64,000 nt of DNA, taken from assembly GCA_016204995.1 (NCBI GenBank), contig JACQJR010000001.1, positions 473,666 to 537,665 on the forward strand. The letters are read 5' to 3'. The notes under the pieces are model-generated. The model had not been told where the DNA came from, did not search any database, and worked only from the letters and a program-made list of their open reading frames with translations. Numbering within the stretch: the stretch's first letter is position 1; every line of letters starts with the position of its first letter. Shown here piece after piece: positions 1 through 64,000 of the stretch. A program made the translations under genes and the position numbers. This DNA comes from Candidatus Microgenomates bacterium (lineage in GTDB: Bacteria; Patescibacteriota; Microgenomatia; UBA8517; JACQJR01).

Positions 1-405
1 GCGGAGAATTGGCCAAAGTAATTCATTAAGCTTGTCAATTGAAACTCCGCCATTAGCCACACTAAAAACTTTATTAAAGACGGAAAATAAGCCAAAGAAG
101 ATAACCATCTGCAGAATTTGCGGCAGACAACCAGCCATTTGATTAACCCCATGTTGTTTATAAAGGTCTGTCTGGGCCTGCATTAGCTTCATTTTATCTC
201 CTTGGTGGCGAGCTTTCAGACGCGCCAGATGGGGCGCCAGCTCCTTTATTTTTTGCATTTGCTTTAGGCTGGGTAGGACCAGAGGTGTCAAAAGCAAACG
301 AATAGCCACTGTAAAGAGAATAATGGCCACCCCTAAATTGCCAAAGATTTTATAAAATATAATTAGGCCGTTTAATAATGGTTGAACAATCAGTAAATCC
401 CACAT
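1..405 (-). CDS. yidC: Membrane protein insertase YidC, partial. Start codon at 405; the gene continues past the window edge.
   Basis: Minus-strand translation from ATG at 403-405 gives MWDLLIVQPLLNGL...MAGCLPQILQMVIFFGLF, a typical YidC/Oxa1 motif. It sits in the canonical rpmH-rnpA-yidD-yidC order. Confidence 0.8.
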   Translation of the reverse strand, partial: MWDLLIVQPLLNGLIIFYKIFGNLGVAIILFTVAIRLLLTPLVLPSLKQMQKIKELAPHLARLKARHQGDKMKLMQAQTDLYKQHGVNQMAGCLPQILQMVIFFGLFSVFNKVFSVANGGVSIDKLNELLWPILR

Positions 406-407
406 AT

Positions 408-671
408 TTAAATTACCGGTTTATAACCACCTTTCCCGCCGGGATGGCAATTGGCAATTCTTTTAAATCCCATAGCGCCACCTCTTAACCAACCATATTT
501 TCTGACTGCTTGTTCAAAGTATTGCGAGCAAGTGGGAAAGTAGCGACAGCTGGAGTAAGTTCCAGTAAGTTGGTTTACCAAAGGAGATATCACTATTCTA
601 TAGAGCTTCATCCCCAAATTGAAAATTGAAAAGGGTGTTTCCTTTGGAAAGTGAAAATTGAAAATTATCAT
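408..671 (-). CDS. yidD: Membrane protein insertion efficiency factor YidD
   Basis: 87 aa with the YidD motif CRYFPTCSQYFEQAVRKYGWLRGGAMGFKRIANCHP. Lies between rnpA and yidC. Confidence 0.85.
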   Translation of the reverse strand: MIIFNFHFPKETPFSIFNLGMKLYRIVISPLVNQLTGTYSSCRYFPTCSQYFEQAVRKYGWLRGGAMGFKRIANCHPGGKGGYKPVI

Positions 672-1015
672 TATTTTATAGCTCCTATCTTGTTGAGAAC
701 CATAGCCAACACTTCTTCCGCCTCTTTTTGATTAGAATATAATAACTTATGTTTGGCTAAAATTACCACCATAAATCCCTTATCCATCTTTTCCAGCAAA
801 TGTCGTAAGGACTCCCGTAGAATTCTTTTAATCCTATTTCTATCCACCGCTCTTTTGGAAATTCGCTTTGAGACAATCAAACCAAAGCGGGATGGCAAGT
901 TATCAGTTAGTTTGAGATAGCCTAAACCAAACAAGCTTGTTTGCTCCATTAGTCCTTTTTTTAAAACACGATCGAAGTCGCGTTTTTCATTTAAGCGGTA
1001 TTGTGATGGAAGCAT
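671..1015 (-). CDS. rnpA: RNase P protein component
   Basis: 114 aa, basic. Position immediately downstream of rpmH and upstream of yidD is diagnostic. RnpA-like KRISKRAVDRNRIKRILRE motif. Confidence 0.8.
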   Translation of the reverse strand: MLPSQYRLNEKRDFDRVLKKGLMEQTSLFGLGYLKLTDNLPSRFGLIVSKRISKRAVDRNRIKRILRESLRHLLEKMDKGFMVVILAKHKLLYSNQKEAEEVLAMVLNKIGAIK

Positions 1016-1020
1016 AAAGA

Positions 1021-1106
1021 AAATTAACCTAATTAATCTAATTTCTAATTGACCTAAATTGGGATATTGGGATTTATTTAGAAATTAGATATTAGTAATT
1101 AGAAAT
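1021..1106. repeat. Partial copy of the AT-rich intergenic repeat family (aatttctaatt...cccaaattggga...gaaattag words)
   Basis: Shares the words taatttctaattgacctaaattggga and gaaattagatattag with copies at 9740, 18580, 19845, 21785, 22741 and 24606. Confidence 0.5.
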
Positions 1107-1244
1107 TTAAACGTTTAATCGCGCCCTACCCTTCTTTCGCCGGCTGGCCAAAACAGCTCTGCCTGTTCTAGTCCTCATTCGTTTTCTAAAACCATGGACA
1201 CGCGCTCGTTGTTTTTTATGTGGCTGATAAGTACGCTTAGGCAT
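1107..1244 (-). CDS. rpmH: 50S ribosomal protein L34. Not in the ORF track because it is under 60 aa.
   Basis: Minus-strand translation gives [45 protein letters not shown], a textbook L34 sequence. Confidence 0.85.
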
Positions 1245-1317
1245 ATTAATAAATTATACATTATACCTTCTCAATTGTAAATTAATTCTTCTTCGTCTTT
1301 TTTTCTTCTTGACTGAT

Positions 1318-1326
1318 TGTGGATAA
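1318..1326 (-). promoter_or_regulatory. Consensus DnaA box (TTATCCACA on the minus strand) in the rpmH-dnaA intergenic region, a candidate oriC element
   Basis: Exact tgtggataa, 52 bp upstream of the dnaA start, within an AT-rich spacer. Confidence 0.55.
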
Positions 1327-1377
1327 CTCTTGTAATAATACATACCAAACTCCTGCTCTGTTTCACCCCACAGTACC

Positions 1378-2772
1378 ATGGATGAACAACAAACTTTGTG
1401 GAAACAAACGCTGGAAGTGGTTAAAGTGTCTGTTTCGGCGGCCACTTTTTCTACTTGGTTTAGCCAAACATTTATTGTCAAAATTACTCCAGCCGCGCCT
1501 GACCGTCAAACAGTAGAAATCGGCTGCCCTTCCTCCTATATTTCTAACACCTTGGAAAAGCGCTATTTTGGCCTTTTACAAGATGGTTTAAATCAAATTA
1601 CTAAAAAAACCAATAATCTTATCTTTATAGTTAAACAAAATCCGTTTTTTGCCAAAACCAAAACAGAAATTGCTTCTCCGTTATTTAATCAAACCATACC
1701 TAGCTCCGACCATCTTAAAGACAGGCTAATCCGAGCCGGCTTACCAATCCATTTTACCTTTGAAAATTTTGCGGTTTCTGGATCTAATCAACTGGCTTGG
1801 GCCGCAGCCAACGCGGTAGCTAAAAATCCCGGCCATGCCTATAATCCTTTATTTATCTGGGGCGGAGTAGGGGTGGGTAAAACTCATTTAGCGATCGCTA
1901 CAGCCAGAGAAATTATTACCAGCCTTAACGACACCAAAGTTCTTTATTGCACTGGGGAAGAATTTATGGTGGAAATTATCAACGCCATCCGCACCAAAAC
2001 TACCAATGACTTCAAAAAAAAGTACCGCAATATTGAAGTATTAGTAATTGATGATGTCCAATTTATTGCCGGCAAACCTACAGTTCAGGAAGAATTTTTC
2101 CACACTTTTAATGCTATCCAAAAGGCCGGCAGCCAAATTATTATGACCAGCGACATGCCGCCTAATGATATTCCCAAACTGGCTGACCGTTTGCGCAGCC
2201 GTTTTGAAGCCGGCCTTATTGTAGATATTGGTCAACCCGACTTTGAACTACTATGCGCCATTCTTTTAATTAAAGTTAAAGAAAAAGAAATTGATCTGCC
2301 GATAGAGAGCATTCAAAAAATCGCTTCTTGTGTTGATTCACCAAGAGCTTTGGAAGGGTTTTTAATTAAACTCCAGTCTCAATCTAAATTACTTAATAAT
2401 CCTATCACTGAAGAATTAATTAATAAAATGACCGGCCAAAAAGAGGGAGTTAATAACTCCACTAATGGTAATGGCCAAAGCCACCAAGTTTCACCCCAGG
2501 AAGTTATTTCCCGGGTTTGTAATTATTTTTCGGTGCCTAAAAAGGCTATTATTGCTCATGGCCGGACTAAAACTTTAGCTCATGCCCGTCAGGTTTTAAT
2601 GTATATTTTAAGAGTAGAAATGAAATTATCTCTAGAAGAAATTGGTCATATTTTAGGTGATCGGGACCATACCACTGTTTTATATGGAGTAGGTAAAATT
2701 AATGAACTTATCCCCACATCTGGCGATGTGGAACAGCAAATCCTGGGGATAAAAAAACAATTATGGGGATAA
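1378..2772 (+). CDS. dnaA: Chromosomal replication initiator DnaA
   Basis: 464 aa. Walker A GGVGVGKTHL, AAA+ box VLVIDDVQFIAGK, and a C-terminal DNA-binding helix-turn-helix (VLMYILRVEMKLSLEEIG). Confidence 0.95.
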   Translation: MDEQQTLWKQTLEVVKVSVSAATFSTWFSQTFIVKITPAAPDRQTVEIGCPSSYISNTLEKRYFGLLQDGLNQITKKTNNLIFIVKQNPFFAKTKTEIASPLFNQTIPSSDHLKDRLIRAGLPIHFTFENFAVSGSNQLAWAAANAVAKNPGHAYNPLFIWGGVGVGKTHLAIATAREIITSLNDTKVLYCTGEEFMVEIINAIRTKTTNDFKKKYRNIEVLVIDDVQFIAGKPTVQEEFFHTFNAIQKAGSQIIMTSDMPPNDIPKLADRLRSRFEAGLIVDIGQPDFELLCAILLIKVKEKEIDLPIESIQKIASCVDSPRALEGFLIKLQSQSKLLNNPITEELINKMTGQKEGVNNSTNGNGQSHQVSPQEVISRVCNYFSVPKKAIIAHGRTKTLAHARQVLMYILRVEMKLSLEEIGHILGDRDHTTVLYGVGKINELIPTSGDVEQQILGIKKQLWG

Positions 2773-2918
2773 TTTTTAAATTATTAACAAACTAGTTTAG
2801 TTATCAAGATTGATTATTAACACAAGATCGTATTTAATATACACATTGGTATTTAAGTTGGTGTAGGCTTAATTATTCAGATATCAACAGTTACTACTAC
2901 AACTACTAGTATTAATAT

Positions 2919-4025
2919 ATGCAAATATCACTATTACAAGAAGAATTAATAAAGGGGATAAATACAGTTTACCGCTTTGTCAGTACTAAATCTCAACTTC
3001 CCATTCTTTCCCATATTCTAATTTCAATTGAAAAAGGTAGAATTAGACTTTGTGGTACTAATTTAGAATCAGGTATTAATTATTGGTTAGGAGCAAAGGT
3101 AGAAGAAGATGGGCAAATAGCAGTTCCAGCCAAGATTTTAGTAGATACTATTAGTAGTTTAAAACCGGGTAAAATAGAACTTACGGAAAAAGAGGGAATA
3201 TTAACCATCTCTTCTGGTAATTCATTAATTACTATTCCTACTATTCCAGCTAATGATTTCCCCCAAGTTGATTATGAGTTATCTAAACAAAAAATAGTTT
3301 TACCTAAAAATTTACTTGAAAGTATTGTTCATCAAGTATTATTTACCGCCGGAGGCGAGGAAGGGAGAGTAGAATTTACTGGGGTGTTATTTTGGCCTCG
3401 TGATAAAGAATTAGTAGTGGTAGCTACAGACGGTGTCAGATTATCTGTTAAAAGATTAACTACCTCTCTGGATTTACCAGGAAAAATGTTAATTCCCGCT
3501 AAAATTATCGGTGAAATTAATAAAATTTTTAATAACTCTGAAGTTAAATTTAGTTTTGATGAAGATAAAAATCAGGCATTATTTGGTAATGAAGATATAG
3601 TAGTAGTTTCTAAAGTATTGGATAGCGAGAAATATCCTGATTTTGAGCGAATTATTCCTCAAGGTGTTAATGTTACCATACTAGCTGATAAAGAAGAATT
3701 ACAAAATACCCTGAAACTCTCGGCTATTTTTTCCCGAGATTATGGAGTAAGACTAGAATTTGCCAATAATGAATGTGTTTTGGTTTCGGAAAATCCCCAA
3801 ACTGGCACTCAAAAATCCACAATTCCGGTTAAACTGGAGGGTGATAGTTTAATTATCTCCTTTAACTGGCGTTTTCTTAATGACTTTTTAAATTCAGTGA
3901 GTGGTAGCGAGGTAGAATTTAAGTTTGTTAATAATATGTCGCCTGGTTTATTTATTGACCCCAAAGACAAAACCTATACTCATTTAATTATGCCCATCCG
4001 GACTAACGAAGCAGAAAGTAGTTAG
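2919..4025 (+). CDS. dnaN: DNA polymerase III beta sliding clamp
   Basis: 368 aa immediately after dnaA. Three-domain clamp-like length. N-terminus MQISLLQEELIKGINTVYRFV is typical. Confidence 0.9.
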   Translation: MQISLLQEELIKGINTVYRFVSTKSQLPILSHILISIEKGRIRLCGTNLESGINYWLGAKVEEDGQIAVPAKILVDTISSLKPGKIELTEKEGILTISSGNSLITIPTIPANDFPQVDYELSKQKIVLPKNLLESIVHQVLFTAGGEEGRVEFTGVLFWPRDKELVVVATDGVRLSVKRLTTSLDLPGKMLIPAKIIGEINKIFNNSEVKFSFDEDKNQALFGNEDIVVVSKVLDSEKYPDFERIIPQGVNVTILADKEELQNTLKLSAIFSRDYGVRLEFANNECVLVSENPQTGTQKSTIPVKLEGDSLIISFNWRFLNDFLNSVSGSEVEFKFVNNMSPGLFIDPKDKTYTHLIMPIRTNEAESS

Positions 4026-4968
4026 AAGAAATGGCTGGGATACCTATTTGGGCAGTATTATTTTCTCCACCCAGAATAAATACCGGTGAAAGGATGGTAT
4101 TTTTAGGAGATAGGTAATAAACCAATTTACTTTTAGTGATTCCCAAACTATTGAGGGTAATTTGATCGTTTTCAGTAGATTGTCCACTATTAAAAATTTT
4201 TCCTTCAGTTAAAATCATTGCCTGGATTTCGCGAATATTTTTCAAAGGATAAGATGGGCCGGCTGTTAAATTAGGCAAAATAGTTGTTTTTAAGCTGTAA
4301 AGAGTTTTGTCGCGGCTAATTCTCATTATGGCTAGAGGTTGGCCAAAAAAGGTGGTAATGGAGATGTTATTAATTTGGGGAGTGGCAGTTAATTCCAGTA
4401 AATTTGCCCGGCTGATATCAGTTTCAGCTAAATTGTAGCCATTAGTTTTCAAAAAGCGCGTTTGTTGGACTTTAAATTCTAAATTTGAACTCAAACCTAA
4501 ATTTTTCGCCAGCTCGTTAAATAAATTTTCTACTTCATCGGTAGTGGGAAAAGGAAGTGTATTATCCTGGGGAGCTTGATAATGACCAAAACTAATTTCC
4601 CCATTGTTAATATTAACTGACAAAAACTTATCCTGATCATTCCAATAATAAACAGTTGATTGGGAATCCTGGACCATAGAAGGGGAGACAGTGAAGTTTA
4701 ATATTTTGGCTATATTGTTAATTTGTTCACTGGTTAAAGCAGTGTTTTTATAAGTATAAATAACAGCTTGGGTGGGAAGTGGGCTAGTGATATTAAAACT
4801 CAAAGAAGTATTAAGACTAATAGCCGGCCCTTCCAGTTCGGAGATGGTGATTTTTGGTAGGATGGGTAGTTTTTGTAAAGATTGGCCATATAACCATAGG
4901 GTTACCAAAAAAGTAGCCAACGCTCCTAAAAATATAAATAGCCAGTGCTTTTTAAGAAAATTAATCAT
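4003..4968 (-). CDS. Hypothetical membrane-anchored protein. Last gene of the T4SS-like operon.
   Basis: One N-terminal TM helix (HWLFIFLGALATFLVTLWLY), then a large extracytoplasmic domain. Start taken at the internal Met (MINFLKK) to avoid overlap with the upstream stop. Confidence 0.45.
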   Translation of the reverse strand: MINFLKKHWLFIFLGALATFLVTLWLYGQSLQKLPILPKITISELEGPAISLNTSLSFNITSPLPTQAVIYTYKNTALTSEQINNIAKILNFTVSPSMVQDSQSTVYYWNDQDKFLSVNINNGEISFGHYQAPQDNTLPFPTTDEVENLFNELAKNLGLSSNLEFKVQQTRFLKTNGYNLAETDISRANLLELTATPQINNISITTFFGQPLAIMRISRDKTLYSLKTTILPNLTAGPSYPLKNIREIQAMILTEGKIFNSGQSTENDQITLNSLGITKSKLVYYLSPKNTILSPVFILGGENNTAQIGIPAISSNYFLLR

Positions 4969-4970
4969 CT

Positions 4971-7241
4971 TTACCAACTGACTCCGCAATTATCAGCACA
5001 ACCCCGTTTAATTGCCAACGGAATAAATGGTGGTTCTATTGGTAAGCCTATAAATTGATAATGTAAATGCGGTCCTGTGGTGTAGGCGCCGGTGTTGCCG
5101 ACATTGCCTACCCGCTCTCCTTTATTAACATTTCTATTAATAATATCAGCATTATAAGAAGATAAATGGACGTAGCGGCTTCTGAATTCTTTACCGTTGC
5201 AAACTCCTACCACTTCCACTACATTGCCGCCGCCATAGGTGGGAGTATAAATAGCCCGGCCTTGATGGCTGGTAAAAACCGGCGTACCCACTTCATTGCC
5301 GCCAATATCTAAAGCCTCCAGGCTTTGATGTGAGTAGACTCCATCAGGACCTTGAGTAACTGTACCATGTTCTAACGGCCAGCCGGAGGGACAATCTTGT
5401 GGTGGAGAGCCGATGATGATGGTGACAGTCGTGCTATTGGTTTGAGTAGGTTGTTTTTCCACCGAAGCAGAAACAGTGACGGTGTTAATTAATAAACTAT
5501 CTTTCAACTGTTCTTTAATCTGACTAACATCAACAGTAAAAGTTTTTTGCCAACTATCAATTATTTCATCAGCCGTCCAGCTTTGAGAAGGAATAGTCGG
5601 GGCACTGCCTTGTTTACTGACGGTAAATTTATCTTCAATGGTGGCAGCAGTTAATTTGCCGCTTTTAGGAGAAACGGTAATGGTATAGGAAATACTATCA
5701 GGCAGATTGTCGTTGGTAAAAATTGTTTGGGGAGTGGTTTTAACGATGTTAATATATTTTGATTCTTCTTCTGCTCCGCCTAAAAAGGCGCTTTGGTGGG
5801 TATTAATATTAATCATAGTTAGTAAGATTAATACAGCAAAAATTCCAATAATAACTGCTAATACAATACCCCCTGAAACACCGGCAATGGTACCACCAAA
5901 CACCCCACTTACAGAAACTCCACCCAGGGAAGTTAAGCCTTTGAGAAAATTAAGGCCACCGCCTAAAAATTTACCCATTCCAGAAAAACCAGCTTGTAGG
6001 CCGCGAGCAGTAAGAGTTTGACCTGGACCAGTGATGGCGCGAGTGGCCATCTGTCCAATCTGACCTACCTGCGTAGGCAGGCCCACCGGACCAAAACCTA
6101 AAGCACTTTTCAAATCCTGGGGTGCACGAATGGTAATAATTTGTAATCGGGAGATAATGTTTGCTGATAAGTTACGCAAAGGAGAAGTAATAGTTCTAAC
6201 CAAAGGGCTTTGGCCAAGGCTGGTTAAGATGTTTTTTCTATTGCCGCCAGTGGTATTTTCCACTCCAACAAGCTTTTGATTTAGATCAAGTTTCAACTTA
6301 AAAACTTCCAGCTTAGCTTTTAATTGAGGTGTGGGTTCGCCAGAGCCACCAGCAATAGGTGGGCGGGTAGACATTGACCATTGGATATTTTCCGGATGAT
6401 TAATAGTATTAAGAATTGAAGAAAGTAAAGGATGTTGTCTTTCCCAGAGATTAAGAATACTAGCTTGTTTGAGTATGGCTTGGGCTACGTGGCGTTCACT
6501 TAAAGATGCTGTTTGACTAAAATTATTGGCGGCAGTAGTCAGTGATTGAGCAGTTACCCCCACTTGAGCTAGAGCTAAAGTAGAAGCTCCTTGAGGATTT
6601 TGTTTACCGAGAGCTTCTTGACCGAGAGAAATAGTACCTCGGATAATTTGTAAAGGTAAAGAGGAAATGGCATTGGTGACTTCTTTTAAAATAGGGGCGC
6701 TAACTTGGTTTTTGACTAGGTAAACTTCGCTGGGAACTGATTCAGTAGTGGGGGTAGAAGTTGGGGGCTGTGGGGCGGGCCGCAGGCTTTGAGCGCCTGC
6801 AGTGAGCGAAGTCGAACTGGGGTTAAGGGGTGGAGTGGCAGGAGAAGTAGTAGTAATAACCGGTCTTGTCTTAGTTAATGGTTCTGTTGTAGCCGCAGGC
6901 TGATCTGGCGGTTGGAATTTACCTTCTTTAATTAAATATTGGGCTACCACATATTGTCTAACCCATCTGCGGGCGTTCATTTTTATTTCTTCGTTGCGAC
7001 TTTGAACATCTTCCAGTTTTTGCACTAATTCTTTAAGGTTAGGGGGAATATTGGCAGTCAATTCACCACCGGCTATTTTTTCCAAAGTGATCACAACTTG
7101 TGAGAGGTCTTGCTTACCGAATAATTCAGTGACTATTTGGAAGAATTCTTCCCGGCTAAAATCCTGCCATATGAGCAAATGGGGGTCGCCGGCAAAGGCT
7201 TTAACGCCTTGCAATAAAAAATTGGCTAAATTTTGATTCAT
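4971..7241 (-). CDS. Membrane-anchored M23 (LytM-type) peptidoglycan peptidase. Cell-wall hydrolase of the T4SS-like locus (PrgK/TcpG-like role).
   Basis: 756 aa. Central TM cluster (IVLAVIIGIFAVLILL). The C-terminus has M23 motifs (HQSLEALDIG, GPHLHYQF). It is translationally coupled to virB4 by an ATGA overlap. Confidence 0.6.
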   Translation of the reverse strand: MNQNLANFLLQGVKAFAGDPHLLIWQDFSREEFFQIVTELFGKQDLSQVVITLEKIAGGELTANIPPNLKELVQKLEDVQSRNEEIKMNARRWVRQYVVAQYLIKEGKFQPPDQPAATTEPLTKTRPVITTTSPATPPLNPSSTSLTAGAQSLRPAPQPPTSTPTTESVPSEVYLVKNQVSAPILKEVTNAISSLPLQIIRGTISLGQEALGKQNPQGASTLALAQVGVTAQSLTTAANNFSQTASLSERHVAQAILKQASILNLWERQHPLLSSILNTINHPENIQWSMSTRPPIAGGSGEPTPQLKAKLEVFKLKLDLNQKLVGVENTTGGNRKNILTSLGQSPLVRTITSPLRNLSANIISRLQIITIRAPQDLKSALGFGPVGLPTQVGQIGQMATRAITGPGQTLTARGLQAGFSGMGKFLGGGLNFLKGLTSLGGVSVSGVFGGTIAGVSGGIVLAVIIGIFAVLILLTMININTHQSAFLGGAEEESKYINIVKTTPQTIFTNDNLPDSISYTITVSPKSGKLTAATIEDKFTVSKQGSAPTIPSQSWTADEIIDSWQKTFTVDVSQIKEQLKDSLLINTVTVSASVEKQPTQTNSTTVTIIIGSPPQDCPSGWPLEHGTVTQGPDGVYSHQSLEALDIGGNEVGTPVFTSHQGRAIYTPTYGGGNVVEVVGVCNGKEFRSRYVHLSSYNADIINRNVNKGERVGNVGNTGAYTTGPHLHYQFIGLPIEPPFIPLAIKRGCADNCGVSW

Positions 7242-9736
7242 GTTGACGGTTTGGGATTAGGAGTGAGGTTCCAAGTGACAGTGGCGGGTATGGTAGCAGT
7301 GGGTGGTTCTGGATTAGGGGCGGGTTGTGGATTTTGAATTGAGCCGAAGGATTGCCTAGCAGCTAGTTCTTCCGGCTTAGTAGTGATTAACGCATGTTCT
7401 TTTTCCGAAGCGACCGAGCGCATGGCGACGTGATGGGGTCCGGCAAAGAAAATACCTTCGCCAATATCAGCAGATAACAATAATTGTTTTTCTCCTTCAG
7501 AGAGATGAAAAACCTCACCCACCCGGTCAATAGCGCTAGCCGATTGTTTCATCAGAATCCGCATGGCGGCATTATTAACAATGGCTTTGCCGATTTCTTG
7601 AGCCAAGAAATCTTCTACGTCTTGGGTAATAGTGGATAGTCCCAGCCAATATTTACGGGCTCGCTTGGCAACAGACCATAGAAACATGGCTGAGTCTGGA
7701 TAGCGCATCATATGCCAAGCTTCATCCACAATTAAAATCCGCCGCTTGATATCGCGCCGGACCCTGGTCCAGATAAAGTCCAGAATAATAAACATGGCAA
7801 TTGGCCGCAAGGCATCCTCCAAGTCCCGCACGGAAAAAACCGTAAAAGGATTGGTAATATCAACCGTGGTATGCTGGTCAAAGATGCCGGTAAAACTACC
7901 CTTGACAAATTTTTCCAAACGGGCGGCTAAATTGGCCGCTTCCGGCTCTTCCATGCCGATAAAAGTTTTATATAAATCTTCCATTAAAGGGGCTTCGCGG
8001 TTGTGCGTTTGGGGGTCTTGGGTGATGCCTTTGGCCCGATAGGTAGATATCATCGCTCTGTCCAGCAAAGCCTCTTCCTGGGGCGTTAGTGCGCCCATAA
8101 TAACCTTAAAAAGGGAGTGGAGAGATAATAGTTTTAATGCCAGTTGGTTTTCCCCCGGCGCCTGGACGGTTTGTAAGTCAAAAGGATTAATTTTACTGGG
8201 GGAGCCAAAAGAAAAAGAAATTAATTGGCCGCCGACTGCTTCACATAAAGTCTGATATTCTGCTTCCGGGTCAATAATAATTATTTCTGTGCCTACCATC
8301 AAATAGCGTACAGCTTCTAATTTTACAAAGTAAGATTTGCCGCTGCCGGAAGTACCAAAAATAGTGGTATTGGGATTTTCCAGCTTAAAGCGGTCAAAAA
8401 TAATTAAAGAACCATTGTCTTCGTTAATGCCATACATTACCCCTTCTTCTTGAGATAGTTCTGCCGAGGTAAAGGGAAAGGTGGTAGACAGAGAAGAAGT
8501 GTCCATATTGCGGGTGATGGTCAACTCGTCATAACCCAAGGGCAAAGAAGAAATAAAGCCGTCTTCTTGAGACAGAGTAGCGGGTTTGGCATTAATTAAT
8601 AAAGCTCCTAAAGTGGACTGGATTTGTTTGGTAACATTTTCCAATTCTTCCCGATTGTCCGCCGGGATGGTAATGTAAAAACCAAACTGGAAAAAACGTT
8701 CGGCACCCCGCACCAGCTGCTCTTGCAGGCCAATAGCATCTTCCAGTTTAGCTTGGGTGCCGGGATTAATAATCCGGCCCCGTTGGACATCAGTAGATAT
8801 TTCTGCTTCCATCTCGGCAATTTTGCGGCGCAAATCATCCAAGACAGTTTTTCCTTCTACCGGATAGATAAAGAAAGATAAATTAAGAGTGTGGTCAAAA
8901 TTAATAATCGGATCCAGCCAGCCGGCGGTGACAAAGCGGGGATACCCCGAGACAAAGATGGTGCGATATAAACGGTTGTCCATATTAATAAAGGAAAAAT
9001 CAATTTCCATAGACAGGGGGGAGAGCAAATCTACCAAATTATTGTTATCATTTTGCAGGCCTGCCTGCGCAGACAGGCTGGAGCGCTCCAGATTTAAAGT
9101 TTGCTGTTGAGCCAGTAATTTATCCCGTATTTGCGGATTATAAAGTTCAAAGAAAACATCAGTCAGTTCGTCGGTGGTTAGTTGTCTAATTTTTAATCCC
9201 AGTCTGCCGGCCTGGCGGATTAAGTGATCGCGTTTAGGGTAAAGAGAAGTTTTGGCCTTTTTAATAATATAAGAACGGGAATAAGGTAATTTTTTCGGTT
9301 TTCTGGCCAACGTCAATAAAGCTTGCTTGACTCCTAATTCTAAAGGAGAGAAAGGAATAACAATAAAAAATCTTTTAGACAGCACCCCTTTTTTCTTGAC
9401 AGTTTGAGAAATAAAGTTTTTATACTCATCCATCATTTGTGACAGTTTGGGATTGGTTTGCTTTTGCCGGGCCTCTTCTAAAAAGTCCAGATACTGCAGA
9501 ACATCTTTTTTCTCTGAGCGAACGACAATTTGGGTGGGGAATGAAAGAGAGTTAATAAAGGAGGCGTAAGCGGCCAGAATAGCTTCCTGTTCCCGTTCAG
9601 ATAGTAAAGAAAAATTAAGGGAAGTAGAAGTAAGTACTAAAGCCGCGCCGCCATTTTTTAAAAGAACTAAATCTTCGGCAATATCGGCAATAGGTAACTG
9701 TGTTTGGGTGGAGGCAGTGATCGGTTTAGCAGCCAT
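7238..9736 (-). CDS. virB4: VirB4/TrbE/TraC-family type IV secretion ATPase
   Basis: 832 aa. Walker A GTSGSGKS, Walker B ILIVDEAWHMM, and a VirB4-like LGLSTITQDVEDF segment. Confidence 0.8.
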   Translation of the reverse strand: MAAKPITASTQTQLPIADIAEDLVLLKNGGAALVLTSTSLNFSLLSEREQEAILAAYASFINSLSFPTQIVVRSEKKDVLQYLDFLEEARQKQTNPKLSQMMDEYKNFISQTVKKKGVLSKRFFIVIPFSPLELGVKQALLTLARKPKKLPYSRSYIIKKAKTSLYPKRDHLIRQAGRLGLKIRQLTTDELTDVFFELYNPQIRDKLLAQQQTLNLERSSLSAQAGLQNDNNNLVDLLSPLSMEIDFSFINMDNRLYRTIFVSGYPRFVTAGWLDPIINFDHTLNLSFFIYPVEGKTVLDDLRRKIAEMEAEISTDVQRGRIINPGTQAKLEDAIGLQEQLVRGAERFFQFGFYITIPADNREELENVTKQIQSTLGALLINAKPATLSQEDGFISSLPLGYDELTITRNMDTSSLSTTFPFTSAELSQEEGVMYGINEDNGSLIIFDRFKLENPNTTIFGTSGSGKSYFVKLEAVRYLMVGTEIIIIDPEAEYQTLCEAVGGQLISFSFGSPSKINPFDLQTVQAPGENQLALKLLSLHSLFKVIMGALTPQEEALLDRAMISTYRAKGITQDPQTHNREAPLMEDLYKTFIGMEEPEAANLAARLEKFVKGSFTGIFDQHTTVDITNPFTVFSVRDLEDALRPIAMFIILDFIWTRVRRDIKRRILIVDEAWHMMRYPDSAMFLWSVAKRARKYWLGLSTITQDVEDFLAQEIGKAIVNNAAMRILMKQSASAIDRVGEVFHLSEGEKQLLLSADIGEGIFFAGPHHVAMRSVASEKEHALITTKPEELAARQSFGSIQNPQPAPNPEPPTATIPATVTWNLTPNPKPST

Positions 9737-9739
9737 AAC

Positions 9740-9832
9740 ATTAAATTTTTAATTTCTAATTACTAATTTCTAATCAAATCCCAAATTGGGAAATTTCTAA
9801 ATCTTGGTAATTTTTTAGGTCAATTCTTTAAT
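9740..9832. repeat. Intergenic repeat copy (module A plus a partial module B) upstream of virB4
   Basis: ttaatttctaattactaatttctaatcaaatcccaaattgggaaatttctaa...ttaggtcaatt, directly abutting the virB4 start codon. Confidence 0.6.
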
Positions 9833-10982
9833 TTGCCCTAGCTTTAATGGCCAAAGGTTGAACGATTTGATTACTAATTTCTACTTGAATCGGGTCGAAT
9901 ATCAAACCTTCTTTCTCTACCATAATTTCATATTGGCCTGGCATTAAAGGGGTGGCGGTTAAAAAGTGGCCGACTTTATTAGTGCGTAAAGCCCGGACTG
10001 GCCGGCCCTCACTGTCTTTAATTTCAATAATGGCCGCTTCAATTACTTTATCTTGGGGATCTATGACTTGGCCAACAATAATGTTGGGAGCAGCCGGAGC
10101 AGGCGGAGGCACAGAGGATATTTCCAGCCTTGGTGCATTTAGACGGGGGCGGCCAGGGCCACGGCGGGGCATCACCTCTGGTCTAAAGACTGGCGATAAT
10201 GGTGAAAAAGGCATAGGCGTAGCACTGGTAAACATGGAAGGAGGATTTTGGGGAGGAGGGGGCGCCACCTGAACCGGTGCATTATAGGGTACAGTAGTCA
10301 CTTTTTGATTGAGCCAGACAGGAATTTGGGTTGGGGGTTGTGGGTTAGGAGTTATGGGTGGAGAAGGTGGGGCGTATTGGGTTTGCAGTGATGGTTCAAT
10401 CGCGGAAGTCTGTGCTGCCTGAACTGGTTCTACCTCTTGGACAGGCTGGACCGATTGGGGTGCCGATGTTGGCCGCAGGCCCTGAGCGGAGTCGAAGGGT
10501 GATTTGACAGTAGGAAATAAAGAAAGCATTTTTTGGAAAAATGATCGTTCTTTTTCTTCCAGGCTAGAAACAGCTGGTTCTTCAGAAGTAGCAGGGGTGG
10601 CTAGATAAATTTCCGCCGCTTGCTCTCCGCCAGGCGTGGCCGCTATTTGCATGACCGAGACCGGCCCGGTTTCCGGCGCAAAGGTGTCAAAAGCGGCTCC
10701 TTTTTGCCAGGCAAATTTAGTAGGAGAATAAATGGCCCGCAAAAAGGCCACAAACCACATTGATAAGGGCCGATCTTCAATCGGCAGGAAAGCAAAGGCG
10801 ACGCCTAAACCGCTAAACAAAAAAATAATTGGCCATTTGATAAAACCGGGTAAAGGCGAAGCGTAAAAAAGCAAAGCCACTAAGGCGCCACCAGCCACTT
10901 GAAAGAACTGCTTTAAGGTCATGTCGCCGACCAAACGGAACTCATAACTGGCAATATTTTGCGGTACCGGGTGCTGCTGCAT
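9828..10982 (-). CDS. Two-TM membrane protein with a proline-rich linker and a C-terminal transthyretin/CarbopepD-regulatory-like beta domain. First gene of the virB4 operon; possible VirB3-like role.
   Basis: N-terminal hairpin of 2 TM helices (GGALVALLFYASPLPGF / IIFLFSGLGVAFAFL). Long P/Q-rich low-complexity segment. C-terminal GQYEIMVEKEGLIFDP motif. Confidence 0.45.
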   Translation of the reverse strand: MQQHPVPQNIASYEFRLVGDMTLKQFFQVAGGALVALLFYASPLPGFIKWPIIFLFSGLGVAFAFLPIEDRPLSMWFVAFLRAIYSPTKFAWQKGAAFDTFAPETGPVSVMQIAATPGGEQAAEIYLATPATSEEPAVSSLEEKERSFFQKMLSLFPTVKSPFDSAQGLRPTSAPQSVQPVQEVEPVQAAQTSAIEPSLQTQYAPPSPPITPNPQPPTQIPVWLNQKVTTVPYNAPVQVAPPPPQNPPSMFTSATPMPFSPLSPVFRPEVMPRRGPGRPRLNAPRLEISSVPPPAPAAPNIIVGQVIDPQDKVIEAAIIEIKDSEGRPVRALRTNKVGHFLTATPLMPGQYEIMVEKEGLIFDPIQVEISNQIVQPLAIKARAN

Positions 10983-10989
10983 AAAAGTT

Positions 10990-11100
10990 TAAAATTCGAA
11001 GCACGAATATCGAAGCTCGAAACAAATTCTAATGTTTTGAATTTTAAATATTTGAAACTTAAATATTGTTTCGGATTTCGGATTTAGGATTTCGTGCTTA
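10990..11100. promoter_or_regulatory. Long imperfect inverted repeat in the divergent intergenic region between the T4SS operon and the methyltransferase gene
   Basis: ttcgaagcacgaatatcgaagctcgaaac ... gtttcggatttcggatttaggatttcgtgcttat. The arms are reverse-complementary over about 30 nt. Confidence 0.4.
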
Positions 11101-11192
11101 TATTCTAAGGTATCATATGAAACGCAAGATGCAAGTTTTGTAAATTTACACGGAAGTTGCGGGTAGAGTACACTTAGGTCATATTTGAGACC

Positions 11193-11723
11193 TTGGGCAT
11201 ATTATTGTTACTCTTAGTGGCTTTATTTTTTATGCTGCCGTATTTGCGCAGCGGCACGAAATTCGGCGCGCCGTTTGTACCAATGGGTAAAGATGTGGTA
11301 GCGCGGGTGATGAAATTAGGAGAAGTAGGTCCGGGTAAAAAGTTTTATGATTTAGGATCAGGTGATGGCCGGTTGGTGATTGCCGCAGCCATGTTGGGAG
11401 CAGAGGCGGTAGGGGTGGAAATTGATGCGATCCGGGTTCTTTATTCAAGGCTGTGGTTAAAAGTGTTGGGTATTAAGAATGCCAGAATTATTAAGGGAAA
11501 TTTGTTTGATCAGGATTTAAGTAGCGCTGATATTGTCAGTCTGTATCTACTAGAAGAAACTAACGAAAAGTTAAAACCCAAACTGGAAGAAGAATTAAAA
11601 CCAGGAACGCCAGTAGTAGCCACCGGTTTTCCTATTCCCGGTTGGAAGCCAATTAAAGTTGATCCCCATGGTCCAGTCTACGGACCGATATACTTTTATA
11701 AAAAGATAAATTCTAAGCACTAA
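11193..11723 (+). CDS. Small class I SAM-dependent methyltransferase (TTG start as drawn in the ORF track)
   Basis: SAM-binding motif I YDLGSGDGRLVIAAAMLGAEAVGVEID, followed by an acidic post-motif II. Confidence 0.55.
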   Translation: MGILLLLLVALFFMLPYLRSGTKFGAPFVPMGKDVVARVMKLGEVGPGKKFYDLGSGDGRLVIAAAMLGAEAVGVEIDAIRVLYSRLWLKVLGIKNARIIKGNLFDQDLSSADIVSLYLLEETNEKLKPKLEEELKPGTPVVATGFPIPGWKPIKVDPHGPVYGPIYFYKKINSKH

Positions 11724-11747
11724 GCCCTAAATTCTAAATAAATTAGA

Positions 11748-12110
11748 ATGATCAAACAGCAAAATTCAAAACAATATGATTTAGAAGAGAGGACGCTAAA
11801 TTTTGCTAAAAGAGTGAGGTTGTTTGTCGTTAAGTTTCCTAAAACAATTAGTAATATTGAAGATGGAAAACAACTAGTAAGATCTTCAGGATCGGTAGGA
11901 GCAAATTATATAGAAGCAAATGAGTCTTTAAGTAAAAAGGATTTTGTAATGAGAATTAAGATTTGTCGCAAAGAAGCAAAAGAAAGTAGGTATTGGTTAT
12001 TGTTAATTGAACCCTTAGAAGAAAATAGAAAAGAAAAAGACGAATTATTACAAGAAGCAATGGAATTAACAAAAATTTTCGGCTCAATTGTAGAAAAATC
12101 TAGAGTTTGA
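11748..12110 (+). CDS. Four-helix-bundle protein (TIGR02436 / 23S rRNA intervening-sequence protein family)
   Basis: 120 aa. Family signature YDLEERT...SSGSVGANYIEAN...KICRKEAKESRYWL. Paralog of 19906..20298. Confidence 0.7.
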   Translation: MIKQQNSKQYDLEERTLNFAKRVRLFVVKFPKTISNIEDGKQLVRSSGSVGANYIEANESLSKKDFVMRIKICRKEAKESRYWLLLIEPLEENRKEKDELLQEAMELTKIFGSIVEKSRV

Positions 12111-12169
12111 AAATTTGTTAAATTTGAAATTGAATATTATTTAGGATTTAGATATTAGAATTTAGGATT

Positions 12170-13120
12170 TTAGAGTGTATCTGCACATGGTTGGCAGATC
12201 TTGCACGGACCTACTTCGCGGCTTTTATTACAGACTCGGCAAACTCCAAAATGCCATCCTTCCTCATGTGTTGCTGTTTTCAAACTGCCATCAGCATTCA
12301 TTTGATAATAATTAAATTCATATCCTTGCATTAATTCTAAATTAGAAATACCGCAGCCAAATTTTTTAGTATCCATTCTCCACCCCATTTCCATCATTTG
12401 TCTTTCTGCCAAAGCTCCAGCCAGTAAATAATCGTAATTAGTTTGGGCTTCACTAATAAGAGAGATTACTGCTTGGGTAATTGAGCGCGCATCTTGTTTG
12501 GCTACTTCCTTAATTTTTTCCGGAGCGGCGGTTTTAATGGCTTGCCAGATTTGGGGTAAGGGAATAAGATTTTCCAAAAAGGTAAATTCGTCATCCGGTC
12601 TGGGAAGGTGAAAAGTCATGCTTCTGATATCTTTAATATTGGTAATCGGCGGATAGGGCATGGGTGATAAATCGGTAATTTTCCTGGCTATGTCTATATA
12701 TTTTTCCTCAATCCATGAATCAATAGGAATGCCCCAACAATTAATAATTTTCCCTGAAAGGGCCCCTTCGGGGTTGGTGGTGCTGATACCAACTACTAAT
12801 CTACCTTCTGGATAGGGTTTAGGCGGGCTGAACCAGATGGCTAGGCTATCTTCTTTTTGGCCTAGAAAATAATTTTTAAACATTAATGCAGCCAGAGCTG
12901 TCTCGCGGTCTAATTCTGTCTCCCAGGCACAACCTTCTACTAAATCTCTATCATTTTCATTAACCAGTTGATCTTGGTTTACCTTTAACTGATAAGGATT
13001 AATTCGTTGATCTGGGGGAACATCATTAACTTCAATTGCGAGAGATGCTAAATCATCCACCAGTTGGAAGGAAGAAGCTTTCTGATATAAACTGGTATCA
13101 AAGGCCAGACGTTCAGCCAT
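12170..13120 (-). CDS. Hypothetical protein with a C-terminal Cys-rich zinc-ribbon-like tail
   Basis: 316 aa, no TM. C-terminus CRVCNKSREVGPCKICQPCADTL (CxxC...CxxC...C). Confidence 0.45.
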   Translation of the reverse strand: MAERLAFDTSLYQKASSFQLVDDLASLAIEVNDVPPDQRINPYQLKVNQDQLVNENDRDLVEGCAWETELDRETALAALMFKNYFLGQKEDSLAIWFSPPKPYPEGRLVVGISTTNPEGALSGKIINCWGIPIDSWIEEKYIDIARKITDLSPMPYPPITNIKDIRSMTFHLPRPDDEFTFLENLIPLPQIWQAIKTAAPEKIKEVAKQDARSITQAVISLISEAQTNYDYLLAGALAERQMMEMGWRMDTKKFGCGISNLELMQGYEFNYYQMNADGSLKTATHEEGWHFGVCRVCNKSREVGPCKICQPCADTL

Positions 13121-13281
13121 AGTTCCTGCTCGGGATAAATTAAGAAGTTGCTAGTTTTCTGGCTATAACAGTTGCGGCACAGCTCCGGAATTACACCGGA
13201 ATTCCTTCAACACAACTTCGTTATTGACTATGTCAAAGATAGAATTGACTGTCAAGGGGGTTTTCGTGTTAAAATGCAGAC

Positions 13282-15681
13282 ATGGATGAAACTGCCCAAG
13301 ATAATCCTATGAGCATAGAACAACCACGATCAATTGAAGAAGCTCAAGTGGCTAAAGCCGTAGAACAGGCTTCTGGTTTTGAGCAGTTCCGCCGCGCCGG
13401 CGAAATAAAATCTCCTGCAGATTTAGCACCAAGTGTCCAGGCGGTGAAAGGTGTAGAAAATATGGCACAACAAGTCGAATCAGATGAAGAGAGGAGTAGG
13501 CGTGAACAAGCAGAAAGAGAGTTTGCGGAGTTAACTCATTTAGAATCGTTAACAGCGGAGCGCTCTTTCAGAAAAATAGAGAGAGCATCAGTAGAGGAGT
13601 TGGAATATTATTCTCCAGAACAAGTAGGGCTTCTTTTCTTAAGAAAAATTGAGAATACATTAGTGGCATTACAGGAATACGGGAAAATGCCTGAAGATTT
13701 TAGATGGGTTTCTCAAAGCGAGTTAAGAGAATTAGAAAAAGTTATCCAAACATTAGAAGAATTACCAACCTCCACTGTTCAGCAAAGAATACGGCAAGGT
13801 TATCCCGAAATAAGGATGGAGCATTTAGTTAAGATGGGAAATGAGCAATTGGGAGATTATATCAAAATAGATCGGGCTTTAAAAATATATCGTAGTTTAC
13901 AGGAAGCGGTTGTTTTAGAGCCCAGAGAATTGAGGCTGCAACAAGCTTTAGAAGCTACTATACTGGTCGCTGCCAAAAAAGAGGGTGTAGAAAGAGAAAA
14001 TAAGGAAGAATCCATTAGTGAGTTGGATAAGTTGGTTAGGCGAAAAGTACAAGATGCGATAAAAGAAACTTTTGGTAGTAGAGCAGAAAAGCTTAAGGCA
14101 TTAGAAAAAGCTATGATTGGTTTTAATCATATTGTAGAGTTTTATGGTGAGGTGCAAAAACCTTTGTCTGCGGAGGTTAGAGAATATCATCATTTTGTAG
14201 GAAATGCTGCTAGAAGGGATAAGGTTGTTCCAACAGGATCTGACTACAAGGGTTTGTTCTTCGCACCCGAGCTTTTGCCTGATACCCCCCCCCTAAGCCA
14301 ATTAATAGAAGGAACATTAAGGCCTTTACTTGATGTAGTAATGGGTGAGGAGGAGAATATGCCCAATATATATATTAGAGAACCATCTGCGGAAAAAAGG
14401 AGACAGCTTTTAGAATTTTTAGAGAATAAATTATTTTATGATCAACATTTAAATGATAAAGAGATTGTTATTGATCCTTCTAAAGAGATGCACAAACATC
14501 TTGCAAATGTAGCTGCTAGGATCGCATTATTATTAATTCATCATTGGGATGTTCATGAATCAGCTGTTTGTGCTGCAGAATATGGTGAAGAAGGCAAGTT
14601 TAAAAAAATTACCGTAGAAACAAGTTACGGTGATCAATACAAAATGCAGTTTCCTGCTGCTAGAGCTATTGGGGAATGGAAAGCATTTCGTTCCCCCTTT
14701 GGCAATCCCGCCTATACCGGAGCAATGTTTGCCCTGACCGATAATTATCTTAAGGTAGTAGCTCCTTTGCTAGAAAGTAATGATGGTATTTCGTTGAGAG
14801 TGTCCTTATGGGATTTAATAAAAACCCATGGTTTTAGTTTAAAAGATGTGCCTTGGCTGGGAGAAGATTTAATAATTGATCCAAATGAGTTAATAATTAA
14901 AGAAGAAAAAGATGAAGGTAAGATAACTGCGCAAAGGCTTCCTTTAAATCTTAGAACTAACCTTCAAAATATTAAATATAGAGGTGAATCCAAAAATTGG
15001 AAGAAGATGACTGGTTTTCGAGAGGATTCGTTAGCAGTACCTTGGGGATTACATCTTGCCTATCTAGGTGCCTTTTATGATGCCATGACCACCACAAATT
15101 TTGCTAAATTACTAGAAAATATGGGCAATGTGGATTTTTGGGATGATTTTAATAAAGGCTTTGATATAGGGTCCAAAATTTATTTAAGTTCTAGGGGTCT
15201 TAACGAAGAAACAATATTTAAATTAATGCTAATTGCCAAAATTAATTTAGTGGCAGGTATAAATGCTGCTATACAAGATAAGCAAATGATTACAGATGTT
15301 GAATTACGTCGTTTGCGGACCAGGCATGGTGGTGGTGCCGGTTTAAGTGAGCAAGAAATCTTTGATGCTATTTTTAAAAGTGGTTTTTTAGCAGAGAGCA
15401 TGAATGTGGTAAAAATTGGCCAAAGTGAATACCCTATAAATATTGATGTTAGAAATTTAATAAATAATGTTAAAAAACAAAAGAGGGGTATTGTTCCAGG
15501 AGATGTATTAATAAAAGATTTGTTTAGTAATATAGAAATACAGCAAATAGAAAATAGTAAAGTCTATAGACCATACCGCTTACATCGTGAAAAAGAGTTT
15601 ACCGATCAAAAAGGAAAAGATCCTCTTTATATTATTGACGCTCTTGAGGATGCTATCGCTAATCCTCTAGATAGGGCTTGA
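13282..15681 (+). CDS. Large hypothetical soluble protein (799 aa) with an acidic coiled-coil N-terminus and no recognisable domain
   Basis: Long uninterrupted ORF with coding-like composition. Divergent from 12170..13120. No TM helices and no known motif found by eye. Confidence 0.5.
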   Translation: MDETAQDNPMSIEQPRSIEEAQVAKAVEQASGFEQFRRAGEIKSPADLAPSVQAVKGVENMAQQVESDEERSRREQAEREFAELTHLESLTAERSFRKIERASVEELEYYSPEQVGLLFLRKIENTLVALQEYGKMPEDFRWVSQSELRELEKVIQTLEELPTSTVQQRIRQGYPEIRMEHLVKMGNEQLGDYIKIDRALKIYRSLQEAVVLEPRELRLQQALEATILVAAKKEGVERENKEESISELDKLVRRKVQDAIKETFGSRAEKLKALEKAMIGFNHIVEFYGEVQKPLSAEVREYHHFVGNAARRDKVVPTGSDYKGLFFAPELLPDTPPLSQLIEGTLRPLLDVVMGEEENMPNIYIREPSAEKRRQLLEFLENKLFYDQHLNDKEIVIDPSKEMHKHLANVAARIALLLIHHWDVHESAVCAAEYGEEGKFKKITVETSYGDQYKMQFPAARAIGEWKAFRSPFGNPAYTGAMFALTDNYLKVVAPLLESNDGISLRVSLWDLIKTHGFSLKDVPWLGEDLIIDPNELIIKEEKDEGKITAQRLPLNLRTNLQNIKYRGESKNWKKMTGFREDSLAVPWGLHLAYLGAFYDAMTTTNFAKLLENMGNVDFWDDFNKGFDIGSKIYLSSRGLNEETIFKLMLIAKINLVAGINAAIQDKQMITDVELRRLRTRHGGGAGLSEQEIFDAIFKSGFLAESMNVVKIGQSEYPINIDVRNLINNVKKQKRGIVPGDVLIKDLFSNIEIQQIENSKVYRPYRLHREKEFTDQKGKDPLYIIDALEDAIANPLDRA

Positions 15682-15707
15682 AAATCGTTTTTATTTAATT
15701 ACCTAAC

Positions 15708-17093
15708 CTATCCAAAGAATCTTCTTGTTACACCTTGTGTTATACCGCCCAAAGCTTGTTGGATTTGTGCTTGAGCTTGGGGTAGTTGTATAGGAATAGG
15801 TTTCGTGCCAAGTAGTTGATTAATTATATCTGGTATAGTAGGCAGAAGCATAACAGCTCCTAATCCAATCATACCCTGAATTATAGTTGCTCCTCCTCCT
15901 ACGTAAGGGGGTGTCCATAATGCTCCTCCTGCTTGTCCTACTAACTCAATTAAAACTCCGGTTAAAAAAATAATTATTCCAACTGTTGGAAAAACAAGAA
16001 CATTTGCTAAAACTCCTCTTAACCATGAATTCCATATTCCTTCTCCGCGTATAGCTCCCCACAGTATAAAAAGAGGAGCTAGTATAAGGTAAAATAATAG
16101 AAGTAGATAGGATCTAGCAAGAGCGAATAATACGCGAATAAGAAAGAATAAAACTGCGAGTATAAGCATAAGTAGAACTGGTAAAAATGGACTGGCAACC
16201 GCCCCAATCGCTTGCCCTAGAGTAAGTACGGTGCCAGCGGCTGAAGGTATTTTTGTCAATAGTAATACTACAGCTGCTAGTATGCCAGCTATTGCCGCTC
16301 CAATACCTGCCGATAGTCCCCCTAATCCTTGAGCAATATTCCAAGCCCCCCCCATTCCTTGGCTAGAGATGAATCCTATTGTTTGGGCAAAACCCGCTGA
16401 TGTATATTCCTGATATCTAGCTGAGGGATCAATTATGACAGTGAGACCTGTAGAGTGTAAACCAAATACCAGTAAGCCAAAGCCCAAGTATGTCAGATCG
16501 ATTATAAATCCCACAATAGCATAAGAGAATGTTACAAATATGAGGGCTATAACAATACGAGGTAAAGCTGATTGTATGGTGATAACTGCTTGAGGGGAAA
16601 TCTTAGTGCGTAGCATAATAGCTACACCAAAACCTACTGCTGCTATCACGAAAAGTAAGTAGGTAAAATTCCTGGTGGCACTCCAAGCCATTTGAAATGG
16701 GTTAATAGCATTAAAGCCAAATCCGGTTTGGGCGTAAGCTGGTTGAACTATATTCATTCGTCGTCCCAGATCTGCTAGGTAACTCACGCCCGAGGCTGGT
16801 GGGTGTGTAACCATGCCTGCTATAGCGTTTCCGGTAGCAGGTATAGCGCCTATTTTCAACTCATCTGGACAGGTTTCATTAGCACACCCTACTAACATAG
16901 TTGTTAATCCTCCCATTAATCCTGTTAGGCTTTGGAAATCAAAGCTTTCTTTGTTATATTGATTCTTTGATATATTTAGCTGGAAATCTCCTAAATTAAG
17001 AGTGCCAATAGTTGCATAGGCAGGTGAGGTTGTGAACAAGAGTCCAAAAATAAAGATTAAAATAATTACTTTCCAGTTTTTAAGAATATTCAT
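15708..17093 (-). CDS. Polytopic membrane protein, VirB6/TrbL-like candidate of the T4SS-like locus
   Basis: 461 aa. Signal peptide (FTTSPAYA), a periplasmic segment, then at least 6 hydrophobic helices rich in G/A/L. Confidence 0.45.
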   Translation of the reverse strand: MNILKNWKVIILIFIFGLLFTTSPAYATIGTLNLGDFQLNISKNQYNKESFDFQSLTGLMGGLTTMLVGCANETCPDELKIGAIPATGNAIAGMVTHPPASGVSYLADLGRRMNIVQPAYAQTGFGFNAINPFQMAWSATRNFTYLLFVIAAVGFGVAIMLRTKISPQAVITIQSALPRIVIALIFVTFSYAIVGFIIDLTYLGFGLLVFGLHSTGLTVIIDPSARYQEYTSAGFAQTIGFISSQGMGGAWNIAQGLGGLSAGIGAAIAGILAAVVLLLTKIPSAAGTVLTLGQAIGAVASPFLPVLLMLILAVLFFLIRVLFALARSYLLLLFYLILAPLFILWGAIRGEGIWNSWLRGVLANVLVFPTVGIIIFLTGVLIELVGQAGGALWTPPYVGGGATIIQGMIGLGAVMLLPTIPDIINQLLGTKPIPIQLPQAQAQIQQALGGITQGVTRRFFG

Positions 17094-17135
17094 GCTTTAA
17101 TTATACATTGTCAATTTTCAATTATGAATTAGCTG

Positions 17136-18578
17136 TTATCTACTAACTTCATCATACCAGTTTTTTAAGTTGTTGACAAAGTTGGGGTTATTAGCACAGA
17201 TTGGTTGAACTTGGGGACCGCAGAAATATTTCATCCATTCGGTAAAGTCGTTAGGATGTTCTATAGAAGTGAAATTTATAAAGCAGTTTAATGATTTATC
17301 AAAGGGTACGCGTTGACTAGTATCGCCGTTAGGAAAACAGCCAAATTCACTGTATCCTCCAGTGACCGGGATAGCGCCGCCGGCTGCACTTTCTTCAATC
17401 CAAATAGCCATGGTAAAAGCCGGATTGACGCCAGCTGATCGGGACCGGCTGACAACAGTATCCCAATAATCAAAAATTTTACTGTTGGGCCAATTTTGTA
17501 AAACCCGCTGGATTAATCTTTGTTTAGTCTCATTAGAAATAATAAAATTGGCATCGCGATAGGGAAGAGTATAAGTTAAACCAGTGCCGGTATTGGTGGT
17601 AGTACCGCCATTGTCAGTAGTCCCGCCAGAACTTACTAAATATTGCAGTTCTTGGGGATAAAGAGATTGTTTAAGTAAAGTTTCCCCTTGCCTGGCTCCG
17701 GCCACGCCTCTAAAGGCAATTTTTATATCTTTAGTATCATTGCCTATAGCATAGTCTGTGTTTACTAATTCATCTACTTGTTTAGGGCATAAATTTTCTG
17801 GACAGAAGCTTCTTAGAAAACCCATTTCTTCTGATGTTTGTCTGGCAAATGCTGCTTCTCCTTGAAGGAACTTTTGAGGCTTGATAATGACTGAGGCGAC
17901 TTGGGATTGTCCAGGTAAGAAACCCTTGACGATCTCAATAATTTTTTCCAACCAACTAAATTTAACATTAGTGAAAGTTCCATGTGTTTCGGTATCAACA
18001 CTACTATTTGAAGTAATTCCGGCTAATTCGGGAGGGCAATTAGGAAGTTCCTGGTTTCCATCAGGAATGGAGGAGGGAGAATTTGGCAAAGATAATTCTA
18101 CATCGGAAGAATTGCCTGGTACACCAATGGCTTGATTTAATTTAGTGGCACCAATTAATTTAGACCAATAATCCGGCGCAGAGAATTCTTTACTACCCTT
18201 AGCTTCTGCAGATTTTTCTCCTTGAGTTTTGCAGCCGGGGTTATAAATGACTCCTTTTAAATTTGTATTTGCTTCTGGTAATTTTAGTTTTTGTAGCTGG
18301 TCATCTGGTAATAAAAAGGGTAAGGCTCGGGTAGCAGTATTAGTTAAGTCATTAAGGTCAGGAAACTTTACCTTATCCCTGGGTCCGACATTAACTTCTG
18401 TGGGAGGATGTTTAACTGTAACCGCCCCTGGTGTGCCTTCAGCTACCACACTATCTCCCAAGGGTATGTTTTCTCCGAAGGTGGGAGTGTCAGCGCTCGT
18501 ATCAATTTCTTCAGCATAAACAGGAATGGTAAGCAGTAGGCAATAAGTAATAAGCGATAAAATAAATAAGAAGCGCAT
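17136..18578 (-). CDS. Secreted protein with a C-terminal lytic-transglycosylase-like (VirB1-like) region
   Basis: 480 aa with a signal peptide. The C-terminal AGVNPAFTMAIWIEESAAGG resembles the SLT motif V.P.L..AIA..ES. Confidence 0.4.
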   Translation of the reverse strand: MRFLFILSLITYCLLLTIPVYAEEIDTSADTPTFGENIPLGDSVVAEGTPGAVTVKHPPTEVNVGPRDKVKFPDLNDLTNTATRALPFLLPDDQLQKLKLPEANTNLKGVIYNPGCKTQGEKSAEAKGSKEFSAPDYWSKLIGATKLNQAIGVPGNSSDVELSLPNSPSSIPDGNQELPNCPPELAGITSNSSVDTETHGTFTNVKFSWLEKIIEIVKGFLPGQSQVASVIIKPQKFLQGEAAFARQTSEEMGFLRSFCPENLCPKQVDELVNTDYAIGNDTKDIKIAFRGVAGARQGETLLKQSLYPQELQYLVSSGGTTDNGGTTTNTGTGLTYTLPYRDANFIISNETKQRLIQRVLQNWPNSKIFDYWDTVVSRSRSAGVNPAFTMAIWIEESAAGGAIPVTGGYSEFGCFPNGDTSQRVPFDKSLNCFINFTSIEHPNDFTEWMKYFCGPQVQPICANNPNFVNNLKNWYDEVSR

Positions 18579-18579
18579 G

Positions 18580-18693
18580 TTTTAAATTTCTAATTACTAA
18601 TTTTTAATTTCTAATCAAATTCCAAGATTGGGAAATTTCCCCAATTAGGATTTATTTAGATTAATTAGAATAATTAGGTCAATTAGGTTAATT
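18580..18693. repeat. Full intergenic repeat unit (module A + module B)
   Basis: taaatttctaattactaatttttaatttctaatcaaattccaagattgggaaatttcc...ttaattagaataattaggtcaattaggttaattct. Confidence 0.65.
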
Positions 18694-19023
18694 CTATTGT
18701 GTTACTTTAAATATCGTTACGTCTACTCCGGTAAACTCTTTGATAAATTGAAGAATAAGGAAGGCCGAGATAATAACCACAAATCCAATTAAAGCATAAG
18801 TTAAAGTTTGTTTGGCGCCTTCCACTCCTTGTTTATCGCCGCCGGCAGTTAAGAATTTAAACCCTCCACTAATTAACATGATAAAAAGAGCAATACCAGC
18901 TAGAGCTATGGCAATGGTAACTACATTGGAAAAAATTACCTCTAACCCTTTTATAGTAGCTACGCCGTTTTCAGTAGCTCCGGGTACATCTTCTAACTTT
19001 GTTTGCGCCAAATAATTAACCAT
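18694..19023 (-). CDS. T4SS pilin-like protein (VirB2/TrbC-like), paralog 1
   Basis: 109 aa. Core SGGFKFLTAGGDKQGVEGAKQTLTYALIGFVVIISAFLIL is shared by all eight paralogs. Confidence 0.65.
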   Translation of the reverse strand: MVNYLAQTKLEDVPGATENGVATIKGLEVIFSNVVTIAIALAGIALFIMLISGGFKFLTAGGDKQGVEGAKQTLTYALIGFVVIISAFLILQFIKEFTGVDVTIFKVTQ

Positions 19024-19112
19024 TAATTTAGTGTATCAATAGCTTAGGCAAGAAGCAAGTCATGACAGTGAGTTATGTTGAAATACTTATAGTAGTGAGC
19101 AACGCCGAACTA

Positions 19113-19502
19113 TTAAGGTTTAAGGCTGGGGATAGATAGATTAAGAATGTTGATGCCGAATAGGGCGTTAATTAATTGTAAGATGGCCCAAGCGGAAAAG
19201 ACAATGACCAATCCCACGAGAGCGGCGGTAATTTGACCTCTGGCGCCTTCAGTAGCTTGTTTATCCCCTCCGGACATAATCCAGCGGATACCGCCAATTA
19301 CTAAAATGAAAAAGAAAACTAAAGCGGCAATAACTAAAGTTAAGCTGACTAATCCAGAAACTACGCTAGCAGGAGTTAATTTACCAAGAGGCTCAAAATC
19401 TCCTTTAGCATTAAGATCAATTTTATCGGCAGCAAATGCGGGTAAGGCTGATAATAAAAAAGCCGCTCCGGTAGCGGTGGCGGTTTGCAGGGTTCTTTTC
19501 AT
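19113..19502 (-). CDS. T4SS pilin-like protein, paralog 2
   Basis: Signal peptide, then IGGIRWIMSGGDKQATEGARGQITAALVGLVIVFSAWAIL. Confidence 0.65.
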   Translation of the reverse strand: MKRTLQTATATGAAFLLSALPAFAADKIDLNAKGDFEPLGKLTPASVVSGLVSLTLVIAALVFFFILVIGGIRWIMSGGDKQATEGARGQITAALVGLVIVFSAWAILQLINALFGINILNLSIPSLKP

Positions 19503-19517
19503 AGTTACAATTAAATT

Positions 19518-19841
19518 TTATAAGGCCAATTTGCTAATGTCAAGAACTAAAATATTTATGTCAAAAAGTCCTTCTAGCAGGGTGGCTAAGGCAAAAACGG
19601 TAAAAACGATAAATAAACCAATTAAAGCGCTCGTCAGATGGCCGCGGGCTGATTCCACTTTTTGTTTGTCGCCGCCAGCCGTCATCCAAGAAATACCGCC
19701 TAAGAGCATCATAAAGATAAAGATAATAGCGGCTATGACTAAAGTAACTGTAATCAGCATCGGCAAAAGTTTAGCAAAAAAGTCCTCTCCTGACAGATTC
19801 TGTAAATCTTTATTTAATAAGGGATTAGTAACGCCTTTCAT
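19518..19841 (-). CDS. T4SS pilin-like protein, paralog 3
   Basis: LGGISWMTAGGDKQKVESARGHLTSALIGLFIVFTVFAL. Confidence 0.65.
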   Translation of the reverse strand: MKGVTNPLLNKDLQNLSGEDFFAKLLPMLITVTLVIAAIIFIFMMLLGGISWMTAGGDKQKVESARGHLTSALIGLFIVFTVFALATLLEGLFDINILVLDISKLAL

Positions 19842-19844
19842 AAT

Positions 19845-19905
19845 TATATTTAAATTTCTAATTACTAATTTTTAATTTCTAATCAAATCCCAATTCGGAA
19901 ATTAT
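19845..19905. repeat. Intergenic repeat copy (module A)
   Basis: taaatttctaattactaatttttaatttctaatcaaatcccaattcggaaat, abutting the paralog 3 start. Confidence 0.6.
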
Positions 19906-20298
19906 TTAGAACAATGAGAAATTAGGTTGATTTCTTTTCTGCTTTAGTTTATTAACTATTGAATTAAAAATCAAGTTTAATTCTTTAGCTTCTTGCCAAA
20001 TGATTTTTGCTTCATCTTTTAATTCTGGAACAGCTATAGGAATTATTCTTAGCCAATGCTTTACCTCTCTAGCTTCCTTTTTACATATACCAATTTTATG
20101 TTTAAAATCATCTCTGCTTTCTGCATCATCAGCTTCGCAATAATTTGCGCCTACGCTCGTTCCCGCCTTAACAAGCTGGGTTATTAATGGATCGGTGGTA
20201 GGACTTCTTGGAATTTTTCTACAAAATTTAATAATTTCCTCTCCAAATTTAGCTGTTCTTTCTTCCAGATCATATTGAAACTTTGTGTCATTGGGCAT
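19906..20298 (-). CDS. Four-helix-bundle protein (TIGR02436 family). Second paralog, inserted inside the pilin array.
   Basis: YDLEERTAKFGEEI...AGTSVGANYCEAD...ICKKEAREVKHWL. Aligns with 11748..12110. Confidence 0.7.
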   Translation of the reverse strand: MPNDTKFQYDLEERTAKFGEEIIKFCRKIPRSPTTDPLITQLVKAGTSVGANYCEADDAESRDDFKHKIGICKKEAREVKHWLRIIPIAVPELKDEAKIIWQEAKELNLIFNSIVNKLKQKRNQPNFSLF

Positions 20299-20347
20299 TC
20301 TTTAGATCAATTAGAAATTAGGTCAATTAGAGTAATTTAATTCTCCT

Positions 20348-20725
20348 CTATTGAGGAGATAAGGTTTTAACTACGTTTTCAATATCCAAAATAGTACTGA
20401 TGCCAATCAAGTTGGTAATTAGGCGGATTAAGAAAATGGCAAAGACTACTACTGCCAAACCGATAATGGCGCTGGTTAATTTACTGCGTGCTTCGCCCAA
20501 TTTATTTTTATCTCCGCCCGAGCTTAACCATTGAATGCCGCCAACTAACAGCTGAAAGATAAACCAGATGGCGGCAATAATGGTCATAAAGCCGATGACG
20601 TTGGAAATTAATTGAGCAAAAATTGCAGGGGCGTCAAAAGCGCTTTTATTATCGCCCAAACCCAGAGGTCCGATACCGCGAAAGCCTTTTCCACCAGAAA
20701 TATCAAAGGGTATTTGTAGTAACAT
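20348..20725 (-). CDS. T4SS pilin-like protein, paralog 4
   Basis: VGGIQWLSSGGDKNKLGEARSKLTSAIIGLAVVVFAIFLI. Confidence 0.65.
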   Translation of the reverse strand: MLLQIPFDISGGKGFRGIGPLGLGDNKSAFDAPAIFAQLISNVIGFMTIIAAIWFIFQLLVGGIQWLSSGGDKNKLGEARSKLTSAIIGLAVVVFAIFLIRLITNLIGISTILDIENVVKTLSPQ

Positions 20726-20732
20726 ATTTTAT

Positions 20733-21095
20733 TTATCCATCAATACTTGGTCCGCCGCTGGGTGGACGGAAAAGTTTTGGTTTAATCAAAATGGTGGGAT
20801 CGCCGAAGAGTATTTGTCCGAAAATAGCGCCTAAGACTAATGCTCCGGCAATAAATAATAAACCTAACAGAGATTGCCAAATTTTGGCCCAGGCTTTAGC
20901 CATATCGTCCGGCTTACCGCCGGCTGACAAGAACTGATAGCCGGCAATAATGATATTAAATAAAGTATAAATACCACCAGCGATAGTGAGAAAAAGAAGG
21001 ATATTGTTTAGAAAATCCACCAGTCCTCCCTCTTGCAGGCTGCCATACCTAGAAACACCAGGAGGGGGGTTTACTTCGCCGAAAATATTGATCAT
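20733..21095 (-). CDS. T4SS pilin-like protein, paralog 5 (more divergent)
   Basis: IAGYQFLSAGGKPDDMAKAWAKIWQSLLGLLFIAGALVLG. Confidence 0.55.
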   Translation of the reverse strand: MINIFGEVNPPPGVSRYGSLQEGGLVDFLNNILLFLTIAGGIYTLFNIIIAGYQFLSAGGKPDDMAKAWAKIWQSLLGLLFIAGALVLGAIFGQILFGDPTILIKPKLFRPPSGGPSIDG

Positions 21096-21097
21096 GT

Positions 21098-21457
21098 TTA
21101 AAATATTGGTTTTAGTATAGAAACTCCAGTAATAGTCTCAATTATTTGAATTATCCAATAACTGGTAAAAATAATCAAGAAGCCTATAACTGCGGCAGTA
21201 ATAGCCTGTTTGCCTTGAGCGGTTTTTTGTTGTTCTCCACCGCCTGCGCTCATAATAATTTTCAAACCTCCGAAAACAAGCAAGAAAAGCACAATAACGC
21301 CAGCAATGATATAGGCATTGGAAATAATAACAGAAATCAGTGAACCAAAACTTTTGACAGGGGAGTTAAAAGTGTCTCCAATATCCACAGCATAAGTAGC
21401 AGTTGGTATTAAAAACCCTAAGAGCCCAATTGCCCAAAAGCCTAATAGCTTCCTCAT
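21098..21457 (-). CDS. T4SS pilin-like protein, paralog 6. Start moved to the internal Met (MRKLLGFW) so it does not overlap paralog 7.
   Basis: FGGLKIIMSAGGGEQQKTAQGKQAITAAVIGFLIIFTSYWII. Confidence 0.6.
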   Translation of the reverse strand: MRKLLGFWAIGLLGFLIPTATYAVDIGDTFNSPVKSFGSLISVIISNAYIIAGVIVLFLLVFGGLKIIMSAGGGEQQKTAQGKQAITAAVIGFLIIFTSYWIIQIIETITGVSILKPIF

Positions 21458-21458
21458 A

Positions 21459-21782
21459 TTATTTGCTAAATATTTGTTGAATTTGATTAACACCAAAAAT
21501 TAAACCGATAGCTTGCACCAGCCAATAAGCAGTAAAGATAATCACAAAACCGATAAGAGCATGGGTTACTTTATCCTTGCCTTCTTTTAGTCCTGCCGGA
21601 TCTCCGCCGGAAGTCATCATTTGAAAGCCGCCAAAAATAAGAAAAAGAAGTACAGTAAGTCCCGCAAAGACGAAAAGGTACTTAAGTAATTCCGAAGTAA
21701 TACTACCCACAGAATTTAAATTTTGCTTTAAGCCTACAGCTCCTTGCAGCTGGTTCCAATCAATTTGAGCTAAATATTGCAT
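21459..21782 (-). CDS. T4SS pilin-like protein, paralog 7
   Basis: FGGFQMMTSGGDPAGLKEGKDKVTHALIGFVIIFTAYWLV. Confidence 0.65.
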   Translation of the reverse strand: MQYLAQIDWNQLQGAVGLKQNLNSVGSITSELLKYLFVFAGLTVLLFLIFGGFQMMTSGGDPAGLKEGKDKVTHALIGFVIIFTAYWLVQAIGLIFGVNQIQQIFSK

Positions 21783-21784
21783 AG

Positions 21785-21915
21785 TTTAAATTTCTAATTA
21801 CTAATTATTTTAATTAACCTAAATAAATCCCAATGACCAAATTGGGAAATTTCTAATTTTTAGTCATTATTTAGAGCAATTAGAAATTAGATTAATTAGG
21901 TCAATTTAAAATTCT
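21785..21915. repeat. Full intergenic repeat unit (A + B). A short insertion splits the cccaa..ttggg palindrome.
   Basis: taaatttctaattactaattattttaattaacctaaataaatcccaatgaccaaattgggaaatttctaa...gcaattagaaattagattaattaggtcaattt. Confidence 0.65.
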
Positions 21916-21920
21916 CTATA

Positions 21921-22703
21921 TTAGAATCCTGGTAAACCTAAAATATCAAGTCCGATTAATTTTAACAGAAATACGGCAAAAATCAGAAATAGCAAACCGG
22001 AAATAGCAGCAGTCAATTGTTCTTTACCGCCCTTTAGCTGATCTGGATTTCCACCCGAAGTGAGAATTTTGAGGCCACCTACTAAAATTAACAAAAAGGC
22101 AATTCCTCCGGCAATACCCAATATCCATCTTAGAGTCCATGTTACAAATTCGCTAGTATTAGTTACAGGGATGCATCCAAGTGCAGTGACTATACCCTCA
22201 TTCCCATCTGGGCAATTTGTAATAGCAGCCCCTTTTCCAGCCTCGCCGACTATAGGAGGGGAATTGGGATCTCTTACTATAAAAAGATTTTCCCCTACAT
22301 ATTTATCGGTAGGATCTAAAAATTCGCTGCTTTGTTCATATAACATAAGATGCCAAACTCCTTCTGTAAAGGTGAGTGAACCGCAATCGTTGTGTACATG
22401 TGTATCGCCACAAAAGTACTGTACTACTATTTTTCCTGCTGCATCAGGTTTCTGGTTATAGAATACATTTGCCTCGGCACCCTTTTTACCATCTCTGGCA
22501 ATTCTTTTTGTTATTAAGGTATATTCCTTATCGGCTTTTAATCGGCTAATAGTAATTTTGACATTCTGGGGTGTAGTAGGCGCAAAAAGGGAGGGATTAA
22601 TACTGATAACTTGAGCATTTGCTATGCTGTAATTTTTGGGAAAAACAAATAAAATAGTCCATAACCCCAGTAGTAAATAGAGGGCCAATAAAATCTTTGC
22701 CAT
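21921..22703 (-). CDS. Pilin-like protein, paralog 8, with a roughly 190 aa Cys-containing N-terminal globular domain fused to the conserved pilin core
   Basis: 260 aa. C-terminal VGGLKILTSGGNPDQLKGGKEQLTAAISGLLFLIFAVFLL matches paralogs 1-7. N-terminal domain has CGDTHVHNDCGS and NCPDGNEGIVTALGC. Confidence 0.6.
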   Translation of the reverse strand: MAKILLALYLLLGLWTILFVFPKNYSIANAQVISINPSLFAPTTPQNVKITISRLKADKEYTLITKRIARDGKKGAEANVFYNQKPDAAGKIVVQYFCGDTHVHNDCGSLTFTEGVWHLMLYEQSSEFLDPTDKYVGENLFIVRDPNSPPIVGEAGKGAAITNCPDGNEGIVTALGCIPVTNTSEFVTWTLRWILGIAGGIAFLLILVGGLKILTSGGNPDQLKGGKEQLTAAISGLLFLIFAVFLLKLIGLDILGLPGF

Positions 22704-22740
22704 TTACTAAATTGTAGCATGAAGGAAAACAAGGGGCAAA

Positions 22741-22860
22741 TCAATTTAATTTCTAATTCCTAATTACTAATTTCTAATCAAATCCAAATTTTGGGAAATT
22801 TCTAATTTTAGTCATTTTTTAGGTCAATTAAAAATTAGAATAATTAGGTTAATTCTAACT
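22741..22860. repeat. Full intergenic repeat unit (A + B) in the divergent region between pilin paralog 8 and the SpoIID-domain gene
   Basis: taatttctaattcctaattactaatttctaatcaaatccaaattttgggaaatttctaa...ttaggtcaattaaaaattagaataattaggttaattct. Confidence 0.65.
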
Positions 22861-22874
22861 GGTATAATTACTTT

Positions 22875-24602
22875 ATGAAATTGGTGTTAGCTGTTTTAGT
22901 AATCTTACTTTCCCTCTACGTTCTCGGTTCTAAGTTCTATACTCTAGCATCTAATTGTCCAGCGACGGATTATGATTGTCAGATTAAGGAAATCCAAGCA
23001 GAAATTGACGCCCTCAAACCAGCCCATGAGCAAAATGAGAAAGAACTGGCTGATTTACGCAAACAAATTAATAGTATTAAAAGCAGATTGGCCAATATTG
23101 ACAGCCAATTGTCAGCCTTGGCCAAAAGTATTGCCGCACGGGAAGAAGATTTGGAGCTACAAAAGCAACTATTGGAAATTCGGGTCAGTAATTTGTATGT
23201 GCGAAGCAGAGTTTATTCGCCGTTAATAGTTTTTCTGGCGGCCAACTCGGCGGCAGAATTTACCAGGGAATTAGTAATTAGGGAGCAGATTACTGCCGAA
23301 GACAGGCGGGTAATTGGAAGCCTGGCCGATGAGCTAATTAAGTTAAACCAGGATAAAGAAACTTTGAAAAACGCCCAAGCCAGTTTAACTAAAACTAAAA
23401 CCCAGCTAGATCAGCAGGCGGGGTTTTTAGCCAAAGAAGTAGAAAAAGTTGGTTCCTATCTTTCCACGCTTTCTTCCCGGCAAAATGAGCTACTGGCCTT
23501 AAAAGCCGGCGGCTTTTCTGCTTCCATTGGAGATACTCCACCGACACTTGAGCCTTGTTCGGGCCCGCCAGGTTCTTCTGCTTTTTGCGACCCCGGGTTT
23601 CGGGCCGCCTTTGCCGCCTTTTCTTTCGGGGCGCCGCATAGAAAAGGCATGAGTCAGTTTGGCGCTTTTGGCAGGTCTAAAGCCGGCCAAAGCTACCAGC
23701 AAATTTTACAAAGCTATTATGGCGATGTGGAGATTAGAAAAGTAGGCATGCCTGCTCAAATTAATACTACTGTCGGCGCCTTGGCTTTTGAAGGCAGATA
23801 TTTACGGGGCATTGCCGAAATGCCCACTAAATGGGCAGATGAAGGCGGCTATGAAGCCTTAAAGGCCCAGGCAGTCGCCGCCCGCAGCTATGCCCTGGCT
23901 TATGTCGGTTGGCGAATTGGTAATCCTAGTGCCGGGGGTAAAATTTGCGTCACCGAAGCCTGTCAAGTTTATAAAAATAGCAAAGCCGATAGTCCTGGTA
24001 GGTGGGCTGAGGCGGTTAGTCAGACTGAAGGAGAAGTATTGGTCAGTAAGGCGAGCGGTGAAATTGTCAATGCTTTTTATGCTTCAACGGCTGGCGGTTA
24101 TACCTTTTCTTATGCGAGCATTGGTCATAATACGCCGGGTTTGTGGGATACTTCTGATGGTAAAGGCGGCTGGCCGGATCAGTCTTGGGAGAAAAAGGCC
24201 GGCTCGCCATGGTTTTATAAAGCCTGGTTTAAAACCAGAAGTGGTGCCAGTTGCGGCAAAGCCAATCCTTGGTTAACCAGCGAGGAACTGGCTGATATTT
24301 TAAATGCCTGGCGGGTACTGGCGGGCGCTGGTGGTGACGTCTCGCGAGTTTCACCAATTACTACTTCGTGCTTTTCCGGCAATCCATATTCTCTTTCTGA
24401 TTTACAAAATATTGGCGGTTTTAACAGTGTTAGTGATGTTTCCGTAGTTTATGGTAATGATGGTTCTACTCAAACAGTCGGTTTTACTACCAACAAAGGG
24501 CAAGTCGGTGTGCCGGCGGAAGAATTTAAAAAGGCTTTTAATTTACGCGCCCCCGGCTATATCGGGATTAAGAGTAGCTTGTTTAATATTGTGAAGCTAT
24601 AG
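22875..24602 (+). CDS. Secreted coiled-coil protein with a C-terminal SpoIID/LytB-type peptidoglycan-remodelling domain
   Basis: Signal peptide, then a long heptad-rich region (QAEIDALKPAHEQNEKELADLRKQ...). The SpoIID signature is EGGYEALKAQAVAARSYALAYVGWR. Confidence 0.6.
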   Translation: MKLVLAVLVILLSLYVLGSKFYTLASNCPATDYDCQIKEIQAEIDALKPAHEQNEKELADLRKQINSIKSRLANIDSQLSALAKSIAAREEDLELQKQLLEIRVSNLYVRSRVYSPLIVFLAANSAAEFTRELVIREQITAEDRRVIGSLADELIKLNQDKETLKNAQASLTKTKTQLDQQAGFLAKEVEKVGSYLSTLSSRQNELLALKAGGFSASIGDTPPTLEPCSGPPGSSAFCDPGFRAAFAAFSFGAPHRKGMSQFGAFGRSKAGQSYQQILQSYYGDVEIRKVGMPAQINTTVGALAFEGRYLRGIAEMPTKWADEGGYEALKAQAVAARSYALAYVGWRIGNPSAGGKICVTEACQVYKNSKADSPGRWAEAVSQTEGEVLVSKASGEIVNAFYASTAGGYTFSYASIGHNTPGLWDTSDGKGGWPDQSWEKKAGSPWFYKAWFKTRSGASCGKANPWLTSEELADILNAWRVLAGAGGDVSRVSPITTSCFSGNPYSLSDLQNIGGFNSVSDVSVVYGNDGSTQTVGFTTNKGQVGVPAEEFKKAFNLRAPGYIGIKSSLFNIVKL

Positions 24603-24605
24603 TGA

Positions 24606-24690
24606 TATAATTGACCTAAATAATGTCCAAGATTGGTAAATTTCTAAAATTTGGGATTTATTTAGATATTAGATATTAGAAATTTTTACC
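24606..24690. repeat. Intergenic repeat copy (module B-like, gaaatttc/attag words)
   Basis: ttgacctaaataatgtccaagattggtaaatttctaaaatttgggatttatttagatattagatattagaaattt. Confidence 0.5.
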
Positions 24691-24693
24691 TTT

Positions 24694-25389
24694 ATGCCGG
24701 ATATTTACATAGATAATTCAAAAAAAGATAGTTCTGGGTCTGGAGTTGGTAGTTCGGCGAAGGATAAAAAAATAGTATCAGATTCTCCTAACCCTGAACT
24801 TATCACTCATAACCAACCTGGCCATACTCATAATCCCTTAGCCTCCTATTGCTATCAGCCGGAAAATGTTTCTTTTGAAACACAAGATCCCCAAGAAAAA
24901 ATAATTTTATTTCTACGCAAGCACCCTATTATCAATCTTCCTTGGATAATTATTGCGGTAATTCTATTACTGGCGCCCACTTTTATTTTACCAATTTTTC
25001 CCTTGCTTTCCTTCCTGCCGGCTAAATTTCAGCTAGTAGCTATTTTAGGTTGGTATCTGGTGACAGTGGCTTTTATTTTGGAAAACTTTTTATCTTGGTT
25101 TTTCAACGTGGATATAGTGACTGATGAAAGGGTGATTGATATAGACTTTCATAATTTAATTTATCGTGAGGTATCGGAAACAAAGATAGATAAAGTTCAG
25201 GATGTAACTTATAAAATGGGAGGTGTACTGCGAGCTATGTTCAATTATGGTGATGTATTTTTACAGACAGCCGGTACGGTGCCTAATTTTCAATTTTTGG
25301 CAGTGCCTAGGCCAGATGAGGTAGTAAAAGTCTTGCAAGCTTTGAGAATGGAAGAAGAACAGGAAGCTTTGGAGGGGAGGGTTAGATAA
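24694..25389 (+). CDS. Membrane protein with a bacterial PH domain (bPH_2, YdbS/YdbT-like)
   Basis: Two TM helices, then DERVIDIDFHNLIYREVSETKIDKVQDVTYKMGGVLRAMFNYGDVFLQTAG, typical of bPH_2. Confidence 0.5.
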   Translation: MPDIYIDNSKKDSSGSGVGSSAKDKKIVSDSPNPELITHNQPGHTHNPLASYCYQPENVSFETQDPQEKIILFLRKHPIINLPWIIIAVILLLAPTFILPIFPLLSFLPAKFQLVAILGWYLVTVAFILENFLSWFFNVDIVTDERVIDIDFHNLIYREVSETKIDKVQDVTYKMGGVLRAMFNYGDVFLQTAGTVPNFQFLAVPRPDEVVKVLQALRMEEEQEALEGRVR

Positions 25390-25390
25390 A

Positions 25391-25606
25391 ATGCCGGTTG
25401 ATAATTCAGTAATTTGGCTGGCTGGTAAATTATTTGCCATTGTGGCTTTTGCTATTTATGTGATTTTTGCGGCGGTGGTAGTGCGCCAGGTCTATTTAAT
25501 GACTAAAACTATTAGTGTGGGTTTTGAGTTACCTGTTCAGACAATAGCCTGGATACACCTTATAATAGCGGTGGCGATCTTATTATTTGTGGTTGTTTTT
25601 CTCTAA
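25391..25606 (+). CDS. Small two-TM membrane protein
   Basis: 71 aa, two hydrophobic helices. One-nucleotide gap from the upstream gene. Confidence 0.35.
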   Translation: MPVDNSVIWLAGKLFAIVAFAIYVIFAAVVVRQVYLMTKTISVGFELPVQTIAWIHLIIAVAILLFVVVFL

Positions 25607-25625
25607 ACGAAATTCCCTTCACCCT

Positions 25626-27413
25626 GCCATGCTGCAAATTACAAAGATTATCGGTCGTCAAACTGATGCCTGGTCTGAAGTCTACGTTAAAAACGGTTTA
25701 GTAATTTTACTAATAGCCCCCAGCCAGGAAATTGGCAGTCCCATTTTAAAAGAGATAGTTGAGTCTAATAATCTACCTTCTACCCTCCACCATCTACCAT
25801 CCGATGATATAACTGCAATTGCTTTATTATTTAAAAGCGGTTATGTCCGCGGCTGGGTTTTAGGAAATGTTCAACTCAACATTGGCCGCAATGGCAAAAC
25901 CGGCATTTTGGTGGCTGGTAAAAAAGGTGAAGCAAAATCAGTCAATGGTCCGGCAAAGCCGGGTGATACTTTGTTGTTAACAACTACTTCTTTATTTGCG
26001 GCTGTGCCGGATAAAGAAATTACGGCTGGGTTAGTCAATCCCACCAGTGAATCTTTTTCTCAAATTGCCAGTTTTATTGGTAAGTACAATAAAGATTTAG
26101 TAGCTAGTGTTTTCGTACACCTGCCTGCGCAGGCAGGCTTACCCCGATCTAATCAGGGTCTGTCAGGCAAAAAATTTAATATCAAGGTGGTGCGGGTAAA
26201 ATTGCCTAAGTTGCCCCAAGCATCCAGACGAGCTTTCAGTAATACCATATTTTTATCTTCACTTTTCCTCAAACGCTTAAGAAGGCGGGAAATTTATATT
26301 AGCGAAAACCATCCTAAAAGAAGCGCTTTTATTATGGGAATTAGCTTTTTGGTGATGGTGACCTTAGTAGTTGTAATTGGTATGCAACGATCTTCCCAAG
26401 AAACAGCTTTAGCCAAATATCAACCATTAATGATCCAAATTGGTAGCAATCTGCAAGCAAGTAAGGATTTGGTAGAGCTTAACGCGGCTCGGTCGCAAGA
26501 GCTGGCCCGTCAGGTTAAAAATGATTTAGCAAGTCTGGCCGCGGACAGTCCTAAAAATAAAAATGTACTGGAATTTATTAATCAAACAGAAAGCGACTTA
26601 AACGACTTATTGGGGGAATATCGGGTAACCCCGTCGGTGTTGGTTGATTTAAGCTTGGTCCGGGATGGATTTCAAACGGGGGAAGTAGCCCTAGATGGCG
26701 AGAAAATCACCGTTTTGGATAACCAAAAGCGTCTATTGATCTCTTTTGACTTTGCCGGCCGTAATATGAAAGTGTTGGCTGGACCGGATACAATTCCTCA
26801 AGCCAGACTGGTAGCTATTGATGACGGTCAAGTTTTTGTTTTGGACGGTCAAAGGGTGGCTCGCATTGAGCAAAGCAGTAGTCAAACCACCGCTCGTTCA
26901 GCGATTATTCCTGAAGGCAGCTGGGGCAGAATTTCCCATCTAGCCGCTTTTACCGGCAATCTTTATCTTCTGGATTCGGCTAAAAATCAGATTTGGCGCT
27001 ATAGTGAGGCAAGTTCGGAACGGGCAGGAGCAGGTGAAGCTTGGCTAGCTAAAGATACAGTTATTGATTTAAGTAATATTAATTCCATGGCCATTGATGG
27101 ATATCTTTGGTTATTGGATAAAAATGGCCAGATCAGTCGCCTGTCGCGGGGGAATAAGGTAGGTTTTAATGTGACAGGGTTAGAAAAGGCTTGGATTACA
27201 CCTGTTGCCTTATTTACCGCTGAAAATCTGAAAAATCTTTATATTTTAGATGCTGAAAAAAAGCGGGTAGTGGTAATTGATAAATCCGGTGTTTATCACG
27301 CTCAATATTTATCAGATCAGTTAAAAGAGGCAACAAATTTAGTAGTTTCCGAGGAGAATAAAAAGATGTTAATTTTTGCCGGCAGCAAAGTCTATGAAAT
27401 TGAGCTAAAATAG
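25626..27413 (+). CDS. Hypothetical protein with one mid-protein TM helix. Start placed at the internal Met (MLQITKII).
   Basis: Long ORF. TM segment SAFIMGISFLVMVTLVVVIGM. The C-terminal half is repetitive and beta-rich (possible propeller). Carries an in-frame LPAQAGL palindromic insert. Confidence 0.45.
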   Translation, partial: AMLQITKIIGRQTDAWSEVYVKNGLVILLIAPSQEIGSPILKEIVESNNLPSTLHHLPSDDITAIALLFKSGYVRGWVLGNVQLNIGRNGKTGILVAGKKGEAKSVNGPAKPGDTLLLTTTSLFAAVPDKEITAGLVNPTSESFSQIASFIGKYNKDLVASVFVHLPAQAGLPRSNQGLSGKKFNIKVVRVKLPKLPQASRRAFSNTIFLSSLFLKRLRRREIYISENHPKRSAFIMGISFLVMVTLVVVIGMQRSSQETALAKYQPLMIQIGSNLQASKDLVELNAARSQELARQVKNDLASLAADSPKNKNVLEFINQTESDLNDLLGEYRVTPSVLVDLSLVRDGFQTGEVALDGEKITVLDNQKRLLISFDFAGRNMKVLAGPDTIPQARLVAIDDGQVFVLDGQRVARIEQSSSQTTARSAIIPEGSWGRISHLAAFTGNLYLLDSAKNQIWRYSEASSERAGAGEAWLAKDTVIDLSNINSMAIDGYLWLLDKNGQISRLSRGNKVGFNVTGLEKAWITPVALFTAENLKNLYILDAEKKRVVVIDKSGVYHAQYLSDQLKEATNLVVSEENKKMLIFAGSKVYEIELK

Positions 27414-27418
27414 TCATC

Positions 27419-27859
27419 ATGCAGATTCTTAACCGCCGCGCCCCTTACGAGTACATATTATTAGACAGAATTGAAGCTGGAATTATGCTGGCTGGCAGTG
27501 AGGTTAAATCTATCAAAAACGGCCGCTTAGATCTCTCTACCAGCTTTGCCAGAATTAATAATGGAGAGGTTTATCTGGTTAATGCCAATATCCCTCCTTA
27601 CCAGGGAGGAGTACCGGAAAATTATGATCCTAGCCGTAGCCGTAAGCTTCTTTTAAGTAAAGATGAAATCCTGTCTTGGGAGACTAAATCCAAGCAGCAA
27701 AAATTGACAATTGTGCCCACCAAAGTATATACTAAAGGACAGCTGGTTAAGGTGGAATTAGCCTTGGCCAAGCCTAAACGCCAGTTTGAAAAACGTGAGG
27801 CTAAGAGAAAAAAAGATGTGGCGCGTGAGGTAGAAAGAGAACTTAGATTACGGGGATGA
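27419..27859 (+). CDS. smpB: SsrA-binding protein SmpB
   Basis: 146 aa. RRAPYEYILLDRIEAGIMLAGSEVKSIKNGRLDL...SRKLLLSKDEI is a classic SmpB sequence. Confidence 0.9.
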   Translation: MQILNRRAPYEYILLDRIEAGIMLAGSEVKSIKNGRLDLSTSFARINNGEVYLVNANIPPYQGGVPENYDPSRSRKLLLSKDEILSWETKSKQQKLTIVPTKVYTKGQLVKVELALAKPKRQFEKREAKRKKDVAREVERELRLRG

Positions 27860-28215
27860 CAGGTTTCGACGGAGAGCACCTTAACACTATAGCAAGCCGG
27901 CTTTGATGAATAGCCGTTAAACAGCATCAAAACAAAAGCGTCAACTCAAAAGGTAACGCTCCAGCATACGCTTACGCGTCTTAAACTGCTGGCATCTTTA
28001 CTAGGCTCTCCTGTGGTTTGGATAAAGGTGTAAAAATAGCAGGATGCTTTTCAAGTTTGGTTGATCAGCAAACTTGAAGAAAAGACTTTCTGAAATTACT
28101 TAAAAATGAGTGTCAATTATCAAATTTTTAAGGACATAAAATAATTGACTAAGCTTGTATAACTATAGTATTTCGGTCTTTTCGGATGAGGGTCCAATTC
28201 CCTCCATCTCCACCA
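27852..28215 (+). ncRNA. ssrA: tmRNA (ssrA)
   Basis: 5' end GGGGATGACAGGTTTCGACGG. 3' tRNA-like end GGATGAGGGTCCAATTCCCTCCATCTCCACCA with encoded CCA. The 5' GGGGATG pairs with the 3' CATCTCC. A candidate tag ORF ends ...NAPAYAYAS-stop. Confidence 0.85.
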
Positions 28216-28324
28216 TAAGATACTTTCATTTTTTTTGCGAATTCTATTTGTTTCTTTTCCTTGCCACACCCTCCCTGCGCGGAAAAAGGCAAAGTACCCC
28301 TAAAACCAATAAACTTATGTGCTA

Positions 28325-28369
28325 ACTATAGTATGTAGAACCAAAGTTAGCAAGAGCGTAGACTATAGT
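28325..28369. promoter_or_regulatory. Two copies of the palindrome ACTATAGT upstream of the C-protein gene, a candidate C-box operator
   Basis: aACTATAGTatg at 28325-28332 and gACTATAGTt at 28362-28369. The latter ends 9 bp before the ATG. Confidence 0.35.
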
Positions 28370-28377
28370 TATCAACT

Positions 28378-28590
28378 ATGAAAAGAGAGATTTTAATAAA
28401 ATTTGGTAAAAAAGTTCGTGAGCGACGCTTTGAGCTTGGATTGTCGCAAGAGGAATTAGCGGCAAGAGCGGGTGTACATCGCACCTATGTTGGCATGATA
28501 GAGCGAGCGGAAAAGAATATCACACTAACGAATATCGAAAAAATTGCAAAAGCTCTCGATTTTTCACTAGACGAAATCACGAAATTATAA
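28378..28590 (+). CDS. Restriction-modification controller (C) protein, XRE-family HTH
   Basis: 70 aa HTH (LSQEELAARAGVHRTYVGMIERAEKNITL). Gene ends 2 bp before the endonuclease gene, as in C-R-M systems such as PvuII. Confidence 0.55.
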   Translation: MKREILIKFGKKVRERRFELGLSQEELAARAGVHRTYVGMIERAEKNITLTNIEKIAKALDFSLDEITKL

Positions 28591-28592
28591 AT

Positions 28593-29189
28593 ATGGGAAC
28601 AAACGAATTAAGAAAAAGAAAAATTTGGCAGGATGTCAGCGGTGGAAAGGCCGGAGTTGCAGAGAAGAAATTTTTTGACATCTTCACGAAGGAGTTTAAA
28701 GGTACAAATTTTAGAATTCGCTCAAAACCGAGAGAATTCAAAGATATTTACTCAAAAATAAAACTTACCGCAGAAATATTAAAGGGTATCTATAACCCAA
28801 ACGAAACTTGGGTACACGGACTAATTCCTGACTACGCAATAGATAACATCAAGACAGGGAAAACACTGTATGTAGAGGTTAAAAGGCAGGATGGGTGGGT
28901 TGAGGGTAAACCTTGCAAAGCTGGTAGAGGAAATGCCCATGAGAGATCGAATAAACTGTTCACTCCAGGAATACTAAAATTAATGAGAGAACACGGAAAA
29001 ATAGGAAAGGACGTGTTGCCGTTCTGGGTTGTTTTTCAGGGAGATATAGCTCGCGACCCCAAAAGAGTTAGGGAAATACATTTTTGGTACGGGGATTATT
29101 CCGACAACTTCTTTTTATGGAGTAATTCTTTGGATGAGAAATCTGTAATTAATCACTTCAACAAAAAACTGAAACGCTTTTTACTTTAG
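28593..29189 (+). CDS. Putative type II restriction endonuclease (PD-(D/E)xK)
   Basis: 198 aa. LIPDYAIDNIKTGKTLYVEVKRQ gives a PD...EVK catalytic motif. Lies between the C gene and a convergent methyltransferase. Confidence 0.45.
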   Translation: MGTNELRKRKIWQDVSGGKAGVAEKKFFDIFTKEFKGTNFRIRSKPREFKDIYSKIKLTAEILKGIYNPNETWVHGLIPDYAIDNIKTGKTLYVEVKRQDGWVEGKPCKAGRGNAHERSNKLFTPGILKLMREHGKIGKDVLPFWVVFQGDIARDPKRVREIHFWYGDYSDNFFLWSNSLDEKSVINHFNKKLKRFLL

Positions 29190-29191
29190 TT

Positions 29192-29908
29192 CTACCGTTC
29201 CGTAAAAACATCTAAGCCCCACGCTGTCCATCCATCGGCTTTATTGCGAGCAAATAACTCAATTCGTTTGTGGTGAGGAAACATTTTTTCTATCGCCCCC
29301 ATCACTTCTTTTGGTTTTTCGCTGTGCTCTCCTCTCCGAACTCGCACAAGCTGTTTAATATTTCTTGCGCCTCTCGGTTTTGGTATTTTGCCGCGCTTAA
29401 ATACCAAGCATAACTCACAATTTGAAAGTGTATACTGGCCTGGATTGTGATTCATTTTGTCCCAAACAAAAGCAACGGTTTTGTAATTAAATCCCCACGC
29501 CTCGCCCAATGCGACTGCTTGGGCTAAATGAGGATTTGATGTCCACATGAACAAAAGGCAATCATTATTTGCAATCTCTTGTACTGGTAATTTTTTTAAC
29601 TCTTCCGTTTTGAGTGTTGGATACTTAAACGATGCCGAGCTTATAAATATTTTTCGGGATAAATCGATTTTATCGACGCTAGCACTACTTTTATCAAATT
29701 GCAGTTTGCCATTGTAGTCCCAAGGAGGGTCGGCGTAAATTATATCGAACTTTTGATTGGGTAATTTTGGATAAAGCTCATCCAAAGTGTTTTGCCTTGT
29801 TCGTTTCTTGGCGTCGTGTTTGTAAATTGAATAACCAGTTTGTTTTTTCGATAGACCAAACATAGTTTGTTGACTAATTTCTCTCATGTTGATAACTGTA
29901 GTATACAC
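29192..29908 (-). CDS. MT-A70-family N6-adenine DNA methyltransferase. Start is GTG at 29908 or ATG at 29887.
   Basis: Motif IV IIYADPPWDYN. Convergent with, and 2 bp away from, the endonuclease gene. Confidence 0.7.
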   Translation of the reverse strand: MYTTVINMREISQQTMFGLSKKQTGYSIYKHDAKKRTRQNTLDELYPKLPNQKFDIIYADPPWDYNGKLQFDKSSASVDKIDLSRKIFISSASFKYPTLKTEELKKLPVQEIANNDCLLFMWTSNPHLAQAVALGEAWGFNYKTVAFVWDKMNHNPGQYTLSNCELCLVFKRGKIPKPRGARNIKQLVRVRRGEHSEKPKEVMGAIEKMFPHHKRIELFARNKADGWTAWGLDVFTER

Positions 29909-29944
29909 ATGCTAAAATAACTATGCAAGTGGAATAAGCACAAA

Positions 29945-30694
29945 ATGACAAAATCTTTCAAGGAAATAGCTCATGAAATCCTAAAGGGAGCAGGTAAGCC
30001 GCTTCACAGTAAAGAAATAACGAGAATAGCAAAAGAACGCGGCTTGCTTCAAACCGAAGGAAAAACGCCAGAGGCGACAATGAACGCCCAGCTTCTTGTT
30101 GATGTAAATAGCAGAGGTGAGTTATCAAGCTTTAAAAAAGTTGGACCAAGCACATTTACTATCAATGATAAAAAAGTTGAAATTCAAGAAGAAGCAAAAC
30201 CTGATCGCATCATCGAGGAACTGGAGCTTGAGGAAGAGAAACAGGTTGAGGGTGGATACATTGGAAAAGCTGGTGAACATACCGTACTTTCAGAACTTCT
30301 ATTCCGCGGATACAATGCCGCGCTTATGTCGGTTGATGTTGGCGTAGATATTCTAGCGACGAGAAATAACGAAACTTTCCATATTCAGGTTAAAACGCGG
30401 AATATCAGCAAGCGACATGATGCTTTCCATTTCAATTTACGAATTGTCTCGTTTGAGAGGCACAACGCAGGAAAAACTTTTTATATCTTTGTCTTGAGAG
30501 AAAATGGAAAGCTAGATTATTTGATTTTGCCACTGCTTGAAGTAGAAAAAGCGATAGAGCAAGAATTTGTTCATGTTGTTGGGAAAGGGAAACTCTATCG
30601 CATTACAATTACACGCAGAGAGGGCAAAATTTATCTTGGCAGACGAGATAATGAAGTTTCGTACTTTTTGAATAAATGGGATATTATTAAATAG
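29945..30694 (+). CDS. HARE-HTH + Mrr_cat-like restriction endonuclease (Mrr-like)
   Basis: N-terminal FKEIAHEILKGAGKPLHSKEITRIAKERGLLQTEGKTPEATMNAQL is a HARE-HTH domain. C-terminal DVGVDILA...FHIQVKTR is an Mrr-type D..(Q)xK core. Confidence 0.55.
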   Translation: MTKSFKEIAHEILKGAGKPLHSKEITRIAKERGLLQTEGKTPEATMNAQLLVDVNSRGELSSFKKVGPSTFTINDKKVEIQEEAKPDRIIEELELEEEKQVEGGYIGKAGEHTVLSELLFRGYNAALMSVDVGVDILATRNNETFHIQVKTRNISKRHDAFHFNLRIVSFERHNAGKTFYIFVLRENGKLDYLILPLLEVEKAIEQEFVHVVGKGKLYRITITRREGKIYLGRRDNEVSYFLNKWDIIK

Positions 30695-30774
30695 AATTCG
30701 CCAAAAAATTTTTGTGAAGCCCAAGCCAAGGCGCGGCGGTTAAGAATAGTCATGACCTATTATATACTAGCCTA

Positions 30775-31455
30775 ATGGGTTTATCTCTGCTTGACCTAAT
30801 TTTTCCCAGGAAATGTGTTAGCTGTTTTAAGTTTGGTAGTTATCTCTGTAATGATTGTAGAGATAAAATTAAGCCTGGCGCACCGCAGATTTGTCCGGTC
30901 TGTGAGCGAGCTGCTATTGACGGATTAACTCATGTTAGTTGTAAAAATAACCTTGCCTTAGATGGTTTGAGCTATTTATTTATCTATAAACCGCCAATTT
31001 CTCTGCTTTTGAAGAAGCTAAAGTATCAATTTGGGACGGATGTGAAGAATGTTATTTTAGAATTGGCGTTAAATGAACTTAAAAACTACCTCTTAATGAA
31101 AAGAAAATTAACCTTAATTCCTATTCCTTTACATAATTTGCGCCGTAATTGGCGGGGATTTAACCAGTCGGCTTTATTGGGTCAGGAAATAGCTAATAAG
31201 CTGGGCTGGGAATTTCGTGAGGACCTGCTTTGGCGCATAAAATTAAAACCACCTCAAGCGAGCCTTAAAGGCAAAGCCCGCCAAGCTAATGTATCCGGCA
31301 TTTTCTCAACTAATCCTAAGAGCCTAACAGCCCAATTACCTAATGTCCTCTTATTTGACGATGTCTGGACCACTGGTTCTACCATGAAAGAAGCGGCCAA
31401 GGCGCTGAAAAAGGCCGGAGTCAAATTCGTTTGGGGAATAACAATTGCCAGATAA
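30775..31455 (+). CDS. comFC: ComF family phosphoribosyltransferase (competence protein ComFC)
   Basis: N-terminal double zinc ribbon (CVSCFKFGSYLCNDCR...CPVCER...HVSC). C-terminal PRTase motif VLLFDDVWTTGSTM. Confidence 0.7.
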   Translation: MGLSLLDLIFPRKCVSCFKFGSYLCNDCRDKIKPGAPQICPVCERAAIDGLTHVSCKNNLALDGLSYLFIYKPPISLLLKKLKYQFGTDVKNVILELALNELKNYLLMKRKLTLIPIPLHNLRRNWRGFNQSALLGQEIANKLGWEFREDLLWRIKLKPPQASLKGKARQANVSGIFSTNPKSLTAQLPNVLLFDDVWTTGSTMKEAAKALKKAGVKFVWGITIAR

Positions 31456-31460
31456 AAAAT

Positions 31461-31787
31461 CTACTCTTTAAACAAAGTTACTTTATTTTGTGAGTCATAT
31501 CTAGTTCCAGTAATTGAGTCATCTACCAGTCTGTCATATGCATGAGGGTTGATTTTAATATAAAAACCAGTTGCTGTTCTTTCAAGAATAACACCATCGC
31601 CTAAGTCATCAAAAAGTAGCTTTTGCACCACTACGGTTAAATCTTTTCCATTATCAGCTAGGCAGGAAATTGTTAAAGGAATTCCGATAATTTTATTGCC
31701 TTCTATCATTATTTGGCCTAGCTTCCGGGTTTCATCCTCGGAAAGGTAAATGTTTAGATCATCATTGAAATATTCAGCGCGTCCCAT
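31461..31787 (-). CDS. Small hypothetical protein. Start trimmed to the internal Met (MGRAEYF) to remove the out-of-frame overlap.
   Basis: The ORF-track 172 aa call overlaps the upstream gene by 158 nt in another frame. The shorter version removes that overlap. Confidence 0.35.
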   Translation of the reverse strand: MGRAEYFNDDLNIYLSEDETRKLGQIMIEGNKIIGIPLTISCLADNGKDLTVVVQKLLFDDLGDGVILERTATGFYIKINPHAYDRLVDDSITGTRYDSQNKVTLFKE

Positions 31788-31821
31788 AATCTTTTTCTTC
31801 AAGGGGGTTAATAAGAAATTA

Positions 31822-32700
31822 TTATTTAAGTAAGTTCTCGTCGATATGCCCCGATGCACTTGTTCCGATCTTTCTCCACGATACATGCACATCGCCAGTT
31901 TTTTTATCAAGCGTATTGGTAACGATATGGTACGTGTATTCGGCGGGTACGCCCCAGTCTGCAGGGTGTGTAAGTGCAACCTTAAATGAAATTATTACAT
32001 TGTCTGTATTCTCCATAATCGATACGTTATGAAGCTTGTTTTCGGTAATATAGGTCCAACCTTGACCATAGTAATATTCAAGAAAATTTAAAAAACTGTC
32101 AGCGGTTTTAGGAGAATATTTAAATGTACCAATCGATAGTGAATAATCACTGCCTAGAGTTATGGTATGTTCTTTGGTAGTTGGAGTAAAATAATTGCAA
32201 TTTTCTAATAGAATATGTCTCCAAAAGGATTCTCCCGCAGTTGAAATTACATAGTGGTAATGGGTATCAGCTTTCCAGTGATCAACAAGGTGCCAGGTAC
32301 CATAACCTTCTGCCATTCGTTGTTTTTTCTGTTCGGGTGTCTTTTGAGGGTCATCAAGCACGATGTCGTGATTTTCAGCGGCTAGATATTTTGTAAAAAT
32401 CGACATAGCTGAATCCTCATCGGTTCCACAGAGTTTATAGTACTGTGTTGATGTTGAATCAGTTGGAGTTAATATTCTTGCATCTATGAAATTATATGGC
32501 ACATTATTGGGATTTTTTACATATTTACCGAAACCCAACGATTCAGAGACATTCTTTATTTGAATAACTTTAATTGTCTTGATATCTTGATTTTTATTCG
32601 TTAGTTTCTCTTGTCTAGAAAAAATAAAATAGCTACCACCAATTAGGATTGTACTAATAATTACAATTAGGGCTAGATTCACAAATCCTTTTTTATTCAT
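31822..32700 (-). CDS. Hypothetical membrane-anchored protein. Start moved to MNKKGFV; the track's N-terminal extension runs over a tRNA.
   Basis: TM helix FVNLALIVIISTILIGGSYFIF follows the proposed start. The first 48 codons of the track ORF overlap tRNA-Ser. Confidence 0.45.
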   Translation of the reverse strand: MNKKGFVNLALIVIISTILIGGSYFIFSRQEKLTNKNQDIKTIKVIQIKNVSESLGFGKYVKNPNNVPYNFIDARILTPTDSTSTQYYKLCGTDEDSAMSIFTKYLAAENHDIVLDDPQKTPEQKKQRMAEGYGTWHLVDHWKADTHYHYVISTAGESFWRHILLENCNYFTPTTKEHTITLGSDYSLSIGTFKYSPKTADSFLNFLEYYYGQGWTYITENKLHNVSIMENTDNVIISFKVALTHPADWGVPAEYTYHIVTNTLDKKTGDVHVSWRKIGTSASGHIDENLLK

Positions 32701-32704
32701 ATCT

Positions 32705-32789
32705 GCGGAAGGGGCGAGATTCGAACTCGCGTAGGGATTACTCCCTATGGTTTTCAAGACCATCCCGTTTGGCCGCTCCGGCACCCTTC
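32705..32789 (-). tRNA. tRNA-Ser (anticodon TGA)
   Basis: Minus strand GGAAGGG..CTTGAAAAC (anticodon loop)..long variable arm GGGAGTAATCCCTAC..GCGAGTTCGAATCTCGC..CCCTTCCG. The 7 bp acceptor stem is perfect. Confidence 0.8.
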
Positions 32790-32850
32790 CTAGACTTGCG
32801 CGATAAGCGTAGCTTGGCCCTTGCGGGCTAAACCGCTCGGCCAACCCTCC
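32790..32850 (-). other. tRNA-like 5' fragment (Ser/Leu-type D-arm, GGAGGGTTGGCCGAGCGG...) directly upstream of tRNA-Ser(TGA); possible remnant
   Basis: Shares its acceptor/D-arm start with tRNA-Ser(GCT) at 33535 (GGAGGGT) and the GCCGAGCGG D-loop. Lacks a T-arm. Contains a GCCC-GCAA-GGGC tetraloop hairpin. Confidence 0.3.
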
Positions 32851-32855
32851 AATAA

Positions 32856-33116
32856 TTATTTAGCCATTCCCTCAAAAAGAAGCTTTTTGATTAAAGCTTG
32901 ATAGGGCACATCCATTTTATTAGCCGCTATTTTCAATCTCTCAATCAAAGTTTGCGGTAAGCGGATAGTAATAGGTTTGCTAGTTAATTTGAGGTTGGGA
33001 AACTTTACATTTTTGACAGAACTATAGTCAACATATTCAGTAGAATCATGAGTTTGCCAAAATTTCCTTTCCTCAGCTTCATTTTTAAAGTGGGGTATGG
33101 TTTTTAATTGTTTCAT
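32856..33116 (-). CDS. brnA: BrnA antitoxin (CopG/RHH-like)
   Basis: 86 aa. FKNEAEERKFWQTHDSTEYVDYS...RLPQTLIERLKIAANKMDVPYQALIKKLL matches the BrnA family. 4 bp overlap with brnT. Confidence 0.75.
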   Translation of the reverse strand: MKQLKTIPHFKNEAEERKFWQTHDSTEYVDYSSVKNVKFPNLKLTSKPITIRLPQTLIERLKIAANKMDVPYQALIKKLLFEGMAK

Positions 33117-33409
33117 ACTTTTTTATAATAAACCTCTCTTTCTTTTTTATTTGCTAGCCTGCCTGATATGACCCTTACTTGATTACTCCTAACAGTAAAT
33201 ACCACAAACAAGATTTTATTCTCTGTAGTTTTACCAATGGCGATAAAACGTTGCTCTTGTTCTTGATGTTTAATATCCTCTTCTATTTTAACATTTTCAT
33301 CCAAAAATATTTCTTCAGTTTCATTGGGTGTAATATTATGTTTTTGATAACTCTTATCAAGGTTGCCTTTATCCCATTCAAACCCAGAAAGTTTTTTAAA
33401 ATCAGTCAC
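33113..33409 (-). CDS. brnT: BrnT toxin (DUF497 ribonuclease toxin)
   Basis: 98 aa. FEWDKGNLDKSYQKHNITPNETEEIF...RFIAIGKT...ILFVVFTVRSNQVRVISGRLANKKEREVY matches the BrnT family. Confidence 0.8.
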   Translation of the reverse strand: MTDFKKLSGFEWDKGNLDKSYQKHNITPNETEEIFLDENVKIEEDIKHQEQEQRFIAIGKTTENKILFVVFTVRSNQVRVISGRLANKKEREVYYKKV

Positions 33410-33410
33410 T

Positions 33411-33445
33411 GTACATATTATATATGTACAAATTTATATTGTCAA
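33411..33445 (-). promoter_or_regulatory. brnTA promoter with an overlapping near-palindromic operator
   Basis: Minus strand reads TTGACA (33440-33445), 17 nt, TATAAT (33417-33422). The -10 lies inside the palindrome gtacatattatatatgtac (33411-33429). Confidence 0.45.
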
Positions 33446-33534
33446 CATATAATTTTTGTTGAATATGATCTTTCTGCTGAACAGAAACGGTTAGTTTACT
33501 AATTCCCATAATTAGTTTATAATTGGGCTGCCCA

Positions 33535-33618
33535 GGAGGGTGGGCCGGACGGTAAGGCACAGGTTTGCTAAACCTGCAGGGCGAAAGTCCTGAGTGGGTT
33601 CAACTCCCACACCCTCCG
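33535..33618 (+). tRNA. tRNA-Ser (anticodon GCT)
   Basis: GGAGGGT..CAGGTTTGCTAAACCTG (anticodon loop)..long variable arm..GGTTCAACTCC..ACCCTCCG. Confidence 0.8.
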
Positions 33619-33625
33619 CTTGTAT

Positions 33626-34147
33626 ATGGATACAACTGCCGAACAAAACAGGGATAGTACTTTGAAAAAAGAGGAGATGCTGTTTTCTTGGAAAGCTCCT
33701 GTGAGGCCATTTAAGGCTCGGGGAAGCCAGTTTTTTTCAACAGTAGTCTTGTTAGGCATTTTACTATCAGTAATTGGCTTTGTTTTAGAAGGACCGATGG
33801 TAGTAGTTCTAGTCTGGGCAGTGGTATTTTTGGTTTTTGTCTTGTTTAGCGTTCCGCCGGAAGAGATTGAATATACTATTACTAATAAAAATATCGTTAT
33901 CGCCGGTAAAAAATATGGTTTGGATGAAGTATCGCGTTTTTGGTTAACCGAAAGGTGGGGGCATAATTTATTAGTTTTTGAGATGCCAGTGAGGTTTCCA
34001 GGCAGACTAGAAATGGTAATTAATTCTGGGGATCGCGAGAAAATTAAAGAGACTTTAGAAAATTATTTAACATATGAGGAAGAACCACCGGGTATGGCTG
34101 ATAAAACAGCTAGCTGGCTGTCTAAAAAGCTATCGCTTGATAATTAA
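33626..34147 (+). CDS. Hypothetical membrane protein with two adjacent TM helices. ATG start at 33626.
   Basis: FFSTVVLLGILLSVIGFVL and VVVLVWAVVFLVFVLF helices. The track start at 33620 is a TTG abutting the tRNA. Confidence 0.4.
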   Translation: MDTTAEQNRDSTLKKEEMLFSWKAPVRPFKARGSQFFSTVVLLGILLSVIGFVLEGPMVVVLVWAVVFLVFVLFSVPPEEIEYTITNKNIVIAGKKYGLDEVSRFWLTERWGHNLLVFEMPVRFPGRLEMVINSGDREKIKETLENYLTYEEEPPGMADKTASWLSKKLSLDN

Positions 34148-34165
34148 CTTGCCCGCAAGGAATAT

Positions 34166-34239
34166 GTGCTCGTAGTTCAATTGGATAGAACACCAGGTTG
34201 CGGACTTGGCGGTTGGAGGTTCGAATCCTCTCGGGCACA
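34166..34239 (+). tRNA. tRNA-Arg. Anticodon reads GCG, which is unusual and needs confirmation.
   Basis: GTGCTCG TA GTTCAATTGGATAGAAC A CCAGG TTGCGGA CTTGG CGGTT GGAGGTTCGAATCCTCT CGGGCAC A. Cloverleaf is good; loop is TTGCGGA. Confidence 0.6.
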
Positions 34240-34329
34240 CTAAATAAATTAGGAGAGGTGCAGGGAATGGCTATCCGGACGGTTTCGCCACCGCGAAGCG
34301 GGGTCCCGCTCCGCGGGAAAAACCATCAG

Positions 34330-34411
34330 GGAGGGTTGGCAGAATGGTAATGCGCCGGTTTCGAAAACCGGTGGGCGAAAGCCCATAGAGGTTCGAGCCC
34401 TCTACCCTCCG
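34330..34411 (+). tRNA. tRNA-Ser (anticodon CGA)
   Basis: GGAGGGT..CCGGTTTCGAAAACCGG (anticodon loop)..long variable arm TGGGCGAAAGCCCATA..GGTTCGAGCCC..ACCCTCCG. Confidence 0.8.
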
Positions 34412-34429
34412 CCCTGAGTTCACCGAAGG

Positions 34430-34503
34430 GCTCTCGTAGCGCAACTGGACAGAGCACCAGCTTCCGGAGTTGGGGGTTGCGAGTTCAAATCTCGCCGAGA
34501 GCA
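34430..34503 (+). tRNA. tRNA-Arg (anticodon CCG)
   Basis: GCTCTCG..CCAGC TTCCGGA GTTGG (anticodon loop)..GCGAGTTCAAATCTCGC..CGAGAGCA. Confidence 0.75.
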
Positions 34504-34505
34504 CT

Positions 34506-34955
34506 ATGGCAGATGAAATATTTGTTAGCGGAGCCCTGGTTTTCAAACCAAGGGGTAAAAAAACGCTGTGGTTAGTGGTTAAGCCGTCGCATGAAGATGC
34601 TTGGCAATTACCTAAAGGGGTGGTGCGGCCAGGTGAATCTTCGGTCAGGGCGGCCATGCGAACAGTGTCCAAGCTAACTGGATTGCGGGCCAATGTGGTG
34701 GAAGAAATCAGTAGAATTAATACTACCACCACCCGCAACAGCGCTCCTATTCCCCGTAGGACCCTTTATTACTTAATGGAAGGCAAGGAGAAAGATATTG
34801 AAGTAGAAGTTACCCCCAACGTCAGACTGGAATGGAAAGAATTCCCCACGGCCAAATCTAGATTGGCTACTTTAACTGAAAAAAAGATCCTTTCCCAAGG
34901 TCGGTCAGTACTTGCCTCATGGTACAAAAGAGACGGACAAAGACTAATGCAATGA
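34506..34955 (+). CDS. NUDIX-like hydrolase (degenerate Nudix box). ATG start at 34506, directly after the tRNA.
   Basis: LPKGVVRPGESSVRAAMRTVSKLTGL approximates G-x5-E-x7-RE..EE.G. Confidence 0.45.
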   Translation: MADEIFVSGALVFKPRGKKTLWLVVKPSHEDAWQLPKGVVRPGESSVRAAMRTVSKLTGLRANVVEEISRINTTTTRNSAPIPRRTLYYLMEGKEKDIEVEVTPNVRLEWKEFPTAKSRLATLTEKKILSQGRSVLASWYKRDGQRLMQ

Positions 34956-35362
34956 AGCGGGAATTTTCTGCCGGTGGAGTAGTCTTCAATGATCAAGGCC
35001 AAGTTCTTTTAATAATAGTTGACGCAGCCAAGCGTCATTACTGGGAATTCCCCAAGGGTCATATTGATGGAGATGAAACAACGAAAGTTGCTGCTTTAAG
35101 AGAAGTAGAGGAAGAAGCTGGTATTAAAACGGAAATTGCGGATAAAATTGATATCTCCAAGTATATTTACACCAGCAGGACCGGCGAGAAAATCTTTAAG
35201 GTAGTGACTTTCTTTTTGATGAAATACCTCAACGGAGAACCAAAGCCGATGGAAGGTGAGATAGCAGAAGTGGGTTGGTTTACTCCCCAAGAAGCGATGA
35301 AGAAATTAAGCTTTGCTCAAGACAAACAACATCTGGCAAAGGCTTTAGAGATGTTAAGTTAG
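34952..35362 (+). CDS. NUDIX hydrolase
   Basis: Canonical Nudix box GHIDGDETTKVAALREVEEEAGI. Start at MKREFSAGG, a 4 bp ATGA overlap with the upstream gene. Confidence 0.7.
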   Translation: MKREFSAGGVVFNDQGQVLLIIVDAAKRHYWEFPKGHIDGDETTKVAALREVEEEAGIKTEIADKIDISKYIYTSRTGEKIFKVVTFFLMKYLNGEPKPMEGEIAEVGWFTPQEAMKKLSFAQDKQHLAKALEMLS

Positions 35363-35390
35363 CGGGCGCTTTGTTTTGATATAATGCGCT

Positions 35391-35741
35391 ATGGATGAAC
35401 AATGGAAAATACTCTTATACAGAACTCTTCAAGGAGACTCGCCAGTACAAAAATTCATTAATAGTTTAGAATTAAGAGCGCAAGCAAAAGTTTATGATGC
35501 AATAAACTTATTGAGGAATTTTGGCATAAAGTTAGGTTCACCACACGTCAAGAAAGTGGCTGGAACTCAAATCTGGGAACTGCGCATTTTAGGAGCGGAT
35601 AGTATACGATTGTTTTATATTGCCATAACTGGTAAAACATTCTTAATCTTGCATGGCTTCAAAAAGAAAAAGGATAAGACTTCGCCAAAAGAGATTAGAA
35701 TCGCCGAAGAAAGACTAGTAAATCATAGATCTCGGGTATAA
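35391..35741 (+). CDS. RelE/ParE-superfamily toxin (HigB / phage Gp49-like addiction-module killer)
   Basis: 116 aa. GTQIWELRILGADSIRLFYIAITGKTFLILHGFKKK is typical of HigB/Gp49-like toxins. Followed 1 bp later by an HTH gene. Confidence 0.6.
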   Translation: MDEQWKILLYRTLQGDSPVQKFINSLELRAQAKVYDAINLLRNFGIKLGSPHVKKVAGTQIWELRILGADSIRLFYIAITGKTFLILHGFKKKKDKTSPKEIRIAEERLVNHRSRV

Positions 35742-35742
35742 A

Positions 35743-36105
35743 TTGAAATCTTGCAATTATAAGCAGAGCTTGAAATTTGCAATTATAGCAGTTCTGCTAT
35801 ATAATAGATTTATTATGAAAAATTATGGACATTTAGATTGGAAAGATTTTGAAAAAGAATTACTGGCAAGGCCTGATTTCAAAGAAGCACAAAAGGAAAC
35901 AAGACTTGAGTATGAGATTGCTAGAGCTTTGATCAAGGCCAGACTTGAAAAAGGCTTAACTCAAGCTGAGATTGCCAGAAGGATGAATACTAAACAATCT
36001 GTTATTTCTCGCGTTGAAAACGCCAGAACTATACCTTCTCTTGCTTTCTTAAAAAGATTGGCAGAGGTTTTAAATGCTTCTTTAGAAGTCCAATTTAAAT
36101 TCTAA
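35743..36105 (+). CDS. XRE-family HTH antitoxin (HigA-like)
   Basis: LTQAEIARRMNTKQSVISRVENARTIPSLAFLKRLAEVL helix-turn-helix. Lies downstream of the toxin, as in higBA. Confidence 0.55.
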   Translation: MKSCNYKQSLKFAIIAVLLYNRFIMKNYGHLDWKDFEKELLARPDFKEAQKETRLEYEIARALIKARLEKGLTQAEIARRMNTKQSVISRVENARTIPSLAFLKRLAEVLNASLEVQFKF

Positions 36106-36115
36106 AATTATTTAT

Positions 36116-36379
36116 CTATATTTCTATCAACTTGTCTATAGATACCCCGAGCACTTTAGCAATTTTCCACATCACAAATACAGTTGGATGGTACTTACCT
36201 AATTCTAAATGTCCCACATAAGTCAAATGTAACCCTGCCTTATCAGCTAATTCCTGTTGGGTCATTTTCTTATTCCTTCTAGCCTCTTTTATTTGCTGAC
36301 TTAAATGTTTAGCAAACTTATCCTTGAGTCTTCTATTCTCCTTAGCATCTACCGGAGTTTTGAAATTTAAAGTAGCCAT
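36116..36379 (-). CDS. XRE-family HTH transcriptional regulator
   Basis: MTQQELADKAGLHLTYVGHLELGKYHPTVFVMWKIAKVLGVSIDKL. Confidence 0.55.
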   Translation of the reverse strand: MATLNFKTPVDAKENRRLKDKFAKHLSQQIKEARRNKKMTQQELADKAGLHLTYVGHLELGKYHPTVFVMWKIAKVLGVSIDKLIEI

Positions 36380-36465
36380 ACCTTAAATTTTCTAGAGTAG
36401 TCATATATTTTTATATAGCGTACTCATCTAATTTCTGATAAGATATTGATGGAGAAATTACCTAT

Positions 36466-38202
36466 ATGTCTAATTTTGTAAGAGCAAATTTTTATTTAAT
36501 TCTGGTTTTCTTTTTAGCTTTTTTATTAAGAGTGTGGTGGTTAAATATTTTTCCAATAGCCATAACGCATGATGAGCAAGAGTATATTATGCAGGCTAAA
36601 TCTTTATTCTTTACAGGGCAAGGGATACCGACTGCTCCTATGTTTGGTTTATTCTCCTGGGGACAACAAAGTTCTGGTAATGTATTGGCTGAATTACCAT
36701 CTTTCTTAATTGCACCGATAATAGGACTATTTAGTTCTTCCCAATTTATTGCCAGATTACCATATGCCTTTGTTTCCTCCCTTACAGTAGTGATTGTTTA
36801 TTTCATTTTTAGTTTTCTAACTAAGAAAAAGTTTCTAGCACTTTTAATAAGTTTGATCTTAGCCTTAAATCCTTGGAGTATCCATTTTGGGAGAACAAGC
36901 TTTGAGTTTACATTTTCTGTATTCTTTTATCTAACTGGTATTTATTTTGCAGTTAAGGCTAACAAATGGAGTATTTTTTATGCTCTACCCTTTTTTACAT
37001 CAGGTTTCCTAAGCTATCATGGAGCTAAATTATTATTTTTTCCTTTAATAGCTTTAGTTTGTCTATGGAAATATTTAGATAATAGGAAAATAGACTGTAA
37101 ACCATTACTATCTCTAGTCACTTTAGCCTTGCTTATCAGTTTTTCTTATTTTGTCACACTTAAATATCAGCCATCTAACGCCAGAGCAGGAGAATTAGTT
37201 TTCTATAATAGTGACATTGCAAGTAGCAGCGTTGATAATGAAAGAAAATCAGCTGTTCCAGGATTTCAGCAACAGATCTTTTTGAATAAGGCAACATATT
37301 TTTACAAAAGGCTTACAGATACCTATCTACACACTTTTTCAACAGACTTTCTATTCGTTTCGGGAGAGAATCGGGGAGCATATTCATTCTGGATCCACGG
37401 ACTATTTTACTATATAGATTTTCCTTTAATAATTCTGGGGTTAATAGGTCTTTACACCATCAGTAAGAGAGTCTGGTGGCTGATTGTTGGTATTATAGCC
37501 ATATCTCCTATAACTTCGGTGCTAAGCGGAGGAGAACCATCATACGTAATCAGATCTGGATTAATTTTTCCATTATTAGCAGCTTTATCAGGAATAGGGA
37601 TTTGGTTTTTATTGAACCAATTAAAAAGGTACAGAGTTTTTATAGGAGGAGCCATTCTGATTATTTACCTTTTTTCGGTAGCCAACTTTCTTAATCTATA
37701 TTTTACTCGTTATCCAATTTACAACAGTGAAGGGTTCTTCTTTAGTAACAAAGTTTTATCAAGGTATGTTGATTTAAATTTAGCCAAAGGATCGGCAACT
37801 CCAATCATAATTTCAGTAGTAGAACCAAGAATAGTCTTTGAAAAATTTCTTTTCTACAATAATTTCTACACCAAAGGAAGTGCTAGAGACATTAACCAAA
37901 AAATAGCTCAAAAGGATTTTAGTTATAAAAATATAAGATTTATTGATAAATGTGATCAGATTACAGCTACTAGTAGTGCCACTTACGTCTACGAAGCAAA
38001 AATGGAATGCAATAAACAACTTCAACCAACTACAAGAATTTTGTCCCCAGTTGATGCTGGATCGTTGTTTATCATTAAAAATGATAAATTATGTAAATCA
38101 TATAATTTATCTAGGTACCCAAGAATAAATAAAATATCTGAGTTTAATGTTTATAAACTTTCAGAAGACGACTTTTGTAAGATTTGGATCTCCATGCTTT
38201 AA
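36466..38202 (+). CDS. GT-C fold membrane glycosyltransferase (ArnT/PMT, family 39-like)
   Basis: 578 aa, about 11 TM helices. An early loop carries an acidic motif (AITHDEQEY). Similar architecture to 54850..56508. Confidence 0.55.
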   Translation: MSNFVRANFYLILVFFLAFLLRVWWLNIFPIAITHDEQEYIMQAKSLFFTGQGIPTAPMFGLFSWGQQSSGNVLAELPSFLIAPIIGLFSSSQFIARLPYAFVSSLTVVIVYFIFSFLTKKKFLALLISLILALNPWSIHFGRTSFEFTFSVFFYLTGIYFAVKANKWSIFYALPFFTSGFLSYHGAKLLFFPLIALVCLWKYLDNRKIDCKPLLSLVTLALLISFSYFVTLKYQPSNARAGELVFYNSDIASSSVDNERKSAVPGFQQQIFLNKATYFYKRLTDTYLHTFSTDFLFVSGENRGAYSFWIHGLFYYIDFPLIILGLIGLYTISKRVWWLIVGIIAISPITSVLSGGEPSYVIRSGLIFPLLAALSGIGIWFLLNQLKRYRVFIGGAILIIYLFSVANFLNLYFTRYPIYNSEGFFFSNKVLSRYVDLNLAKGSATPIIISVVEPRIVFEKFLFYNNFYTKGSARDINQKIAQKDFSYKNIRFIDKCDQITATSSATYVYEAKMECNKQLQPTTRILSPVDAGSLFIIKNDKLCKSYNLSRYPRINKISEFNVYKLSEDDFCKIWISML

Positions 38203-38233
38203 AAATTGACTTTTTCTGCACTATCCCGAAATG

Positions 38234-38317
38234 CGGAGGAGGTGGGATTCGAACCCACGAGAGCTTGCGCTCACACGCTTTCCAAGCGTGCGGAATAAAC
38301 CGCTATCCGACTCCTCC
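38234..38317 (-). tRNA. tRNA-Ser (anticodon GGA)
   Basis: Minus strand GGAGGAG..ACGCTTGGAAAGCGT (anticodon loop)..long variable arm..GTGGGTTCGAATCCCAC..CTCCTCCG. Confidence 0.8.
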
Positions 38318-38344
38318 AATTAGTGTATAATTCTACCACATATT

Positions 38345-38794
38345 ATGGCTGAAAGACTAGAGAAGGGTGTTGATTATCCCGGCGTGACTATTGTTTATTT
38401 TTGCCATGACGGTAATGGCAAGTTCATCATGGCTAAAAGAAGTCATAATACCCGCGATGAACATGGTAGGTGGGATATTAGGGCTGGCGCTTTAGAATTT
38501 GGAGATACACCAGAGCAAACACTCCGTAAAGAAATAAGCGAAGAATATTGTACAGAAGTAGTTAGTTTTGAATTTTTAGGTTTTAGAGATGTCCAAAGGG
38601 AACATCAAGGAAAAAAGACTCATTGGCTTGCTTTAGATTTTAAAATGCGAGTTGATCCTAGCAAAGTTAAAAATGGTGAGCCACACAAATTTGAAGCAAT
38701 AGGTTGGTTTAGTTTAGATGATAGGCCAGCGGACGAGGAAGTTCATTCTCAATTCCCGCATTTTCTAGAATTGTATACATCAAAACTTCGTTAA
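38345..38794 (+). CDS. NUDIX hydrolase
   Basis: Nudix box GALEFGDTPEQTLRKEISEEYC. Confidence 0.7.
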   Translation: MAERLEKGVDYPGVTIVYFCHDGNGKFIMAKRSHNTRDEHGRWDIRAGALEFGDTPEQTLRKEISEEYCTEVVSFEFLGFRDVQREHQGKKTHWLALDFKMRVDPSKVKNGEPHKFEAIGWFSLDDRPADEEVHSQFPHFLELYTSKLR

Positions 38795-38835
38795 AAAATT
38801 TCCTTTTAGTGTTACAATAGAGGCCACCAAATCTT

Positions 38836-40656
38836 ATGGACTCGCTGGAAGAAATTAAATCTAAATTGGATATTGTTAGTTTTATTTCCGAGTCTGTTAA
38901 TTTGACCCGCAGTGGCCGCAATTTTAAAGCTCCCTGTCCTTTCCATAAAGAAAAAATCGCCTCTTTTATTGTCTCGCCAGAACTGCAACTGTGGCATTGT
39001 TTTGGCGCCTGTAATGAAGGGGGGGATATTTTTAAATTTTTGATGAAAATGGAGGGGATGGATTTCGGGGAGGCCCTGCGTGAAATGGCCAAGCGTACTG
39101 GTGTCAAACTGGCGTCAATTTCTGCCACTCAAGTCAGCGAAAAAGAGCAGCTTTATAAAGTTAATTATGAGATTGCCAAGTTTTATCATTATGCTTTAAC
39201 CGGCCACGAAGTGGGGCAAAACGCTCTTTATTATTTGCAACATGTGCGCGGTTTAAACATGGAAACCATCAAAACTTTTGGTTTAGGATTTGGGCCGGAT
39301 AATTCTAACTTACTGACTCAATTTCTCTTAAATAAACGTCAATTTAGCCGACTTGATGTCTTAAAAAGCGGGGTGATGATTGAGTCTAATGGGAAGCTGG
39401 TAGATAGATTTCGCAACCGCCTGGTTTTCCCTTTGCGAGATAGTCAATCTAATGTAGTTGGATTTTCCGGCCGGATTTTGCCAAAAGACGAGAATAAGGA
39501 TTTAGCTAAATACGTTAATACCCCGGAAACGTTGGTTTATCAAAAACGGCGGCATTTGTTTGGAATTGATATTACCCACCGGGCTATTAAAGAAGCAGGC
39601 TACGTCGTAGTAGTAGAAGGAGAATTTGATTTATTAAGCATCTGGCAGGCCGGCCTGCCTGCGCAGGCAGGGATTCGCAATATAGTAGCGATTAAAGGGA
39701 CGGCTTTTACAGCCGATCAAGCCAGGCTGTTAGTTCGTTTTACTAGCGAGGCAGTTTTTGCTTTAGATAGCGATAGCGCAGGCGAGCATGCGACCAAACT
39801 CGGAATTTTGATTGCCCAGGAGCAAGGTTTAAATGTCAAGGTGGCAAGTCTGGGCAGTTTTAAGGATCCGGATGAAGCAGTCCGGAGCGATGTAGTTAAA
39901 TTCAAACAGAGGCTTGAAACGGCTGTACCGGCTTATGACTTTTTTATTGATTCGGCTTTTACTAAATTTAGCGCCACCACCGCCGGAGGCGTGGCGGCAA
40001 TTAGCAAAGAACTCTCTCCTATTATTGCCGGAATTTCCGATAAAATTGTCCAGGCTCATTACATTAGGGTGCTGGCCGAAAGGTTAAGAATTAACGACGA
40101 GGCAGTGGCGGCTCAAATTGAGGGGTTAGTGAAAAGAAACAGTCTAAGTTTGCCTGCCCTGCCTGCGCAGGCAGGGCAGGCAGGTTTAAGTGGTGAAGGT
40201 CAGAAGGAAGTCGGTAAGAGCCGGCGGGAATTAATTGAGGAACAACTGGTCAGTTTAAGTTTACAGAGAGACCCGTCATTATTAACTAATGATTCTCTAA
40301 ATGAGTTGCTGCAAACGCCCATTTTAAAACGGATTAAAGAAGAATTAAAAAAATTTATCCAGGATCATCATAAATTTACCCCTCGGCAATTTTTAGAGAG
40401 TCTACCAGCAGAATTGAAAGATGAGACTGCTTCTTTACTTCTGGTAGAAGTGGCTAATGAGGATAAAGCCAAGGGCGAATTTGATCATCTTTGCGACGAA
40501 ATAGCTACAATAGATTTAAATTCCCAGATTGAACAAGTGACCAGTTTAATGAAAGCCAAAGAGCAAAAAAGTGAAAGTTTAAGTGTGGAGCAGGCCGAGC
40601 TGGCCCGACTGGTGATTGCCCTTTCGGTGATCAGGAAGCGAAACTTGTCAATTTGA
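38836..40656 (+). CDS. dnaG: DNA primase DnaG
   Basis: CHC2 zinc finger CPFHKEKIASFIVSPELQLWHCFGAC. TOPRIM (VVVVEGEFDLLS). Located upstream of rpoD. Confidence 0.9.
   Translation: MDSLEEIKSKLDIVSFISESVNLTRSGRNFKAPCPFHKEKIASFIVSPELQLWHCFGACNEGGDIFKFLMKMEGMDFGEALREMAKRTGVKLASISATQVSEKEQLYKVNYEIAKFYHYALTGHEVGQNALYYLQHVRGLNMETIKTFGLGFGPDNSNLLTQFLLNKRQFSRLDVLKSGVMIESNGKLVDRFRNRLVFPLRDSQSNVVGFSGRILPKDENKDLAKYVNTPETLVYQKRRHLFGIDITHRAIKEAGYVVVVEGEFDLLSIWQAGLPAQAGIRNIVAIKGTAFTADQARLLVRFTSEAVFALDSDSAGEHATKLGILIAQEQGLNVKVASLGSFKDPDEAVRSDVVKFKQRLETAVPAYDFFIDSAFTKFSATTAGGVAAISKELSPIIAGISDKIVQAHYIRVLAERLRINDEAVAAQIEGLVKRNSLSLPALPAQAGQAGLSGEGQKEVGKSRRELIEEQLVSLSLQRDPSLLTNDSLNELLQTPILKRIKEELKKFIQDHHKFTPRQFLESLPAELKDETASLLLVEVANEDKAKGEFDHLCDEIATIDLNSQIEQVTSLMKAKEQKSESLSVEQAELARLVIALSVIRKRNLSI
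40152..40181. repeat. 30 bp perfect GC-rich palindrome (gcctgccctgcctgcgcaggcagggcaggc) inserted in frame in dnaG. One member of a dispersed palindromic element family.
   Basis: Exact self-reverse-complement. Encodes LPALPAQAGQAG. 18 bp core copies at 39654-39671 and 26120-26137; a degenerate copy at 9060-9077. Confidence 0.85.
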
Positions 40657-40671
40657 GGTATAATTATCTTA

Positions 40672-41757
40672 ATGGTGAAGCTAAGGAAAAATTCCCAGGA
40701 ATTATTAGGCAAAGGGCAAAAGCAGGGATTTCTGACCATAGAGGAAATCCTGGAGATCTATCCTGATGCCGAGGAAAGGTTAGTAGAGCTGGATGAATTG
40801 TTTAGGCAATTAGTGTTAGAGGGGGTGGATGTTTTTGAATCTATTAGCGAAGAAGAAATGTTGGATGTGGCTAAATCTCAAGATGATTTTGAGCGGGAGA
40901 TTGAGGCTTTGGCGAAACTGGAGCAAGGAGAAGCCACCGATCCGGTGCGACAATATCTGCGGGAAATTGGTCGCTATCGCTTATTGACTTCCGAAGAAGA
41001 AGTGGAGCTAGCTAAGCGAGTAGAGAAAAGTGATCGTCGGGCTAAGGAAAAATTAACTCAATCCAATCTGCGTTTAGTAGTTTCCATAGCCAAAAAGTAT
41101 GTCGGTCGCGGTTTGTCTCTTTTGGATTTAATCCAGGAAGGCAATCAGGGTTTAATCAGGGCCGTGGAAAAATATGACTGGCGCAAAGGTTTTAAGTTTT
41201 CCACTTATGCCACTTGGTGGATTAGACAAGCGATTACCCGGGCTATTGCCGATCAAGCCCGCACCATCCGTATCCCCGTCCATATGGTGGAAACCATTAA
41301 TAAAGTTTTCCGTACATCGCGCCGTTTGATGCAAGAGTTAGGCCGGGAACCCACTAATGAAGAAATTGGCCATGAACTGGAATTAACTGGTGACCGGGTA
41401 GCAGAGATTTTCAAAATTGCCCAGGATACTACTTCTTTAGAAACACCGGTTGGCGAAGATGATGACTCAATTTTAGGTGATTTTATTGATGATACCATTA
41501 CGCCAAAGCCCGAGGAAGTGGCGGCCCGCGAACTTTTAAAGCAACAATTAGAAGAGGTATTATCTACTTTAACTCCTCGTGAAGCCCAAGTGTTGCGGAT
41601 GAGATTTGGTTTAGATGCCGGTAAAGCCCGGACTTTAGAAGAGGTAGGTCGGGAATTTGGGGTGACGCGCGAGCGGATTCGCCAAATTGAAGCTAAAGCT
41701 TTGAAAAAACTGCGCCATCCGTCCCGTCGCAAAAAACTGCAGGATTACCTTGACTGA
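40672..41757 (+). CDS. rpoD: RNA polymerase sigma-70 factor RpoD
   Basis: Regions 1.2-4 present. Region 2.4 [27 protein letters not shown]. Region 4 [16 protein letters not shown]. Confidence 0.9.
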
Positions 41758-41760
41758 TGT

Positions 41761-42900
41761 ATGATTCTTTACGAATTTGAAGGTAAAAAACTTCTCGTCA
41801 GTGCTGGCATTAGTGTCCCTAATTCTCAATTAATTGAATCAGCTTCTGAAAAAATAAATCTAACGGCACCTCTAGTTTTGAAGGCCCAAGTATTATCGGG
41901 TAAAAGAAAGGATGTCGGCGGAATAGTCGTAGTTGACGAAATCTCAAATCTCAAATCTCAAATCTCAAATCTCTTAAGAAAAGAAATTAATAAAGAGAAA
42001 GTAGAGAAAATTTTAGTGGAAGAAAAAGTAGATTATGAAGGCCCAGAATATTACATTTCAATTTCTTATGATACTGACAGTCGCGGGCCGGTGTTGACAA
42101 TCTCTGAAAGTGGCGGGACAGGTGTGGAAGAAAGGAAAGTTCAAGTTTATCCCATCTCTCCTCTTAATCCAGACCTTCCAGTCACTGATATTCCAGTGGA
42201 AATTTTACAAAAACTGGTGAATTTATTTTTTGATCAGGATATGTTACTTTTAGAGATTAATCCTTTGGTAAAAACTAAAGATAATCAATGGTTGGCTCTT
42301 GATGCCAAGATTAATTTAGATGATACCGCAAGAGATCGTCATCAAGAGTGGAATTTTCCGCCCCGGGCTGTAGCTGGTCATAGTCCTACGGAAGCAGAAA
42401 TTGCCGCTAAAAAAATTGATGAGGGTGATTATCGGGGGACGGCTGGCTCTACTTATTTTGATCTAGACGGCGACATTGCCATTCTGGCCTCAGGCGGCGG
42501 GGCCTCGCTGACCGCCATGGATGCACTGCTGACTGCCGGTGGCAAGCCGGCCAATTACACTGAATATTCTGGTAATCCGCCTCGCGAAAAAGTAACTAAA
42601 CTGACGCAGATTGTGCTATCCAAACCTAATTTGCATGGCTTGTGGATTGTAGGGGCTGTTGCTAATTTTACTGATATTTATGAAACATTGTCTGGTTTTA
42701 CTGAAGCTTTGCGGCAGGTTAAACCTAAACCTAATTATCCGATTGTGATTCGGCGGGGCGGGCCGCGAGATACAGAAGCCTTTGAAATGTTAAAAAACGT
42801 TCGCGATTTTGATTTACATATTTATGGGGCTGAAACGTCAATTAACGAATCGGCTAAAATTATGAGCAAGCTTGCTAAAACTTATGCTGCTGCTTCCTAA
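41761..42900 (+). CDS. Succinyl-CoA synthetase beta-subunit-like ATP-grasp protein (candidate citryl-CoA synthetase large subunit)
   Basis: 379 aa. ATP-grasp N-terminus (LYEFEGKKLL...VLKAQVLSGKRKDVGGIVVV). CoA-ligase domain (LLEINPLV, ILASGGGASLTAMD). Confidence 0.75.
   Translation: MILYEFEGKKLLVSAGISVPNSQLIESASEKINLTAPLVLKAQVLSGKRKDVGGIVVVDEISNLKSQISNLLRKEINKEKVEKILVEEKVDYEGPEYYISISYDTDSRGPVLTISESGGTGVEERKVQVYPISPLNPDLPVTDIPVEILQKLVNLFFDQDMLLLEINPLVKTKDNQWLALDAKINLDDTARDRHQEWNFPPRAVAGHSPTEAEIAAKKIDEGDYRGTAGSTYFDLDGDIAILASGGGASLTAMDALLTAGGKPANYTEYSGNPPREKVTKLTQIVLSKPNLHGLWIVGAVANFTDIYETLSGFTEALRQVKPKPNYPIVIRRGGPRDTEAFEMLKNVRDFDLHIYGAETSINESAKIMSKLAKTYAAAS
41943..41974 (+). repeat. Heptanucleotide tandem repeat (tctcaaa) x4.5 inside the sucC-like coding sequence
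   Basis: atctcaaatctcaaatctcaaatctcaaatctc encodes ISNLKSQISNL. Because the unit is 7 nt, adding or losing one unit would shift the frame. Confidence 0.8.
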
Positions 42901-43789
42901 AGGCGCCAAAATTATCGGTCAGGGAATTACCGGTTCTGAAGGATCGGTGGCAACGGGCTGGATGAAGGCTTATGGCACTAATTTAGTAGCCGGAGTGACG
43001 CCGGGCAAAGGCGGGCAAGTTGTGGAAGGGGCGCCCATTTTTAATACCATAAAAGAAGCGTTGGAGAAGGTTGACCCCGATAAAATCGGGGTTGATGGAG
43101 CAGTTCAATTTGTACCGCCTTTGCGCGTTAAAGATGCAGTGCTGGAAGCAATTGAAGCTGGCATCAAGTTTATTTTAATCGGGGCTGAAAAAGTACCCAC
43201 CAAAGACGCGGTTATTATTTATAGCCAAGCCCAGAAAAATAACGTTAATATTATCGGTCCGAGTTCTGTTGGTTTAATTAATCCGGCCAGAAAACTAAAG
43301 ATTGGTTCTATTGGCGGAGCCAATCCTGATCGGGTGTTTGCCGAAGGCTCTGTTGCGGTAATTTCCAAATCCGGCGGCATGACTTCAGAAATTGGTTTAC
43401 TATTAAAAAATAACGGTTTAGGGGTGTCGTGGGCGGTGGGAATTGGCGGAGATAGAATTATCGGCACTGATTTTAGCGATTTTTTACTGGCCGTTGAGGA
43501 AGATAGCGAAACACAGGCTTCAGTGATGTTTGGGGAATTAGGGGGCACTTATGAAGAAAGAGTGGCAAAACTGGTGAAGGAAGGTAAGATTACTAAGCCA
43601 GTGGTAGCTTTTATCGCCGGTGAATTTACTGCCCTGTTACCCAGCCAGGTGCAATTTGGTCATGCAGGTGCCATAATTGAAGGAAAGCGGGGTTTGCCTG
43701 ATTATAAAAGGAAAGTCTTAAAAGAAGCCGGAGTATTGGTAGCAGAAACGCTTGATGATATAGTAAAATTACTATTGCCTAATGCCTAG
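42872..43789 (+). CDS. Succinyl-CoA synthetase alpha-subunit-like CoA-binding protein (candidate citryl-CoA synthetase small subunit)
   Basis: CoA-binding Rossmann fold (KIIGQGITGSEGS). GVTPGKGG motif. Phosphohistidine loop region (QFGHAGAII). Confidence 0.75.
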   Translation: MLKLMLLLPKGAKIIGQGITGSEGSVATGWMKAYGTNLVAGVTPGKGGQVVEGAPIFNTIKEALEKVDPDKIGVDGAVQFVPPLRVKDAVLEAIEAGIKFILIGAEKVPTKDAVIIYSQAQKNNVNIIGPSSVGLINPARKLKIGSIGGANPDRVFAEGSVAVISKSGGMTSEIGLLLKNNGLGVSWAVGIGGDRIIGTDFSDFLLAVEEDSETQASVMFGELGGTYEERVAKLVKEGKITKPVVAFIAGEFTALLPSQVQFGHAGAIIEGKRGLPDYKRKVLKEAGVLVAETLDDIVKLLLPNA

Positions 43790-43795
43790 TCCCTA

Positions 43796-44476
43796 GTGCC
43801 TAATAATATGGCAAAAACAGTGACGCATCAAAATCTGCAAAGTTTATTTGGCCAAGATGATCTTTTGGCGGTCAGTCAAAGTAAAAGTTTTGTCGGCATG
43901 ATTTTTGAATTGTTATCTGAAAAAGAACCAACAGGGCAAGAACTAGCCATTTTTGAATTAATTTTGAATTTGTCAATTGACCATGGTCCAGAGACTCCTT
44001 CGGCTACAGCCGTGATTGAAGCAGCTAAAACCGGTAAAACTATTTCTGAAAGTTTGGCCGCAGGAATTTTACAAATTAATGATGTTCACGGTGGTGCCGG
44101 AGAACAGGCAATGGAACTTTTTTATCAAGTTCAAGGTGAAAAGTTAAAAGTGCAAAGTTTGGTGGAAAATTCTTTAAAAGAAGGAAAGAGGATGGCTGGA
44201 TATGGGCATAGATTGTATGAAGATATAGATCCGCGGGCGCAGTTGATTTTACAAAAACTACAGGAAGTAAATTTAGGAGAGGAATATATTAAGATTGCTC
44301 AAGAAATTGAAGCAGAATTGGCCAGTCAAAAAGGTAAAAAATTACCCTTGAATATTGATGGAGCCATTGCGGTCGTTCTTTGTAGCTTTGGTTGGGAGCC
44401 TAAACTTGCTAAATCTGTCTTCATCATTGCCCGCACTCCCGGCCTCTGTGGACAATTTTTAAATAATTCAAAATAG
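43796..44476 (+). CDS. Citrate synthase-like small protein (candidate citryl-CoA lyase)
   Basis: 226 aa holding only the C-terminal catalytic core of the citrate synthase family (SIDHGPETPS, NDVHGGAGEQAM, GYGHRLYEDIDPRAQ). Confidence 0.65.
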   Translation: MPNNMAKTVTHQNLQSLFGQDDLLAVSQSKSFVGMIFELLSEKEPTGQELAIFELILNLSIDHGPETPSATAVIEAAKTGKTISESLAAGILQINDVHGGAGEQAMELFYQVQGEKLKVQSLVENSLKEGKRMAGYGHRLYEDIDPRAQLILQKLQEVNLGEEYIKIAQEIEAELASQKGKKLPLNIDGAIAVVLCSFGWEPKLAKSVFIIARTPGLCGQFLNNSK

Positions 44477-44512
44477 ACTTAATGTGTTCAAAATGGTAAA
44501 ATATGGCAACAT

Positions 44513-44587
44513 TCCGGTGTAGCTCAATGGTAGAGCAGGTCGCTGTTAACGACAAGGTTAGAGGTCCGAATCCTCTCGCCGGAGCCA
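44513..44587 (+). tRNA. tRNA-Asn (anticodon GTT), CCA encoded
   Basis: TCCGGTG TA GCTCAATGGTAGAGC A GGTCG CTGTTAA CGACA..GAGGTCCGAATCCTCT CGCCGGA G CCA. Confidence 0.8.
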
Positions 44588-44644
44588 GGTGGCACTTAAT
44601 GTACGCAGACTTATTTGTTATGATGGATAAAAGGAGATAAAAGC

Positions 44645-44989
44645 ATGGCAAGTAAAAATATCAACAATAATCTTTTCGTCTATCTGGCAGTAGCTGTTTT
44701 AGTTAGTGGCCTGGTTGGCTACTTGATTGGTAAAAATAACAGACCATTTTCCGAAAGTTATATGAGTGAGACTATTTCAATGATGAAAAGCAATGGTTCT
44801 ACTATGATGCAGATGGGGAAAATGATGATGAGCGATGGTCAGATGATGCAACAGAAGGGTCAAAAGTATGGAGATTCGGAAATGATGCAGCAGGGTAAAG
44901 AACTGGAAGAAAATGGCTCAATGATGCAAAATACAGGGAATGGCATGATGGAACGAGGTACGGGTATGAGTCAAATGATGGGGCAATGA
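44645..44989 (+). CDS. Small N-terminally membrane-anchored Met/Gln-rich low-complexity protein
   Basis: 114 aa. TM helix LFVYLAVAVLVSGLVGYLIG. Then repeated MMQ/MxM motifs (MMQMGKMMMSDGQMMQQKGQ...MMQQGK...MMQNTGNGMMERGTGMSQMMGQ). Confidence 0.5.
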   Translation: MASKNINNNLFVYLAVAVLVSGLVGYLIGKNNRPFSESYMSETISMMKSNGSTMMQMGKMMMSDGQMMQQKGQKYGDSEMMQQGKELEENGSMMQNTGNGMMERGTGMSQMMGQ

Positions 44990-45209
44990 AGATCATACTC
45001 TTGCTTTACCATAATATTATTTCTTCAATCTGGAATACAAGCTTCCACCTTCCAGTCCCGCGTCTAGGCGGGCGGGTGTAATCGGAAGCATGATATCTGC
45101 CAGGTGAGTTAAGTCCCGTAATTGATTTAAGGTGTTGATTTTGCTATATTTCCTCCATGCTCTTACCAGAGATGGAGTTGATATAAGTCTAGAAGGTGGA
45201 GAAGTTTAA

Positions 45210-45692
45210 ATGAAATTAAATAATAGATATTTTATTAGTGGGTTAGTAATGGTGATTATTATTGTTGTTGTAGGTGGGTTTTTAGTTTTAAGACAGAAGG
45301 AAACTGCTCCAAAAATTCACCCCTCGCCAAGTTCCACGCCAGCTGCTACTATTAGTACAGTAAATATGGAAGGATTAAAAATTGAAGAAATCACAGTAGG
45401 TACAGGGGAAGAAGCTGTCAGTGGCAAAAAAGTGACGGTCAATTACGCCGGTACTTTAACTGACGGCACTAAATTTGACAGTTCCTACGATCGCGGCACT
45501 CCTTTTAGCTTTAATTTAGGAGCGGGAGAGGTGATTAAAGGTTGGGATTTAGGGGTAGCCGGGATGAAAGTGGGCGGTAAAAGGAAGCTAACTATTGCCC
45601 CGGAGCTGGGATATGGGGCCAGCGGGGCTGGCGGCGTCATCCCTCCCAACGCTACCTTGATTTTTGAGGTAGAACTACTGAAAGTGGAGTGA
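45210..45692 (+). CDS. FKBP-type peptidyl-prolyl cis-trans isomerase, membrane-anchored
   Basis: VTVNYAGTLTDGTKFDSSYDRGTPFSFNLGAGEVIKGWDLGVAGMKVGGKRKLTIAPELGYG...LIFEVELLKV is a canonical FKBP domain. Confidence 0.8.
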   Translation: MKLNNRYFISGLVMVIIIVVVGGFLVLRQKETAPKIHPSPSSTPAATISTVNMEGLKIEEITVGTGEEAVSGKKVTVNYAGTLTDGTKFDSSYDRGTPFSFNLGAGEVIKGWDLGVAGMKVGGKRKLTIAPELGYGASGAGGVIPPNATLIFEVELLKVE

Positions 45693-45888
45693 AATTAGCT
45701 TTAAATTGGACTTTTAGACTAAGCTGTGTTATACTTCTGTATCGGCAGATTGAGATAATACATCTGCTTAACGAGACTTTTTGAGTTTGTTAGATAAAGG
45801 TACCCCAAATTTATATTAATTTTTTATTGTATCTTTTCTCCATACTTCAGCAATTTCTCCCTTAAGCAGTTGCGTTCTTTCAATTTAT

Positions 45889-47085
45889 ATGTACAGAAAC
45901 AGAAATTCCTCATTTGGGCGACCTAGATTCCGCCGGGGAGGAAACAACCACTTTCGTTCCGGAGGTTTTAGGGGCGGACGCCAAATCAAAAGGATTGATC
46001 CACGTTTCTTTGTGCAAAAAGCGACTGGCGAAGCAGAGGAAGTTTACCAGCCTCAACATGCCTTTGCCGATTTTACATTGCATTGGCAACTGGCCCAAAA
46101 CATTGTCAGCCGCGGTTATATCAATCCTACTCCTATTCAAGACCAGGCTATTCCCTATTTATTGGCAGGCCGTGATTTAGTAGGGACAGCCAGCACTGGT
46201 ACTGGTAAAACCGCAGCCTTTTTAATTCCGCTAATTAATAAAGTAGCTCAAGATCCATTTCAACGGGTTTTAATTGTGGTGCCAACTCGTGAACTGGCAG
46301 TCCAAATTAGGGATGAATTTAACCAATTTGCCAGAGGTTTAAATCAATTCTCCGCTCTTTGTATTGGCGGCGTCAGCATGCGGCCGCAAATTCAATCTTT
46401 ATCCCGCCGGCCTCATTTTGTGATTGGCACACCCGGCCGTTTGCAAGATTTGGAAAGACAAAGAAAATTGTCGTTTGCCTCTTACAATAATATCGTTTTG
46501 GATGAGGTGGATCGGATGTTGGATATGGGCTTTGTCCATGAAGTAACCGAGATAGTTCCCAAGCTGTCTTATCCCCGCCAATCATTATTTTTCTCCGCTA
46601 CTATGACCAGTAATGTCCAACGCGTGATGCAGGGATTTTTGAATAATCCAATCACAGTCGCTGTGCGAGCGACTCAACCTTCTGCCAATGTAGATCAGGA
46701 TATCGTTCGTCTGGCTGGGCAGGCCAAAGTAGATGTCTTGCATAATCTGCTTCAACAAGAGGGTTTTGATAAAGTGTTGGTTTTTGGCCGGACTAAATGG
46801 GGGATGGAGAAATTATCACAAGCATTAGCCCAGAAAGGCCATCGGGTAGCTTCCATTCATGGCAATAAAGGCCAAAGCCAAAGACAAAGAGCCATCACCG
46901 ACTTTAAACAAAATCGGGTTAAGGTCTTATTAGCCACTGATATTGCCTCTCGCGGTTTGGATATTGAAAATGTTACTCATGTGATTAATTTTGACCAGCC
47001 GGAAAGCTATGAAGATTATATTCACAGAATTGGCCGGACCGGCCGGGCTAACCGCAAAGGCATTGCCTTAACCTTCGTGGAGTAA
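45889..47085 (+). CDS. DEAD-box ATP-dependent RNA helicase with an R/G-rich N-terminal tail
   Basis: Q-motif. Walker A ASTGTGKTAAF. DEVD box. SAT. HRIGRTGR. Confidence 0.9.
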   Translation: MYRNRNSSFGRPRFRRGGNNHFRSGGFRGGRQIKRIDPRFFVQKATGEAEEVYQPQHAFADFTLHWQLAQNIVSRGYINPTPIQDQAIPYLLAGRDLVGTASTGTGKTAAFLIPLINKVAQDPFQRVLIVVPTRELAVQIRDEFNQFARGLNQFSALCIGGVSMRPQIQSLSRRPHFVIGTPGRLQDLERQRKLSFASYNNIVLDEVDRMLDMGFVHEVTEIVPKLSYPRQSLFFSATMTSNVQRVMQGFLNNPITVAVRATQPSANVDQDIVRLAGQAKVDVLHNLLQQEGFDKVLVFGRTKWGMEKLSQALAQKGHRVASIHGNKGQSQRQRAITDFKQNRVKVLLATDIASRGLDIENVTHVINFDQPESYEDYIHRIGRTGRANRKGIALTFVE

Positions 47086-47089
47086 ATTT

Positions 47090-48928
47090 ATGAATATCCG
47101 CAACGTTGCCATTATTGCTCACGTTGACCATGGTAAAACTACCTTGGTTGATGCTTTGCTGACCCAATCAAAAACCAAACTCAAAAAATATACGGCGGCG
47201 ACTTTGATTATGGATAGCAATGAGTTGGAGCAAGAACGGGGTATTACTATTTTTTCTAAAAATGCCTCTGTAGTTTGGCAGGATACAAAGATCAATATTA
47301 TTGATACACCAGGCCATGCTGATTTCGGGGGAGAAGTGGAACGGGTTTTAACCATGGCTGATGGCTGTTTACTGTTAATTGATGCCAAAGAAGGGCCGAT
47401 GCCTCAAACCAGGTTTGTTCTTAAAAAAGCTTTGGAAATGAAGCATAAAATTATTGTGGTAGTTAATAAAATTGACCGGCCGGACGCCCGGATTAATTAT
47501 GTTCTTGATAAAACTTTAGATTTATTTTTAGAGTTAGGGGCAGATGACGAGACAGCTGATTTCCCCATTGTTTATGCTTCGGCCAAAGTTGGTAAGGCAG
47601 GTTTCGCCGATAAACTTAGTGAGATGACTGATATCTCGCCGGTTTTTGAGGCCATTTTAGAGCATGTACCTGCTCCTTCCGGAAATAATGAAACTCCTTT
47701 ACAGATGTTAGTGACCAATATCACTCGCGATCTGCATCGGGGTCGGATTGCTATTGGTAGAATTTACAATGGTACTATGAGCGCGGGACAAGAGGTTATG
47801 TATATTAACCGACAAGGTGTACAAAATAAATATAAGTTAACTTCTTTGATGACTTTTGAAGGCTTAGAACGAGTGGAAACAACCTGGGGTGAAACCGGCG
47901 ATATCGTGGCTATTTCCGGAATTTCCGATATTACTATTGGTGAAACCATTGCCGATGTGACAAATCCTATCGCTTTACCACTCCTTGACATTGAAGAGCC
48001 GACCATGAAGATGACTTTTATGGCCAATTCTTCTCCTTTTGCTGGCCTTGAAGGTGAGTTTAAAACCGCCCGCCAAATCCGCGAGAGGCTTTATAAAGAA
48101 TTGGAAACAGACATGGCCTTAAAGGTAGTAGATGATGCGCGAGGGGGTTGGGAAGCCTCCGGCCGGGGCGAGCTGCATTTGGCTATTTTAATTGAGCGGA
48201 TGAGACGGGAAGGCTATGAATTTCAGGTGGAAAGTCCGCAAGTAATTGAAAAGCAAACTGCCGATGGTATTCTGACTCCTTATGAACGGGTATTAATAGA
48301 AGTGCCGGAAGAATTTTCCGGTATTGTCATGCAAAAAATGGGCTCCAGACATGGCGAGCTGCAGGATATGAAGTCGGAAAACGGCCTAGTCACCATGGAA
48401 TTTGTAATCGCGACCCGCAGCTTTTTCCGCTATAGAAGTGAGTTTATGACAGATACTCATGGTTTAGGAGTAATTAATGCCTCGTTTTATCAATTTGGCA
48501 AGGGCGGCGAGTCTTATAATCGGGAACAAGGGTCACTGGTGGCTCATGAAAGCGGCCTTACTAATGCTTATGGGTTAACCAATGCCCAAGACCGTGGTTT
48601 ATTGTTCATCGGGCCAGGAGTACCGGTTTATAAAGGACAAGTAGTGGGGAGGCACGCTCGGTCAGGAGATTTGCGGGTGAATGTTTGTAAGACTAAACAG
48701 CTGACTAATCATCGCTCTAAAGGAGAAGGAGTGACAGAATATTTTAAGACCCCGCATGTGATGGATTTGGAAGAGGCTTTGGAATATATCGCAGATGATG
48801 AATTAGTAGAAGTAACTCCCAAAAATATTAGGATTCGCAAGAAAATATTAGATGAGATGGAGGAACGTCGTAAACGCTCTCAAGGCTTGATGTCTAGGGA
48901 GAAGGTAGATATGGTAAACTTAATTTAA
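47090..48928 (+). CDS. typA: Translational GTPase TypA/BipA
   Basis: AIIAHVDHGKTTLVDALL G1 motif, DTPGHADF G3 motif, NKIDR G4 motif. 612 aa. Confidence 0.9.
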   Translation: MNIRNVAIIAHVDHGKTTLVDALLTQSKTKLKKYTAATLIMDSNELEQERGITIFSKNASVVWQDTKINIIDTPGHADFGGEVERVLTMADGCLLLIDAKEGPMPQTRFVLKKALEMKHKIIVVVNKIDRPDARINYVLDKTLDLFLELGADDETADFPIVYASAKVGKAGFADKLSEMTDISPVFEAILEHVPAPSGNNETPLQMLVTNITRDLHRGRIAIGRIYNGTMSAGQEVMYINRQGVQNKYKLTSLMTFEGLERVETTWGETGDIVAISGISDITIGETIADVTNPIALPLLDIEEPTMKMTFMANSSPFAGLEGEFKTARQIRERLYKELETDMALKVVDDARGGWEASGRGELHLAILIERMRREGYEFQVESPQVIEKQTADGILTPYERVLIEVPEEFSGIVMQKMGSRHGELQDMKSENGLVTMEFVIATRSFFRYRSEFMTDTHGLGVINASFYQFGKGGESYNREQGSLVAHESGLTNAYGLTNAQDRGLLFIGPGVPVYKGQVVGRHARSGDLRVNVCKTKQLTNHRSKGEGVTEYFKTPHVMDLEEALEYIADDELVEVTPKNIRIRKKILDEMEERRKRSQGLMSREKVDMVNLI

Positions 48929-49089
48929 TGAGAGGAATTAAAAAGTTAATATTTGTGGGTTTAATTGGAATTGGAGGACTACTTCTAACTTTAGCCGGAC
49001 TTAATTTAATCTCTCTATCAGAAACTTTAATTTTATACGCCGGTATCTTACTATTGGTGGTTTCCACGCTGTTATATTTCTTCCTGTAA
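48928..49089 (+). CDS. Candidate small two-TM membrane protein (53 aa) whose ATG overlaps the typA stop (TAATG). Not in the ORF track.
   Basis: MRGIKKLIFVGLIGIGGLLLTLAGLNLISLSETLILYAGILLLVVSTLLYFFL gives two clean hydrophobic helices. Confidence 0.3.
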   Translation: MRGIKKLIFVGLIGIGGLLLTLAGLNLISLSETLILYAGILLLVVSTLLYFFL

Positions 49090-49092
49090 ATT

Positions 49093-49110
49093 TACGTAAT
49101 TAGTTACGTA
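49093..49110. terminator. Hairpin tacgtaa-ttag-ttacgta between convergent genes (candidate bidirectional terminator)
   Basis: 7 bp perfect stem, 4 nt loop, between the small ORF's stop and the GDSL gene's stop. Confidence 0.35.
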
Positions 49111-49915
49111 ACTCGCGCAGTTTTATACTTTTGGCAATCAATTCGGCGACGTATATTTGTCCTTCTTTGGACGGATGAATGTTGTCATAAGAATCGGTGT
49201 ATCTTCCATCTCCAAACTTTCCATTCACAGAGGTGGCTGTATAAGCATCAATTAATTTAACTTTGGGTATCTCATGCACTAAGGTAATGACATTTTCCAA
49301 ATTATTGGCAATTTGAGTAGATTGAGCGCGGCTCAATTCTTCCGGCCAATTTGGTCCGCCTTCTCCCTTTCCAAAATCTTTCTCCAGTGGCGCAATTTCG
49401 GCCAGGAGATAAACTTGTGATTGAGTATTAATTGCTTCCTGGACGAGCTTTGCTAAGTTTTCCTTATATTTTGATGAGTCGTAAGGAAAAGGTGGGTTAT
49501 AGGCAAAAGAACCTACAATCAGAATGTCAGGGTGTAAATGAGTAAGCGACGGATAGTCTCTATCGCCATGATTAAAAGGTAAAGAAAAGCGTGCCAGACC
49601 TTCCACGACATTTTGCGAGCCAAGGCCATAGTTATAAAGCTTAAAAGTGACGCCTGGATATTTTTCCCTTAAGGCGGCATCCAAATATTCCAAACCCTCT
49701 CCCATAGTTTCCACCATAGAATCGCCGATAATGGCAATAGAATAGACTCGCGTAGTATCTATGCCTAACACATTGGGAAATTTAGAGAAAATCGTCAGTT
49801 TAACAAATCCAATAAGCAGAAGAAAAATTATAAACCAACGCAGGGACTGCATGTAACTATCATACCATCTTGGTGAAACTGTATAATAAAAAATAACATG
49901 AACTACGTTCATCAC
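49100..49915 (-). CDS. SGNH/GDSL-family hydrolase, membrane-anchored
   Basis: N-terminal TM. GDS motif IAIIGDSMVETMG. A DxxH-like motif near the C-terminus (DNIHPS). Confidence 0.6.
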   Translation of the reverse strand: MMNVVHVIFYYTVSPRWYDSYMQSLRWFIIFLLLIGFVKLTIFSKFPNVLGIDTTRVYSIAIIGDSMVETMGEGLEYLDAALREKYPGVTFKLYNYGLGSQNVVEGLARFSLPFNHGDRDYPSLTHLHPDILIVGSFAYNPPFPYDSSKYKENLAKLVQEAINTQSQVYLLAEIAPLEKDFGKGEGGPNWPEELSRAQSTQIANNLENVITLVHEIPKVKLIDAYTATSVNGKFGDGRYTDSYDNIHPSKEGQIYVAELIAKSIKLRELRN

Positions 49916-50458
49916 TGGAAATATAAAAATCTCACCATTGCTTTAACTGGTATTATACTGGCCATTATTCTTTCTCAAATTGAGGCCTTTCATTATTTCC
50001 TTTTGCATCTGGGTAGTTTTGGCTATGTGGGGTTATTTATTGGGGGAATGCTTTTTACTTCCATGTTCACTGCGGCAACCAGCATTTTAATTATCTCCAC
50101 GCTGGCTGAAAACATTTCTCCTCTAACAATCGGTTTAATCGGAGGAGCTGGAGCAGTGATAGGCGATCTATTAATCCTTAATTTGATTAAAGACAATTTG
50201 GCTGCCGAAATTGAGAGTGTTTATGACAATTTAGACAGTAAGGGCTATTTCAAGAAATTATTTCACTCTAAATATTTTAATTGGATGTTGCCGGTAATTG
50301 GAGCTATGATTATTGTTTCACCACTGCCGGATGAACTGGGTATTAGTTTAATTGGATTGTCCAATATCAGTAAAACCAAGTTTATTCTTCTATCTTACTT
50401 TTTAAATTCTCTGGGAATTTTTTTGATTGCTTCGGCTTCCATGCTCATCAGGCTTTAA
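49898..50458 (+). CDS. Polytopic small membrane protein (hypothetical)
   Basis: 186 aa with 4-5 hydrophobic helices. Confidence 0.4.
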   Translation: MNYVHHWKYKNLTIALTGIILAIILSQIEAFHYFLLHLGSFGYVGLFIGGMLFTSMFTAATSILIISTLAENISPLTIGLIGGAGAVIGDLLILNLIKDNLAAEIESVYDNLDSKGYFKKLFHSKYFNWMLPVIGAMIIVSPLPDELGISLIGLSNISKTKFILLSYFLNSLGIFLIASASMLIRL

Positions 50459-50468
50459 GAAAACTACC

Positions 50469-52916
50469 ATGCTGCCAAATGAACCGGGCTTATCGGATGA
50501 AGAAGTAAAAAAGAGCCAGCTTAAGTATGGCTTAAATATTTTACCTGAAAAACCGCCTCCGAGTAAGTTTGCTTTGCTCGTTCAACAATTAAAGAGTCCC
50601 CTGATTTACGTTTTACTGGTAGCAGCCCTTATTACTCTGGCGATTGGTCATTTTTCCGATGCGGCAATTATTTTATTAGCAGTTTTTATTAATACTATTT
50701 TAGGTTTTATTCAGGAAAATAAAGCTACCAAGGCGTTGCTGGCGCTTAAGGAGTACGTTACCAATAAAGCTATAGTCATTCGATCGGGCAAGAGGATGTC
50801 TGTTAACACTGCGGAAGTTGTGCCCGGGGATTTAGTGATTTTAGATCAGGGGGTAAGGATATGCGCAGATGGTAAGCTGGCATTTGCCAATCGTTTTTAT
50901 GTAGACGAGTCTATTCTCACCGGCGAGAGCGTGCCGGTTAATAAGACTCGTGGGGAAGATGTTTTTATGGGGACCATCGTGGCTGCCGGACAAGCGTTAA
51001 TGAGAGTGGAGGCAATTGGCTTGGCGACCAAGATGGGGATAATTGCCCGTCATTTACAGAAACCAGAAGAGGAAACACCGCTTCAGCGTCAGCTCAAAGG
51101 TTTCAGCAAACAACTGGTATTAATGATTGGGTTACTAACAGTATTGGTTTTTATTTTAGGTATTTTATATAAATTCAGCGTTACGAAAATATTTATTACT
51201 TCTGTGGCACTAGCTGTCTCCAGCATTCCTGAAGGGTTATTAGTATCGCTAACTGTGGTGCTGGCTATAGGTATGCAAAAGATAGTTAAGCGTCGGGGTT
51301 TGGTGAGGAGACTATCAGCAGCTGAAGCATTAGGAGGAGTAACAGTAATTTGTGTGGATAAAACTGGCACCTTAACGCAGGGAAAGATGAAAGTAGTTGA
51401 ATTTATGGGAGACAAAAAAGCCCTAGCAGAGCAATCTCTTTTAGCAAATGATTTGGATGACCCAATTGTTATTGCGGCATTTGAATGGGGGCGTACCATC
51501 ATAAAAAATTTTGTCGCCGAGCATCTTCGGTTGGACAGCATTCTTTTCTCTTCACAGGAACGGTTTTTTGTCAGCCTCCATCAGTGGTCGGACAAAAGTA
51601 ATATGTTGTATGTTAACGGAGCTCCAGAGCTTCTTTTGGGATGGACAAAGGTGTCAGAAGAAGAGAAGAAAGAGATTATGGCTAACATTGATGCTTTGAC
51701 CAAACAAGGTAAAAAGTTGATCGGTTTTGCCCGCAAAGAGATATCTTCCGCTAAGAAAAATTTAGAAGGAGTTGCTATTAAGGAAAGTTTAACTTGGGTA
51801 GGTATTCTGGCTTTTTCCGATCCCGTGCGGTTAGGGGTGAAGGAGGCGCTTAAGCTAGCTCAAGAAGCCGGTATAAAAACCGTGGTGATTACCGGGGATT
51901 ATCAGAAAACCTCAGAGTTTGTCTTATCAGCTCTAGGGTTAACTGTTAACAAAAAAGAAATCATGACAGGGCAGGATCTGGGAAATTTAACCGTTGATGA
52001 GTTGTCGCACCGAGTAAAATCAATCCGGCTATTTGCCAGAACCACGCCTGACCAAAAATTAATGATTGTGGAGGCGCTTAAAAGAAATAGAGAGGTAGTA
52101 GCGATGATGGGTGATGGGGTGAATGATGCGCCGGCTTTATATAAAGCCGATATAGGTATAGCAGTGGGTGAGGCGACTGACGTAGCTAAAGAATCATCAG
52201 GTTTAATCCTGTTGGACTCTAATTTTTCTACCATAGTGGCAGCCATTGAGGAAGGAAGGGCTATTTTTGAAAATATCCGCAAAATCATTTTGTACTTGAT
52301 GAGCGATGCTTTTGTGGAGATTATGGTAGTCGTCGGCAGTATAGCTTTAGGTTTACCTTTGCCTATCACAGCTGCTCAAATTCTTTGGATAAATTTAGTG
52401 TCTGATGGATTTCCCGTCTTGGCTTTAACTGTTGATCCAAAGAGAGTTAACATTATGCGGGAGAAACCCAGGCGGTTGGGCGAGCGCCTGTTTAACAGAT
52501 GGATGATAATACTTATAAGTTTAGTAAGCGTAGTAGCTGGTTTGATAGCCCTGACTTCCTTTATTGTTGTCTACAAGGTTTCAGGTGATGTTACTGTGGC
52601 TCGTTCTTTTACTTTTATTGTACTGAGCCTCAATTCTTTAGCCTATGTTTTTTCGGCTAGAACTCTGATGACACCTTTCTGGAAGAACCATTTGCTGGAG
52701 AATAAATGGTTGGTGTTGGCCGTACTCGCGGGATTTAGTTTGCAGATACTACCCTTTTTAACACCTGCTTTAAGACAGTTTTTTGGCCTGGAAAGTCTTA
52801 GCTTAATTTATTGGCTAGTGGCAGTTGGTTTATCAATTTTACTGTTTTTAACAGTGGAGGTATTTAAATTAATTTATCAGCAAAAAGCAGAAAACCACGG
52901 ATTTATCCGTGGATGA
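50469..52916 (+). CDS. P-type cation-transporting ATPase, type II (Ca2+/Mg2+-like). Start placed at MLPNEPGL.
   Basis: DKTGTLTQG phosphorylation motif. PEGL motif in TM4. MMGDGVNDAPAL hinge. No CPC metal-binding motif. Confidence 0.85.
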   Translation: MLPNEPGLSDEEVKKSQLKYGLNILPEKPPPSKFALLVQQLKSPLIYVLLVAALITLAIGHFSDAAIILLAVFINTILGFIQENKATKALLALKEYVTNKAIVIRSGKRMSVNTAEVVPGDLVILDQGVRICADGKLAFANRFYVDESILTGESVPVNKTRGEDVFMGTIVAAGQALMRVEAIGLATKMGIIARHLQKPEEETPLQRQLKGFSKQLVLMIGLLTVLVFILGILYKFSVTKIFITSVALAVSSIPEGLLVSLTVVLAIGMQKIVKRRGLVRRLSAAEALGGVTVICVDKTGTLTQGKMKVVEFMGDKKALAEQSLLANDLDDPIVIAAFEWGRTIIKNFVAEHLRLDSILFSSQERFFVSLHQWSDKSNMLYVNGAPELLLGWTKVSEEEKKEIMANIDALTKQGKKLIGFARKEISSAKKNLEGVAIKESLTWVGILAFSDPVRLGVKEALKLAQEAGIKTVVITGDYQKTSEFVLSALGLTVNKKEIMTGQDLGNLTVDELSHRVKSIRLFARTTPDQKLMIVEALKRNREVVAMMGDGVNDAPALYKADIGIAVGEATDVAKESSGLILLDSNFSTIVAAIEEGRAIFENIRKIILYLMSDAFVEIMVVVGSIALGLPLPITAAQILWINLVSDGFPVLALTVDPKRVNIMREKPRRLGERLFNRWMIILISLVSVVAGLIALTSFIVVYKVSGDVTVARSFTFIVLSLNSLAYVFSARTLMTPFWKNHLLENKWLVLAVLAGFSLQILPFLTPALRQFFGLESLSLIYWLVAVGLSILLFLTVEVFKLIYQQKAENHGFIRG

Positions 52917-52960
52917 ATGCTTTTCTTCGCCGAAGGCGAGTCAGCGTAACAGCTTTGCTG

Positions 52961-53015
52961 TGAAGCTGTATGAGAAGATACCACGGCTCCAGCCGTGGAG
53001 CTTCATCAAAAGTTA
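52961..53015. terminator. Nested hairpin (tgaagct...cacggctccagccgtg...agcttca) between the convergent ATPase and the minus-strand gene
   Basis: Outer 7 bp stem and inner 7 bp stem (cacggct/agccgtg), GC-rich. Confidence 0.4.
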
Positions 53016-53033
53016 CATAAAAATCGTCTGTAG

Positions 53034-53459
53034 CTAGAATGACAATCGGTGGCGGAGGCGGTCGCCTAGACTTTCACCTTGGTGGTGTGTAGCTTCATGA
53101 GTTTTTTCGCGCGCTTCCATCCTTAATTTTTCATTTTCTTCTTCCAGATCATGAATTTCTTTCTGTAGATTAGAAATAGTTTTTTCGTCGTCTCTAATTT
53201 GGCGGTCTTTGTCAGAAATCATGGCGGTAGAGGATAGCCAGCCGCCCAGGTTAAACACCCAGGCAGCGAGCACTCCCGCCATCAATGACCCCAGTGCTAT
53301 TAAATATAAAGGAAAAGTCCAGGTATAAATTCCAGCATGCAAAGTTATCAGAGCCGTGTTTTGAGTAGCTAAGAAGGCAAAGCCAGCTCCTAATATTACT
53401 GCCAAAATAAGAGTTAACATATAACTTATATAATAGTAAAAGGGTGAGAAACCAAGCAA
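53034..53459 (-). CDS. LapA-like membrane protein with a C-terminal coiled coil
   Basis: Two N-terminal TM helices, then a heptad region (ISNLQKEIHDLEEENEKLRMEARE). Confidence 0.4.
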   Translation of the reverse strand: MLGFSPFYYYISYMLTLILAVILGAGFAFLATQNTALITLHAGIYTWTFPLYLIALGSLMAGVLAAWVFNLGGWLSSTAMISDKDRQIRDDEKTISNLQKEIHDLEEENEKLRMEAREKTHEATHHQGESLGDRLRHRLSF

Positions 53460-53583
53460 AGGAAGGCAAGAAATAGGTAAGAATTACATTTTCTTCTCTT
53501 ACACAGTTCTTGCTTATTGTTGCTTTAATTTTAATTATTGGTCTTTATAGTCTAAAAAGACAAAGGAGGTGAGAATAAATTTT

Positions 53584-53835
53584 ATGGGGATTATATCTTG
53601 GATTATTTTTGGAGCAGTAGTGGGGATTATTGCTAATGTTCTTGATCCTCAACCTGCCAAAGGAGGTTTGCTAGGTGCTATTGTTTTGGGCGTAATCGGA
53701 GCGATGGTGGGAGGTTTTTTGAGCAGTTTATTCTTAGGTATAGATGTGACTGGTTTTAACTTACCATCATTTGCGATTGCCGTCGGAGGATCGTTATTGC
53801 TACTATTTATTGGACGGGCACTGGCTCGTTATTAA
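53584..53835 (+). CDS. GlsB/YeaQ/YmgE-family small membrane protein (transglycosylase-associated protein family)
   Basis: MGIISWIIFGAVVGIIANVLDPQPAKGGLLGAIVLGVIGAMVGGFL. Strong SD AAGGAGGTGA 9 nt upstream. Confidence 0.65.
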   Translation: MGIISWIIFGAVVGIIANVLDPQPAKGGLLGAIVLGVIGAMVGGFLSSLFLGIDVTGFNLPSFAIAVGGSLLLLFIGRALARY

Positions 53836-53850
53836 GGAGGTGAAAAAACG

Positions 53851-54033
53851 ATGGCAAAGTACGGTAAAAAAGCTCAAGAAAAAGTAGAGCAGACGATGCA
53901 TGAGTATAAGCAAGGTAAGCTGCGCTCCGGCAAAAGCGGTCGGGCGGTCAGAAGCCGAAAACAGGCGATTGCAATTGGTTTATCCAAAGCGCGTCGCGCC
54001 GGAGCGAAAGTGCCACCTGCGCGCGAAGAGTGA
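53851..54033 (+). CDS. Small basic hypothetical protein (60 aa)
   Basis: Preceded by SD AAGGAGGTGA. K/R-rich. Confidence 0.4.
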   Translation: MAKYGKKAQEKVEQTMHEYKQGKLRSGKSGRAVRSRKQAIAIGLSKARRAGAKVPPAREE

Positions 54034-54046
54034 AATATAATATAAT

Positions 54047-54853
54047 TTGGGCGTGACACGACTCATCATTGTTCTTAGTTTAATTTTTTGGCCCCTTAGT
54101 TTATTTTTAGCCAATACTGTAGGTGATTTTGTTAAATACTTTTTTCCAGTCTTATTGCTTATTTTAAGTTGGCAATTATTTAAAAAGAACAACTCGCTAT
54201 TTTTATGGCCTACTTTGCTAATTCCTTTTTTTGAGCCAAAACTGGCTGTTCTCCCTTTGCTGTTAGGAGTAATGAATCTGAAACGCCACTGGTTATTTAT
54301 TGGAGCAACAGCGATAGTTTTAGCGTTTAATTTTAAAGCTTTTTGGGGTCAAACTATTTTTAAGGCTGATTATGAGGCCCAGCAGGAAATTATTGGCAAG
54401 TCATATCTTTATCCTAATGTGCCGCTGGCTCGGCTTTTTCAAAATAAAGGCCGGATTTATGTAAATAAATTTACTGCTAATTTTCTAGCATTAAGCGATC
54501 CTAATAATTATTTTTTTGGTTTTCATCCTCGGGAAATAAAAGTTGATAATCAAAATTTAAGGAAATTTCCCTTTTTAGGAATAATGTTTATGTTGTTAGG
54601 ATTTTATTATTTGGCCCAGTTGCCGCAAAAGAAATTTGTCATGGTGCTTTTAACTGCTTCTTTCATTTCTTTAACTGTTTTAAATATTTTTGACCGTCAT
54701 GATGTTATTTTATGGTTACCCCTATCTATACTTTACATTCATGGGGTAAAAGAATTTTCTACTAAGAAGTGGTGGTGGCACCGACTTAATCGGGGTTTTT
54801 ATGTAGTGTTTATTATTTTTACTGTCTGGGAATTAATTAGATTATTTTTATGA
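54047..54853 (+). CDS. Polytopic membrane protein, partner of the downstream GT-C glycosyltransferase
   Basis: 268 aa, about 8 TM helices. 4 bp overlap with the downstream gene. Confidence 0.45.
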   Translation: MGVTRLIIVLSLIFWPLSLFLANTVGDFVKYFFPVLLLILSWQLFKKNNSLFLWPTLLIPFFEPKLAVLPLLLGVMNLKRHWLFIGATAIVLAFNFKAFWGQTIFKADYEAQQEIIGKSYLYPNVPLARLFQNKGRIYVNKFTANFLALSDPNNYFFGFHPREIKVDNQNLRKFPFLGIMFMLLGFYYLAQLPQKKFVMVLLTASFISLTVLNIFDRHDVILWLPLSILYIHGVKEFSTKKWWWHRLNRGFYVVFIIFTVWELIRLFL

Positions 54854-56508
54854 TTAAAAGGCTGTTGATTTTATCCATTCTACTAACAGCTATTGTTTTG
54901 GCCATAGTCACTCGCTTTTATAAACTAGGGACGGCGCCGGCCGGACTATATTTGGATGAGGCAGGTCAAGGTTATAACGCTTATTCAATTTTAAAAACTG
55001 GACGAGATGAGTTTGGTAAATCATTTCCTTTTGTTTTTCGATCGTTTATTGATTTTAAAACCCCAGTGTATGTTTATTTAATTGTACCCTTAATTCCTTT
55101 TTTTGATTTAACCCCCCTTACAGTCCGTTTACCCTCATTTATTTTCAGTATTTTAACTTTGCCGATTTTGTTTCTATTACTTAGGAAACTTTCACCGCCA
55201 AAATTAGCTATTCCTTTATCATTACTTTCTACTTTGCTCTTAGCTATCTCGCCTTGGCATATTCTTTTCGGAAGGACGAATTTTGAGTGTAATGTAGCCT
55301 TATTTTTTTTCTTAGCAGGAGTTTATTTTTTCTATAAATCTCTGGCTAAGCCTATTTGGCTGATACCGGCGGCAGCACTATTTGCTGTTGCTATTCCGGC
55401 TTATCATTCGCAAAGAATTGTTACGCCAGCCATCTTAATATTTTTATTAATTCGTTATCGGCAAAAGCTGCTGGCCAAGAATTTTCGCCCCTTTTTAATT
55501 TTAAGTTTGGCAATTGGATTGATTATCTCTTTGCCGACGATCAGCATTATGTTTACACCAGGATTTTTGGCGCGCGCTGCTGGACTTAATATTTTTTCAA
55601 GTCCTCACCCAGCCGGTTTTCTAGATAATTATCACGGATGGTGGGAATGGTTAGTTAACAACAGAATTTTTCTATCAACTTGGGAGTTTGCCTCGCTGTA
55701 TGTTTCTTATTTATCACCGCGCGATATGTTTTTATTGGGGGATTATGGGCCGCGCAGTTCATTTCCGGAACTAGCCACTTTCTATCTTTGGCAATTTCCT
55801 TTTTATCTTTACGGAATTTATCTATTAATTAAAAACAAAACTTTAGGCGAGCTGCGGACTTTTTTAATGGCCTTTTTATTAATTGCTCCCATTCCGGCCG
55901 CTTTAACCCGCGATCCATATTCCACCATTCGGGCTTTACCTTTAGTAATTCCCCAGCTAACTATTATTGCTTTGGGGATGATATTTTTTTGGCAAAAATT
56001 TAGTAGTAAATTATGGCGATGGGGGATGATGATAGCTTTAGCGATAATAGTTTTTTATTCCCTGACTAAACTTTATAGTTCAGTGATTATCTTAAATGAA
56101 TTTTTTAGGGCCAAGTATTGGGATTATGGCTGGCAAAAAGTAGTAGAAGTTATTCAACGTGACTTGGATCCAAAATTACCGATTGTGGTAGATAACAGCC
56201 GCTTTGAGCCTTATAGCCAGTTAGTTTTCTTTTTAAAATATGATCCCCTTAAGTACCAGCATGATAATTACGAGGTACCTTTGAATGAGTATTACGCCAA
56301 TATGAATAGGAATAGGACCAAAATAATTGGCAACATTATAACGCGAGCAATTGATTGGGAGCATGATTTGTTAGCAGAACAATATTTGATTGGCGATGAG
56401 TTGTCTATTTCTTACACTCAAATTAAGGAACATAATTTAACATTAATTTCCGAAATTCTTTATCCCGACAGAAGCGTGGCTTACCGAATTGTCAAAATCA
56501 AGAAATAA
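54850..56508 (+). CDS. GT-C fold membrane glycosyltransferase (ArnT/PMT family-like), second copy
   Basis: 552 aa. First loop YLDEAGQGYNAYSILKTGRDEFGKSFPFVFRSF carries DE..RDE acidic motifs typical of GT-C. Confidence 0.55.
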   Translation: MIKRLLILSILLTAIVLAIVTRFYKLGTAPAGLYLDEAGQGYNAYSILKTGRDEFGKSFPFVFRSFIDFKTPVYVYLIVPLIPFFDLTPLTVRLPSFIFSILTLPILFLLLRKLSPPKLAIPLSLLSTLLLAISPWHILFGRTNFECNVALFFFLAGVYFFYKSLAKPIWLIPAAALFAVAIPAYHSQRIVTPAILIFLLIRYRQKLLAKNFRPFLILSLAIGLIISLPTISIMFTPGFLARAAGLNIFSSPHPAGFLDNYHGWWEWLVNNRIFLSTWEFASLYVSYLSPRDMFLLGDYGPRSSFPELATFYLWQFPFYLYGIYLLIKNKTLGELRTFLMAFLLIAPIPAALTRDPYSTIRALPLVIPQLTIIALGMIFFWQKFSSKLWRWGMMIALAIIVFYSLTKLYSSVIILNEFFRAKYWDYGWQKVVEVIQRDLDPKLPIVVDNSRFEPYSQLVFFLKYDPLKYQHDNYEVPLNEYYANMNRNRTKIIGNIITRAIDWEHDLLAEQYLIGDELSISYTQIKEHNLTLISEILYPDRSVAYRIVKIKK

Positions 56509-56543
56509 CTTGACAAGTCATATTGTGATGTGTCCATAATGAA

Positions 56544-56777
56544 GTGGTGAACGAAAGAGGAATTGTTACCCTAATTCCCCTACTCCTTTTACTGCTAGCA
56601 GTAGTAGTTATCTATCTTCTGGTCTCTGGCGGGATCATCAAAAATCTTAACCTACCTGGTTTGAAAAAAGAGGCCAAAGTAGAACTGCAAACACAATATC
56701 AAAATCCCTTTGATAAAGATGCTCAATATGTCAATCCTTTTGCTTCCTACAAAAACCCATTTGACCAACTAAAATGA
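56544..56777 (+). CDS. Small single-TM protein
   Basis: 77 aa. TM LIPLLLLLLAVVVIYLLVSGGII. Overlaps the downstream gene by 4 bp. Confidence 0.3.
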   Translation: MVNERGIVTLIPLLLLLLAVVVIYLLVSGGIIKNLNLPGLKKEAKVELQTQYQNPFDKDAQYVNPFASYKNPFDQLK

Positions 56778-58426
56778 GAAGACTTATTTTTTTGGCAGTC
56801 ATGATGATTTCCTTGGTGGTAGTGACTCCAGCTTACGGTCAAAGTACTGCAAATAACCCAGAAGAAATTGCCCAGAAATATAATGTTACCTTTCCCATTG
56901 CTGATTTGGGAGGATGTACAGATTATGCCTCATGCAGGACTTTTTGCGAAGATCCGGTCAATGCCGCCAGCTGTATAAATTACGCCAAGTCAAAAGGTTT
57001 TTATAAAGAAGACGTCATTGAAACCAAAAAAGAAGTAGTTTTGCGGGCTGCCAGGCAAACACTAGGCTGTGATTCCCAGGAGTCATGCGTGAGTTTTTGT
57101 TCTTTGGCAGAAAATCACGACAAATGCGACGCTTTTGCCAAAAGACAAGGATTGGCTGGCGGACGGGTAGAGGATCCCAGTAAAACCCAAGTAATTGCTA
57201 AAGCTAAGGAAATTCTGGGTTGCGATTCTGCTGTTGGTTGCCAATCTCTTTGTTCTCAAGAGGAAAACAGACAGAAGTGTTCAGATTTTGCCAGACAAGT
57301 GGGTTTGCGGGGCGGCGAGCGACAGGTTGGCCCGGGAGGATGTAATAGCGAAGAATCCTGTCGGTCCTATTGTAGCGATCATGAAGATGAGTGTCGGGGA
57401 GTGGGGGGCCCTGGCGGCTCTCCGCCGCCTGGTTATAATCCGCAGGAAATGTGCAGTAGAACTCCCAATTGCCGCTGGGAAAATGATACTTGCCAATGCA
57501 GTTCTTACGGGAGGCCAGAGGATGCCGCCAAAAGAGCGGAAGAATACGCCAAGTTCTGTCGGGAGAATCCTGATAAGTGTAGACCGGGCCAACCAGGGGA
57601 TTTTAGAAATGAGAAGGAACGGAACAGCTTTGAAGATTATTGCCGCCAAAATCCTGAAAGATGTATCTATCAGGGTACAGCTTCCTGTTCAGGACCAAGC
57701 GGCGGATGTGGCTCGGGATACAGTTGGGATAAAGGGACTTGTACTTGTAAACCATCGTCTGGCTGTCCGGCGGGTACTTCCTGGAATGGTTCATATTGCA
57801 TGAAAGATTCTGGCCCTTCTGGCGGAGGTTGCTCTCCGCCTGCTGGAGGATGCGGCAGCGGTTGGTTTGACAATAGTTCCTGTTCTTGTAAACCGGCTTC
57901 AGCAGAAGGTTGTTACAATGTGTCGGCCTCCAGTTGCGGCAGCGGATTTACTTGGGATGCCTCTGCCTGCACTTGTCGCTCTAATACGCCTAGCGGTGGC
58001 GGAGGTAGTTGCGGTTCCGGTACCTACTGGACCGGCTCTTATTGTAAAGAATATTCTGAAGGTTCAACGCCGGCCGGCGGAGGTGGTTACACCAATACTC
58101 AAACCCAATATGAAGATCCGGCTACTGCTTGCGCGAGAGGTACTAACTGTACTTGGACCGGCAGCAGTTGTAATTGCACTCCTTCCGGCGGCTCATCGGG
58201 ATCCAGCACTCCTGCTCCTGAACAGCCGCAGCAATCCACTCCTCAGCCGGAGCAACCCGCCCCCCAACCTGTTCCAGATTCCGGTTCTTCCGGCGGCTCA
58301 TCAGGCGGTAGTTGCCCGGAGGGTTCTTACATGAAAGACGGAGCTTGTGTGTCAGGAGTTCAGGGAGTCAGTACTGTCAGGGGCATCTTTAAACAACTGT
58401 TAGATCTTTTCAGTGTTTGGTTTTAA
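56774..58426 (+). CDS. Secreted Cys-rich protein with four tandem 35-40 aa Cys modules and a G/S/C/P-rich tail
   Basis: Signal peptide, then repeats GC(T/D/N)(D/S)..SC(R/V/Q)(T/S)(F/L/Y)CS......C..(Y/F)A(K/R).G x4. Then CxxGxxW and GGSSG low complexity. About 45 Cys in total. Confidence 0.55.
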   Translation: MRRLIFLAVMMISLVVVTPAYGQSTANNPEEIAQKYNVTFPIADLGGCTDYASCRTFCEDPVNAASCINYAKSKGFYKEDVIETKKEVVLRAARQTLGCDSQESCVSFCSLAENHDKCDAFAKRQGLAGGRVEDPSKTQVIAKAKEILGCDSAVGCQSLCSQEENRQKCSDFARQVGLRGGERQVGPGGCNSEESCRSYCSDHEDECRGVGGPGGSPPPGYNPQEMCSRTPNCRWENDTCQCSSYGRPEDAAKRAEEYAKFCRENPDKCRPGQPGDFRNEKERNSFEDYCRQNPERCIYQGTASCSGPSGGCGSGYSWDKGTCTCKPSSGCPAGTSWNGSYCMKDSGPSGGGCSPPAGGCGSGWFDNSSCSCKPASAEGCYNVSASSCGSGFTWDASACTCRSNTPSGGGGSCGSGTYWTGSYCKEYSEGSTPAGGGGYTNTQTQYEDPATACARGTNCTWTGSSCNCTPSGGSSGSSTPAPEQPQQSTPQPEQPAPQPVPDSGSSGGSSGGSCPEGSYMKDGACVSGVQGVSTVRGIFKQLLDLFSVWF

Positions 58427-58440
58427 AAGGAGGTGAGAGA

Positions 58441-58650
58441 ATGATGAAAATGTTGCACATAGCCGCCTATACGCTGTTATGGGTAGGTGGTTTGAATTGG
58501 TTACTGGTGGCTTTTAATTTTAATTTAGTGGAAACCCTATTGGGAACAGGTTCCATGTTAACCAACGTAGTTTATATTTTAGTAGGTTTGTCTACAGTTT
58601 ATATTATTGCGGCCCATAAGAGTGATTGTAAGGTATGTGGGAGTAAATGA
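58441..58650 (+). CDS. DUF378-family small membrane protein
   Basis: MMKMLHIAAYTLLWVGGLNWLLVAFNFNLVETLLG...VYILVGLSTVYII. SD AAGGAGGTGA. Confidence 0.6.
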   Translation: MMKMLHIAAYTLLWVGGLNWLLVAFNFNLVETLLGTGSMLTNVVYILVGLSTVYIIAAHKSDCKVCGSK

Positions 58651-58702
58651 TTAAAAGTAGTACAAAAATGCTTATCAGATAGAAGCTGGAGTTGGATGAT
58701 GG

Positions 58703-59083
58703 TTATATCTTTTTGGTGTAGGAAATTGATCCGCCGTTTTTGAGGGTGAAATCTACATTTAGTTTGATATTTTTTACCCCTTTATGATAAACACAAACTT
58801 TCTTGGAGCAGGTGCCTAAAAGCAGAGTGCGGGCGAGAGTCGCGCCTTTGGGTTTAACGGTGCCGCTGACACCTTGGGCGCCTTTGGTGGAATCATAAGT
58901 TAAAGTGTATTTAAACGATTTGACGTTTGTTAAATTGGCAAAGTTGATGATGACCGATAATTTATTCTTAGATAAAGTAATGCCCGCGGAGGGATTTTTG
59001 CCGACCTTTTTAGGAGCAGCTTGTATAGGAACCGCCAGTCCCAGAAAAAGTAATAGTCCCAACACAAAAACAATTTTCTTCAT
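58703..59083 (-). CDS. Secreted hypothetical protein
   Basis: Signal peptide MKKIVFVLGLLLFLGLAVPIQA, then a beta-rich region. Confidence 0.4.
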   Translation of the reverse strand: MKKIVFVLGLLLFLGLAVPIQAAPKKVGKNPSAGITLSKNKLSVIINFANLTNVKSFKYTLTYDSTKGAQGVSGTVKPKGATLARTLLLGTCSKKVCVYHKGVKNIKLNVDFTLKNGGSISYTKKI

Positions 59084-59140
59084 TATTTAAACTTTCTTAA
59101 GTCAAGCTTTGCTTATAATAGCATATTCTTGACTTCGATT

Positions 59141-59175
59141 AAATCGGTCCCGATTTAATCGGGATCGGGGTTGAC
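59141..59175. promoter_or_regulatory. Cluster of overlapping perfect palindromes (cgattaaatcgg tc ccgatttaatcgg gatcgg) in a divergent promoter region
   Basis: ccgatttaatcgg is a 13 bp perfect palindrome. ttaaatcgg / ccgatttaa form a 9 bp inverted repeat with a 2 nt spacer. Confidence 0.4.
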
Positions 59176-59225
59176 AAAGGGAAAAGATAATAACTAAACT
59201 GAAATACAAGGAGGTGATGGAGTAA

Positions 59226-59432
59226 ATGGCAAAGAAAAAAGCGACAACAAAGGCCTGGCACGAGCAATGGAAAGAGTACGCTCATTGGTTAATTGCAGGC
59301 AGCATTTTAGCAGTCATTTTAGCTAGTGTTGGCTATATGGGTGTTGATATTTGGTTGGCTTCTACTCAATGGCTCTTGGTAGCGGCAGTGTTGGCGGCTC
59401 TGGGCGTCTACGCGAAACTGGAATCAAAGTAA
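59226..59432 (+). CDS. Small two-TM membrane protein
   Basis: SD AAGGAGGTGATGG upstream. Two hydrophobic helices. Confidence 0.4.
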   Translation: MAKKKATTKAWHEQWKEYAHWLIAGSILAVILASVGYMGVDIWLASTQWLLVAAVLAALGVYAKLESK

Positions 59433-59525
59433 GTGACGGCTACGTTCATGTAAACTGAACGTAGCGGGTATTCTGCGGTCATTATGCGGTATTTTTTGCT
59501 TCTTGTACTGTGTTAAACTAACTTC

Positions 59526-60248
59526 ATGCTTGATATCAGTTTGCCGGTGGCTTTTGTGGCCGGAGTTGCTTCGGTTTTTGCCCCCTGCGTAGTGCCTTTG
59601 CTGCCGGTTTATGTGGCTTATGTGACCGGCATAACGCTGACTGATTTAAAAAAGCATAATGATGCCATTTACCAGCGCAGACTTCTTTTAGCCTCCCTTT
59701 TTTACGTGTTGGGATTTTCTCTAATTTTTATAATGTTGGGTCTGGCCGCGGCCGGCATCGGGGGATGGCTGCGTCATTATCAGTCAATTTTACAGATCAT
59801 TGGCGGCATCTTAATTACTATCTTTGGTTTAGAACTGGCCGGGATTATCAATTTGCCGCTTTTGGCTCGGGGCAAAATGCTAATTTTGCCAGCCTGGACT
59901 GCGCGACTTGGTTACGGGCGACCACTGCTGATTGGTATGCTTTTTGCTCTGGTCTGGGCTCCTTGTGTGGGAGTGATATTGGGGGCCATTTTGACTATCG
60001 CAGCCGTTCAGGGCCAAGCGTTTCTGGGAGTGCAGCTATTATTTGTTTACTCACTGGGCATCTCTCTTCCCTTTATCCTTATTTCCTTAACCTTAGGCCA
60101 TTTACATAAGTATTGGAGTTTTGTGAGTCAAAGTAGCATCATCCTATCCCGTGCCAGTGGTTTTTTATTGCTGATGATAGGAGTATTATTAATGACTAAC
60201 ACTTACAAATATGTCAATAATTGGATTTTTGCCTTATTATTAAAATAA
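59526..60248 (+). CDS. ccdA: CcdA/DsbD-core thiol-disulfide transporter (cytochrome c biogenesis protein CcdA family)
   Basis: Two conserved Cys, each within a TM helix (VFAPCVVPLLP and VWAPCVGVILG). 6 TM helices. Confidence 0.7.
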   Translation: MLDISLPVAFVAGVASVFAPCVVPLLPVYVAYVTGITLTDLKKHNDAIYQRRLLLASLFYVLGFSLIFIMLGLAAAGIGGWLRHYQSILQIIGGILITIFGLELAGIINLPLLARGKMLILPAWTARLGYGRPLLIGMLFALVWAPCVGVILGAILTIAAVQGQAFLGVQLLFVYSLGISLPFILISLTLGHLHKYWSFVSQSSIILSRASGFLLLMIGVLLMTNTYKYVNNWIFALLLK

Positions 60249-60379
60249 GGTATATGAAAAAGAGTCAGCAGGAATTATTATTTAGGATAGGAGTGGTGAT
60301 TACAATCGGAAGTGTTGCTTTATTAATTTTTTGGTGGGGAGGAAGACTGGCCGGGTTCTAAATATGTTAAAATATTTTA

Positions 60380-60808
60380 ATGAGTAAAAATTCCTTGATC
60401 ATTTTTGGTGTTTTAGTGGCGCTGGCTTTAGGAGCTTTAGTTTTTGTGATGCTGGCTCCTAGTAAGAATATTCCTGGGCCAACTGCGACTATGACACCTG
60501 TTGTAAATCCTGCTGCTCCTCAAGCCGGTGCGGTACAAGAAATAGAAGTAAGTGGTAGTGAATATAAATTTACTCCTCGCACCTTAGTCTTTACCAAAGG
60601 CGAGAAGGTGAAATTAACTTTTAAAAACATGGGCAAAATGCCGCATAATTTAATGATTCCCGAACTTAATGTAGCGACTGACACCATTGCCGGCGGTGAG
60701 ACCACTACTGTGGAATTTACTCCGGGAGAGAGCGGTAGCTTTGCCATGTTTTGCAGCGTGGGCAATCATCGGGCCCTAGGCATGGAAGGAATGATGGAGG
60801 TAAAGTAA
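60380..60808 (+). CDS. Membrane-anchored cupredoxin (plastocyanin/azurin-type blue copper protein)
   Basis: N-terminal TM, then type-1 Cu ligand set H (MPHNLMIP) ... C-x2-G-x-H-x4-M (FCSVGNHRALGMEGMM). Confidence 0.65.
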   Translation: MSKNSLIIFGVLVALALGALVFVMLAPSKNIPGPTATMTPVVNPAAPQAGAVQEIEVSGSEYKFTPRTLVFTKGEKVKLTFKNMGKMPHNLMIPELNVATDTIAGGETTTVEFTPGESGSFAMFCSVGNHRALGMEGMMEVK

Positions 60809-61063
60809 ATGCGGGTTAAAATTTATTCCACAGTAACTTGTCCTTATTGCAAAATGCTTAAGGACTATCTAACTGAAAAAAAGATTACCTTTGAAAATGT
60901 GTTTGTGGATCAGGACGAAAAGGGTAAGGAAGAAATGATGCAGGCTTCAGGCGGATTTTTAGGGGTACCATTTACGGTGATAACTAAGGGTGATGGGATC
61001 AAAGAAACAGTATTAGGATTTGACAAGAATAAGATTAATGACGTACTCGGAATAACCGGATAA
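60809..61063 (+). CDS. Glutaredoxin / NrdH-like thiol-disulfide oxidoreductase
   Basis: KIYSTVTCPYCKMLKDYL is a CPYC active site in a thioredoxin fold. 84 aa. Confidence 0.7.
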   Translation: MRVKIYSTVTCPYCKMLKDYLTEKKITFENVFVDQDEKGKEEMMQASGGFLGVPFTVITKGDGIKETVLGFDKNKINDVLGITG

Positions 61064-61083
61064 TCGGCGAACTCTGATTTAGG

Positions 61084-61752
61084 ATGATTTTTGTTAACTT
61101 TAAAACTTATCAGGAAGCGACCGGAACTCGGGCGGTGGAACTGGTGCGGATTTTATCACTTTGTCAGTCGCAAACGAAAATTCCTATTATTCCGGTAGTG
61201 CAAGCGATGGATATCCGTTCTTCGATGATTGCCACAGACTACAATATTTGGGCCCAACATATAGATGGGGTAGAGCAAGGCCAAACTACCGGTTGGATAA
61301 CAGCTCCGGCCGTGAGTCAAGCTGGAGCCGTCGGCACTTTTTTAAATCACAGTGAACATAAATTGCTAGATAAAGAATTAACAGCTGCTTTTGCCCAAGC
61401 AGCAGCCATGGCCTTAGATACTTTAATTTTTGCCGCCGATATTCCCGAATTAAAAAAAGTTATGAAGCTGGCACCTACTTATATGGCTTACGAGCCGCCG
61501 GAGTTAATTGCTGCCAAAGATACTTCAGTTTCTCGCGCCAAGCCACAAGTAATTGCCGAAGCAGTTAAAATTGCCCAAGCAGCCAATATTCCCTTAATTG
61601 TAGGGGCAGGAGTTAAAACGGCCGCTGATGTTAAAAAAAGTTTGGAATTGGGTGCAGCTGGAGTTGCCGTGTCGTCAGCAGTAGTACTGGCCGATGATCC
61701 TAAAAAAGCTATTTTGGAACTGGCGAAAGGATTTAAGCCAAGCTTGGCTTAG
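61084..61752 (+). CDS. tpiA: Triosephosphate isomerase, archaeal-type (short, about 220 aa)
   Basis: VNFKTYQEATG...AGAVGTFLNHSEHK...YMAYEPPELIAAKD...VGAGVKTAADVKKSLELGAAGV aligns to the archaeal TIM pattern (NFKTY, LNHSE, EPPELIG). Confidence 0.6.
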   Translation: MIFVNFKTYQEATGTRAVELVRILSLCQSQTKIPIIPVVQAMDIRSSMIATDYNIWAQHIDGVEQGQTTGWITAPAVSQAGAVGTFLNHSEHKLLDKELTAAFAQAAAMALDTLIFAADIPELKKVMKLAPTYMAYEPPELIAAKDTSVSRAKPQVIAEAVKIAQAANIPLIVGAGVKTAADVKKSLELGAAGVAVSSAVVLADDPKKAILELAKGFKPSLA

Positions 61753-61764
61753 GAAAGCTAAAAA

Positions 61765-62217
61765 ATGACAGAAATTTATATTGGGGCTGATCATGGAGGT
61801 TACGAATTAAAGGAAGAGCTCAAGAAATATTTGAGTGAGTTGGGGTATCAAGTGGAGGATGTGGGAAATCATCAAGTAGATCCGCAAGATGATTATCCGG
61901 ATTTTATTATTCCGGTAGCTCAAAAAGTGGTGGAAAATTCCGATAGTTTAGGAATAGTTTTAGGCAGATCAGGCAATGGCGAGCAAATCGCCGCCAATAA
62001 AATTAAAGGTATTCGGGCGGCGCTATGTTTAAGCGAAAAAATGGCCGAACTAGCCCGGACTCATAATGATGCTAACGTGTTGTCGTTAGGAGGAGATTTT
62101 GTCAGTGTAGACGAAGCCAAAAAAATTGTTAAAACCTTCCTGGAAACCCCCTTTTCCCAAGAGGAACGGCACAGCCGCAGGATAGATAAAATTAAAGTTT
62201 ACGAGAATCAGCCTTAG
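61765..62217 (+). CDS. rpiB: Ribose-5-phosphate isomerase B
   Basis: IYIGADHGGYELKEELKKYL...GIVLGRSGNGEQIAANKIKGIRAAL is a canonical RpiB/LacAB sequence. Confidence 0.8.
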   Translation: MTEIYIGADHGGYELKEELKKYLSELGYQVEDVGNHQVDPQDDYPDFIIPVAQKVVENSDSLGIVLGRSGNGEQIAANKIKGIRAALCLSEKMAELARTHNDANVLSLGGDFVSVDEAKKIVKTFLETPFSQEERHSRRIDKIKVYENQP

Positions 62218-62293
62218 CTTCTACCTATAATCCTATAGTTTTGATTTGTAGTATTTTAATGGTATAATTAGCCATCCTGAATGGGGTCAGCTT

Positions 62294-63103
62294 ATGAAGA
62301 AGCGCCCAAAGAAAGGGGACAGCCGTGGCAAACGCCCGGGGACAACCTCGGTGGATCGCAGACTGGTAGAGCATACAGTTCAGGCGGTTCCAGGAGACGT
62401 TAGGGAGGAGGTTATCAAAGGCCATCTCAATAACAAAGCACGTTCACATAATTTAATAAGGGAACTTTTAGGGACAGACCCGACGAAGGTTAACCTAGAG
62501 CTTTTCGCTCAAGCTCTGAAAGGCACAAATATTCCTGTAGCAATACGGGAATTTGCCTCGTCAGATATGCTGGAGCAGGTTAAGGCTTTAGGAGGTCAAT
62601 TCGGCGAAGCGTGGATGACCGAAGTACCAGGCGGGGAAACATTTGACCAGCAAAGAGACAGGGTGATAAAATTCTGGTCGTCATGGCACTGGGAGAAAAA
62701 AGAGAAGGTCAGACTGACAATTGAACCCAGTATTGCCTCACAGGTTATCTATTTTCCCAATCTTATTGAAGGCAGTTTAGGCTGTACTTACGACAAGATT
62801 GATGAAGAAGGGAAACTCTGTGCCGACGAAATACGCGACTCATTACCTCATGTGGCAGGACTCCGTTGGATAGTTGGTAATCCACCGACTGTTACCAGAG
62901 TTCTGGCCAATCACTTGCAGGAGACAGGCGAGTATTTATTGCCAAACATTTACACCTGGACGAATGGCAAGTGCCAGCCACAATACGGTCTCCGCCAGTT
63001 GGTCGTTGGTGGCTTCCATGGCGGTGGTGTCGGTGTCGGCAGCCTGCGGTCTGGTCACTGGGATGACGTTGTCGGTCTGTTTGTCTTGGGAGTTCCTGAT
63101 TAG
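62294..63103 (+). CDS. Hypothetical protein with a basic N-terminus and a G/V-rich C-terminus
   Basis: 269 aa ORF. Promoter-like TTGATT-16-TATAAT upstream (62240-62268). Confidence 0.4.
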   Translation: MKKRPKKGDSRGKRPGTTSVDRRLVEHTVQAVPGDVREEVIKGHLNNKARSHNLIRELLGTDPTKVNLELFAQALKGTNIPVAIREFASSDMLEQVKALGGQFGEAWMTEVPGGETFDQQRDRVIKFWSSWHWEKKEKVRLTIEPSIASQVIYFPNLIEGSLGCTYDKIDEEGKLCADEIRDSLPHVAGLRWIVGNPPTVTRVLANHLQETGEYLLPNIYTWTNGKCQPQYGLRQLVVGGFHGGGVGVGSLRSGHWDDVVGLFVLGVPD

Positions 63104-63170
63104 AACGTTAGTTTTGGGTTCTTTGGCCTTTGGCTTGGTCATTGGAGCTTGACACAACGTCATGATTTGG

Positions 63171-63224
63171 GGCCGCGGTAGTGGTGAATTAAAAAATCAT
63201 CAACTACTTGCGGCCCCTTTTTCT
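63171..63224 (+). terminator. Rho-independent terminator candidate downstream of 62294..63103
   Basis: ggccgcggtagt...actacttgcggcc stem, followed by CCTTTTTCTT. Confidence 0.4.
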
Positions 63225-63260
63225 TGGTTGGAAGTGCTAAAATACAATTAGATATTTGTC

Positions 63261-64000
63261 ATGAAACTGCCTAAACTTCAAGATTTAAAGGTCGGGGGTA
63301 AGATAGTTTTGGTACGGGTGGATTTGGATATGCCACTAGTGGATGTGGAAAACAAACAAGATAGGACCCATGAGTTCAAGGTTTTAGATGATAGTAGATT
63401 AAGAACAGCAATTCCTACGATTAAACTTCTTTTAGATAAAGGCGCAGAACATGTTCTGATAATGGGGCATATCGGCAAATTAAAAGTTTCCAGCTTCTGT
63501 TTATATCCAGTTTTAAATAAACTTTTAGGAGAGAGAATGTCTTTTTGGGGAGAGGAGACAATAAATTCTGGTAAACGATTTAAGGCTGATCCAACAGAAG
63601 ATGGAAGAGTTCATCTAATGGAAAACCTTAGATTATTTGAGGGTGAAGAAGAAAATGATCCAGTCTTTGCCAAAAAGCTAGCGTCTTTGGGCGATATCTA
63701 TATTAATGAATCATTTGCTGATTCACATCGGGCGCATGCTTCAATCGTTGGATTACCTAAATTATTACCCCATGCTGCTGGTCTTCATTTAATGGAAGAG
63801 ATAGAAAATTTAAGTAAAGTTTTAGAAAAACCTAAGTCTCCTGTGGTATTTATTATCGGTGGAGCCAAGAGCGATAAAGTGCAATATATAGATAAGCTGC
63901 TTGATCGGGTAGATTGGGTGTTAGTGGGAGGATTATTACCACGGATGGTGGAATCCTATTGCCGGGATGATAACAAAATCTGTGTCATAGCTGCTAAATT
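63261..64000 (+). CDS. pgk: Phosphoglycerate kinase, N-terminal part. Runs off the window end.
   Basis: MKLPKLQDLKVGGKIVLVRVDLDMPL...DSRLRTAIPTIKLLL...NLRLFEGEE...FIIGGAKSDK are conserved PGK motifs. Confidence 0.85.
   Translation, partial: MKLPKLQDLKVGGKIVLVRVDLDMPLVDVENKQDRTHEFKVLDDSRLRTAIPTIKLLLDKGAEHVLIMGHIGKLKVSSFCLYPVLNKLLGERMSFWGEETINSGKRFKADPTEDGRVHLMENLRLFEGEEENDPVFAKKLASLGDIYINESFADSHRAHASIVGLPKLLPHAAGLHLMEEIENLSKVLEKPKSPVVFIIGGAKSDKVQYIDKLLDRVDWVLVGGLLPRMVESYCRDDNKICVIAAK

Follow-up and report, generated by a model that had tools for sequence, protein, structure and literature searches.

Chromosomal type IV secretion systems (T4SS) have been described for Patescibacteria (Quinonero-Coronel et al. 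2025, PMC12102498) and, as an essential T4SS, for Southlakia (Wang et al. 2023, PMC10633639). In Southlakia epibionticum, the genes SEML1_0004-0019 lie beside dnaA/dnaN in the same layout as in the locus reported here (PMC10633639). Most genes of the Southlakia locus are essential for epibiotic growth (PMC10633639), while comEC is dispensable (PMC12857230). The prototype of the MPF_FATA systems, pCF10 of Enterococcus faecalis, has the gene order prgH, prgI, prgJ, prgK and prgL, with prgH coding for a polytopic protein, prgJ for a VirB4 of the CD1110 family, prgK for a wall hydrolase and prgL for a small bitopic protein.

The window, a stretch of 64 kb from a Candidatus Microgenomates (CPR) MAG, carries an intact, real type IV secretion gene cluster beside oriC. 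Since systems of this kind were already published in 2023-2025, the locus is a good example and not a discovery. In PMC12102498 the same system was described in the same context and with the same conclusion, so that the idea of the first-pass annotation restates published conclusions and is not new. It is likely that the locus encodes a chromosomal, vertically inherited Patescibacteria T4SS, which in this Microgenomates genome would be a machine for host contact or transfer. For comparison, the 80 best related loci were used (VirB4 identity 49-76%); the records among them that are named by lineage belong to Microgenomatia or Paceibacteria, and many others are named 'bacterium', 'uncultured bacterium' or Gammaproteobacteria/Pseudomonadales. 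The following features were identified:

1378..4025, plus strand: dnaA, dnaN and a probable oriC, listed as surroundings of the machine (Pfam)
4003..4989, minus strand: p328, bitopic membrane protein with a predicted YycH/YycI/YpeB-like extracytoplasmic fold, putative partner of the upstream hydrolase (fold model)
4971..7241, minus strand: M23 peptidoglycan peptidase with a membrane anchor, 756 aa, equivalent in position to VirB1/PrgK (PF01551, TM helix)
7238..9736, minus strand: VirB4 ATPase, unsplit, 832 aa, TrsD-like in its N-terminal region (NCBIfam, Pfam, PDB, Walker motifs)
9828..10982, minus strand: PrgI/VirB3-like protein, 384 aa (PF12666, CarboxypepD_reg, TM helices, position upstream of virB4)
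13282..15681, plus strand: p799, soluble orphan, 799 aa, in the slot flanked by prgI and the VirB6-like gene
15708..17093, minus strand: VirB6-like polytopic membrane protein, 461 aa (TM prediction, fold matches, position)
17136..18578, minus strand: exported protein, 480 aa, probably lysozyme-like (SLT_3-type) at its C-terminus (family matches)
18694..19023, minus strand: VirB2-type pilin 1, 109 aa (PF18895, 40.9 bits)
19113..19502, minus strand: VirB2-type pilin 2, 129 aa (PF18895, 35.7 bits; orthologues with 56-69% identity)
19518..19841, minus strand: VirB2-type pilin 3, 107 aa (PF18895, 30.9 bits; collinear orthologues)
20348..20725, minus strand: VirB2-type pilin 4, 125 aa (PF18895, 31.1 bits; collinear orthologues)
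20733..21095, minus strand: VirB2-type pilin 5, 120 aa (PF18895, 25.8 bits, just below the cutoff of 26.6)
21098..21496, minus strand: VirB2-type pilin 6, 132 aa as listed (PF18895, 29.2 bits, alignment)
21459..21782, minus strand: VirB2-type pilin 7, 107 aa (PF18895, 38.3 bits)
21921..22703, minus strand: pilin 8, 260 aa (PF18895 at residues 192-250, alignment)

The T4SS genes thus form two blocks on the minus strand. For the first block (4003-10982), coordinates and strand of its four genes were rechecked and agree with the first-pass annotation. The second (15708-22703) codes for the VirB6-like polytopic protein, the lysozyme-like protein and the eight VirB2-type pilins. The earlier layout has to be amended in that a 4.7 kb insert with four unrelated genes (11193-15681) divides the two blocks.

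VirB4 matches the NCBIfam model conju_CD1110 with 411.7 bits (cutoff 325), P-loop_TraG from Pfam (E 7e-34) and the VirB4 structure 4AG5 in the PDB (E 1e-50). Walker A (GTSGSGKS at 461) and Walker B (ILIVDE at 667) were both found intact. The protein shares 25% identity with pCF10 PrgJ (E 8e-41), and its nearest plasmid relatives, from Firmicutes and Actinobacteria, show 26-38% identity. A TrsD match (NCBIfam) lies within residues 15-127 (E 2.7e-5). Here, the TrsD-like module is fused into a single virB4 ORF, whereas TrsD and VirB4 are separate ORFs in 67 of the 80 best related loci and also in Southlakia.

The PrgI/VirB3-like gene ends 91 nt before virB4 and thus adjoins it, as does its homologue, immediately upstream, in 69-71 of the 80 best related loci. 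The protein consists of an N-terminal hairpin of two adjacent TM helices (26-44 and 48-66), a Pro-rich linker in the middle and a CarboxypepD_reg-like beta-sandwich at the C-terminus (Pfam). Its own match to PF12666 reaches 24.2 bits, under the Pfam threshold of 27 bits; in an alignment of the window protein with 60 homologues, PF12666 is matched by all 61 sequences and CarboxypepD_reg by 50. A proline-rich 2-TM protein with a C-terminal beta domain in a VirB3-like position, as proposed before, is therefore borne out by the helices and by the family-wide PF12666 match.

The order VirB6-like protein, PrgI-like protein, VirB4, M23 peptidase and p328 parallels prgH-I-J-K-L of pCF10. Together with the CD1110/MPF_FATA type of VirB4, this supports the minimal T4SS of Gram-positive style that had been suggested. 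No sequence similarity of the window proteins to PrgH, PrgK or PrgL was found, and the window PrgI has an extra C-terminal extension of roughly 290 aa. Unlike the window locus, pCF10 is a plasmid with the coupling protein (T4CP) PcfC, a relaxase, MobC and surface adhesins, and has no pilins.

The M23 gene starts in an ATGA overlap with the virB4 stop codon, so that the described coupling of the two genes holds. Its product contains Peptidase_M23 (PF01551) at residues 644-730 of 756 (E 9e-13) and, as the earlier reading of a TM-anchored peptidase required, one TM helix, which is central (459-477) and not N-terminal. In the translation, the HLH and YVHLS motifs are present, and the first zinc-binding motif is oddly spaced (H-x6-D). 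Because this spacing is non-canonical, it is not certain that the domain is active as a peptidase.

The next ATG follows the M23 stop codon after 2 nt. This ATG at 4968 is the likelier start of p328, as in the NCBI record HY404_02460; of the 328 aa membrane protein annotated at first, the membrane location stands, while the length is probably 321 aa. The gene is the last of the operon, and 23 nt of it (4003-4025) are shared with the 3' end of dnaN. In the predicted structure, p328 confidently adopts a YycH/YycI/YpeB-like (PepSY-related) fold, with a single N-terminal TM helix as anchor and tandem alpha/beta modules, and with no clear likeness to VirB8. Sequence similarity of p328 to YpeB or YycH/YycI of Bacillus was not detected. 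The family has hundreds of representatives in the protein library searched and occurs in 30 of the best 80 related loci; in every case, the gene is directly downstream of one for a large, often wall-hydrolase, protein, in which an M23 domain is detectable in 12 of 31 cases. YpeB positions or restrains SleB. The Bacillus pairs YpeB-SleB and YycH/YycI-WalK may serve as an analogy for p328 only; by this analogy, its partner would be the M23 peptidase of the T4SS operon, whereas the partners in Bacillus are a spore cortex lytic transglycosylase (SleB) or a histidine kinase (WalK).

In the second block, the 461 aa protein is predicted to have a signal peptide and about seven TM helices. None of its 133 homologues contains a Pfam domain. 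In a Foldseek search of the PDB with its AF2 model (pLDDT 84.4), R388 TrwI/VirB6 chains account for eight of the top nine matches, at non-significant E values of 0.03-1, probabilities of 0.54-0.99 and target-normalised TM scores of 0.38-0.41. On the sequence level, no similarity to TrwI or PrgH was detected (hhalign probability against TrwI, 0.2%). Like TrwI, the protein is multi-pass and T4SS-encoded, with TrwI chains as its best PDB fold matches; unlike TrwI, it has 461 instead of 342 aa and a signal peptide, and the matches have E values of at least 0.03 and TM scores of about 0.4. Its gene is located between pilin array and prgI in 26 of the best 80 related loci. From fold matches, topology and position, the protein is designated VirB6-like.

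The 480 aa protein contains an N-terminal signal or TM segment and has no direct Pfam match. It is a short member of a family of 800-1370 aa proteins; in 14 aligned family sequences, itself included, SLT_3 was found twice, M23 twice and Peptidase_C39_2 once. Residues 366-439 match the C-terminal domain of the family, including a WIEES motif, with 23 bits. A lysozyme-like (SLT_3-type) C-terminus is thus probable. Both genes placed at 15.7-18.6 kb by the first-pass annotation are present, the label 'SLT-like' being supported indirectly, by way of family members and this match.

The announced pilin array comprises eight T4SS_pilin (PF18895) genes, seven of them above the gathering score. Positional orthologues of pilin 1 in three related loci (L016, L017 and L020) have 51-59% identity, and those of pilin 5 have 46-56%. 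Pilin 6 probably starts at an internal Met (MRKLLGF), pilin 7 also has a weak match to TrbC/VirB2 (PF04956), and in pilin 8 the C-terminal pilin domain follows a Cys-containing N-terminal extension of about 190 aa. Within the array, the mean pairwise identity is 28.6%, whereas the counterparts in other genomes are collinear with 40-69% identity; it follows that the array is old and that every paralogue is maintained.

The locus shares with the Patescibacteria/Southlakia T4SS a VirB4 of MPF_FATA type with the PrgI/VirB3 gene directly upstream, a TrsD-like module, a putative VirB6-like polytopic protein, divergent pilins (PF18895) in an array, peptidase as well as lysozyme genes downstream of virB4, the lack of a nearby relaxase or T4CP, and an orientation convergent with dnaN and dnaA at the origin. 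It differs from Southlakia in that the pilin genes share the strand of the core genes instead of being on the opposite one, in that four unrelated genes split the locus, and in the terminal gene, which codes here for the 321 aa YycH/YycI/YpeB-like protein and in Southlakia for smaller prealbumin-like/BT0923-like and PEGA proteins. Also, no clear VirB8 equivalent or NTF2-like (VirB8-like) gene was recognised in the window locus.

The insert and the absence of a coupling protein might be taken as signs that the locus is what an ancient integrated element has left behind, now inactive. This is highly improbable, since all ORFs are intact, Walker A and B are preserved and translational coupling is retained, while prgI stands by virB4 in about 70 of the 80 loci, the VirB6-like gene is kept in 26 and a p328 family member in 30, and the homologous Southlakia genes are essential.

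The origin region is marked by DnaA boxes at 1318, 2708, 2744 and 2764 and a GC-skew minimum near 2.4-2.6 kb. In 61 of the best 80 related loci, dnaA/dnaN lie less than 10 kb from virB4, in 40 convergent and 19 co-directional arrangements with a median gap of 2.2 kb. The GC content of the T4SS genes (0.41-0.45) is inside the range of the window (0.33-0.48), showing no anomaly, and no integrase or recombinase family was found among the scanned window ORFs (mostly of at least 140 aa). Carriage by a plasmid or integrative element was rejected on the conserved origin synteny, the lack of an integrase match and the GC content. The earlier judgement that the system is core rather than mobile is supported by this synteny, by the two fixed arrangements and by the unremarkable GC; the neighbourhoods of prgI with virB4 and of virB4 with dnaA/dnaN argue for a core T4SS that is inherited vertically.

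When all large ORFs were scanned against Pfam, no relaxase or coupling protein was revealed in the 64 kb window of the 609,565 bp contig. Likewise, no window ORF was matched by R388 TrwB/TrwC (phmmer) or by an HMM of Microgenomatia T4CP-like proteins, and in a P-loop scan of the window VirB4 was the sole unexplained P-loop ATPase. Within 64 kb, the statement that neither VirD4 nor a relaxase is visible has thus held. The absence of the coupling protein (VirD4/PcfC, TcpA type) and relaxase from the window speaks against a conjugative MPF_FATA T4SS of the pCF10, pIP501 or CTn2 type. The cluster could still provide mating-pair formation for a conjugative or mobilisable system with coupling protein and relaxase elsewhere in the genome: the type of its VirB4, CD1110/MPF_FATA, is a conjugative one, eight related Microgenomatia loci contain a T4CP-like gene whose product resembles R388 TrwB and has the Walker A motif GKTGTGKS, and T4CP homologues are reported for most Patescibacteria genomes surveyed, only a minority of them near virB4 (PMC12102498). 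However, neither a T4CP nor a relaxase or integrase was found in the 64 kb, 3,035 Patescibacteria genomes yielded only 109 relaxases (PMC12102498), the place beside dnaA/dnaN is fixed across the whole class, the T4CP homologue of Southlakia is non-essential while its T4SS genes are essential (PMC12102498), and VirB2 pilins are atypical of monoderm conjugation systems. This makes such a mating function distinctly unlikely.

A comFC-like gene is present at 30775-31455, as noted earlier for 30.8 kb. It could point to a DNA-uptake machine, ComB-like or Ced-like, acting together with competence genes, as could the archaeal DNA importer CedB among the weak NCBIfam matches of VirB4 and the co-localisation of comF, recG and radA with T4SS genes in class ABY1 (PMC12102498). 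However, comFC is on the other strand, 8 kb from the pilin array and behind SpoIID, tmRNA and a MunI restriction-modification pair, and the CedB match, with 44.6 bits, stays below the cutoff of 700. In Saccharibacteria, deletion of comEC ends competence and leaves viability unaffected, while the T4SS is essential (PMC12857230), and type IV pili are regarded as responsible for competence. The Ced and Helicobacter ComB sets were rejected: CedD (28.6 bits, cutoff 600) is below its cutoff like CedB, and VirB7, VirB9 and VirB10-type components were not found among the scanned window ORFs. DNA uptake, offered as an alternative in the first-pass annotation, thus gained no support and is unlikely.

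Since relaxase and coupling protein are missing from its surroundings and its place by oriC is fixed, the machine most likely serves not conjugation but contact with a host cell and transfer into or out of it. Essentiality and host relation would be extrapolated from Saccharibacteria to the Microgenomatia T4SS. In this host-contact machine, the PrgI/VirB3-like hairpin protein would anchor the hexameric VirB4 ATPase at the membrane, and VirB4 would power channel assembly around the VirB6-like protein as well as extraction and polymerisation of the VirB2-type pilins from the eight-gene array, with formation of a pilus. Room for the apparatus in the peptidoglycan would be made by the M23 peptidase, anchored in the membrane, together with the lysozyme-like protein. 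The YycH/YycI/YpeB-like protein, whose gene is translated directly behind that of the M23 peptidase, might position or restrain this hydrolase.

Between the VirB6-like gene and prgI, a slot on the opposite strand is conserved, in which relatives hold unrelated large ORFs or the T4CP-like gene. Gottesmanbacteria-type and Roizmanbacteria-type loci contain the coupling protein there; in Woesebacteria-type loci, including the one with p799, the slot is filled with large soluble orphans which are mutually unrelated. For p799, no Pfam, PDB or PADLOC match, TM helix or P-loop was found. It was rejected as a T4CP, being unrelated to T4CP-like proteins, and it is uncertain whether it is part of the secretion system. 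The Woesebacteria-type orphans may be substrates specific to their lineages, or may have taken the place of the coupling protein as substrate receptors. The wall hydrolase with its YycH/YycI/YpeB-like neighbour, in turn, may form a regulated breaching module, possibly aimed at the host cell wall instead of the wall of the bacterium itself. Taken jointly, these two linked ideas are doubtful; if true, the slot orphans would be the first candidate cargo of an essential, functionally unexplained secretion system. The hydrolase and the YycH/YycI/YpeB-like protein were found to move as a unit, which follows virB4 in Microgenomatia and precedes prgI in Paceibacteria-type loci.

The identity of the locus as a T4SS is secure. 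Four core genes had been proposed by the first-pass annotation on the minus strand, and all of them were found. A second block is located further along the same strand, and the two T4SS blocks are separated by four genes which do not resemble T4SS components.

Genes of the T4SS locus and its insert
4003-4989, minus strand: p328, a bitopic protein with one N-terminal TM helix
4971-7241, minus strand: M23 peptidase of 756 aa, with Peptidase_M23 (Pfam) at residues 644-730
7238-9736, minus strand: VirB4 ATPase of 832 aa in a single ORF, NCBIfam CD1110 family, with Walker A and B motifs
9828-10982, minus strand: PrgI/VirB3-like protein of 384 aa, with two TM helices, a Pro-rich middle and CarboxypepD_reg
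11193-11723, plus strand: methyltransferase
11748-12110, plus strand: 23S_rRNA_IVP protein
12170-13120, minus strand: p316, a protein of 316 aa
13282-15681, plus strand: p799, a protein of 799 aa
15708-22703, minus strand: second block of the locus, coding for the VirB6-like protein, a 480 aa protein and the pilins

For VirB4, a score of 411.7 bits was obtained against the NCBIfam model 'VirB4-like conjugal transfer ATPase, CD1110 family' (cutoff 325), together with a Pfam match to P-loop_TraG (E 7e-34). Both Walker motifs are present, Walker A (GTSGSGKS) at residue 461 and Walker B (ILIVDE) at residue 667. The C-terminal domain matched the structure of Thermoanaerobacter VirB4 (4AG5) with an E value of 1e-50 and TrwK of R388 with 1e-6. 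Among 80 related loci, virB4 takes the form of two ORFs in 67, a TrsD-like one of about 230 aa and one of about 620 aa for the ATPase, and the two often overlap by 1-4 nt. Apart from the window, very few relatives have the unsplit form, among them L001, L007 and L077.

In the PrgI-like protein, two adjacent hydrophobic helices were predicted at residues 26-44 and 48-66, and a proline-rich middle part leads to a CarboxypepD_reg-like beta-sandwich at the C-terminus. The N-terminus scored 24.2 bits against the Pfam PrgI model, which is below the gathering score of 27. However, when the window protein was aligned with 60 homologues from related loci, all 61 sequences matched PF12666 (E < 1e-3), so that the VirB3/PrgI assignment is sound at the family level. 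CarboxypepD_reg was matched by 50 of the 61. PrgI/VirB3 proteins are usually about 100 aa long; in the related lineages of this alignment (A7) they comprise 300-500 aa, with a linker rich in proline and a CarboxypepD_reg-like beta-sandwich conserved at the C-terminus.

The M23 protein contains a single, centrally located TM helix (residues 459-477). The first zinc-ligand motif of M23 peptidases is usually H-x3-D, and here an H-x6-D spacing (SHQSLEALD) was found at residues of about 640-660. Since YVHLS and HLH conform to the canonical motifs, catalytic competence is probable, though not certain in view of the odd first motif. The stop codon of virB4 and the start codon of the M23 gene share an ATGA, in agreement with the coupling described in the first-pass annotation. 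Only 2 nt lie between the M23 stop and the following ATG of the p328 gene, and this last gene of the operon has 23 nt in common with the 3' end of dnaN. In a promoter and terminator scan, terminator counts did not exceed chance and the operon boundaries were not clearly seen.

Translation of p328 more likely begins at the ATG at 4968; the resulting protein of 321 aa matches the NCBI annotation HY404_02460. Homologue searches with p328 alone or with a 26-sequence alignment returned only p328 itself and one other protein. In a library of 1.84 billion proteins, 331 representatives of the family were identified at E < 1e-3, nearly all of 320-350 aa. Sequence and profile searches of Pfam and the PDB with this family gave nothing meaningful, and a profile comparison with PrgL of the Enterococcus faecalis plasmid pCF10 was negative. 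The AlphaFold2 model based on a 101-sequence alignment (pLDDT 92.9, pTM 0.86) consists of the TM helix and, after it, three alpha/beta modules, and Foldseek identified YycH and YycI as similar to it, with E values of 3e-6 to 3e-5 and a probability of 1.0. In related loci, a large protein of 520-1611 aa encoded on the same strand directly precedes the p328-family member in all 31 cases, and an M23 domain is detectable in 12 of these 31 with single-sequence queries. In Paceibacteria-type loci, the hydrolase and p328 pair is located upstream of prgI, not downstream of virB4. This gene pairing and the modelled fold suggest that the wall hydrolase may have p328 as its membrane-anchored partner, comparable to SleB with YpeB, a partnership established in Bacillus. 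A confidently modelled YycH/YycI/YpeB-like partner of a wall hydrolase offers a testable lead for work on cultivated relatives.

The second block codes for a polytopic protein of 461 aa, which has a signal peptide and crosses the membrane with about seven TM helices. It has 133 homologues, none of which contains a Pfam domain, and a search for a VirB6 signal on the sequence level was negative. The model of the protein has a pLDDT of 84.4, and eight of its nine best PDB matches are TrwI/VirB6 chains of R388 (E 0.03-1, probability 0.54-0.99, target-normalised TM 0.38-0.41), the identity of which was confirmed against the R388 sequence NC_028464. A VirB6-like protein is the best, not proven, reading of this model. 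VirB6 and VirB8 homologues have been reported to be scarce in Microgenomatia; a VirB6 candidate at the fold level in this group is a testable lead. The adjacent 480 aa protein (17136-18578, minus strand) is exported and has no direct Pfam match, with SLT_3 being missed even when the C-terminal fragment was used as query. The iteratively built family of this protein includes members with SLT_3, M23 and C39-like domains, and residues 366-439, including a WIEES motif, match the C-terminal domain of the family.

Eight T4SS_pilin (PF18895) genes were identified in the block by Pfam, interrupted by one 23S_rRNA_IVP gene. The mean mutual identity of the pilins is 28.6% (range 18-45%), and L016, L017 and L020 contain collinear counterparts of each of pilins 1-6 with 40-69% identity. 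Because these collinear counterparts in other genomes are the more similar ones, the array is considered to be old, with its members individually maintained. In the pilin gene that opens the array (21921-22703, minus strand), a Cys-containing N-terminal extension of about 190 aa precedes the pilin domain; L080 2-448 resembles this extended pilin (E 1e-26), for which a role as tip or adhesin-type subunit is conceivable.

Genes for 23S_rRNA_IVP proteins (PF05635, a four-helix bundle) occur twice inside the locus, at 11748-12110 (plus strand) and midway through the pilin array at 19906-20298 (minus strand). Homologues are also located directly upstream of prgI in L027 (8458-8835), L032 (358-744) and L036 (8540-8917).

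In almost all Woesebacteria-type loci, the VirB6-like gene and prgI flank an ORF of 520-920 aa that is read in the opposite direction to the T4SS genes, and p799 occupies the same slot in the window. That the slot ORFs form one fast-evolving family was rejected, since BLASTP and HMM iteration gave mostly singletons. In a Pfam analysis of 20 large opposite-strand ORFs, only one ClpB-like and one coupling protein (T4CP)-like protein were identified. T4CP-like slot ORFs with the Walker A motif GKTGTGKS and similarity to TrwB are present, all on the minus strand, in L005 (6259-8451), L043 (6286-8481), L046 (6387-8573), L052 (6297-8471) and L058 (1036-3237); further T4CP-like genes occur upstream of prgI in L025, L033 and L042. 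The idea that p799 is a degenerate coupling protein was discarded, since hhalign gave a probability of 0.1% and p799 contains neither a P-loop nor a TM helix. Like the orphans in the slot of other Woesebacteria-type loci, p799 has no Pfam match; a PDB match was not found for it either, and PADLOC identified neither p799 nor p316 as a defence gene. The variable slot is a place to seek candidate cargo or receptor proteins, and as such a testable lead.

A relaxase or a coupling protein had not been seen in the first-pass annotation, and none was found in the 64 kb by four approaches. Pfam searches of the large ORFs revealed only housekeeping and miscellaneous genes, among them rnpA, yidD, dnaA, dnaN, SpoIID, a MunI restriction-modification pair, ComFC-like, DnaG, sigma-70, ATP-citrate-lyase-like subunits, a DEAD helicase, BipA and a P-type ATPase. 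No window ORF was matched by phmmer queries with TrwB and TrwC of R388, or by an HMM of T4CP-like proteins from related Microgenomatia loci, even at E < 10 with filters off. In a Walker A scan, VirB4 was the only P-loop ATPase of the window without another explanation. Since the searches covered the window ORFs, the absence applies to the 64-kb window only.

Two proteins of the window are identical to NCBI entries from a Candidatus Microgenomates MAG, located there on a contig of 609,565 bp. One genome per species was scanned for VirB4 relatives, and 578 were confirmed; the synteny counts refer to the best 80 of these (49-76% identity). The named lineages among the 80 are Woese-, Gottesman-, Ames-, Curtiss-, Shapiro-, Roizman-, Davies- and Beckwithbacteria and some Paceibacteria, and many others are labelled only as 'bacterium', 'uncultured bacterium' or Gammaproteobacteria/Pseudomonadales. 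A PrgI homologue is present just upstream of virB4 in 69-71 of the 80 loci. Both dnaA and dnaN lie within 10 kb of virB4 in 61 of 80, with a median gap of 2.2 kb. Among these 61, 40 show the convergent arrangement of the window, 19 are co-directional (mostly Pacebacteria/Paceibacterota- or generically labelled, plus one Roizmanbacteria locus) and two have dnaA upstream. The close relatives L011, L012, L016, L017, L020, L023 and L031 share one gene order: pilin array, an exported protein of 800-1370 aa, VirB6-like, the large opposite-strand ORF, prgI, the TrsD-like ORF, virB4, a large protein (often M23), p328-like and dnaN. In the window, a perfect DnaA box is located at 1318 and three boxes with one mismatch at 2708-2772, and the GC skew changes its sign near 2.4-2.6 kb. 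The core genes have GC contents of 0.41-0.45, inside the span of the window (0.33-0.48). The synteny with dnaA and dnaN, the position at oriC and the unremarkable GC content mark the locus as a fixed chromosomal feature instead of a recent insertion, as the first-pass annotation had suggested in calling the locus core rather than mobile.

In 59 of the 61 loci, transcription of the T4SS genes runs in the direction of dnaA and the origin. In the window, with oriC at about 1.3-2.9 kb, the T4SS genes (4003-22703) lie on the lagging strand and meet the replication fork head-on, an unusual arrangement for genes that are assumed to be essential and to profit from gene dosage near the origin. Titles such as 'uncultured Gammaproteobacteria' or 'Pseudomonadales' were found on TPA MAGs with clearly Microgenomatia-type virB4-dnaN-dnaA loci (L001, L003, L005, L006 and many others), and one such TPA MAG is titled 'Candidatus Methanoperedens'; these records are probably mislabelled or mis-binned.

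The window order is collinear with prgH-prgI-prgJ-prgK-prgL of pCF10, which additionally contains a T4CP, a relaxase and adhesins, but lacks pilins. VirB4 is 25% identical to PrgJ of pCF10, and its best plasmid matches (26-38% identity) are from Firmicutes and Actinobacteria. To our knowledge, the T4SS of Patescibacteria is the only one known to be essential for the growth of its bearer. VirB4 has been found in 2,417 of 3,035 Patescibacteria genomes, as a clade nested in MPF_FATA (Quinonero-Coronel et al. 2025, PMC12102498). The same study described PrgI/VirB3, TrsD and VirB6 homologues with M23 or lysozyme genes, arrays of 2-11 pilin genes, which occur particularly often in Microgenomatia and Saccharimonadia, as well as proximity to dnaA/dnaN in Paceibacteria and Microgenomatia; relaxases were almost absent, and T4CP homologues were present in most genomes, but near virB4 in a minority only (PMC12102498).

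In Southlakia epibionticum, the T4SS was shown by Tn-seq to be essential for growth on the host (Wang et al. 2023, PMC10633639). The gene table of this organism reveals the same layout beside dnaA and dnaN, with PrgI, TrsD-like, VirB4, peptidase, lysozyme and small exported proteins transcribed in this order from the minus strand (SEML1_0010 down to 0004); its pilins, from SEML1_0014 onward, are encoded on the plus strand (PMC10633639), in contrast to the minus-strand pilins of the window. According to a 2025 review, comEC is dispensable and the essentiality therefore does not derive from DNA uptake; a pilus conduit for host exchange was speculated on (PMC12857230). By analogy to this distant cultivated relative, the machine would most likely be a VirB4-driven, pilus-bearing envelope apparatus for host contact and exchange. 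The observation made in the first-pass annotation was confirmed and its interpretation supported, and both restate a known, published system. The locus is a clean Microgenomatia example which adds nothing categorically new; the hydrolase partner, the VirB6 candidate, the unsplit VirB4, the collinear ancient pilins and the variable slot are small additions, to be regarded as leads, not results.

Elsewhere in the window, three adjacent genes at 41761-44476 (plus strand) resemble parts of ATP-citrate lyase or citryl-CoA synthetase/lyase, with ATP-grasp_2/Citrate_bind, CoA_binding/Ligase_CoA and Citrate_synt C-terminal domains, which is unexpected for a metabolically reduced CPR genome. A MunI-family restriction endonuclease (28593-29189, plus strand) and an MT-A70 methyltransferase (29192-29908, minus strand) form a convergent pair just past the tmRNA gene (27852-28215), a classic integration site. 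Five of the eight tRNA/tmRNA genes of the window (tRNA-Ser, tRNA-Arg) are grouped at 32.7-34.5 kb. A 340 aa ORF (31822-32844, minus strand) overlaps the tRNA-Ser gene at 32705-32790 (minus strand), so that it either starts further downstream or is partly spurious.

Follow-up and report, generated by a model that had tools for sequence, protein, structure and literature searches.

The repeat of ~110 nt that recurs between the genes of this DNA is most probably the ORF-less form of an IVS-like palindromic cassette, which in its full form is tied to a gene encoding an S23p four-helix-bundle protein. A preliminary description had proposed either a promoter, leader or operator cassette coordinating the whole locus or a MITE-like element. 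The regulatory reading fails, and the MITE-like one is nearer to what was found.

The window, meaning the whole stretch of 64,000 nucleotides that was analysed, has a G+C content of ~40%, and its genes are those of a CPR/Patescibacteria genome. They include yidD-rnpA and dnaA-dnaN, a PrgI-like and a SpoIID-like gene, and genes for an M23 peptidase and a VirB4/TraG-like ATPase, together with nine genes that have the CPR T4SS_pilin domain (PF18895).

Repeat search and alignment located eight full or partial copies of the repeat (1016-1110, 9737-9830, 18579-18693, 19842-19905, 20299-20347, 21783-21920, 22742-22862 and 24603-24693), all of them intergenic and all within the first 25 kb of the 64 kb, and the diagnostic words of the repeat were found in these first 25 kb only. 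The 26-nt pattern of the right arm (module A of the preliminary description) matched six times in the window against 0.02 matches expected, and the pattern covering left arm and centre (module B) nine times against 0.95. The composite thus recurs where it was first reported, in homologous copies that are far above chance. Six aligned copies have a mean column identity of 63%, with AATTGACCTAAA and GGGATTTRWTTAGAAATTAG as conserved blocks, the former being the best conserved of the repeat. At gathering score no Rfam family covered any of the copies, and between 17 and 25 kb only chance-level matches appeared at E<=5. The same scan found no rRNA in the window, and every window copy lies between protein-coding genes. 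The ORF-less elements are the following:

1016 to 1110, plus strand: copy c1, with left arm, short centre and right arm (repeat search, alignment)
9737 to 9830, minus strand: copy c2, left arm truncated (alignment, pattern matches)
10983 to 11100, minus strand: palindrome of a second flavour (TCGAAGC / TTTCGGA heptamers; TRF), which reaches the ATG of a PrgI-like gene at 10982
18579 to 18693, minus strand: copy c3, the one originally reported (repeat search, alignment; fold -23 kcal/mol, z -3.1)
21783 to 21920, minus strand: copy c6, its central palindrome carrying an insertion of 5 nt (fold -27.2 kcal/mol, z -3.25)
22742 to 22862, minus strand: copy c7 (alignment; fold z -2.4)
24603 to 24693, plus strand: copy c8, left arm truncated (alignment, pattern matches)

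Copy c1 lies between rnpA (671-1015, minus) and dnaA (1378-2772, plus), both recognized by Pfam, its left arm abutting the start of rnpA; as RNA it folds with -20.5 kcal/mol (z -2.9). Between the PrgI-like gene and the VirB4/TraG-like ATPase gene is c2, inside which the PrgI-like ORF terminates (TTGACCTAA). Copy c3 extends from the stop of the pilin gene 18694-19023 to the ATG at 18578 of a gene whose 480-aa product had no relatives in the metagenome scan. The divergent genes 21921-22703 (pilin domain) and 22875-24602 (SpoIID-like) are separated by c7, and c8 is placed between the latter and gene 24694-25389, with a TATAAT box overlapping its 5' edge. The claim that the right-arm module always abuts a minus-strand start codon holds for four of the seven right arms (9736, 18578, 19841 and 21782) and not for the other three, one of which abuts a plus-strand ATG (24694), while one lies 41 nt from the ATG at 22703 and one ~270 nt from dnaA. 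The repeat does not precede most genes of the locus either, as only about 9 of the 25 gene starts in 1-25.4 kb have it. That it contains no Shine-Dalgarno (SD) sequence is true but nothing special here, a loose SD-like word being found in only 17 of the 66 genes of the whole window; in many of these genes a TATAAT-like box stands 6-7 nt upstream of the ATG.

On either side of a short centre the repeat has an arm, the left one built of ~9-nt units (AATTNNNCT) and the right one of 7-nt units (ATTAGNA). Read toward the downstream gene, a full copy starts with four ~9-nt units, AATTAACCT, AATTGACCT, AATTATTCT and AATTAATCT, continues with a centre that holds small palindromes and ends with four 7-nt units, ATTAGAA, ATTAGTA, ATTAGAA and ATTTAAA. 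The small palindromes had been noticed before, as had the 5-nt insertion in one of them, which was confirmed in the copy at 21828-21847. TRF recovered the periods 7 and 9 of the arms as tandem arrays; those of period 7 have 4.3-4.6 units with 82-88% match in six copies, and the arrays cover the arms only, not the whole composite. The arms are partly complementary, and since CTAATT of the left arm is the complement of AATTAG of the right arm the repeat is an imperfect palindrome.

Folded as RNA, the four window copies of full length have -20 to -27 kcal/mol (z -2.4 to -3.25), whereas c2 and c8, in which most of the left arm is missing, fold no better than shuffles (z -0.9 and -1.8, respectively). 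The median fold z of 120 copies from other genomes is -2.8; in these same copies the duplex between the arm and its upstream sequence amounts to -17.6 kcal/mol, where controls gave -12.2 to -13.5 kcal/mol (p=1e-14 and 9e-7). Selection at the RNA level was addressed with the arm pairings of 27 cassettes, in which G:U pairs (93) were not in excess of A:C mismatches (109; p=0.29). Nothing in this comparison points to selection on an RNA stem, and the arms may be kept at the DNA level.

Two full cassettes are present in the window:

19842 to 20347, minus strand: full cassette of the first flavour, with left arm 20299-20347, gene 19906-20298 and right arm 19842-19905
11705 to 12169, plus strand: second full cassette, of a related flavour, with CTAAnnn arm 11705-11747, gene 11748-12110 and ATTTAGG arm 12111-12169

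Gene 19906-20298 matches PF05635 (E=1.2e-13), TIGR02436 (E=6.5e-20) and PDB 2RLD (E=4e-12), and gene 11748-12110 matches the same two families (PF05635, E=9e-14; TIGR02436, E=7.5e-21), those of S23p, the "23S rRNA IVS protein" (an Avd-like four-helix bundle). The words related to the repeat that had been noticed at 11724-11747 and 12111-12169 are therefore real, being the arms around the second of these genes. In the first cassette the right arm abuts the ATG of the pilin gene 19518-19841, and the 3' end of the four-helix-bundle gene (19901-19932) is a second, degenerate copy of the left arm, in direct repeat. The flanks of the two genes pair with -19.5 and -24.3 kcal/mol (the latter for 11705-12169) against a control median of -13.7 kcal/mol. 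The ORF of a full cassette is ~125 aa in size and encodes the four-helix-bundle protein only; a Pfam scan of ~60 window ORFs revealed neither a transposase nor, within the 64 kb, an rnc gene. In all, the window has one full copy of the first flavour and one full cassette of a related flavour, while its ORF-less elements are seven copies of the first flavour and a palindrome of a further flavour (10983-11100).

The centre of the ORF-less copies may point to their origin. Full cassettes read ...AATTGACCTAAATA-ATGAC(C/T)AAT...AAATTTTAG-ACATTTGGGAATTGGGATTT..., and c6 and c7 read ...CTAAA(T/A)A-ATGACTAAAA(A)TTAG-AAATTTCCCAA...GGATTT..., so that the centre ATGACTAAAA(A)TTAG of these two looks like the start and the stop of the gene brought together. 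In c6 this centre is ATGACTAAAAATTAG, which resembles the start of the four-helix-bundle gene joined to its stop. Among the matches listed from other genomes, 123 ORF-less copies include 30 with a start-like remnant, 25 with a stop-like one and 13 with both in order, where shuffles give 1.3, 0.3 and 0. Because the centre retains the first and last few bases of the gene, we infer that copies without an ORF are products of internal deletion. Events may, however, have run the other way, the gene being inserted into palindromes that already existed.

An exact search of one-genome-per-species contigs with the 26-nt right-arm pattern returned at least 120 intergenic sites in many CPR lineages, and all 125 of the genome matches listed are intergenic. 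The preliminary description had left to such a search whether the element is lineage-wide or specific to the T4SS locus, and it proved not to be specific to this locus. Elsewhere the arrays usually end 5-22 nt before a start codon or run into the stop codon of the neighbour; among the matches listed, a start codon follows the 26-mer at this distance in 30 of the 53 co-oriented cases. The 26-mer agrees with the strand of its flanking genes in 37 same-strand contexts and opposes it in 46, again among the matches listed, a test which is uninformative because on either strand the palindrome presents the CTAA-arm first and the TTAG-arm second. When the asymmetric left arm was used instead, by way of a crude regular expression, 15 cases had the same orientation and 9 the opposite one. 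There were 0 matches in 2.9 million viral contigs, which makes carriage by phages unlikely.

The copies of the window are 74% identical to each other and 72% identical to copies of other genomes, single pairs reaching 89%. Copies within a genome are thus no closer than those of different genomes, which is unlike a recent burst of a neutral MITE. The composite of ~100 nt is 72-89% identical across distant lineages, while the flanking proteins are 37-57% identical. In the syntenic locus L079, whose flanking proteins have this same 37-57% identity to those of the window, one site is occupied by a near-identical element and a second site by a palindrome that is of another flavour. This locus carries the flavour-2 palindrome at the junction of c8 (SpoIID-like gene and next gene), and also an element similar to the window palindrome 10983-11100, at the position of which relatives carry arm, gene and arm. 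Alignment with six related loci identified, upstream of that palindrome and outside the repeat, one further feature:

11105 to 11165, minus strand: conserved promoter/operator-like motif GTGWAAA-N10-TTGCA-N16-TAnnnT

In relatives the GTGWAAA motif is followed directly by arm, gene and arm or by the PrgI gene. The place of this promoter-like motif, upstream of the palindrome or cassette, indicates that such elements lie in a transcribed leader and not upstream of a promoter. Copies c1 and c7, however, may not be transcribed, since they lie between divergent genes and the extended -10 boxes that belong to those flanking c7 are placed beyond the element.

Junctions orthologous to those of the window are polymorphic for the insertion. 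Among 74 loci that encode VirB4 relatives at 50-72% identity, most leave no spacer between the PrgI-like gene and the start of VirB4, the two being adjacent or overlapping, and a few have arrays of other 7-nt units at this junction. The closest relatives, L134 and L135, have no element between their pilin genes. The loci L214 and L219 carry the full arm-gene-arm cassette at the PrgI/VirB4 junction, which in the window is the site of c2. Relatives at this distance (VirB4 identity of 50-72%) leave unoccupied both the PrgI/VirB4 junction and the pilin gaps in which the window has the element.

Arms of the first flavour flank the gene in nine genomes (the window and L079, L014, L213, L214, L215, L216, L217 and L219), the pairing of arm and gene holding in nine of nine first-flavour genes with 70-81% identity to the window protein; the genes of L079 and L014 are 73-77% identical to gene 19906-20298. 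The contexts of six further genes are diverse and include the gene placed between iPGM and ATP-synthase genes, between DprA and a Mg-chelatase-like gene, between SoxY and SoxZ (in a MAG labelled Nitrospirae) and, twice, between PrgI and TraC-VirB4. An iterative profile search of all loci gave 21 family genes, which after a duplicate was dropped represent 20 distinct loci, 19 of them with usable flanks. For these 19 CPR genes the median flank duplex is -24.3 kcal/mol against -13.7 kcal/mol in 213 control ORFs (p=2e-7). The sequence and the period (7, 8 or 9) of the units vary by lineage among the CPR cassettes, and the sequence of the arms is tracked by the similarity and subtype of the protein.

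Outside CPR, a homologue is encoded in 31 of 72,556 plasmids, mostly of cyanobacteria. Ten plasmid genes that were inspected (Cyanobacteriota, Bacteroidota, Chloroflexota) lie between same-strand operon genes, such as an RND adaptor and permease, DrmD and MmeI, DUF1156 and HEPN, or fabH and M20, and most of them are flanked by inverted heptamer arrays: GTAATTC/GAATTAC, TTCAAAA/TTTTGAA, GTCGGAG/CTCCGAC (-72 kcal/mol) and TTTAGAT/ATCTAAA. Nostoc punctiforme PCC 73102 has two cassettes on pNPUN01. In two 50-kb controls, family genes ranked first and second of 34 genes for flank pairing in one and second of 42 in the other. Family genes between inverted short-period arrays thus number 19 in CPR and 12 in Cyanobacteria, Bacteroidota or Chloroflexota, the latter being a sample and not a census. 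Some MAGs labelled 'Gammaproteobacteria' are doubtful, the CAYTZB01 protein and its gene context being identical to those of a Microgenomates MAG, and for this reason the statement across phyla is based on the named plasmids and the contig with SoxY and SoxZ instead. On these, the four-helix-bundle gene family is tied to inverted arms across phyla.

The cassette has its closest counterpart in the S23p IVS of Coxiella burnetii, Leptospira and Xanthomonas (PMC4990558). Both have a PF05635/TIGR02436 ORF in the loop between terminal inverted repeats, with tandem heptamers up to the ATG of the ORF, although the left arm of the first flavour has period 9. Both also have ORF-less or decaying forms and a sporadic distribution across phyla, and the IVS is regarded as selfish. 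In Coxiella burnetii the 23S IVS has a 28-bp terminal stem, and tandem GACAGAT heptamers extend to the ATG of S23p, RNase III cleaving at the first heptamer (PMC4990558). The differences lie in the setting, since the S23p IVS sits in helix 9, 25 or 45 of the 23S rRNA and fragments it whereas the window cassettes are found between protein-coding operon genes, and in the stem, which is a unique sequence of 28 bp in the IVS and an array of 7-9-nt units, 40-50 nt long, in each window arm. Moreover, ORF-less and full forms stand at ~8:2 in the window, unlike in the S23p IVS, and cutting by RNase III would here be a matter of analogy. Complementary termini, as an IVS has, were found in the four full-length copies and in both full cassettes and not in c2 and c8. 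An S23p ORF in the loop was found at 19906-20298 and 11748-12110, the other eight copies retaining start-like and stop-like remnants in place of an ORF. IVP-encoding insertions have been recorded in CPR rRNA genes.

Heptamer arrays have long been known, without an explanation, in cyanobacteria, Xanthomonas, Geobacter and Beggiatoaceae (PMC4692102, PMC2700814, PMC4679880). The cyanobacterial STRR, the GGGAATC pairs of Xanthomonas and the heptanucleotide elements of Geobacter (PMC4692102, PMC2700814) share with the present arrays the 7-nt units, the intergenic position and often the arrangement in convergent or inverted pairs. The arrays of the window are, unlike them, degenerate, ordered and joined to a unique centre. 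These reports do not tie the arrays to PF05635 genes, a link found here in 12 non-CPR genes that are not a census. The TAACTGA repeats of marine Beggiatoaceae, Cyanobacteria and Bacteroidetes (MacGregor 2015, PMC4679880) also consist of stop-containing heptamers directly before SD-less starts and are patchy across phyla, suggesting transfer, but they are direct repeats of another unit sequence with neither partner arm nor associated gene. REP/BIME sequences (RAYT transposases) are likewise intergenic palindromes in operons, with proposed roles in mRNA stability or termination. REPs, however, are 20-40 bp long, G+C-rich and have GTAG/CGTC heads, none of which applies to the window elements, and no RAYT was seen.

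If the repeat were the common promoter, leader and operator of the T4SS/pilin locus, with TTGACC as -35 box, the central palindromes as operator and the right arm as leader, it would account for AATTGACCTAAA being the most conserved block, for the element pointing with transcription in five of five same-strand contexts of the window and for right arms reaching an ATG in five copies. We consider this highly improbable. A promoter scan found no -35/-10 pair spaced by 16-18 nt at a fixed place common to the copies and flagged none of their TTGACC sites; 17 nt past TTGACC stand TAGAAA, GGGAAA or TGGTAA, most copies having no TAnnnT -10 at 16-18 nt, and in other genomes the distance from TTGACC to the right arm ranges from 0 to ~40 nt. 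The family adjoins unrelated genes at 120 or more places in other genomes, and the closest relatives do without it at the orthologous T4SS/pilin junctions, where they have either an ordinary promoter or no spacer. Furthermore, the conserved promoter-like motif of the T4SS genes lies upstream of the palindrome and not inside it, the -10 boxes of the neighbours of c7 are outside the element, and window genes typically have their TATAAT 6-7 nt before the ATG instead. TTGACC was rejected as a -35 box, being one variant of the 9-nt unit whose position varies. Co-duplication with pilin paralogues was also rejected as the full explanation, since copies precede the VirB4, 480-aa, bPH-domain, rnpA and SpoIID-like genes too. 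A further possibility is that the arms are arrays of binding sites read in 7-nt register which control translation downstream; we find it doubtful, though compatible with the explanation favoured here, and the four-helix-bundle protein itself may be the binder. Right arms do reach start codons in the window and elsewhere (the 30 of 53 co-oriented cases among the matches listed), SD sequences are rare, the subtype of the protein tracks the sequence of the arms and copies stay near consensus across genomes. UAG-N4-UAG-N4-UAG matches the spacing of HutP sites. For the TAACTGA repeats that abut start codons in Beggiatoaceae, S1, cold-shock or CsrA-like binders have been proposed (PMC4679880). However, the period is 9 nt in left arms and 8 nt in some other flavours, two copies have no start codon next to them, and simple linkage would also give co-variation of protein and arm.

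Replication slippage would make of the arrays ordinary heptanucleotide microsatellites, functionless and unlinked to the four-helix-bundle gene. Period 7 indeed dominates the non-coding tandem repeats of the window and 1 Mb of related loci, with 38 arrays where periods 6, 8, 10 and 11 give 5-10 each, and some relatives have arrays of a different unit at the same junction. An excess of heptamers in bacteria has also been published (Mrazek 2007, as cited in PMC4679880). Slippage is nevertheless a very unlikely account of units that differ in a conserved order (ATTAGAA-ATTAGTA-ATTAGAA-ATTTAAA) around a conserved, non-repetitive centre, of a composite that keeps its 72-89% identity in distant lineages where the flanking proteins have 37-57%, and of arms that come in inverted pairs strongly associated with one gene family. 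The MITE-like reading fared better, in that the imperfect palindrome, the multiple copies, the polymorphism among lineages and the longer form with an ORF all stood. Like MITEs such as the Correia/NEMIS elements of Neisseria, ERIC and RUP, the repeat is multi-copy and intergenic, has ~100 bp (within the 50-500 bp of this class) and imperfect terminal inverted repeats, and is apparently an internal-deletion derivative of a longer element; co-transcription with neighbours, known for MITEs, is likewise proposed here. Correia elements are cut by RNase III. A classical MITE would be moved in trans by a transposase, for example one of IS200/IS605 type that recognizes hairpins, with the four-helix-bundle gene as a passenger or neighbour. 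The inverted repeats, the size of ~100 bp, the copy number, the lineage polymorphism and the strictly intergenic position (125 of 125 among the matches listed) agree with this. It remains improbable, since the longer partner encodes a four-helix-bundle protein and no known transposase, of which Pfam found none in the ~60 window ORFs, no target-site duplication came to notice, the 2.9 million viral contigs gave no match, gene and arm pair in nine of nine first-flavour cases and across other flavours, and same-genome copies are no closer to each other than to those of distant lineages.

For the cassette itself we tentatively propose the following mechanism, by analogy with the 23S rRNA cassette. 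The full form, with left arm, four-helix-bundle gene and right arm, sits between same-strand genes of host operons and would be co-transcribed with them. Its arms would pair into a long A/U-rich stem that could serve as a substrate of RNase III, while 7-nt units containing TAA or TAG would stop any incoming frame within three units. The right arm would provide an A/U-rich, SD-less leader up to the next ATG, and insertion inside operons would be tolerated because such a leader is given to an organism that hardly uses SD sequences. Identity and mechanism together form the explanation that we favour, and as a whole we hold it to be somewhat likely. Transcription, folding and cleavage by RNase III are, in it, read from the sequence. 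Several observations speak against it: c2 and c8, without most of the left arm, fold like shuffles, arm pairings have no excess of G:U (93 vs 109), window copies (74%) are no more alike than copies across genomes (72%), neither a target-site duplication nor a transposase was seen, and all copies are crowded into 25 of the 64 kb. Inspection by eye of the borders of the copies, which fall on stop and start codons, revealed no evident target-site duplication.

A wider idea, which we regard as rather unlikely, is that the S23p/IVP protein and its inverted short-period arrays form one autonomous unit. Acting on arms of its own flavour, the protein would recognize, protect or mobilise them, and arms lacking an ORF would be its non-autonomous derivatives. 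STRR, the heptamers of Xanthomonas, Geobacter and Beggiatoaceae, the palindromic spacers of CPR and the 23S IVS would then be a single pan-bacterial mobile cassette that enters hairpin loops and operon junctions without a conventional transposase. A full-text search of the literature found no paper that links PF05635 genes outside rRNA to inverted short-period arrays, and none that describes ORF-less derivatives in CPR operons. The link joins three puzzles of 20-35 years, that is, the identity of the 23S IVS, the role of the S23p (Avd-like) protein and the heptanucleotide arrays of intergenic DNA, in one testable anatomy, a gene between inverted short-period arrays in every lineage sampled. 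ORF-less arms populate the operon junctions of very small CPR genomes, where spare DNA is scarce. As these elements mimic promoters and leaders, they will mislead the prediction of operons and regulons in CPR genomes, and they also mark the sites within operons that tolerate insertion.

In many of the T4SS-like loci of CPR genomes, the promoter is followed first by a four-helix-bundle gene with its arms, which lies directly 5' of the PrgI-like gene. This arrangement was found in eight of the loci compared with the window (L123, L129, L132, L137, L145, L152, L176 and L214), and the position recurs across lineages despite differing arm sequences. The window itself has a conserved motif upstream of its PrgI/VirB4 operon, which is given here together with the other features discussed in this part.

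11105-11165, minus strand: motif GTGWAAA-N10-TTGCA-N8-TTCAY-N4-TAnnnT, upstream of the PrgI/VirB4 operon
13145-13218, minus strand: AdoCbl-II (cobalamin) riboswitch, Rfam 41.7 bits, over the gathering score
27419-28215: smpB followed directly by the tmRNA gene (tmRNA, Rfam 145.8 bits)
9060, 26120, 39654 and 40158: palindrome CCTGCCTGCGCAGGCAGG, all four within coding regions

The motif is conserved between the window and loci L123, L129, L134, L135, L145 and L176. Judged by its sequence, it resembles a promoter that overlaps with an inverted repeat, GTGAA...TTCAC, and may therefore serve the CPR T4SS-like locus as an operator.

Many window genes have a TATAAT-like box 6-7 nt 5' of the ATG (for example those starting at 17093, 22703, 22875, 35391 and 40672), and words resembling a Shine-Dalgarno sequence are scarce, being found in 17 of the 66 genes. 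Taken together, these two features suggest that leaderless mRNAs are widespread in this organism. We also observed a 33-nt A/T-rich word, AATTATACATT...CAATT.T.AATTA, in two copies that are 79% identical, one (1252-1284) upstream of dnaA and the other (17099-17131) in the gap preceding gene 15708-17093, which resembles a promoter region; this word is not related to the main repeat. Concerning structured RNAs, the riboswitch lies upstream of an unannotated gene encoding 316 amino acids (12170-13120), and the small ORF listed by ORF callers across the tmRNA is spurious.

The four-helix-bundle gene of locus L216 (JACRGT010000061.1), from a MAG labelled Nitrospirae, is 70% identical to that of the window and has the same type of arm sequence. 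It is placed between soxY and soxZ, with secG and rho on the same contig, and may represent transfer of the whole cassette outside the CPR. Among the pattern matches, at least some of the non-CPR labels are probably wrong, since a protein of L212 (CAYTZB010000009.1), labelled 'uncultured Gammaproteobacteria bacterium', is identical to one of L213 (JACPFY010000010.1), a Microgenomates MAG, and the gene context is the same.

The G+C-rich 18-nt palindrome CCTGCCTGCGCAGGCAGG is present in four copies, one with a single change, in the genes encoding a VirB4-like protein, a 608-aa ORF product and DnaG (two copies), and every copy reads as (L/S)(P)AQAG. Its location inside coding regions recalls the Rickettsia RPEs, which are in-frame palindromic insertions. 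In locus L075 a word resembling this palindrome adjoins an element with the arms of the main repeat.

At 28593-29908 an MT-A70 methyltransferase gene adjoins that of a MunI-like type II restriction enzyme. The characterised enzyme has the target CAATTG, and the repeat arms are rich in words containing AATTG.

Heptamers were also found in and between citrate-related genes. A perfect array, (AAATCTC)x5 at 41939-41973, lies in frame within the ATP-grasp/citrate-binding gene 41761-42900 and encodes the peptide EISNLKSQISNL; since seven is not a multiple of three, the frame would shift if a single unit were gained or lost. Two citrate-lyase-like ORFs are separated by a gap that is filled with the non-palindromic heptamers CCTAATG, CCTAGTC, CCTAGTG and CCTAATA (43772-43810). 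These extend to an ATG at 43808 that may be the true start instead of the GTG at 43796.

Follow-up and report, generated by a model that had tools for sequence, protein, structure and literature searches.

A VirB2-like pilin with a variable N-terminal module at the first position of an eight-pilin T4SS array in Microgenomatia: a candidate host-recognizing component

Genomic context of the pilin array

The window under study (the whole stretch of DNA that was analyzed, 64 kb in length) encodes dnaA, dnaN and an M23 peptidase, and carries near dnaA/dnaN a T4SS locus that includes an array of eight pilin paralogs, named here pil1 to pil8. The genes and upstream elements of this locus are as follows.

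22727-22857, minus strand: repeated AT-rich intergenic element ahead of pil1
22711-22739, minus strand: promoter-like site TTGCCC-17-TACAAT with extended TG, 7 nt ahead of the ATG of pil1 (consensus scan alone)
21921-22703, minus strand: pil1, VirB2-like T4SS pilin of 260 aa, extended at its N-terminus; uninterrupted ORF
21459-21782, minus strand: pil2, 107 aa; PF18895 with E 1.4e-9, position conserved in orthologous arrays
21098-21457, minus strand: pil3, 119 aa from ATG (132 aa from TTG); PF18895
20733-21095, minus strand: pil4, 120 aa; PF18895 with 25.8 bits, slightly under the cut-off, position conserved
20348-20725, minus strand: pil5, 125 aa; PF18895
19518-19841, minus strand: pil6, 107 aa; PF18895
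19113-19502, minus strand: pil7, 129 aa; PF18895
18694-19023, minus strand: pil8, 109 aa; PF18895 with E 2.2e-10
17136-18578, minus strand: 480-aa secreted protein (p480), encoded between array and 461-aa protein; signal-like segment at its N-terminus
15708-17093, minus strand: hydrophobic membrane protein of 461 aa, apparently polytopic, conserved in related loci at this place downstream of the array
9828-10982, minus strand: PrgI/VirB3-like protein of 384 aa with a CarboxypepD_reg-like domain (Pfam)
7238-9736, minus strand: VirB4-like T4SS ATPase of 832 aa; NCBIfam NF045971 (conju_CD1110), 411.7 bits (cut-off 325)

The array is broken up by a 23S_rRNA_IVP-family gene (19906-20298), and the gene call for pil3 on Logan contigs is the 119-aa form. 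Besides its NCBIfam assignment, the VirB4-like ATPase matches Pfam P-loop_TraG and AAA_10; the 384-aa protein displayed matches to PrgI (E 4.8e-5, under the cut-off) and to CarboxypepD_reg (E 6.7e-6). The 461-aa protein matched nothing in Pfam or NCBIfam, and the 480-aa protein likewise matched no family; the 461-aa membrane protein is a candidate VirB6 analogue. No match to a VirB5 or PrgB family was detected among the scanned ORFs of the locus. The overall layout matches that of the Patescibacteria T4SS in Quinonero-Coronel et al. 2025 (PMC12102498).

The TTGCCC-17-TACAAT site is promoter-like, and by itself is no evidence of function. More generally, pil1 is surrounded by promoter-like and hairpin signals of its own, and copies of the AT-rich element were also seen upstream of pil2, pil6, p480 and the VirB4-like gene.

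pil1 is catalogued as 'hypothetical protein HY404_02550, Candidatus Microgenomates bacterium'. Because the array lies on the minus strand, pil1 is its first (5') gene in transcription order; an initial annotation of this DNA had taken it for the last one, which is the case only in plus-strand coordinates. That annotation had also allowed for a sequencing frameshift fusing two separate genes. However, contigs assembled independently from runs SRR12113384 and SRR12113420 both code for an identical protein, with the same short pilins downstream of it, and the layout of signal peptide, insert, Cys-loop and core recurs in more than 100 proteins and in 51 genomes. Since the frame is continuous, the independent contigs agree and orthologues with the same architecture are present in those 51 genomes, we discarded the reading of pil1 as two genes joined by a frameshift or by an error of assembly or annotation, the probability of which we regard as negligible; pil1 is a single gene.

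Family assignment of pil1

Residues 192-250 of pil1 match Pfam PF18895 (T4SS_pilin) with E 1.4e-7 and 31.9 bits (cut-off 26.6), and this was the only family retrieved when pil1 was scanned against Pfam at E up to 1. The pil1 core displays 26-31% identity to the other seven paralogs, and all eight share a core with the pattern GG...(T/S)(S/A)GG(D/N)...A...G between two hydrophobic helices, in agreement with the earlier statement that the C-terminal core of pil1 is like that of the other seven. The protein had been called a pilin without further qualification; that name stands, with the specification that it is a VirB2-like T4SS pilin (PF18895, a family of monoderm/Patescibacteria T4SS) and not one of the type IV pilus kind. 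Two hydrophobic helices with a short polar/basic loop between them are present in pil1, the hydropathy segments recur in its orthologues, and the VirB4-like ATPase gene of the locus is encoded on the same strand, 12 kb off, with the genes of the PrgI-like protein and the M23 peptidase beside it.

Other identities were considered and rejected. The N-terminus of pil1 (MAKILLALYLLLGLWTILFVFPKNYSIANAQ) lacks the class III motif (G, F/M-x-x-x-E) of type IV pilus and T2SS pilins, and no T4P family of Pfam was matched. A sortase substrate is equally inconsistent with the sequence, which lacks an LPXTG signal with a hydrophobic stretch and basic tail behind it and has ...ILGLPGF as its very end, after TM2. 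A VirB5- or PrgB-type adhesin was discarded given that neither family appeared in the Pfam scan of pil1 at E up to 1.

With the VirB2/TraA/TrbC conjugative pilins of Gram-negative T4SS (PF04956) pil1 shares the two-helix hairpin, the short basic loop, the signal peptide and a VirB4 gene alongside; unlike pil1, those pilins have mature forms of 70-120 aa and no globular domain, and some of them are cyclized. A match to PF04956 was absent for pil1, while pil2 matched that family weakly (E 0.0027).

Within PF18895 we defined a pil1-type subfamily by the motif Cys-x(8-20)-[TS]A[ILF]GC directly ahead of TM1 and, as a second criterion, by array position 1 beside a divergent SpoIID gene. pil1 carries the motif as C164...TALGC177, and the corresponding synteny was found in about 40 of the 51 loci described below.

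Domain organization of pil1

The 260 residues of pil1 can be divided as follows.

22614-22703, minus strand: putative Sec signal peptide, aa 1-30 (composed of MAK, a hydrophobic stretch and PKNYSIANA; Q31 comes next)
22266-22613, minus strand: variable beta-rich domain, aa 31-146, about 115 aa, with C98 and C107
22215-22265, minus strand: Pro/Gly-rich linker, aa 147-163 (DPNSPPIVGEAGKGAAITN), pLDDT <50
22158-22214, minus strand: conserved hairpin of the Cys-loop, aa 164-182 (C-PDGNEGIVTALGC-IPVTN), restricted to the pil1 type
21954-22157, minus strand: two-helix hairpin of the pilin, aa 183-250 (TM1, loop TSGGNPDQLKGGKEQ, TM2), from PF18895 and AF2
21921-21953, minus strand: conserved C-terminal tail ...GLDILGLPGF and stop codon

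The hydrophobic N-terminus, for which AF2 gave a helix at residues 2-20, had been described as a signal anchor; by the -3/-1 rule it resembles instead a cleavable Sec signal peptide whose probable processing site follows ANA (Ala30). An A-x-A followed by Q or G past the hydrophobic core was seen in members of the pil1 family too. At the other end of the protein, AF2 placed helices at residues 183-215 and 220-249 with pLDDT ~90, joined by the loop SGGNPDQLKGGKEQ, and the C-terminal end ILxLPGF(G) is kept throughout the pil1 subfamily.

pil1 has four cysteines, C98/C107 (FCGDTHVHNDCGS) and C164/C177 (NCPDG...ALGC). The second pair sits in the Cys-loop, modeled by AF2 as a beta hairpin (169-173 / 176-179) with pLDDT of about 87-90; taken together, this loop and the helices reach about 87-93 in the run with the family alignment. 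Because orthologues devoid of any extension, such as P0016 and P0082, retain this loop at the same spacing to TM1, the C164/C177 pair belongs to the conserved pilin module and not to the added domain. The linker ahead of it corresponds, in the relative P0005, to a Gly-rich run of ~35 aa.

This division modifies in part what had been noted initially. An extra domain fused to the pilin core is supported, being exported and presumably folded. The N-terminal domain of about 190 aa, on the other hand, is a real exported region but a composite one, whose beta-rich part spans only about 115 aa; likewise, of the paired cysteines assigned to the fused domain, C98/C107 belong there whereas C164/C177 go with the pilin module.

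Conservation of the eight pilin positions

A scan of GTDB species representatives yielded 51 loci, from Woese-, Gottesman-, Blackburn- and Shapirobacteria and from unnamed Patescibacteria. Local phmmer searches of these 51 loci with the proteins of the window revealed a conserved neighborhood, with p608, p231 and SpoIID on one strand and, on the other, pil1, pil2 to pil8, the large secreted protein and the polytopic VirB6-like membrane protein. Best matches to pil1-pil8 were strictly colinear in 12 of the 18 loci having at least six pilins, which means that the eight paralogs are old and positionally orthologous, and that the array did not arise by a recent or shuffling expansion. The question of whether related arrays also contain a fused paralog, raised in the initial annotation, can be answered in the affirmative: an extended paralog is found at the same ordinal position, though with different domains.

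The eight positions are not conserved to the same degree. Between pil1 orthologues the alignable part is restricted to the C-terminal module, whose median identity (52.6% over 97 aa) is the highest of the eight; the median was 40.7-50.5% for the other pilin positions and 38.9% for SpoIID. Of the 53 pil1 orthologues, 51 carry the motif TA[ILF]GC along with the upstream Cys, whereas the orthologues of pil2-pil8 are nearly free of cysteines.

Variability of the N-terminal module

In the pil1 orthologues signal peptide and TM1 are 19-366 aa apart, and in 34 of 50 the distance is at least 74 aa, as compared to a baseline of ~35 aa. Across genomes the N-terminal insert varies from 0 to ~330 aa, is usually non-homologous and often Cys-rich; the module may be absent, beta-rich or of a Cys-rich, knottin-like kind. 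About one third of the orthologues carry no extension, which argues that it is dispensable for the function of the core.

To describe the subfamily we built a profile from four full-length relatives, which retrieved at least 1,559 proteins, and analyzed the best 120 of them (E <1e-43). These 120 proteins, all of which match PF18895, are 123-416 aa long and nearly all (117) contain the motif GC[IVLF]P. Their N-terminal inserts measure 22-312 aa, with a median of ~137, and Pfam families are almost absent from them, except for sporadic matches to knottin/ICK, Squash and CarboxypepD_reg. Those inserts that reach 40 aa or more, 106 in number, fell into 33 BLAST clusters; even among pairs of proteins with core identity of at least 90%, insert similarity of any kind was detected in just 25%. 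The number of cysteines is even in 100 of the 109 N-extensions that contain cysteine, a regularity that points to disulfide-bonded extracytoplasmic domains.

Structure and homologues of the beta-rich domain

AF2 models of pil1 reached a mean pLDDT of 58 when run with no alignment and of 72 with the 120-sequence family alignment. Both runs placed five strands in the N-terminal domain (~48-52, 61-67, 81-84, 92-96 and 117-123), with pLDDT of 45-80; the domain is thus predicted to be beta-structured and not disordered, while the details of the model are unreliable. Structure prediction had been proposed as a check on this region, and its outcome is favorable as to the presence of beta strands, at low to moderate confidence. 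A search for lectin or adhesin folds, proposed along with it, gave no significant result: Foldseek of the domain against the PDB returned nothing below E 0.1, and a profile search of solved structures found no relative.

The weak top matches of Foldseek were Ig-like sandwiches (a Clostridium adhesin repeat, macromomycin/neocarzinostatin, FN3 and pilus chaperones), which we take as a hint of fold class only. Homology to FN3/Ig-repeat proteins was examined and rejected: whole-protein values of E 1e-14 to 1e-21 are the sum over 7-10 near-identical tandem repeats, and single FN3/Ig repeats scored 3-13 bits against the N-domain, with i-E-values >1e3 at library scale.

An exhaustive HMMER search of 1.84 billion cluster representatives identified one true homologue of the N-domain, the 354-aa protein P0005. 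It consists of two tandem beta domains, a long Gly linker and a Cys-loop and core like those of pil1; both C98 and C107 are kept in its first beta domain. The P0005 gene occupies the same position as pil1, with SpoIID divergent and pil2 downstream, and its locus is the closest relative that we found for the window, with identities of 64% for SpoIID, 68% for the pil1 core and 33% for the N-domain; between these two loci the number of beta domains goes from one in pil1 to two in P0005.

Other searches returned nothing further. A word-index search with the N-domain alone recovered pil1 itself, a two-sequence profile of the N-domain had no match, local HMM searches of all fetched loci found no copy of the domain besides P0005, and no paralog of it occurs in the rest of the 64-kb window. 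A metagenome scan brought 80 further pil1-type loci, none of them with the N-domain of the window and none close at strain level; hhalign comparisons of the N-domain to other groups of beta-type N-extensions were not significant (E 0.0014-0.54, probability <20%). The beta domain of the window is therefore nearly unique, while the architecture in which it is found is common in Microgenomatia.

Comparison with known systems

Tandem VirB2-like genes have been described in the group to which the window belongs. Quinonero-Coronel et al. 2025 counted 441 arrays of VirB2-like genes, each with 2-11 members and particularly frequent in Microgenomatia and Saccharimonadia (PMC12102498), and Wang et al. 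2023 found that an equivalent pilin series is essential for the epibiotic growth of Southlakia epibionticum, the one such system put to the test (PMC10633639). These arrays resemble that of the window in having PF18895, tandem pilins of ~25% identity, dnaA/dnaN and VirB4-like and PrgI-like proteins. As far as those sources describe them, they are sets of small variable pilins for which host-strain versatility has been suggested, a picture that differs from the one drawn here for pil1. A preprint states that PF18895 is dominant in freshwater-specific structural clusters. In the literature on these arrays, to the extent of the text available, we found neither a first paralog that combines a Cys-loop with a hypervariable module at the N-terminus nor a one-to-one orthology of eight pilin positions; hence, with respect to those sources, pilin arrays and the Patescibacteria T4SS are already known, and the head-bearing first paralog and the eight-position orthology are apparently new.

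The VirB2 expansions of Bartonella and Anaplasma, as cited in PMC12102498, are likewise divergent tandem VirB2 genes of T4SS engaged in host interaction. Their copies are regarded as interchangeable and as serving antigenic variation; the pil paralogs, in contrast, are ancient and positionally orthologous across families of Microgenomatia, with variation concentrated in the N-terminal add-on of one paralog.

Domains added to pilins are found in other machines. Minor or tip pilins with extra domains include those of type IV pili and T2SS that have inserted domains, such as GspK, and the tip adhesins of sortase pili, such as SpaC and RrgA. As in pil1, an assembly module is combined in them with a folded domain and encoded along with the major subunits, and they are low-copy proteins that confer specificity; they belong, however, to unrelated families and machines, and pil1 has neither the G/FxxxE signal nor LPXTG. 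The putatively disulfide-stapled loop of pil1 loosely resembles the disulfide-bonded D-region of type IV pilins.

In canonical T4SS adhesion is attributed to VirB5, a separate minor protein at the pilus tip, and the adhesins of Gram-positive T4SS are of the PrgB type. The proposed role of pil1, that of a minor exposed component touching the target cell, would be similar to theirs; on the other hand, no kinship in sequence or fold was detected, and the head of pil1 is fused to a pilin core.

Proposed role of pil1

We propose that the Microgenomatia T4SS possesses eight ancient and non-redundant VirB2-like pilins, among which pil1 is the specialized first one. Following the probable removal of its Sec signal peptide after Ala30, pil1 would adopt the VirB2/TraA topology, a membrane hairpin whose short Lys-rich loop faces the cytoplasm and whose termini both lie on the outer side; in the F-pilus structure the loop reportedly lines the lumen and the termini are on the outside. 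The mature N-terminus would therefore point outward, and from it would extend the hairpin stapled by C164-C177, the flexible Pro/Gly linker and the lineage-specific module, which in the window would be a beta-rich domain of ~115 aa that probably folds as an Ig-like sandwich and bears the pair C98-C107. As the module is attached to the mature N-terminus by a flexible linker and the termini would lie outside by analogy with VirB2/TraA, it would be exposed.

Such a module may act as a surface-displayed specificity determinant, that is, as an adhesin or recognition head for a bacterial host or some other external target; we favor this role because none of the other seven pilins has as conserved a core as pil1, while the module differs between genomes. 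The initial annotation had already seen in pil1 a candidate for the host-binding end of the filament, a sensible proposal in which both tip and filament are presumed. pil1 would be present in low copy, at the distal or exposed end of the eight-pilin structure. A specialized subunit of this sort is favored because a head of at least 13 kDa per subunit would be difficult to accommodate in a tightly packed filament, and also because pil1 has a unique Cys-loop and separate promoter-like and hairpin signals. There it would fill the VirB5/PrgB gap: neither VirB5 nor PrgB-type adhesins were found in Patescibacteria, the latter in the T4SS loci surveyed in PMC12102498, and the role of adhesin thus seems to be vacant in these systems.

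The best overall explanation in our judgment, which we hold tentatively and rate at somewhat under an even chance, is that the pil1 module is a surface recognition head on a VirB2-like scaffold; this makes pil1 a reasonable but unproven candidate for the host-recognizing part. The main competing reading, rather unlikely in our opinion, holds that the eight pilins assemble into a fixed hetero-oligomeric conduit or stalk that crosses the envelope, where the pil1 extension would be a spacer, a cap or a piece in contact with the cell wall or S-layer, loosely constrained in sequence. The one-to-one orthology and kept order of the paralogs speak for non-redundant structural parts, the extension is missing in about one third of the orthologues, and no adhesin fold was matched by the N-domain; moreover, pilus formation is still speculative for the Patescibacteria T4SS, none of which has been shown to make one (PMC12857230). 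A spacer, however, would not be expected to keep its cysteines even in number and its modules in a knottin-like or beta-sandwich fold, nor to be wholly swapped between genomes with cores at least 90% identical. As regards the assembly as a whole, eight conserved non-redundant paralogs could equally make up a fixed hetero-oligomeric envelope structure instead of a tipped filament.

Two further readings concern the fate of the module. It might be a delivered or tethered effector, a payload such as an inhibitor or a toxin-like knottin that the T4SS pilin scaffold would present to the host surface or release there, as could be suggested by family members with ICK/knottin toxin-like or Squash-like modules (Toxin_35 with E 6.5e-10; Squash and Toxin_12 weak) and by the flexible linker ahead of the conserved hairpin, a possible processing site. 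We consider this quite improbable, as the module of the window is not knottin-like and has no family match, folds of the knottin kind also frequently serve simply as stable binding modules outside the cell, and neither a protease site nor a releasing enzyme was identified. TraA, TrbC and VirB2 have unusually long leaders and undergo additional processing, so that the extension could also be a pro-domain removed in maturation, with its variability reflecting weak constraint; its poor conservation and its dispensability in some orthologues would fit. Yet a normal Sec-type signal peptide with A-x-A already precedes the domain, and extensions of up to at least 300 aa with even cysteine counts and recognizable folded modules are hardly those of a leader, making a pro-domain very unlikely.

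Implications for Patescibacteria T4SS

If the recognition-head explanation is extended to the family, pil1 could represent a modular host-range cassette in which a conserved scaffold carries interchangeable heads (Ig-like, knottin-like or none) that would determine the host cell or surface molecule engaged by the episymbiont, and the other seven pilins constitute a fixed shaft or conduit, an idea that is possible but doubtful at present. To our knowledge, what has been learned about host recognition by ultra-small Patescibacteria is largely confined to a few cultured Saccharibacteria. Were the cassette idea true, this would be the first T4SS whose adhesin forms part of a pilin, and it would provide a host-specificity marker that can be read from sequence for a large uncultivated lineage.

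The hypervariable exported head on a conserved pilin is a concrete candidate for the adhesin that is missing from the Patescibacteria T4SS. Since the paralogs are ancient and positionally orthologous, the published 'variable pilin arrays' may have to be reread as a fixed multi-subunit assembly, and not as a pool of interchangeable variants.

Repeated intergenic element of the T4SS genes

An AT-rich intergenic element of ~110 nt is conserved in the window immediately 5' of pil1, pil2 and pil6, three of the eight VirB2-like pilin genes pil1-pil8 (numbered in transcription order), and of the gene for a 480-aa secreted protein. The element ends at its 3' side in AATTAGTAATTAGAAATTTAAA and contains the inverted repeat GAAATTTCCCAA/TTGGGATTT; its 22-mer occurs 8 times in the 64 kb window against 0 expected.

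AT-rich element copies and associated sites
22727-22857, minus strand, copy upstream of pil1
22711-22739, minus strand, promoter-like site TTGCCC-17-(TG)TACAAT from a consensus scan, ending 7 nt ahead of the pil1 ATG
21785-21909, minus strand, copy upstream of pil2
21828-21847, terminator-like hairpin between pil1 and pil2, belonging to the repeated element
20297-20340, minus strand, partial (half) copy upstream of the 23S_rRNA_IVP-family gene
19849-19903, minus strand, copy upstream of pil6
18581-18690, minus strand, copy upstream of the 480-aa gene
9740-9768, minus strand, two overlapping copies just upstream of the VirB4-like gene
1090-1111, plus strand, one copy upstream of dnaA

The element may be a promoter, operator or 5'UTR common to the T4SS genes. 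The pil1 ATG has no visible Shine-Dalgarno sequence in front of it, and the pil1 transcript may be near-leaderless.

The window holds two genes of the 23S_rRNA_IVP family (four-helix bundle), and a comparable gene also lies within the pilin array of another locus, L014.

23S_rRNA_IVP-family genes
19906-20298, minus strand, inserted between pil5 and pil6
11748-12110, plus strand, second gene of the family

N-termini of the pilins and the 480-aa secreted protein

Sequences judged by eye showed an N-terminal Sec-type signal peptide in pil1, pil3 and pil7 only; pil2, pil4, pil5, pil6 and pil8 carry instead a hydrophilic tail of 25-45 aa preceding TM1, and would thus need another insertion route or a different processing step. 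Short pilins at 21459-21782, 19113-19502 and 18694-19023 weakly matched, below the cut-off (E 5e-7 to 2e-4), NCBIfam NF045849, the 'Mbov_0395 family pilin-like conjugal transfer protein' of Mycoplasma ICEs, a weak likeness that is consistent with a monoderm-conjugation ancestry of the short pilins.

The 480-aa secreted protein encoded downstream of the array (17136-18578, minus strand) had no family match in Pfam or NCBIfam. Its C-terminal part contains AFTMAIWIEESAAGG, which resembles the E-S motif at the catalytic site of lytic transglycosylases; going by this resemblance, the protein may be a VirB1 analogue.

Array variants and positional orthology

In several Gottesmanbacteria-type loci pil1-pil2 are split from pil3-pil8 by ~6 kb with six or seven opposite-strand genes, and some genomes carry two or three pil1-type (GCIP) genes in succession, with long and mutually different N-terminal inserts.

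Variant arrays in related loci
L009 8730-15440, split array
L017 7090-14070, split array
L039, split array
L050, split array
L010 6326-10261, consecutive pil1-type genes with N-terminal inserts (370, 390 and 507 aa)
L044 254-2170, consecutive pil1-type genes with N-terminal inserts (475 and 130 aa)

The 'head-bearing' position is itself duplicated in L010 and L044. L054, the sole genome with a homologous N-domain, has a HicAB toxin-antitoxin pair between SpoIID and pil1 (1910-2400).

When the array of the window (18694-22703) was compared with 51 species-representative loci (L003-L053), the pil1 to pil8 order was strictly colinear in 12 of the 18 loci that have six or more pilins. Judged from gene order, the eight pilins have positional orthologues across Microgenomatia, which argues for eight non-redundant subunits and against the interchangeable 'versatility' variants proposed in the literature.
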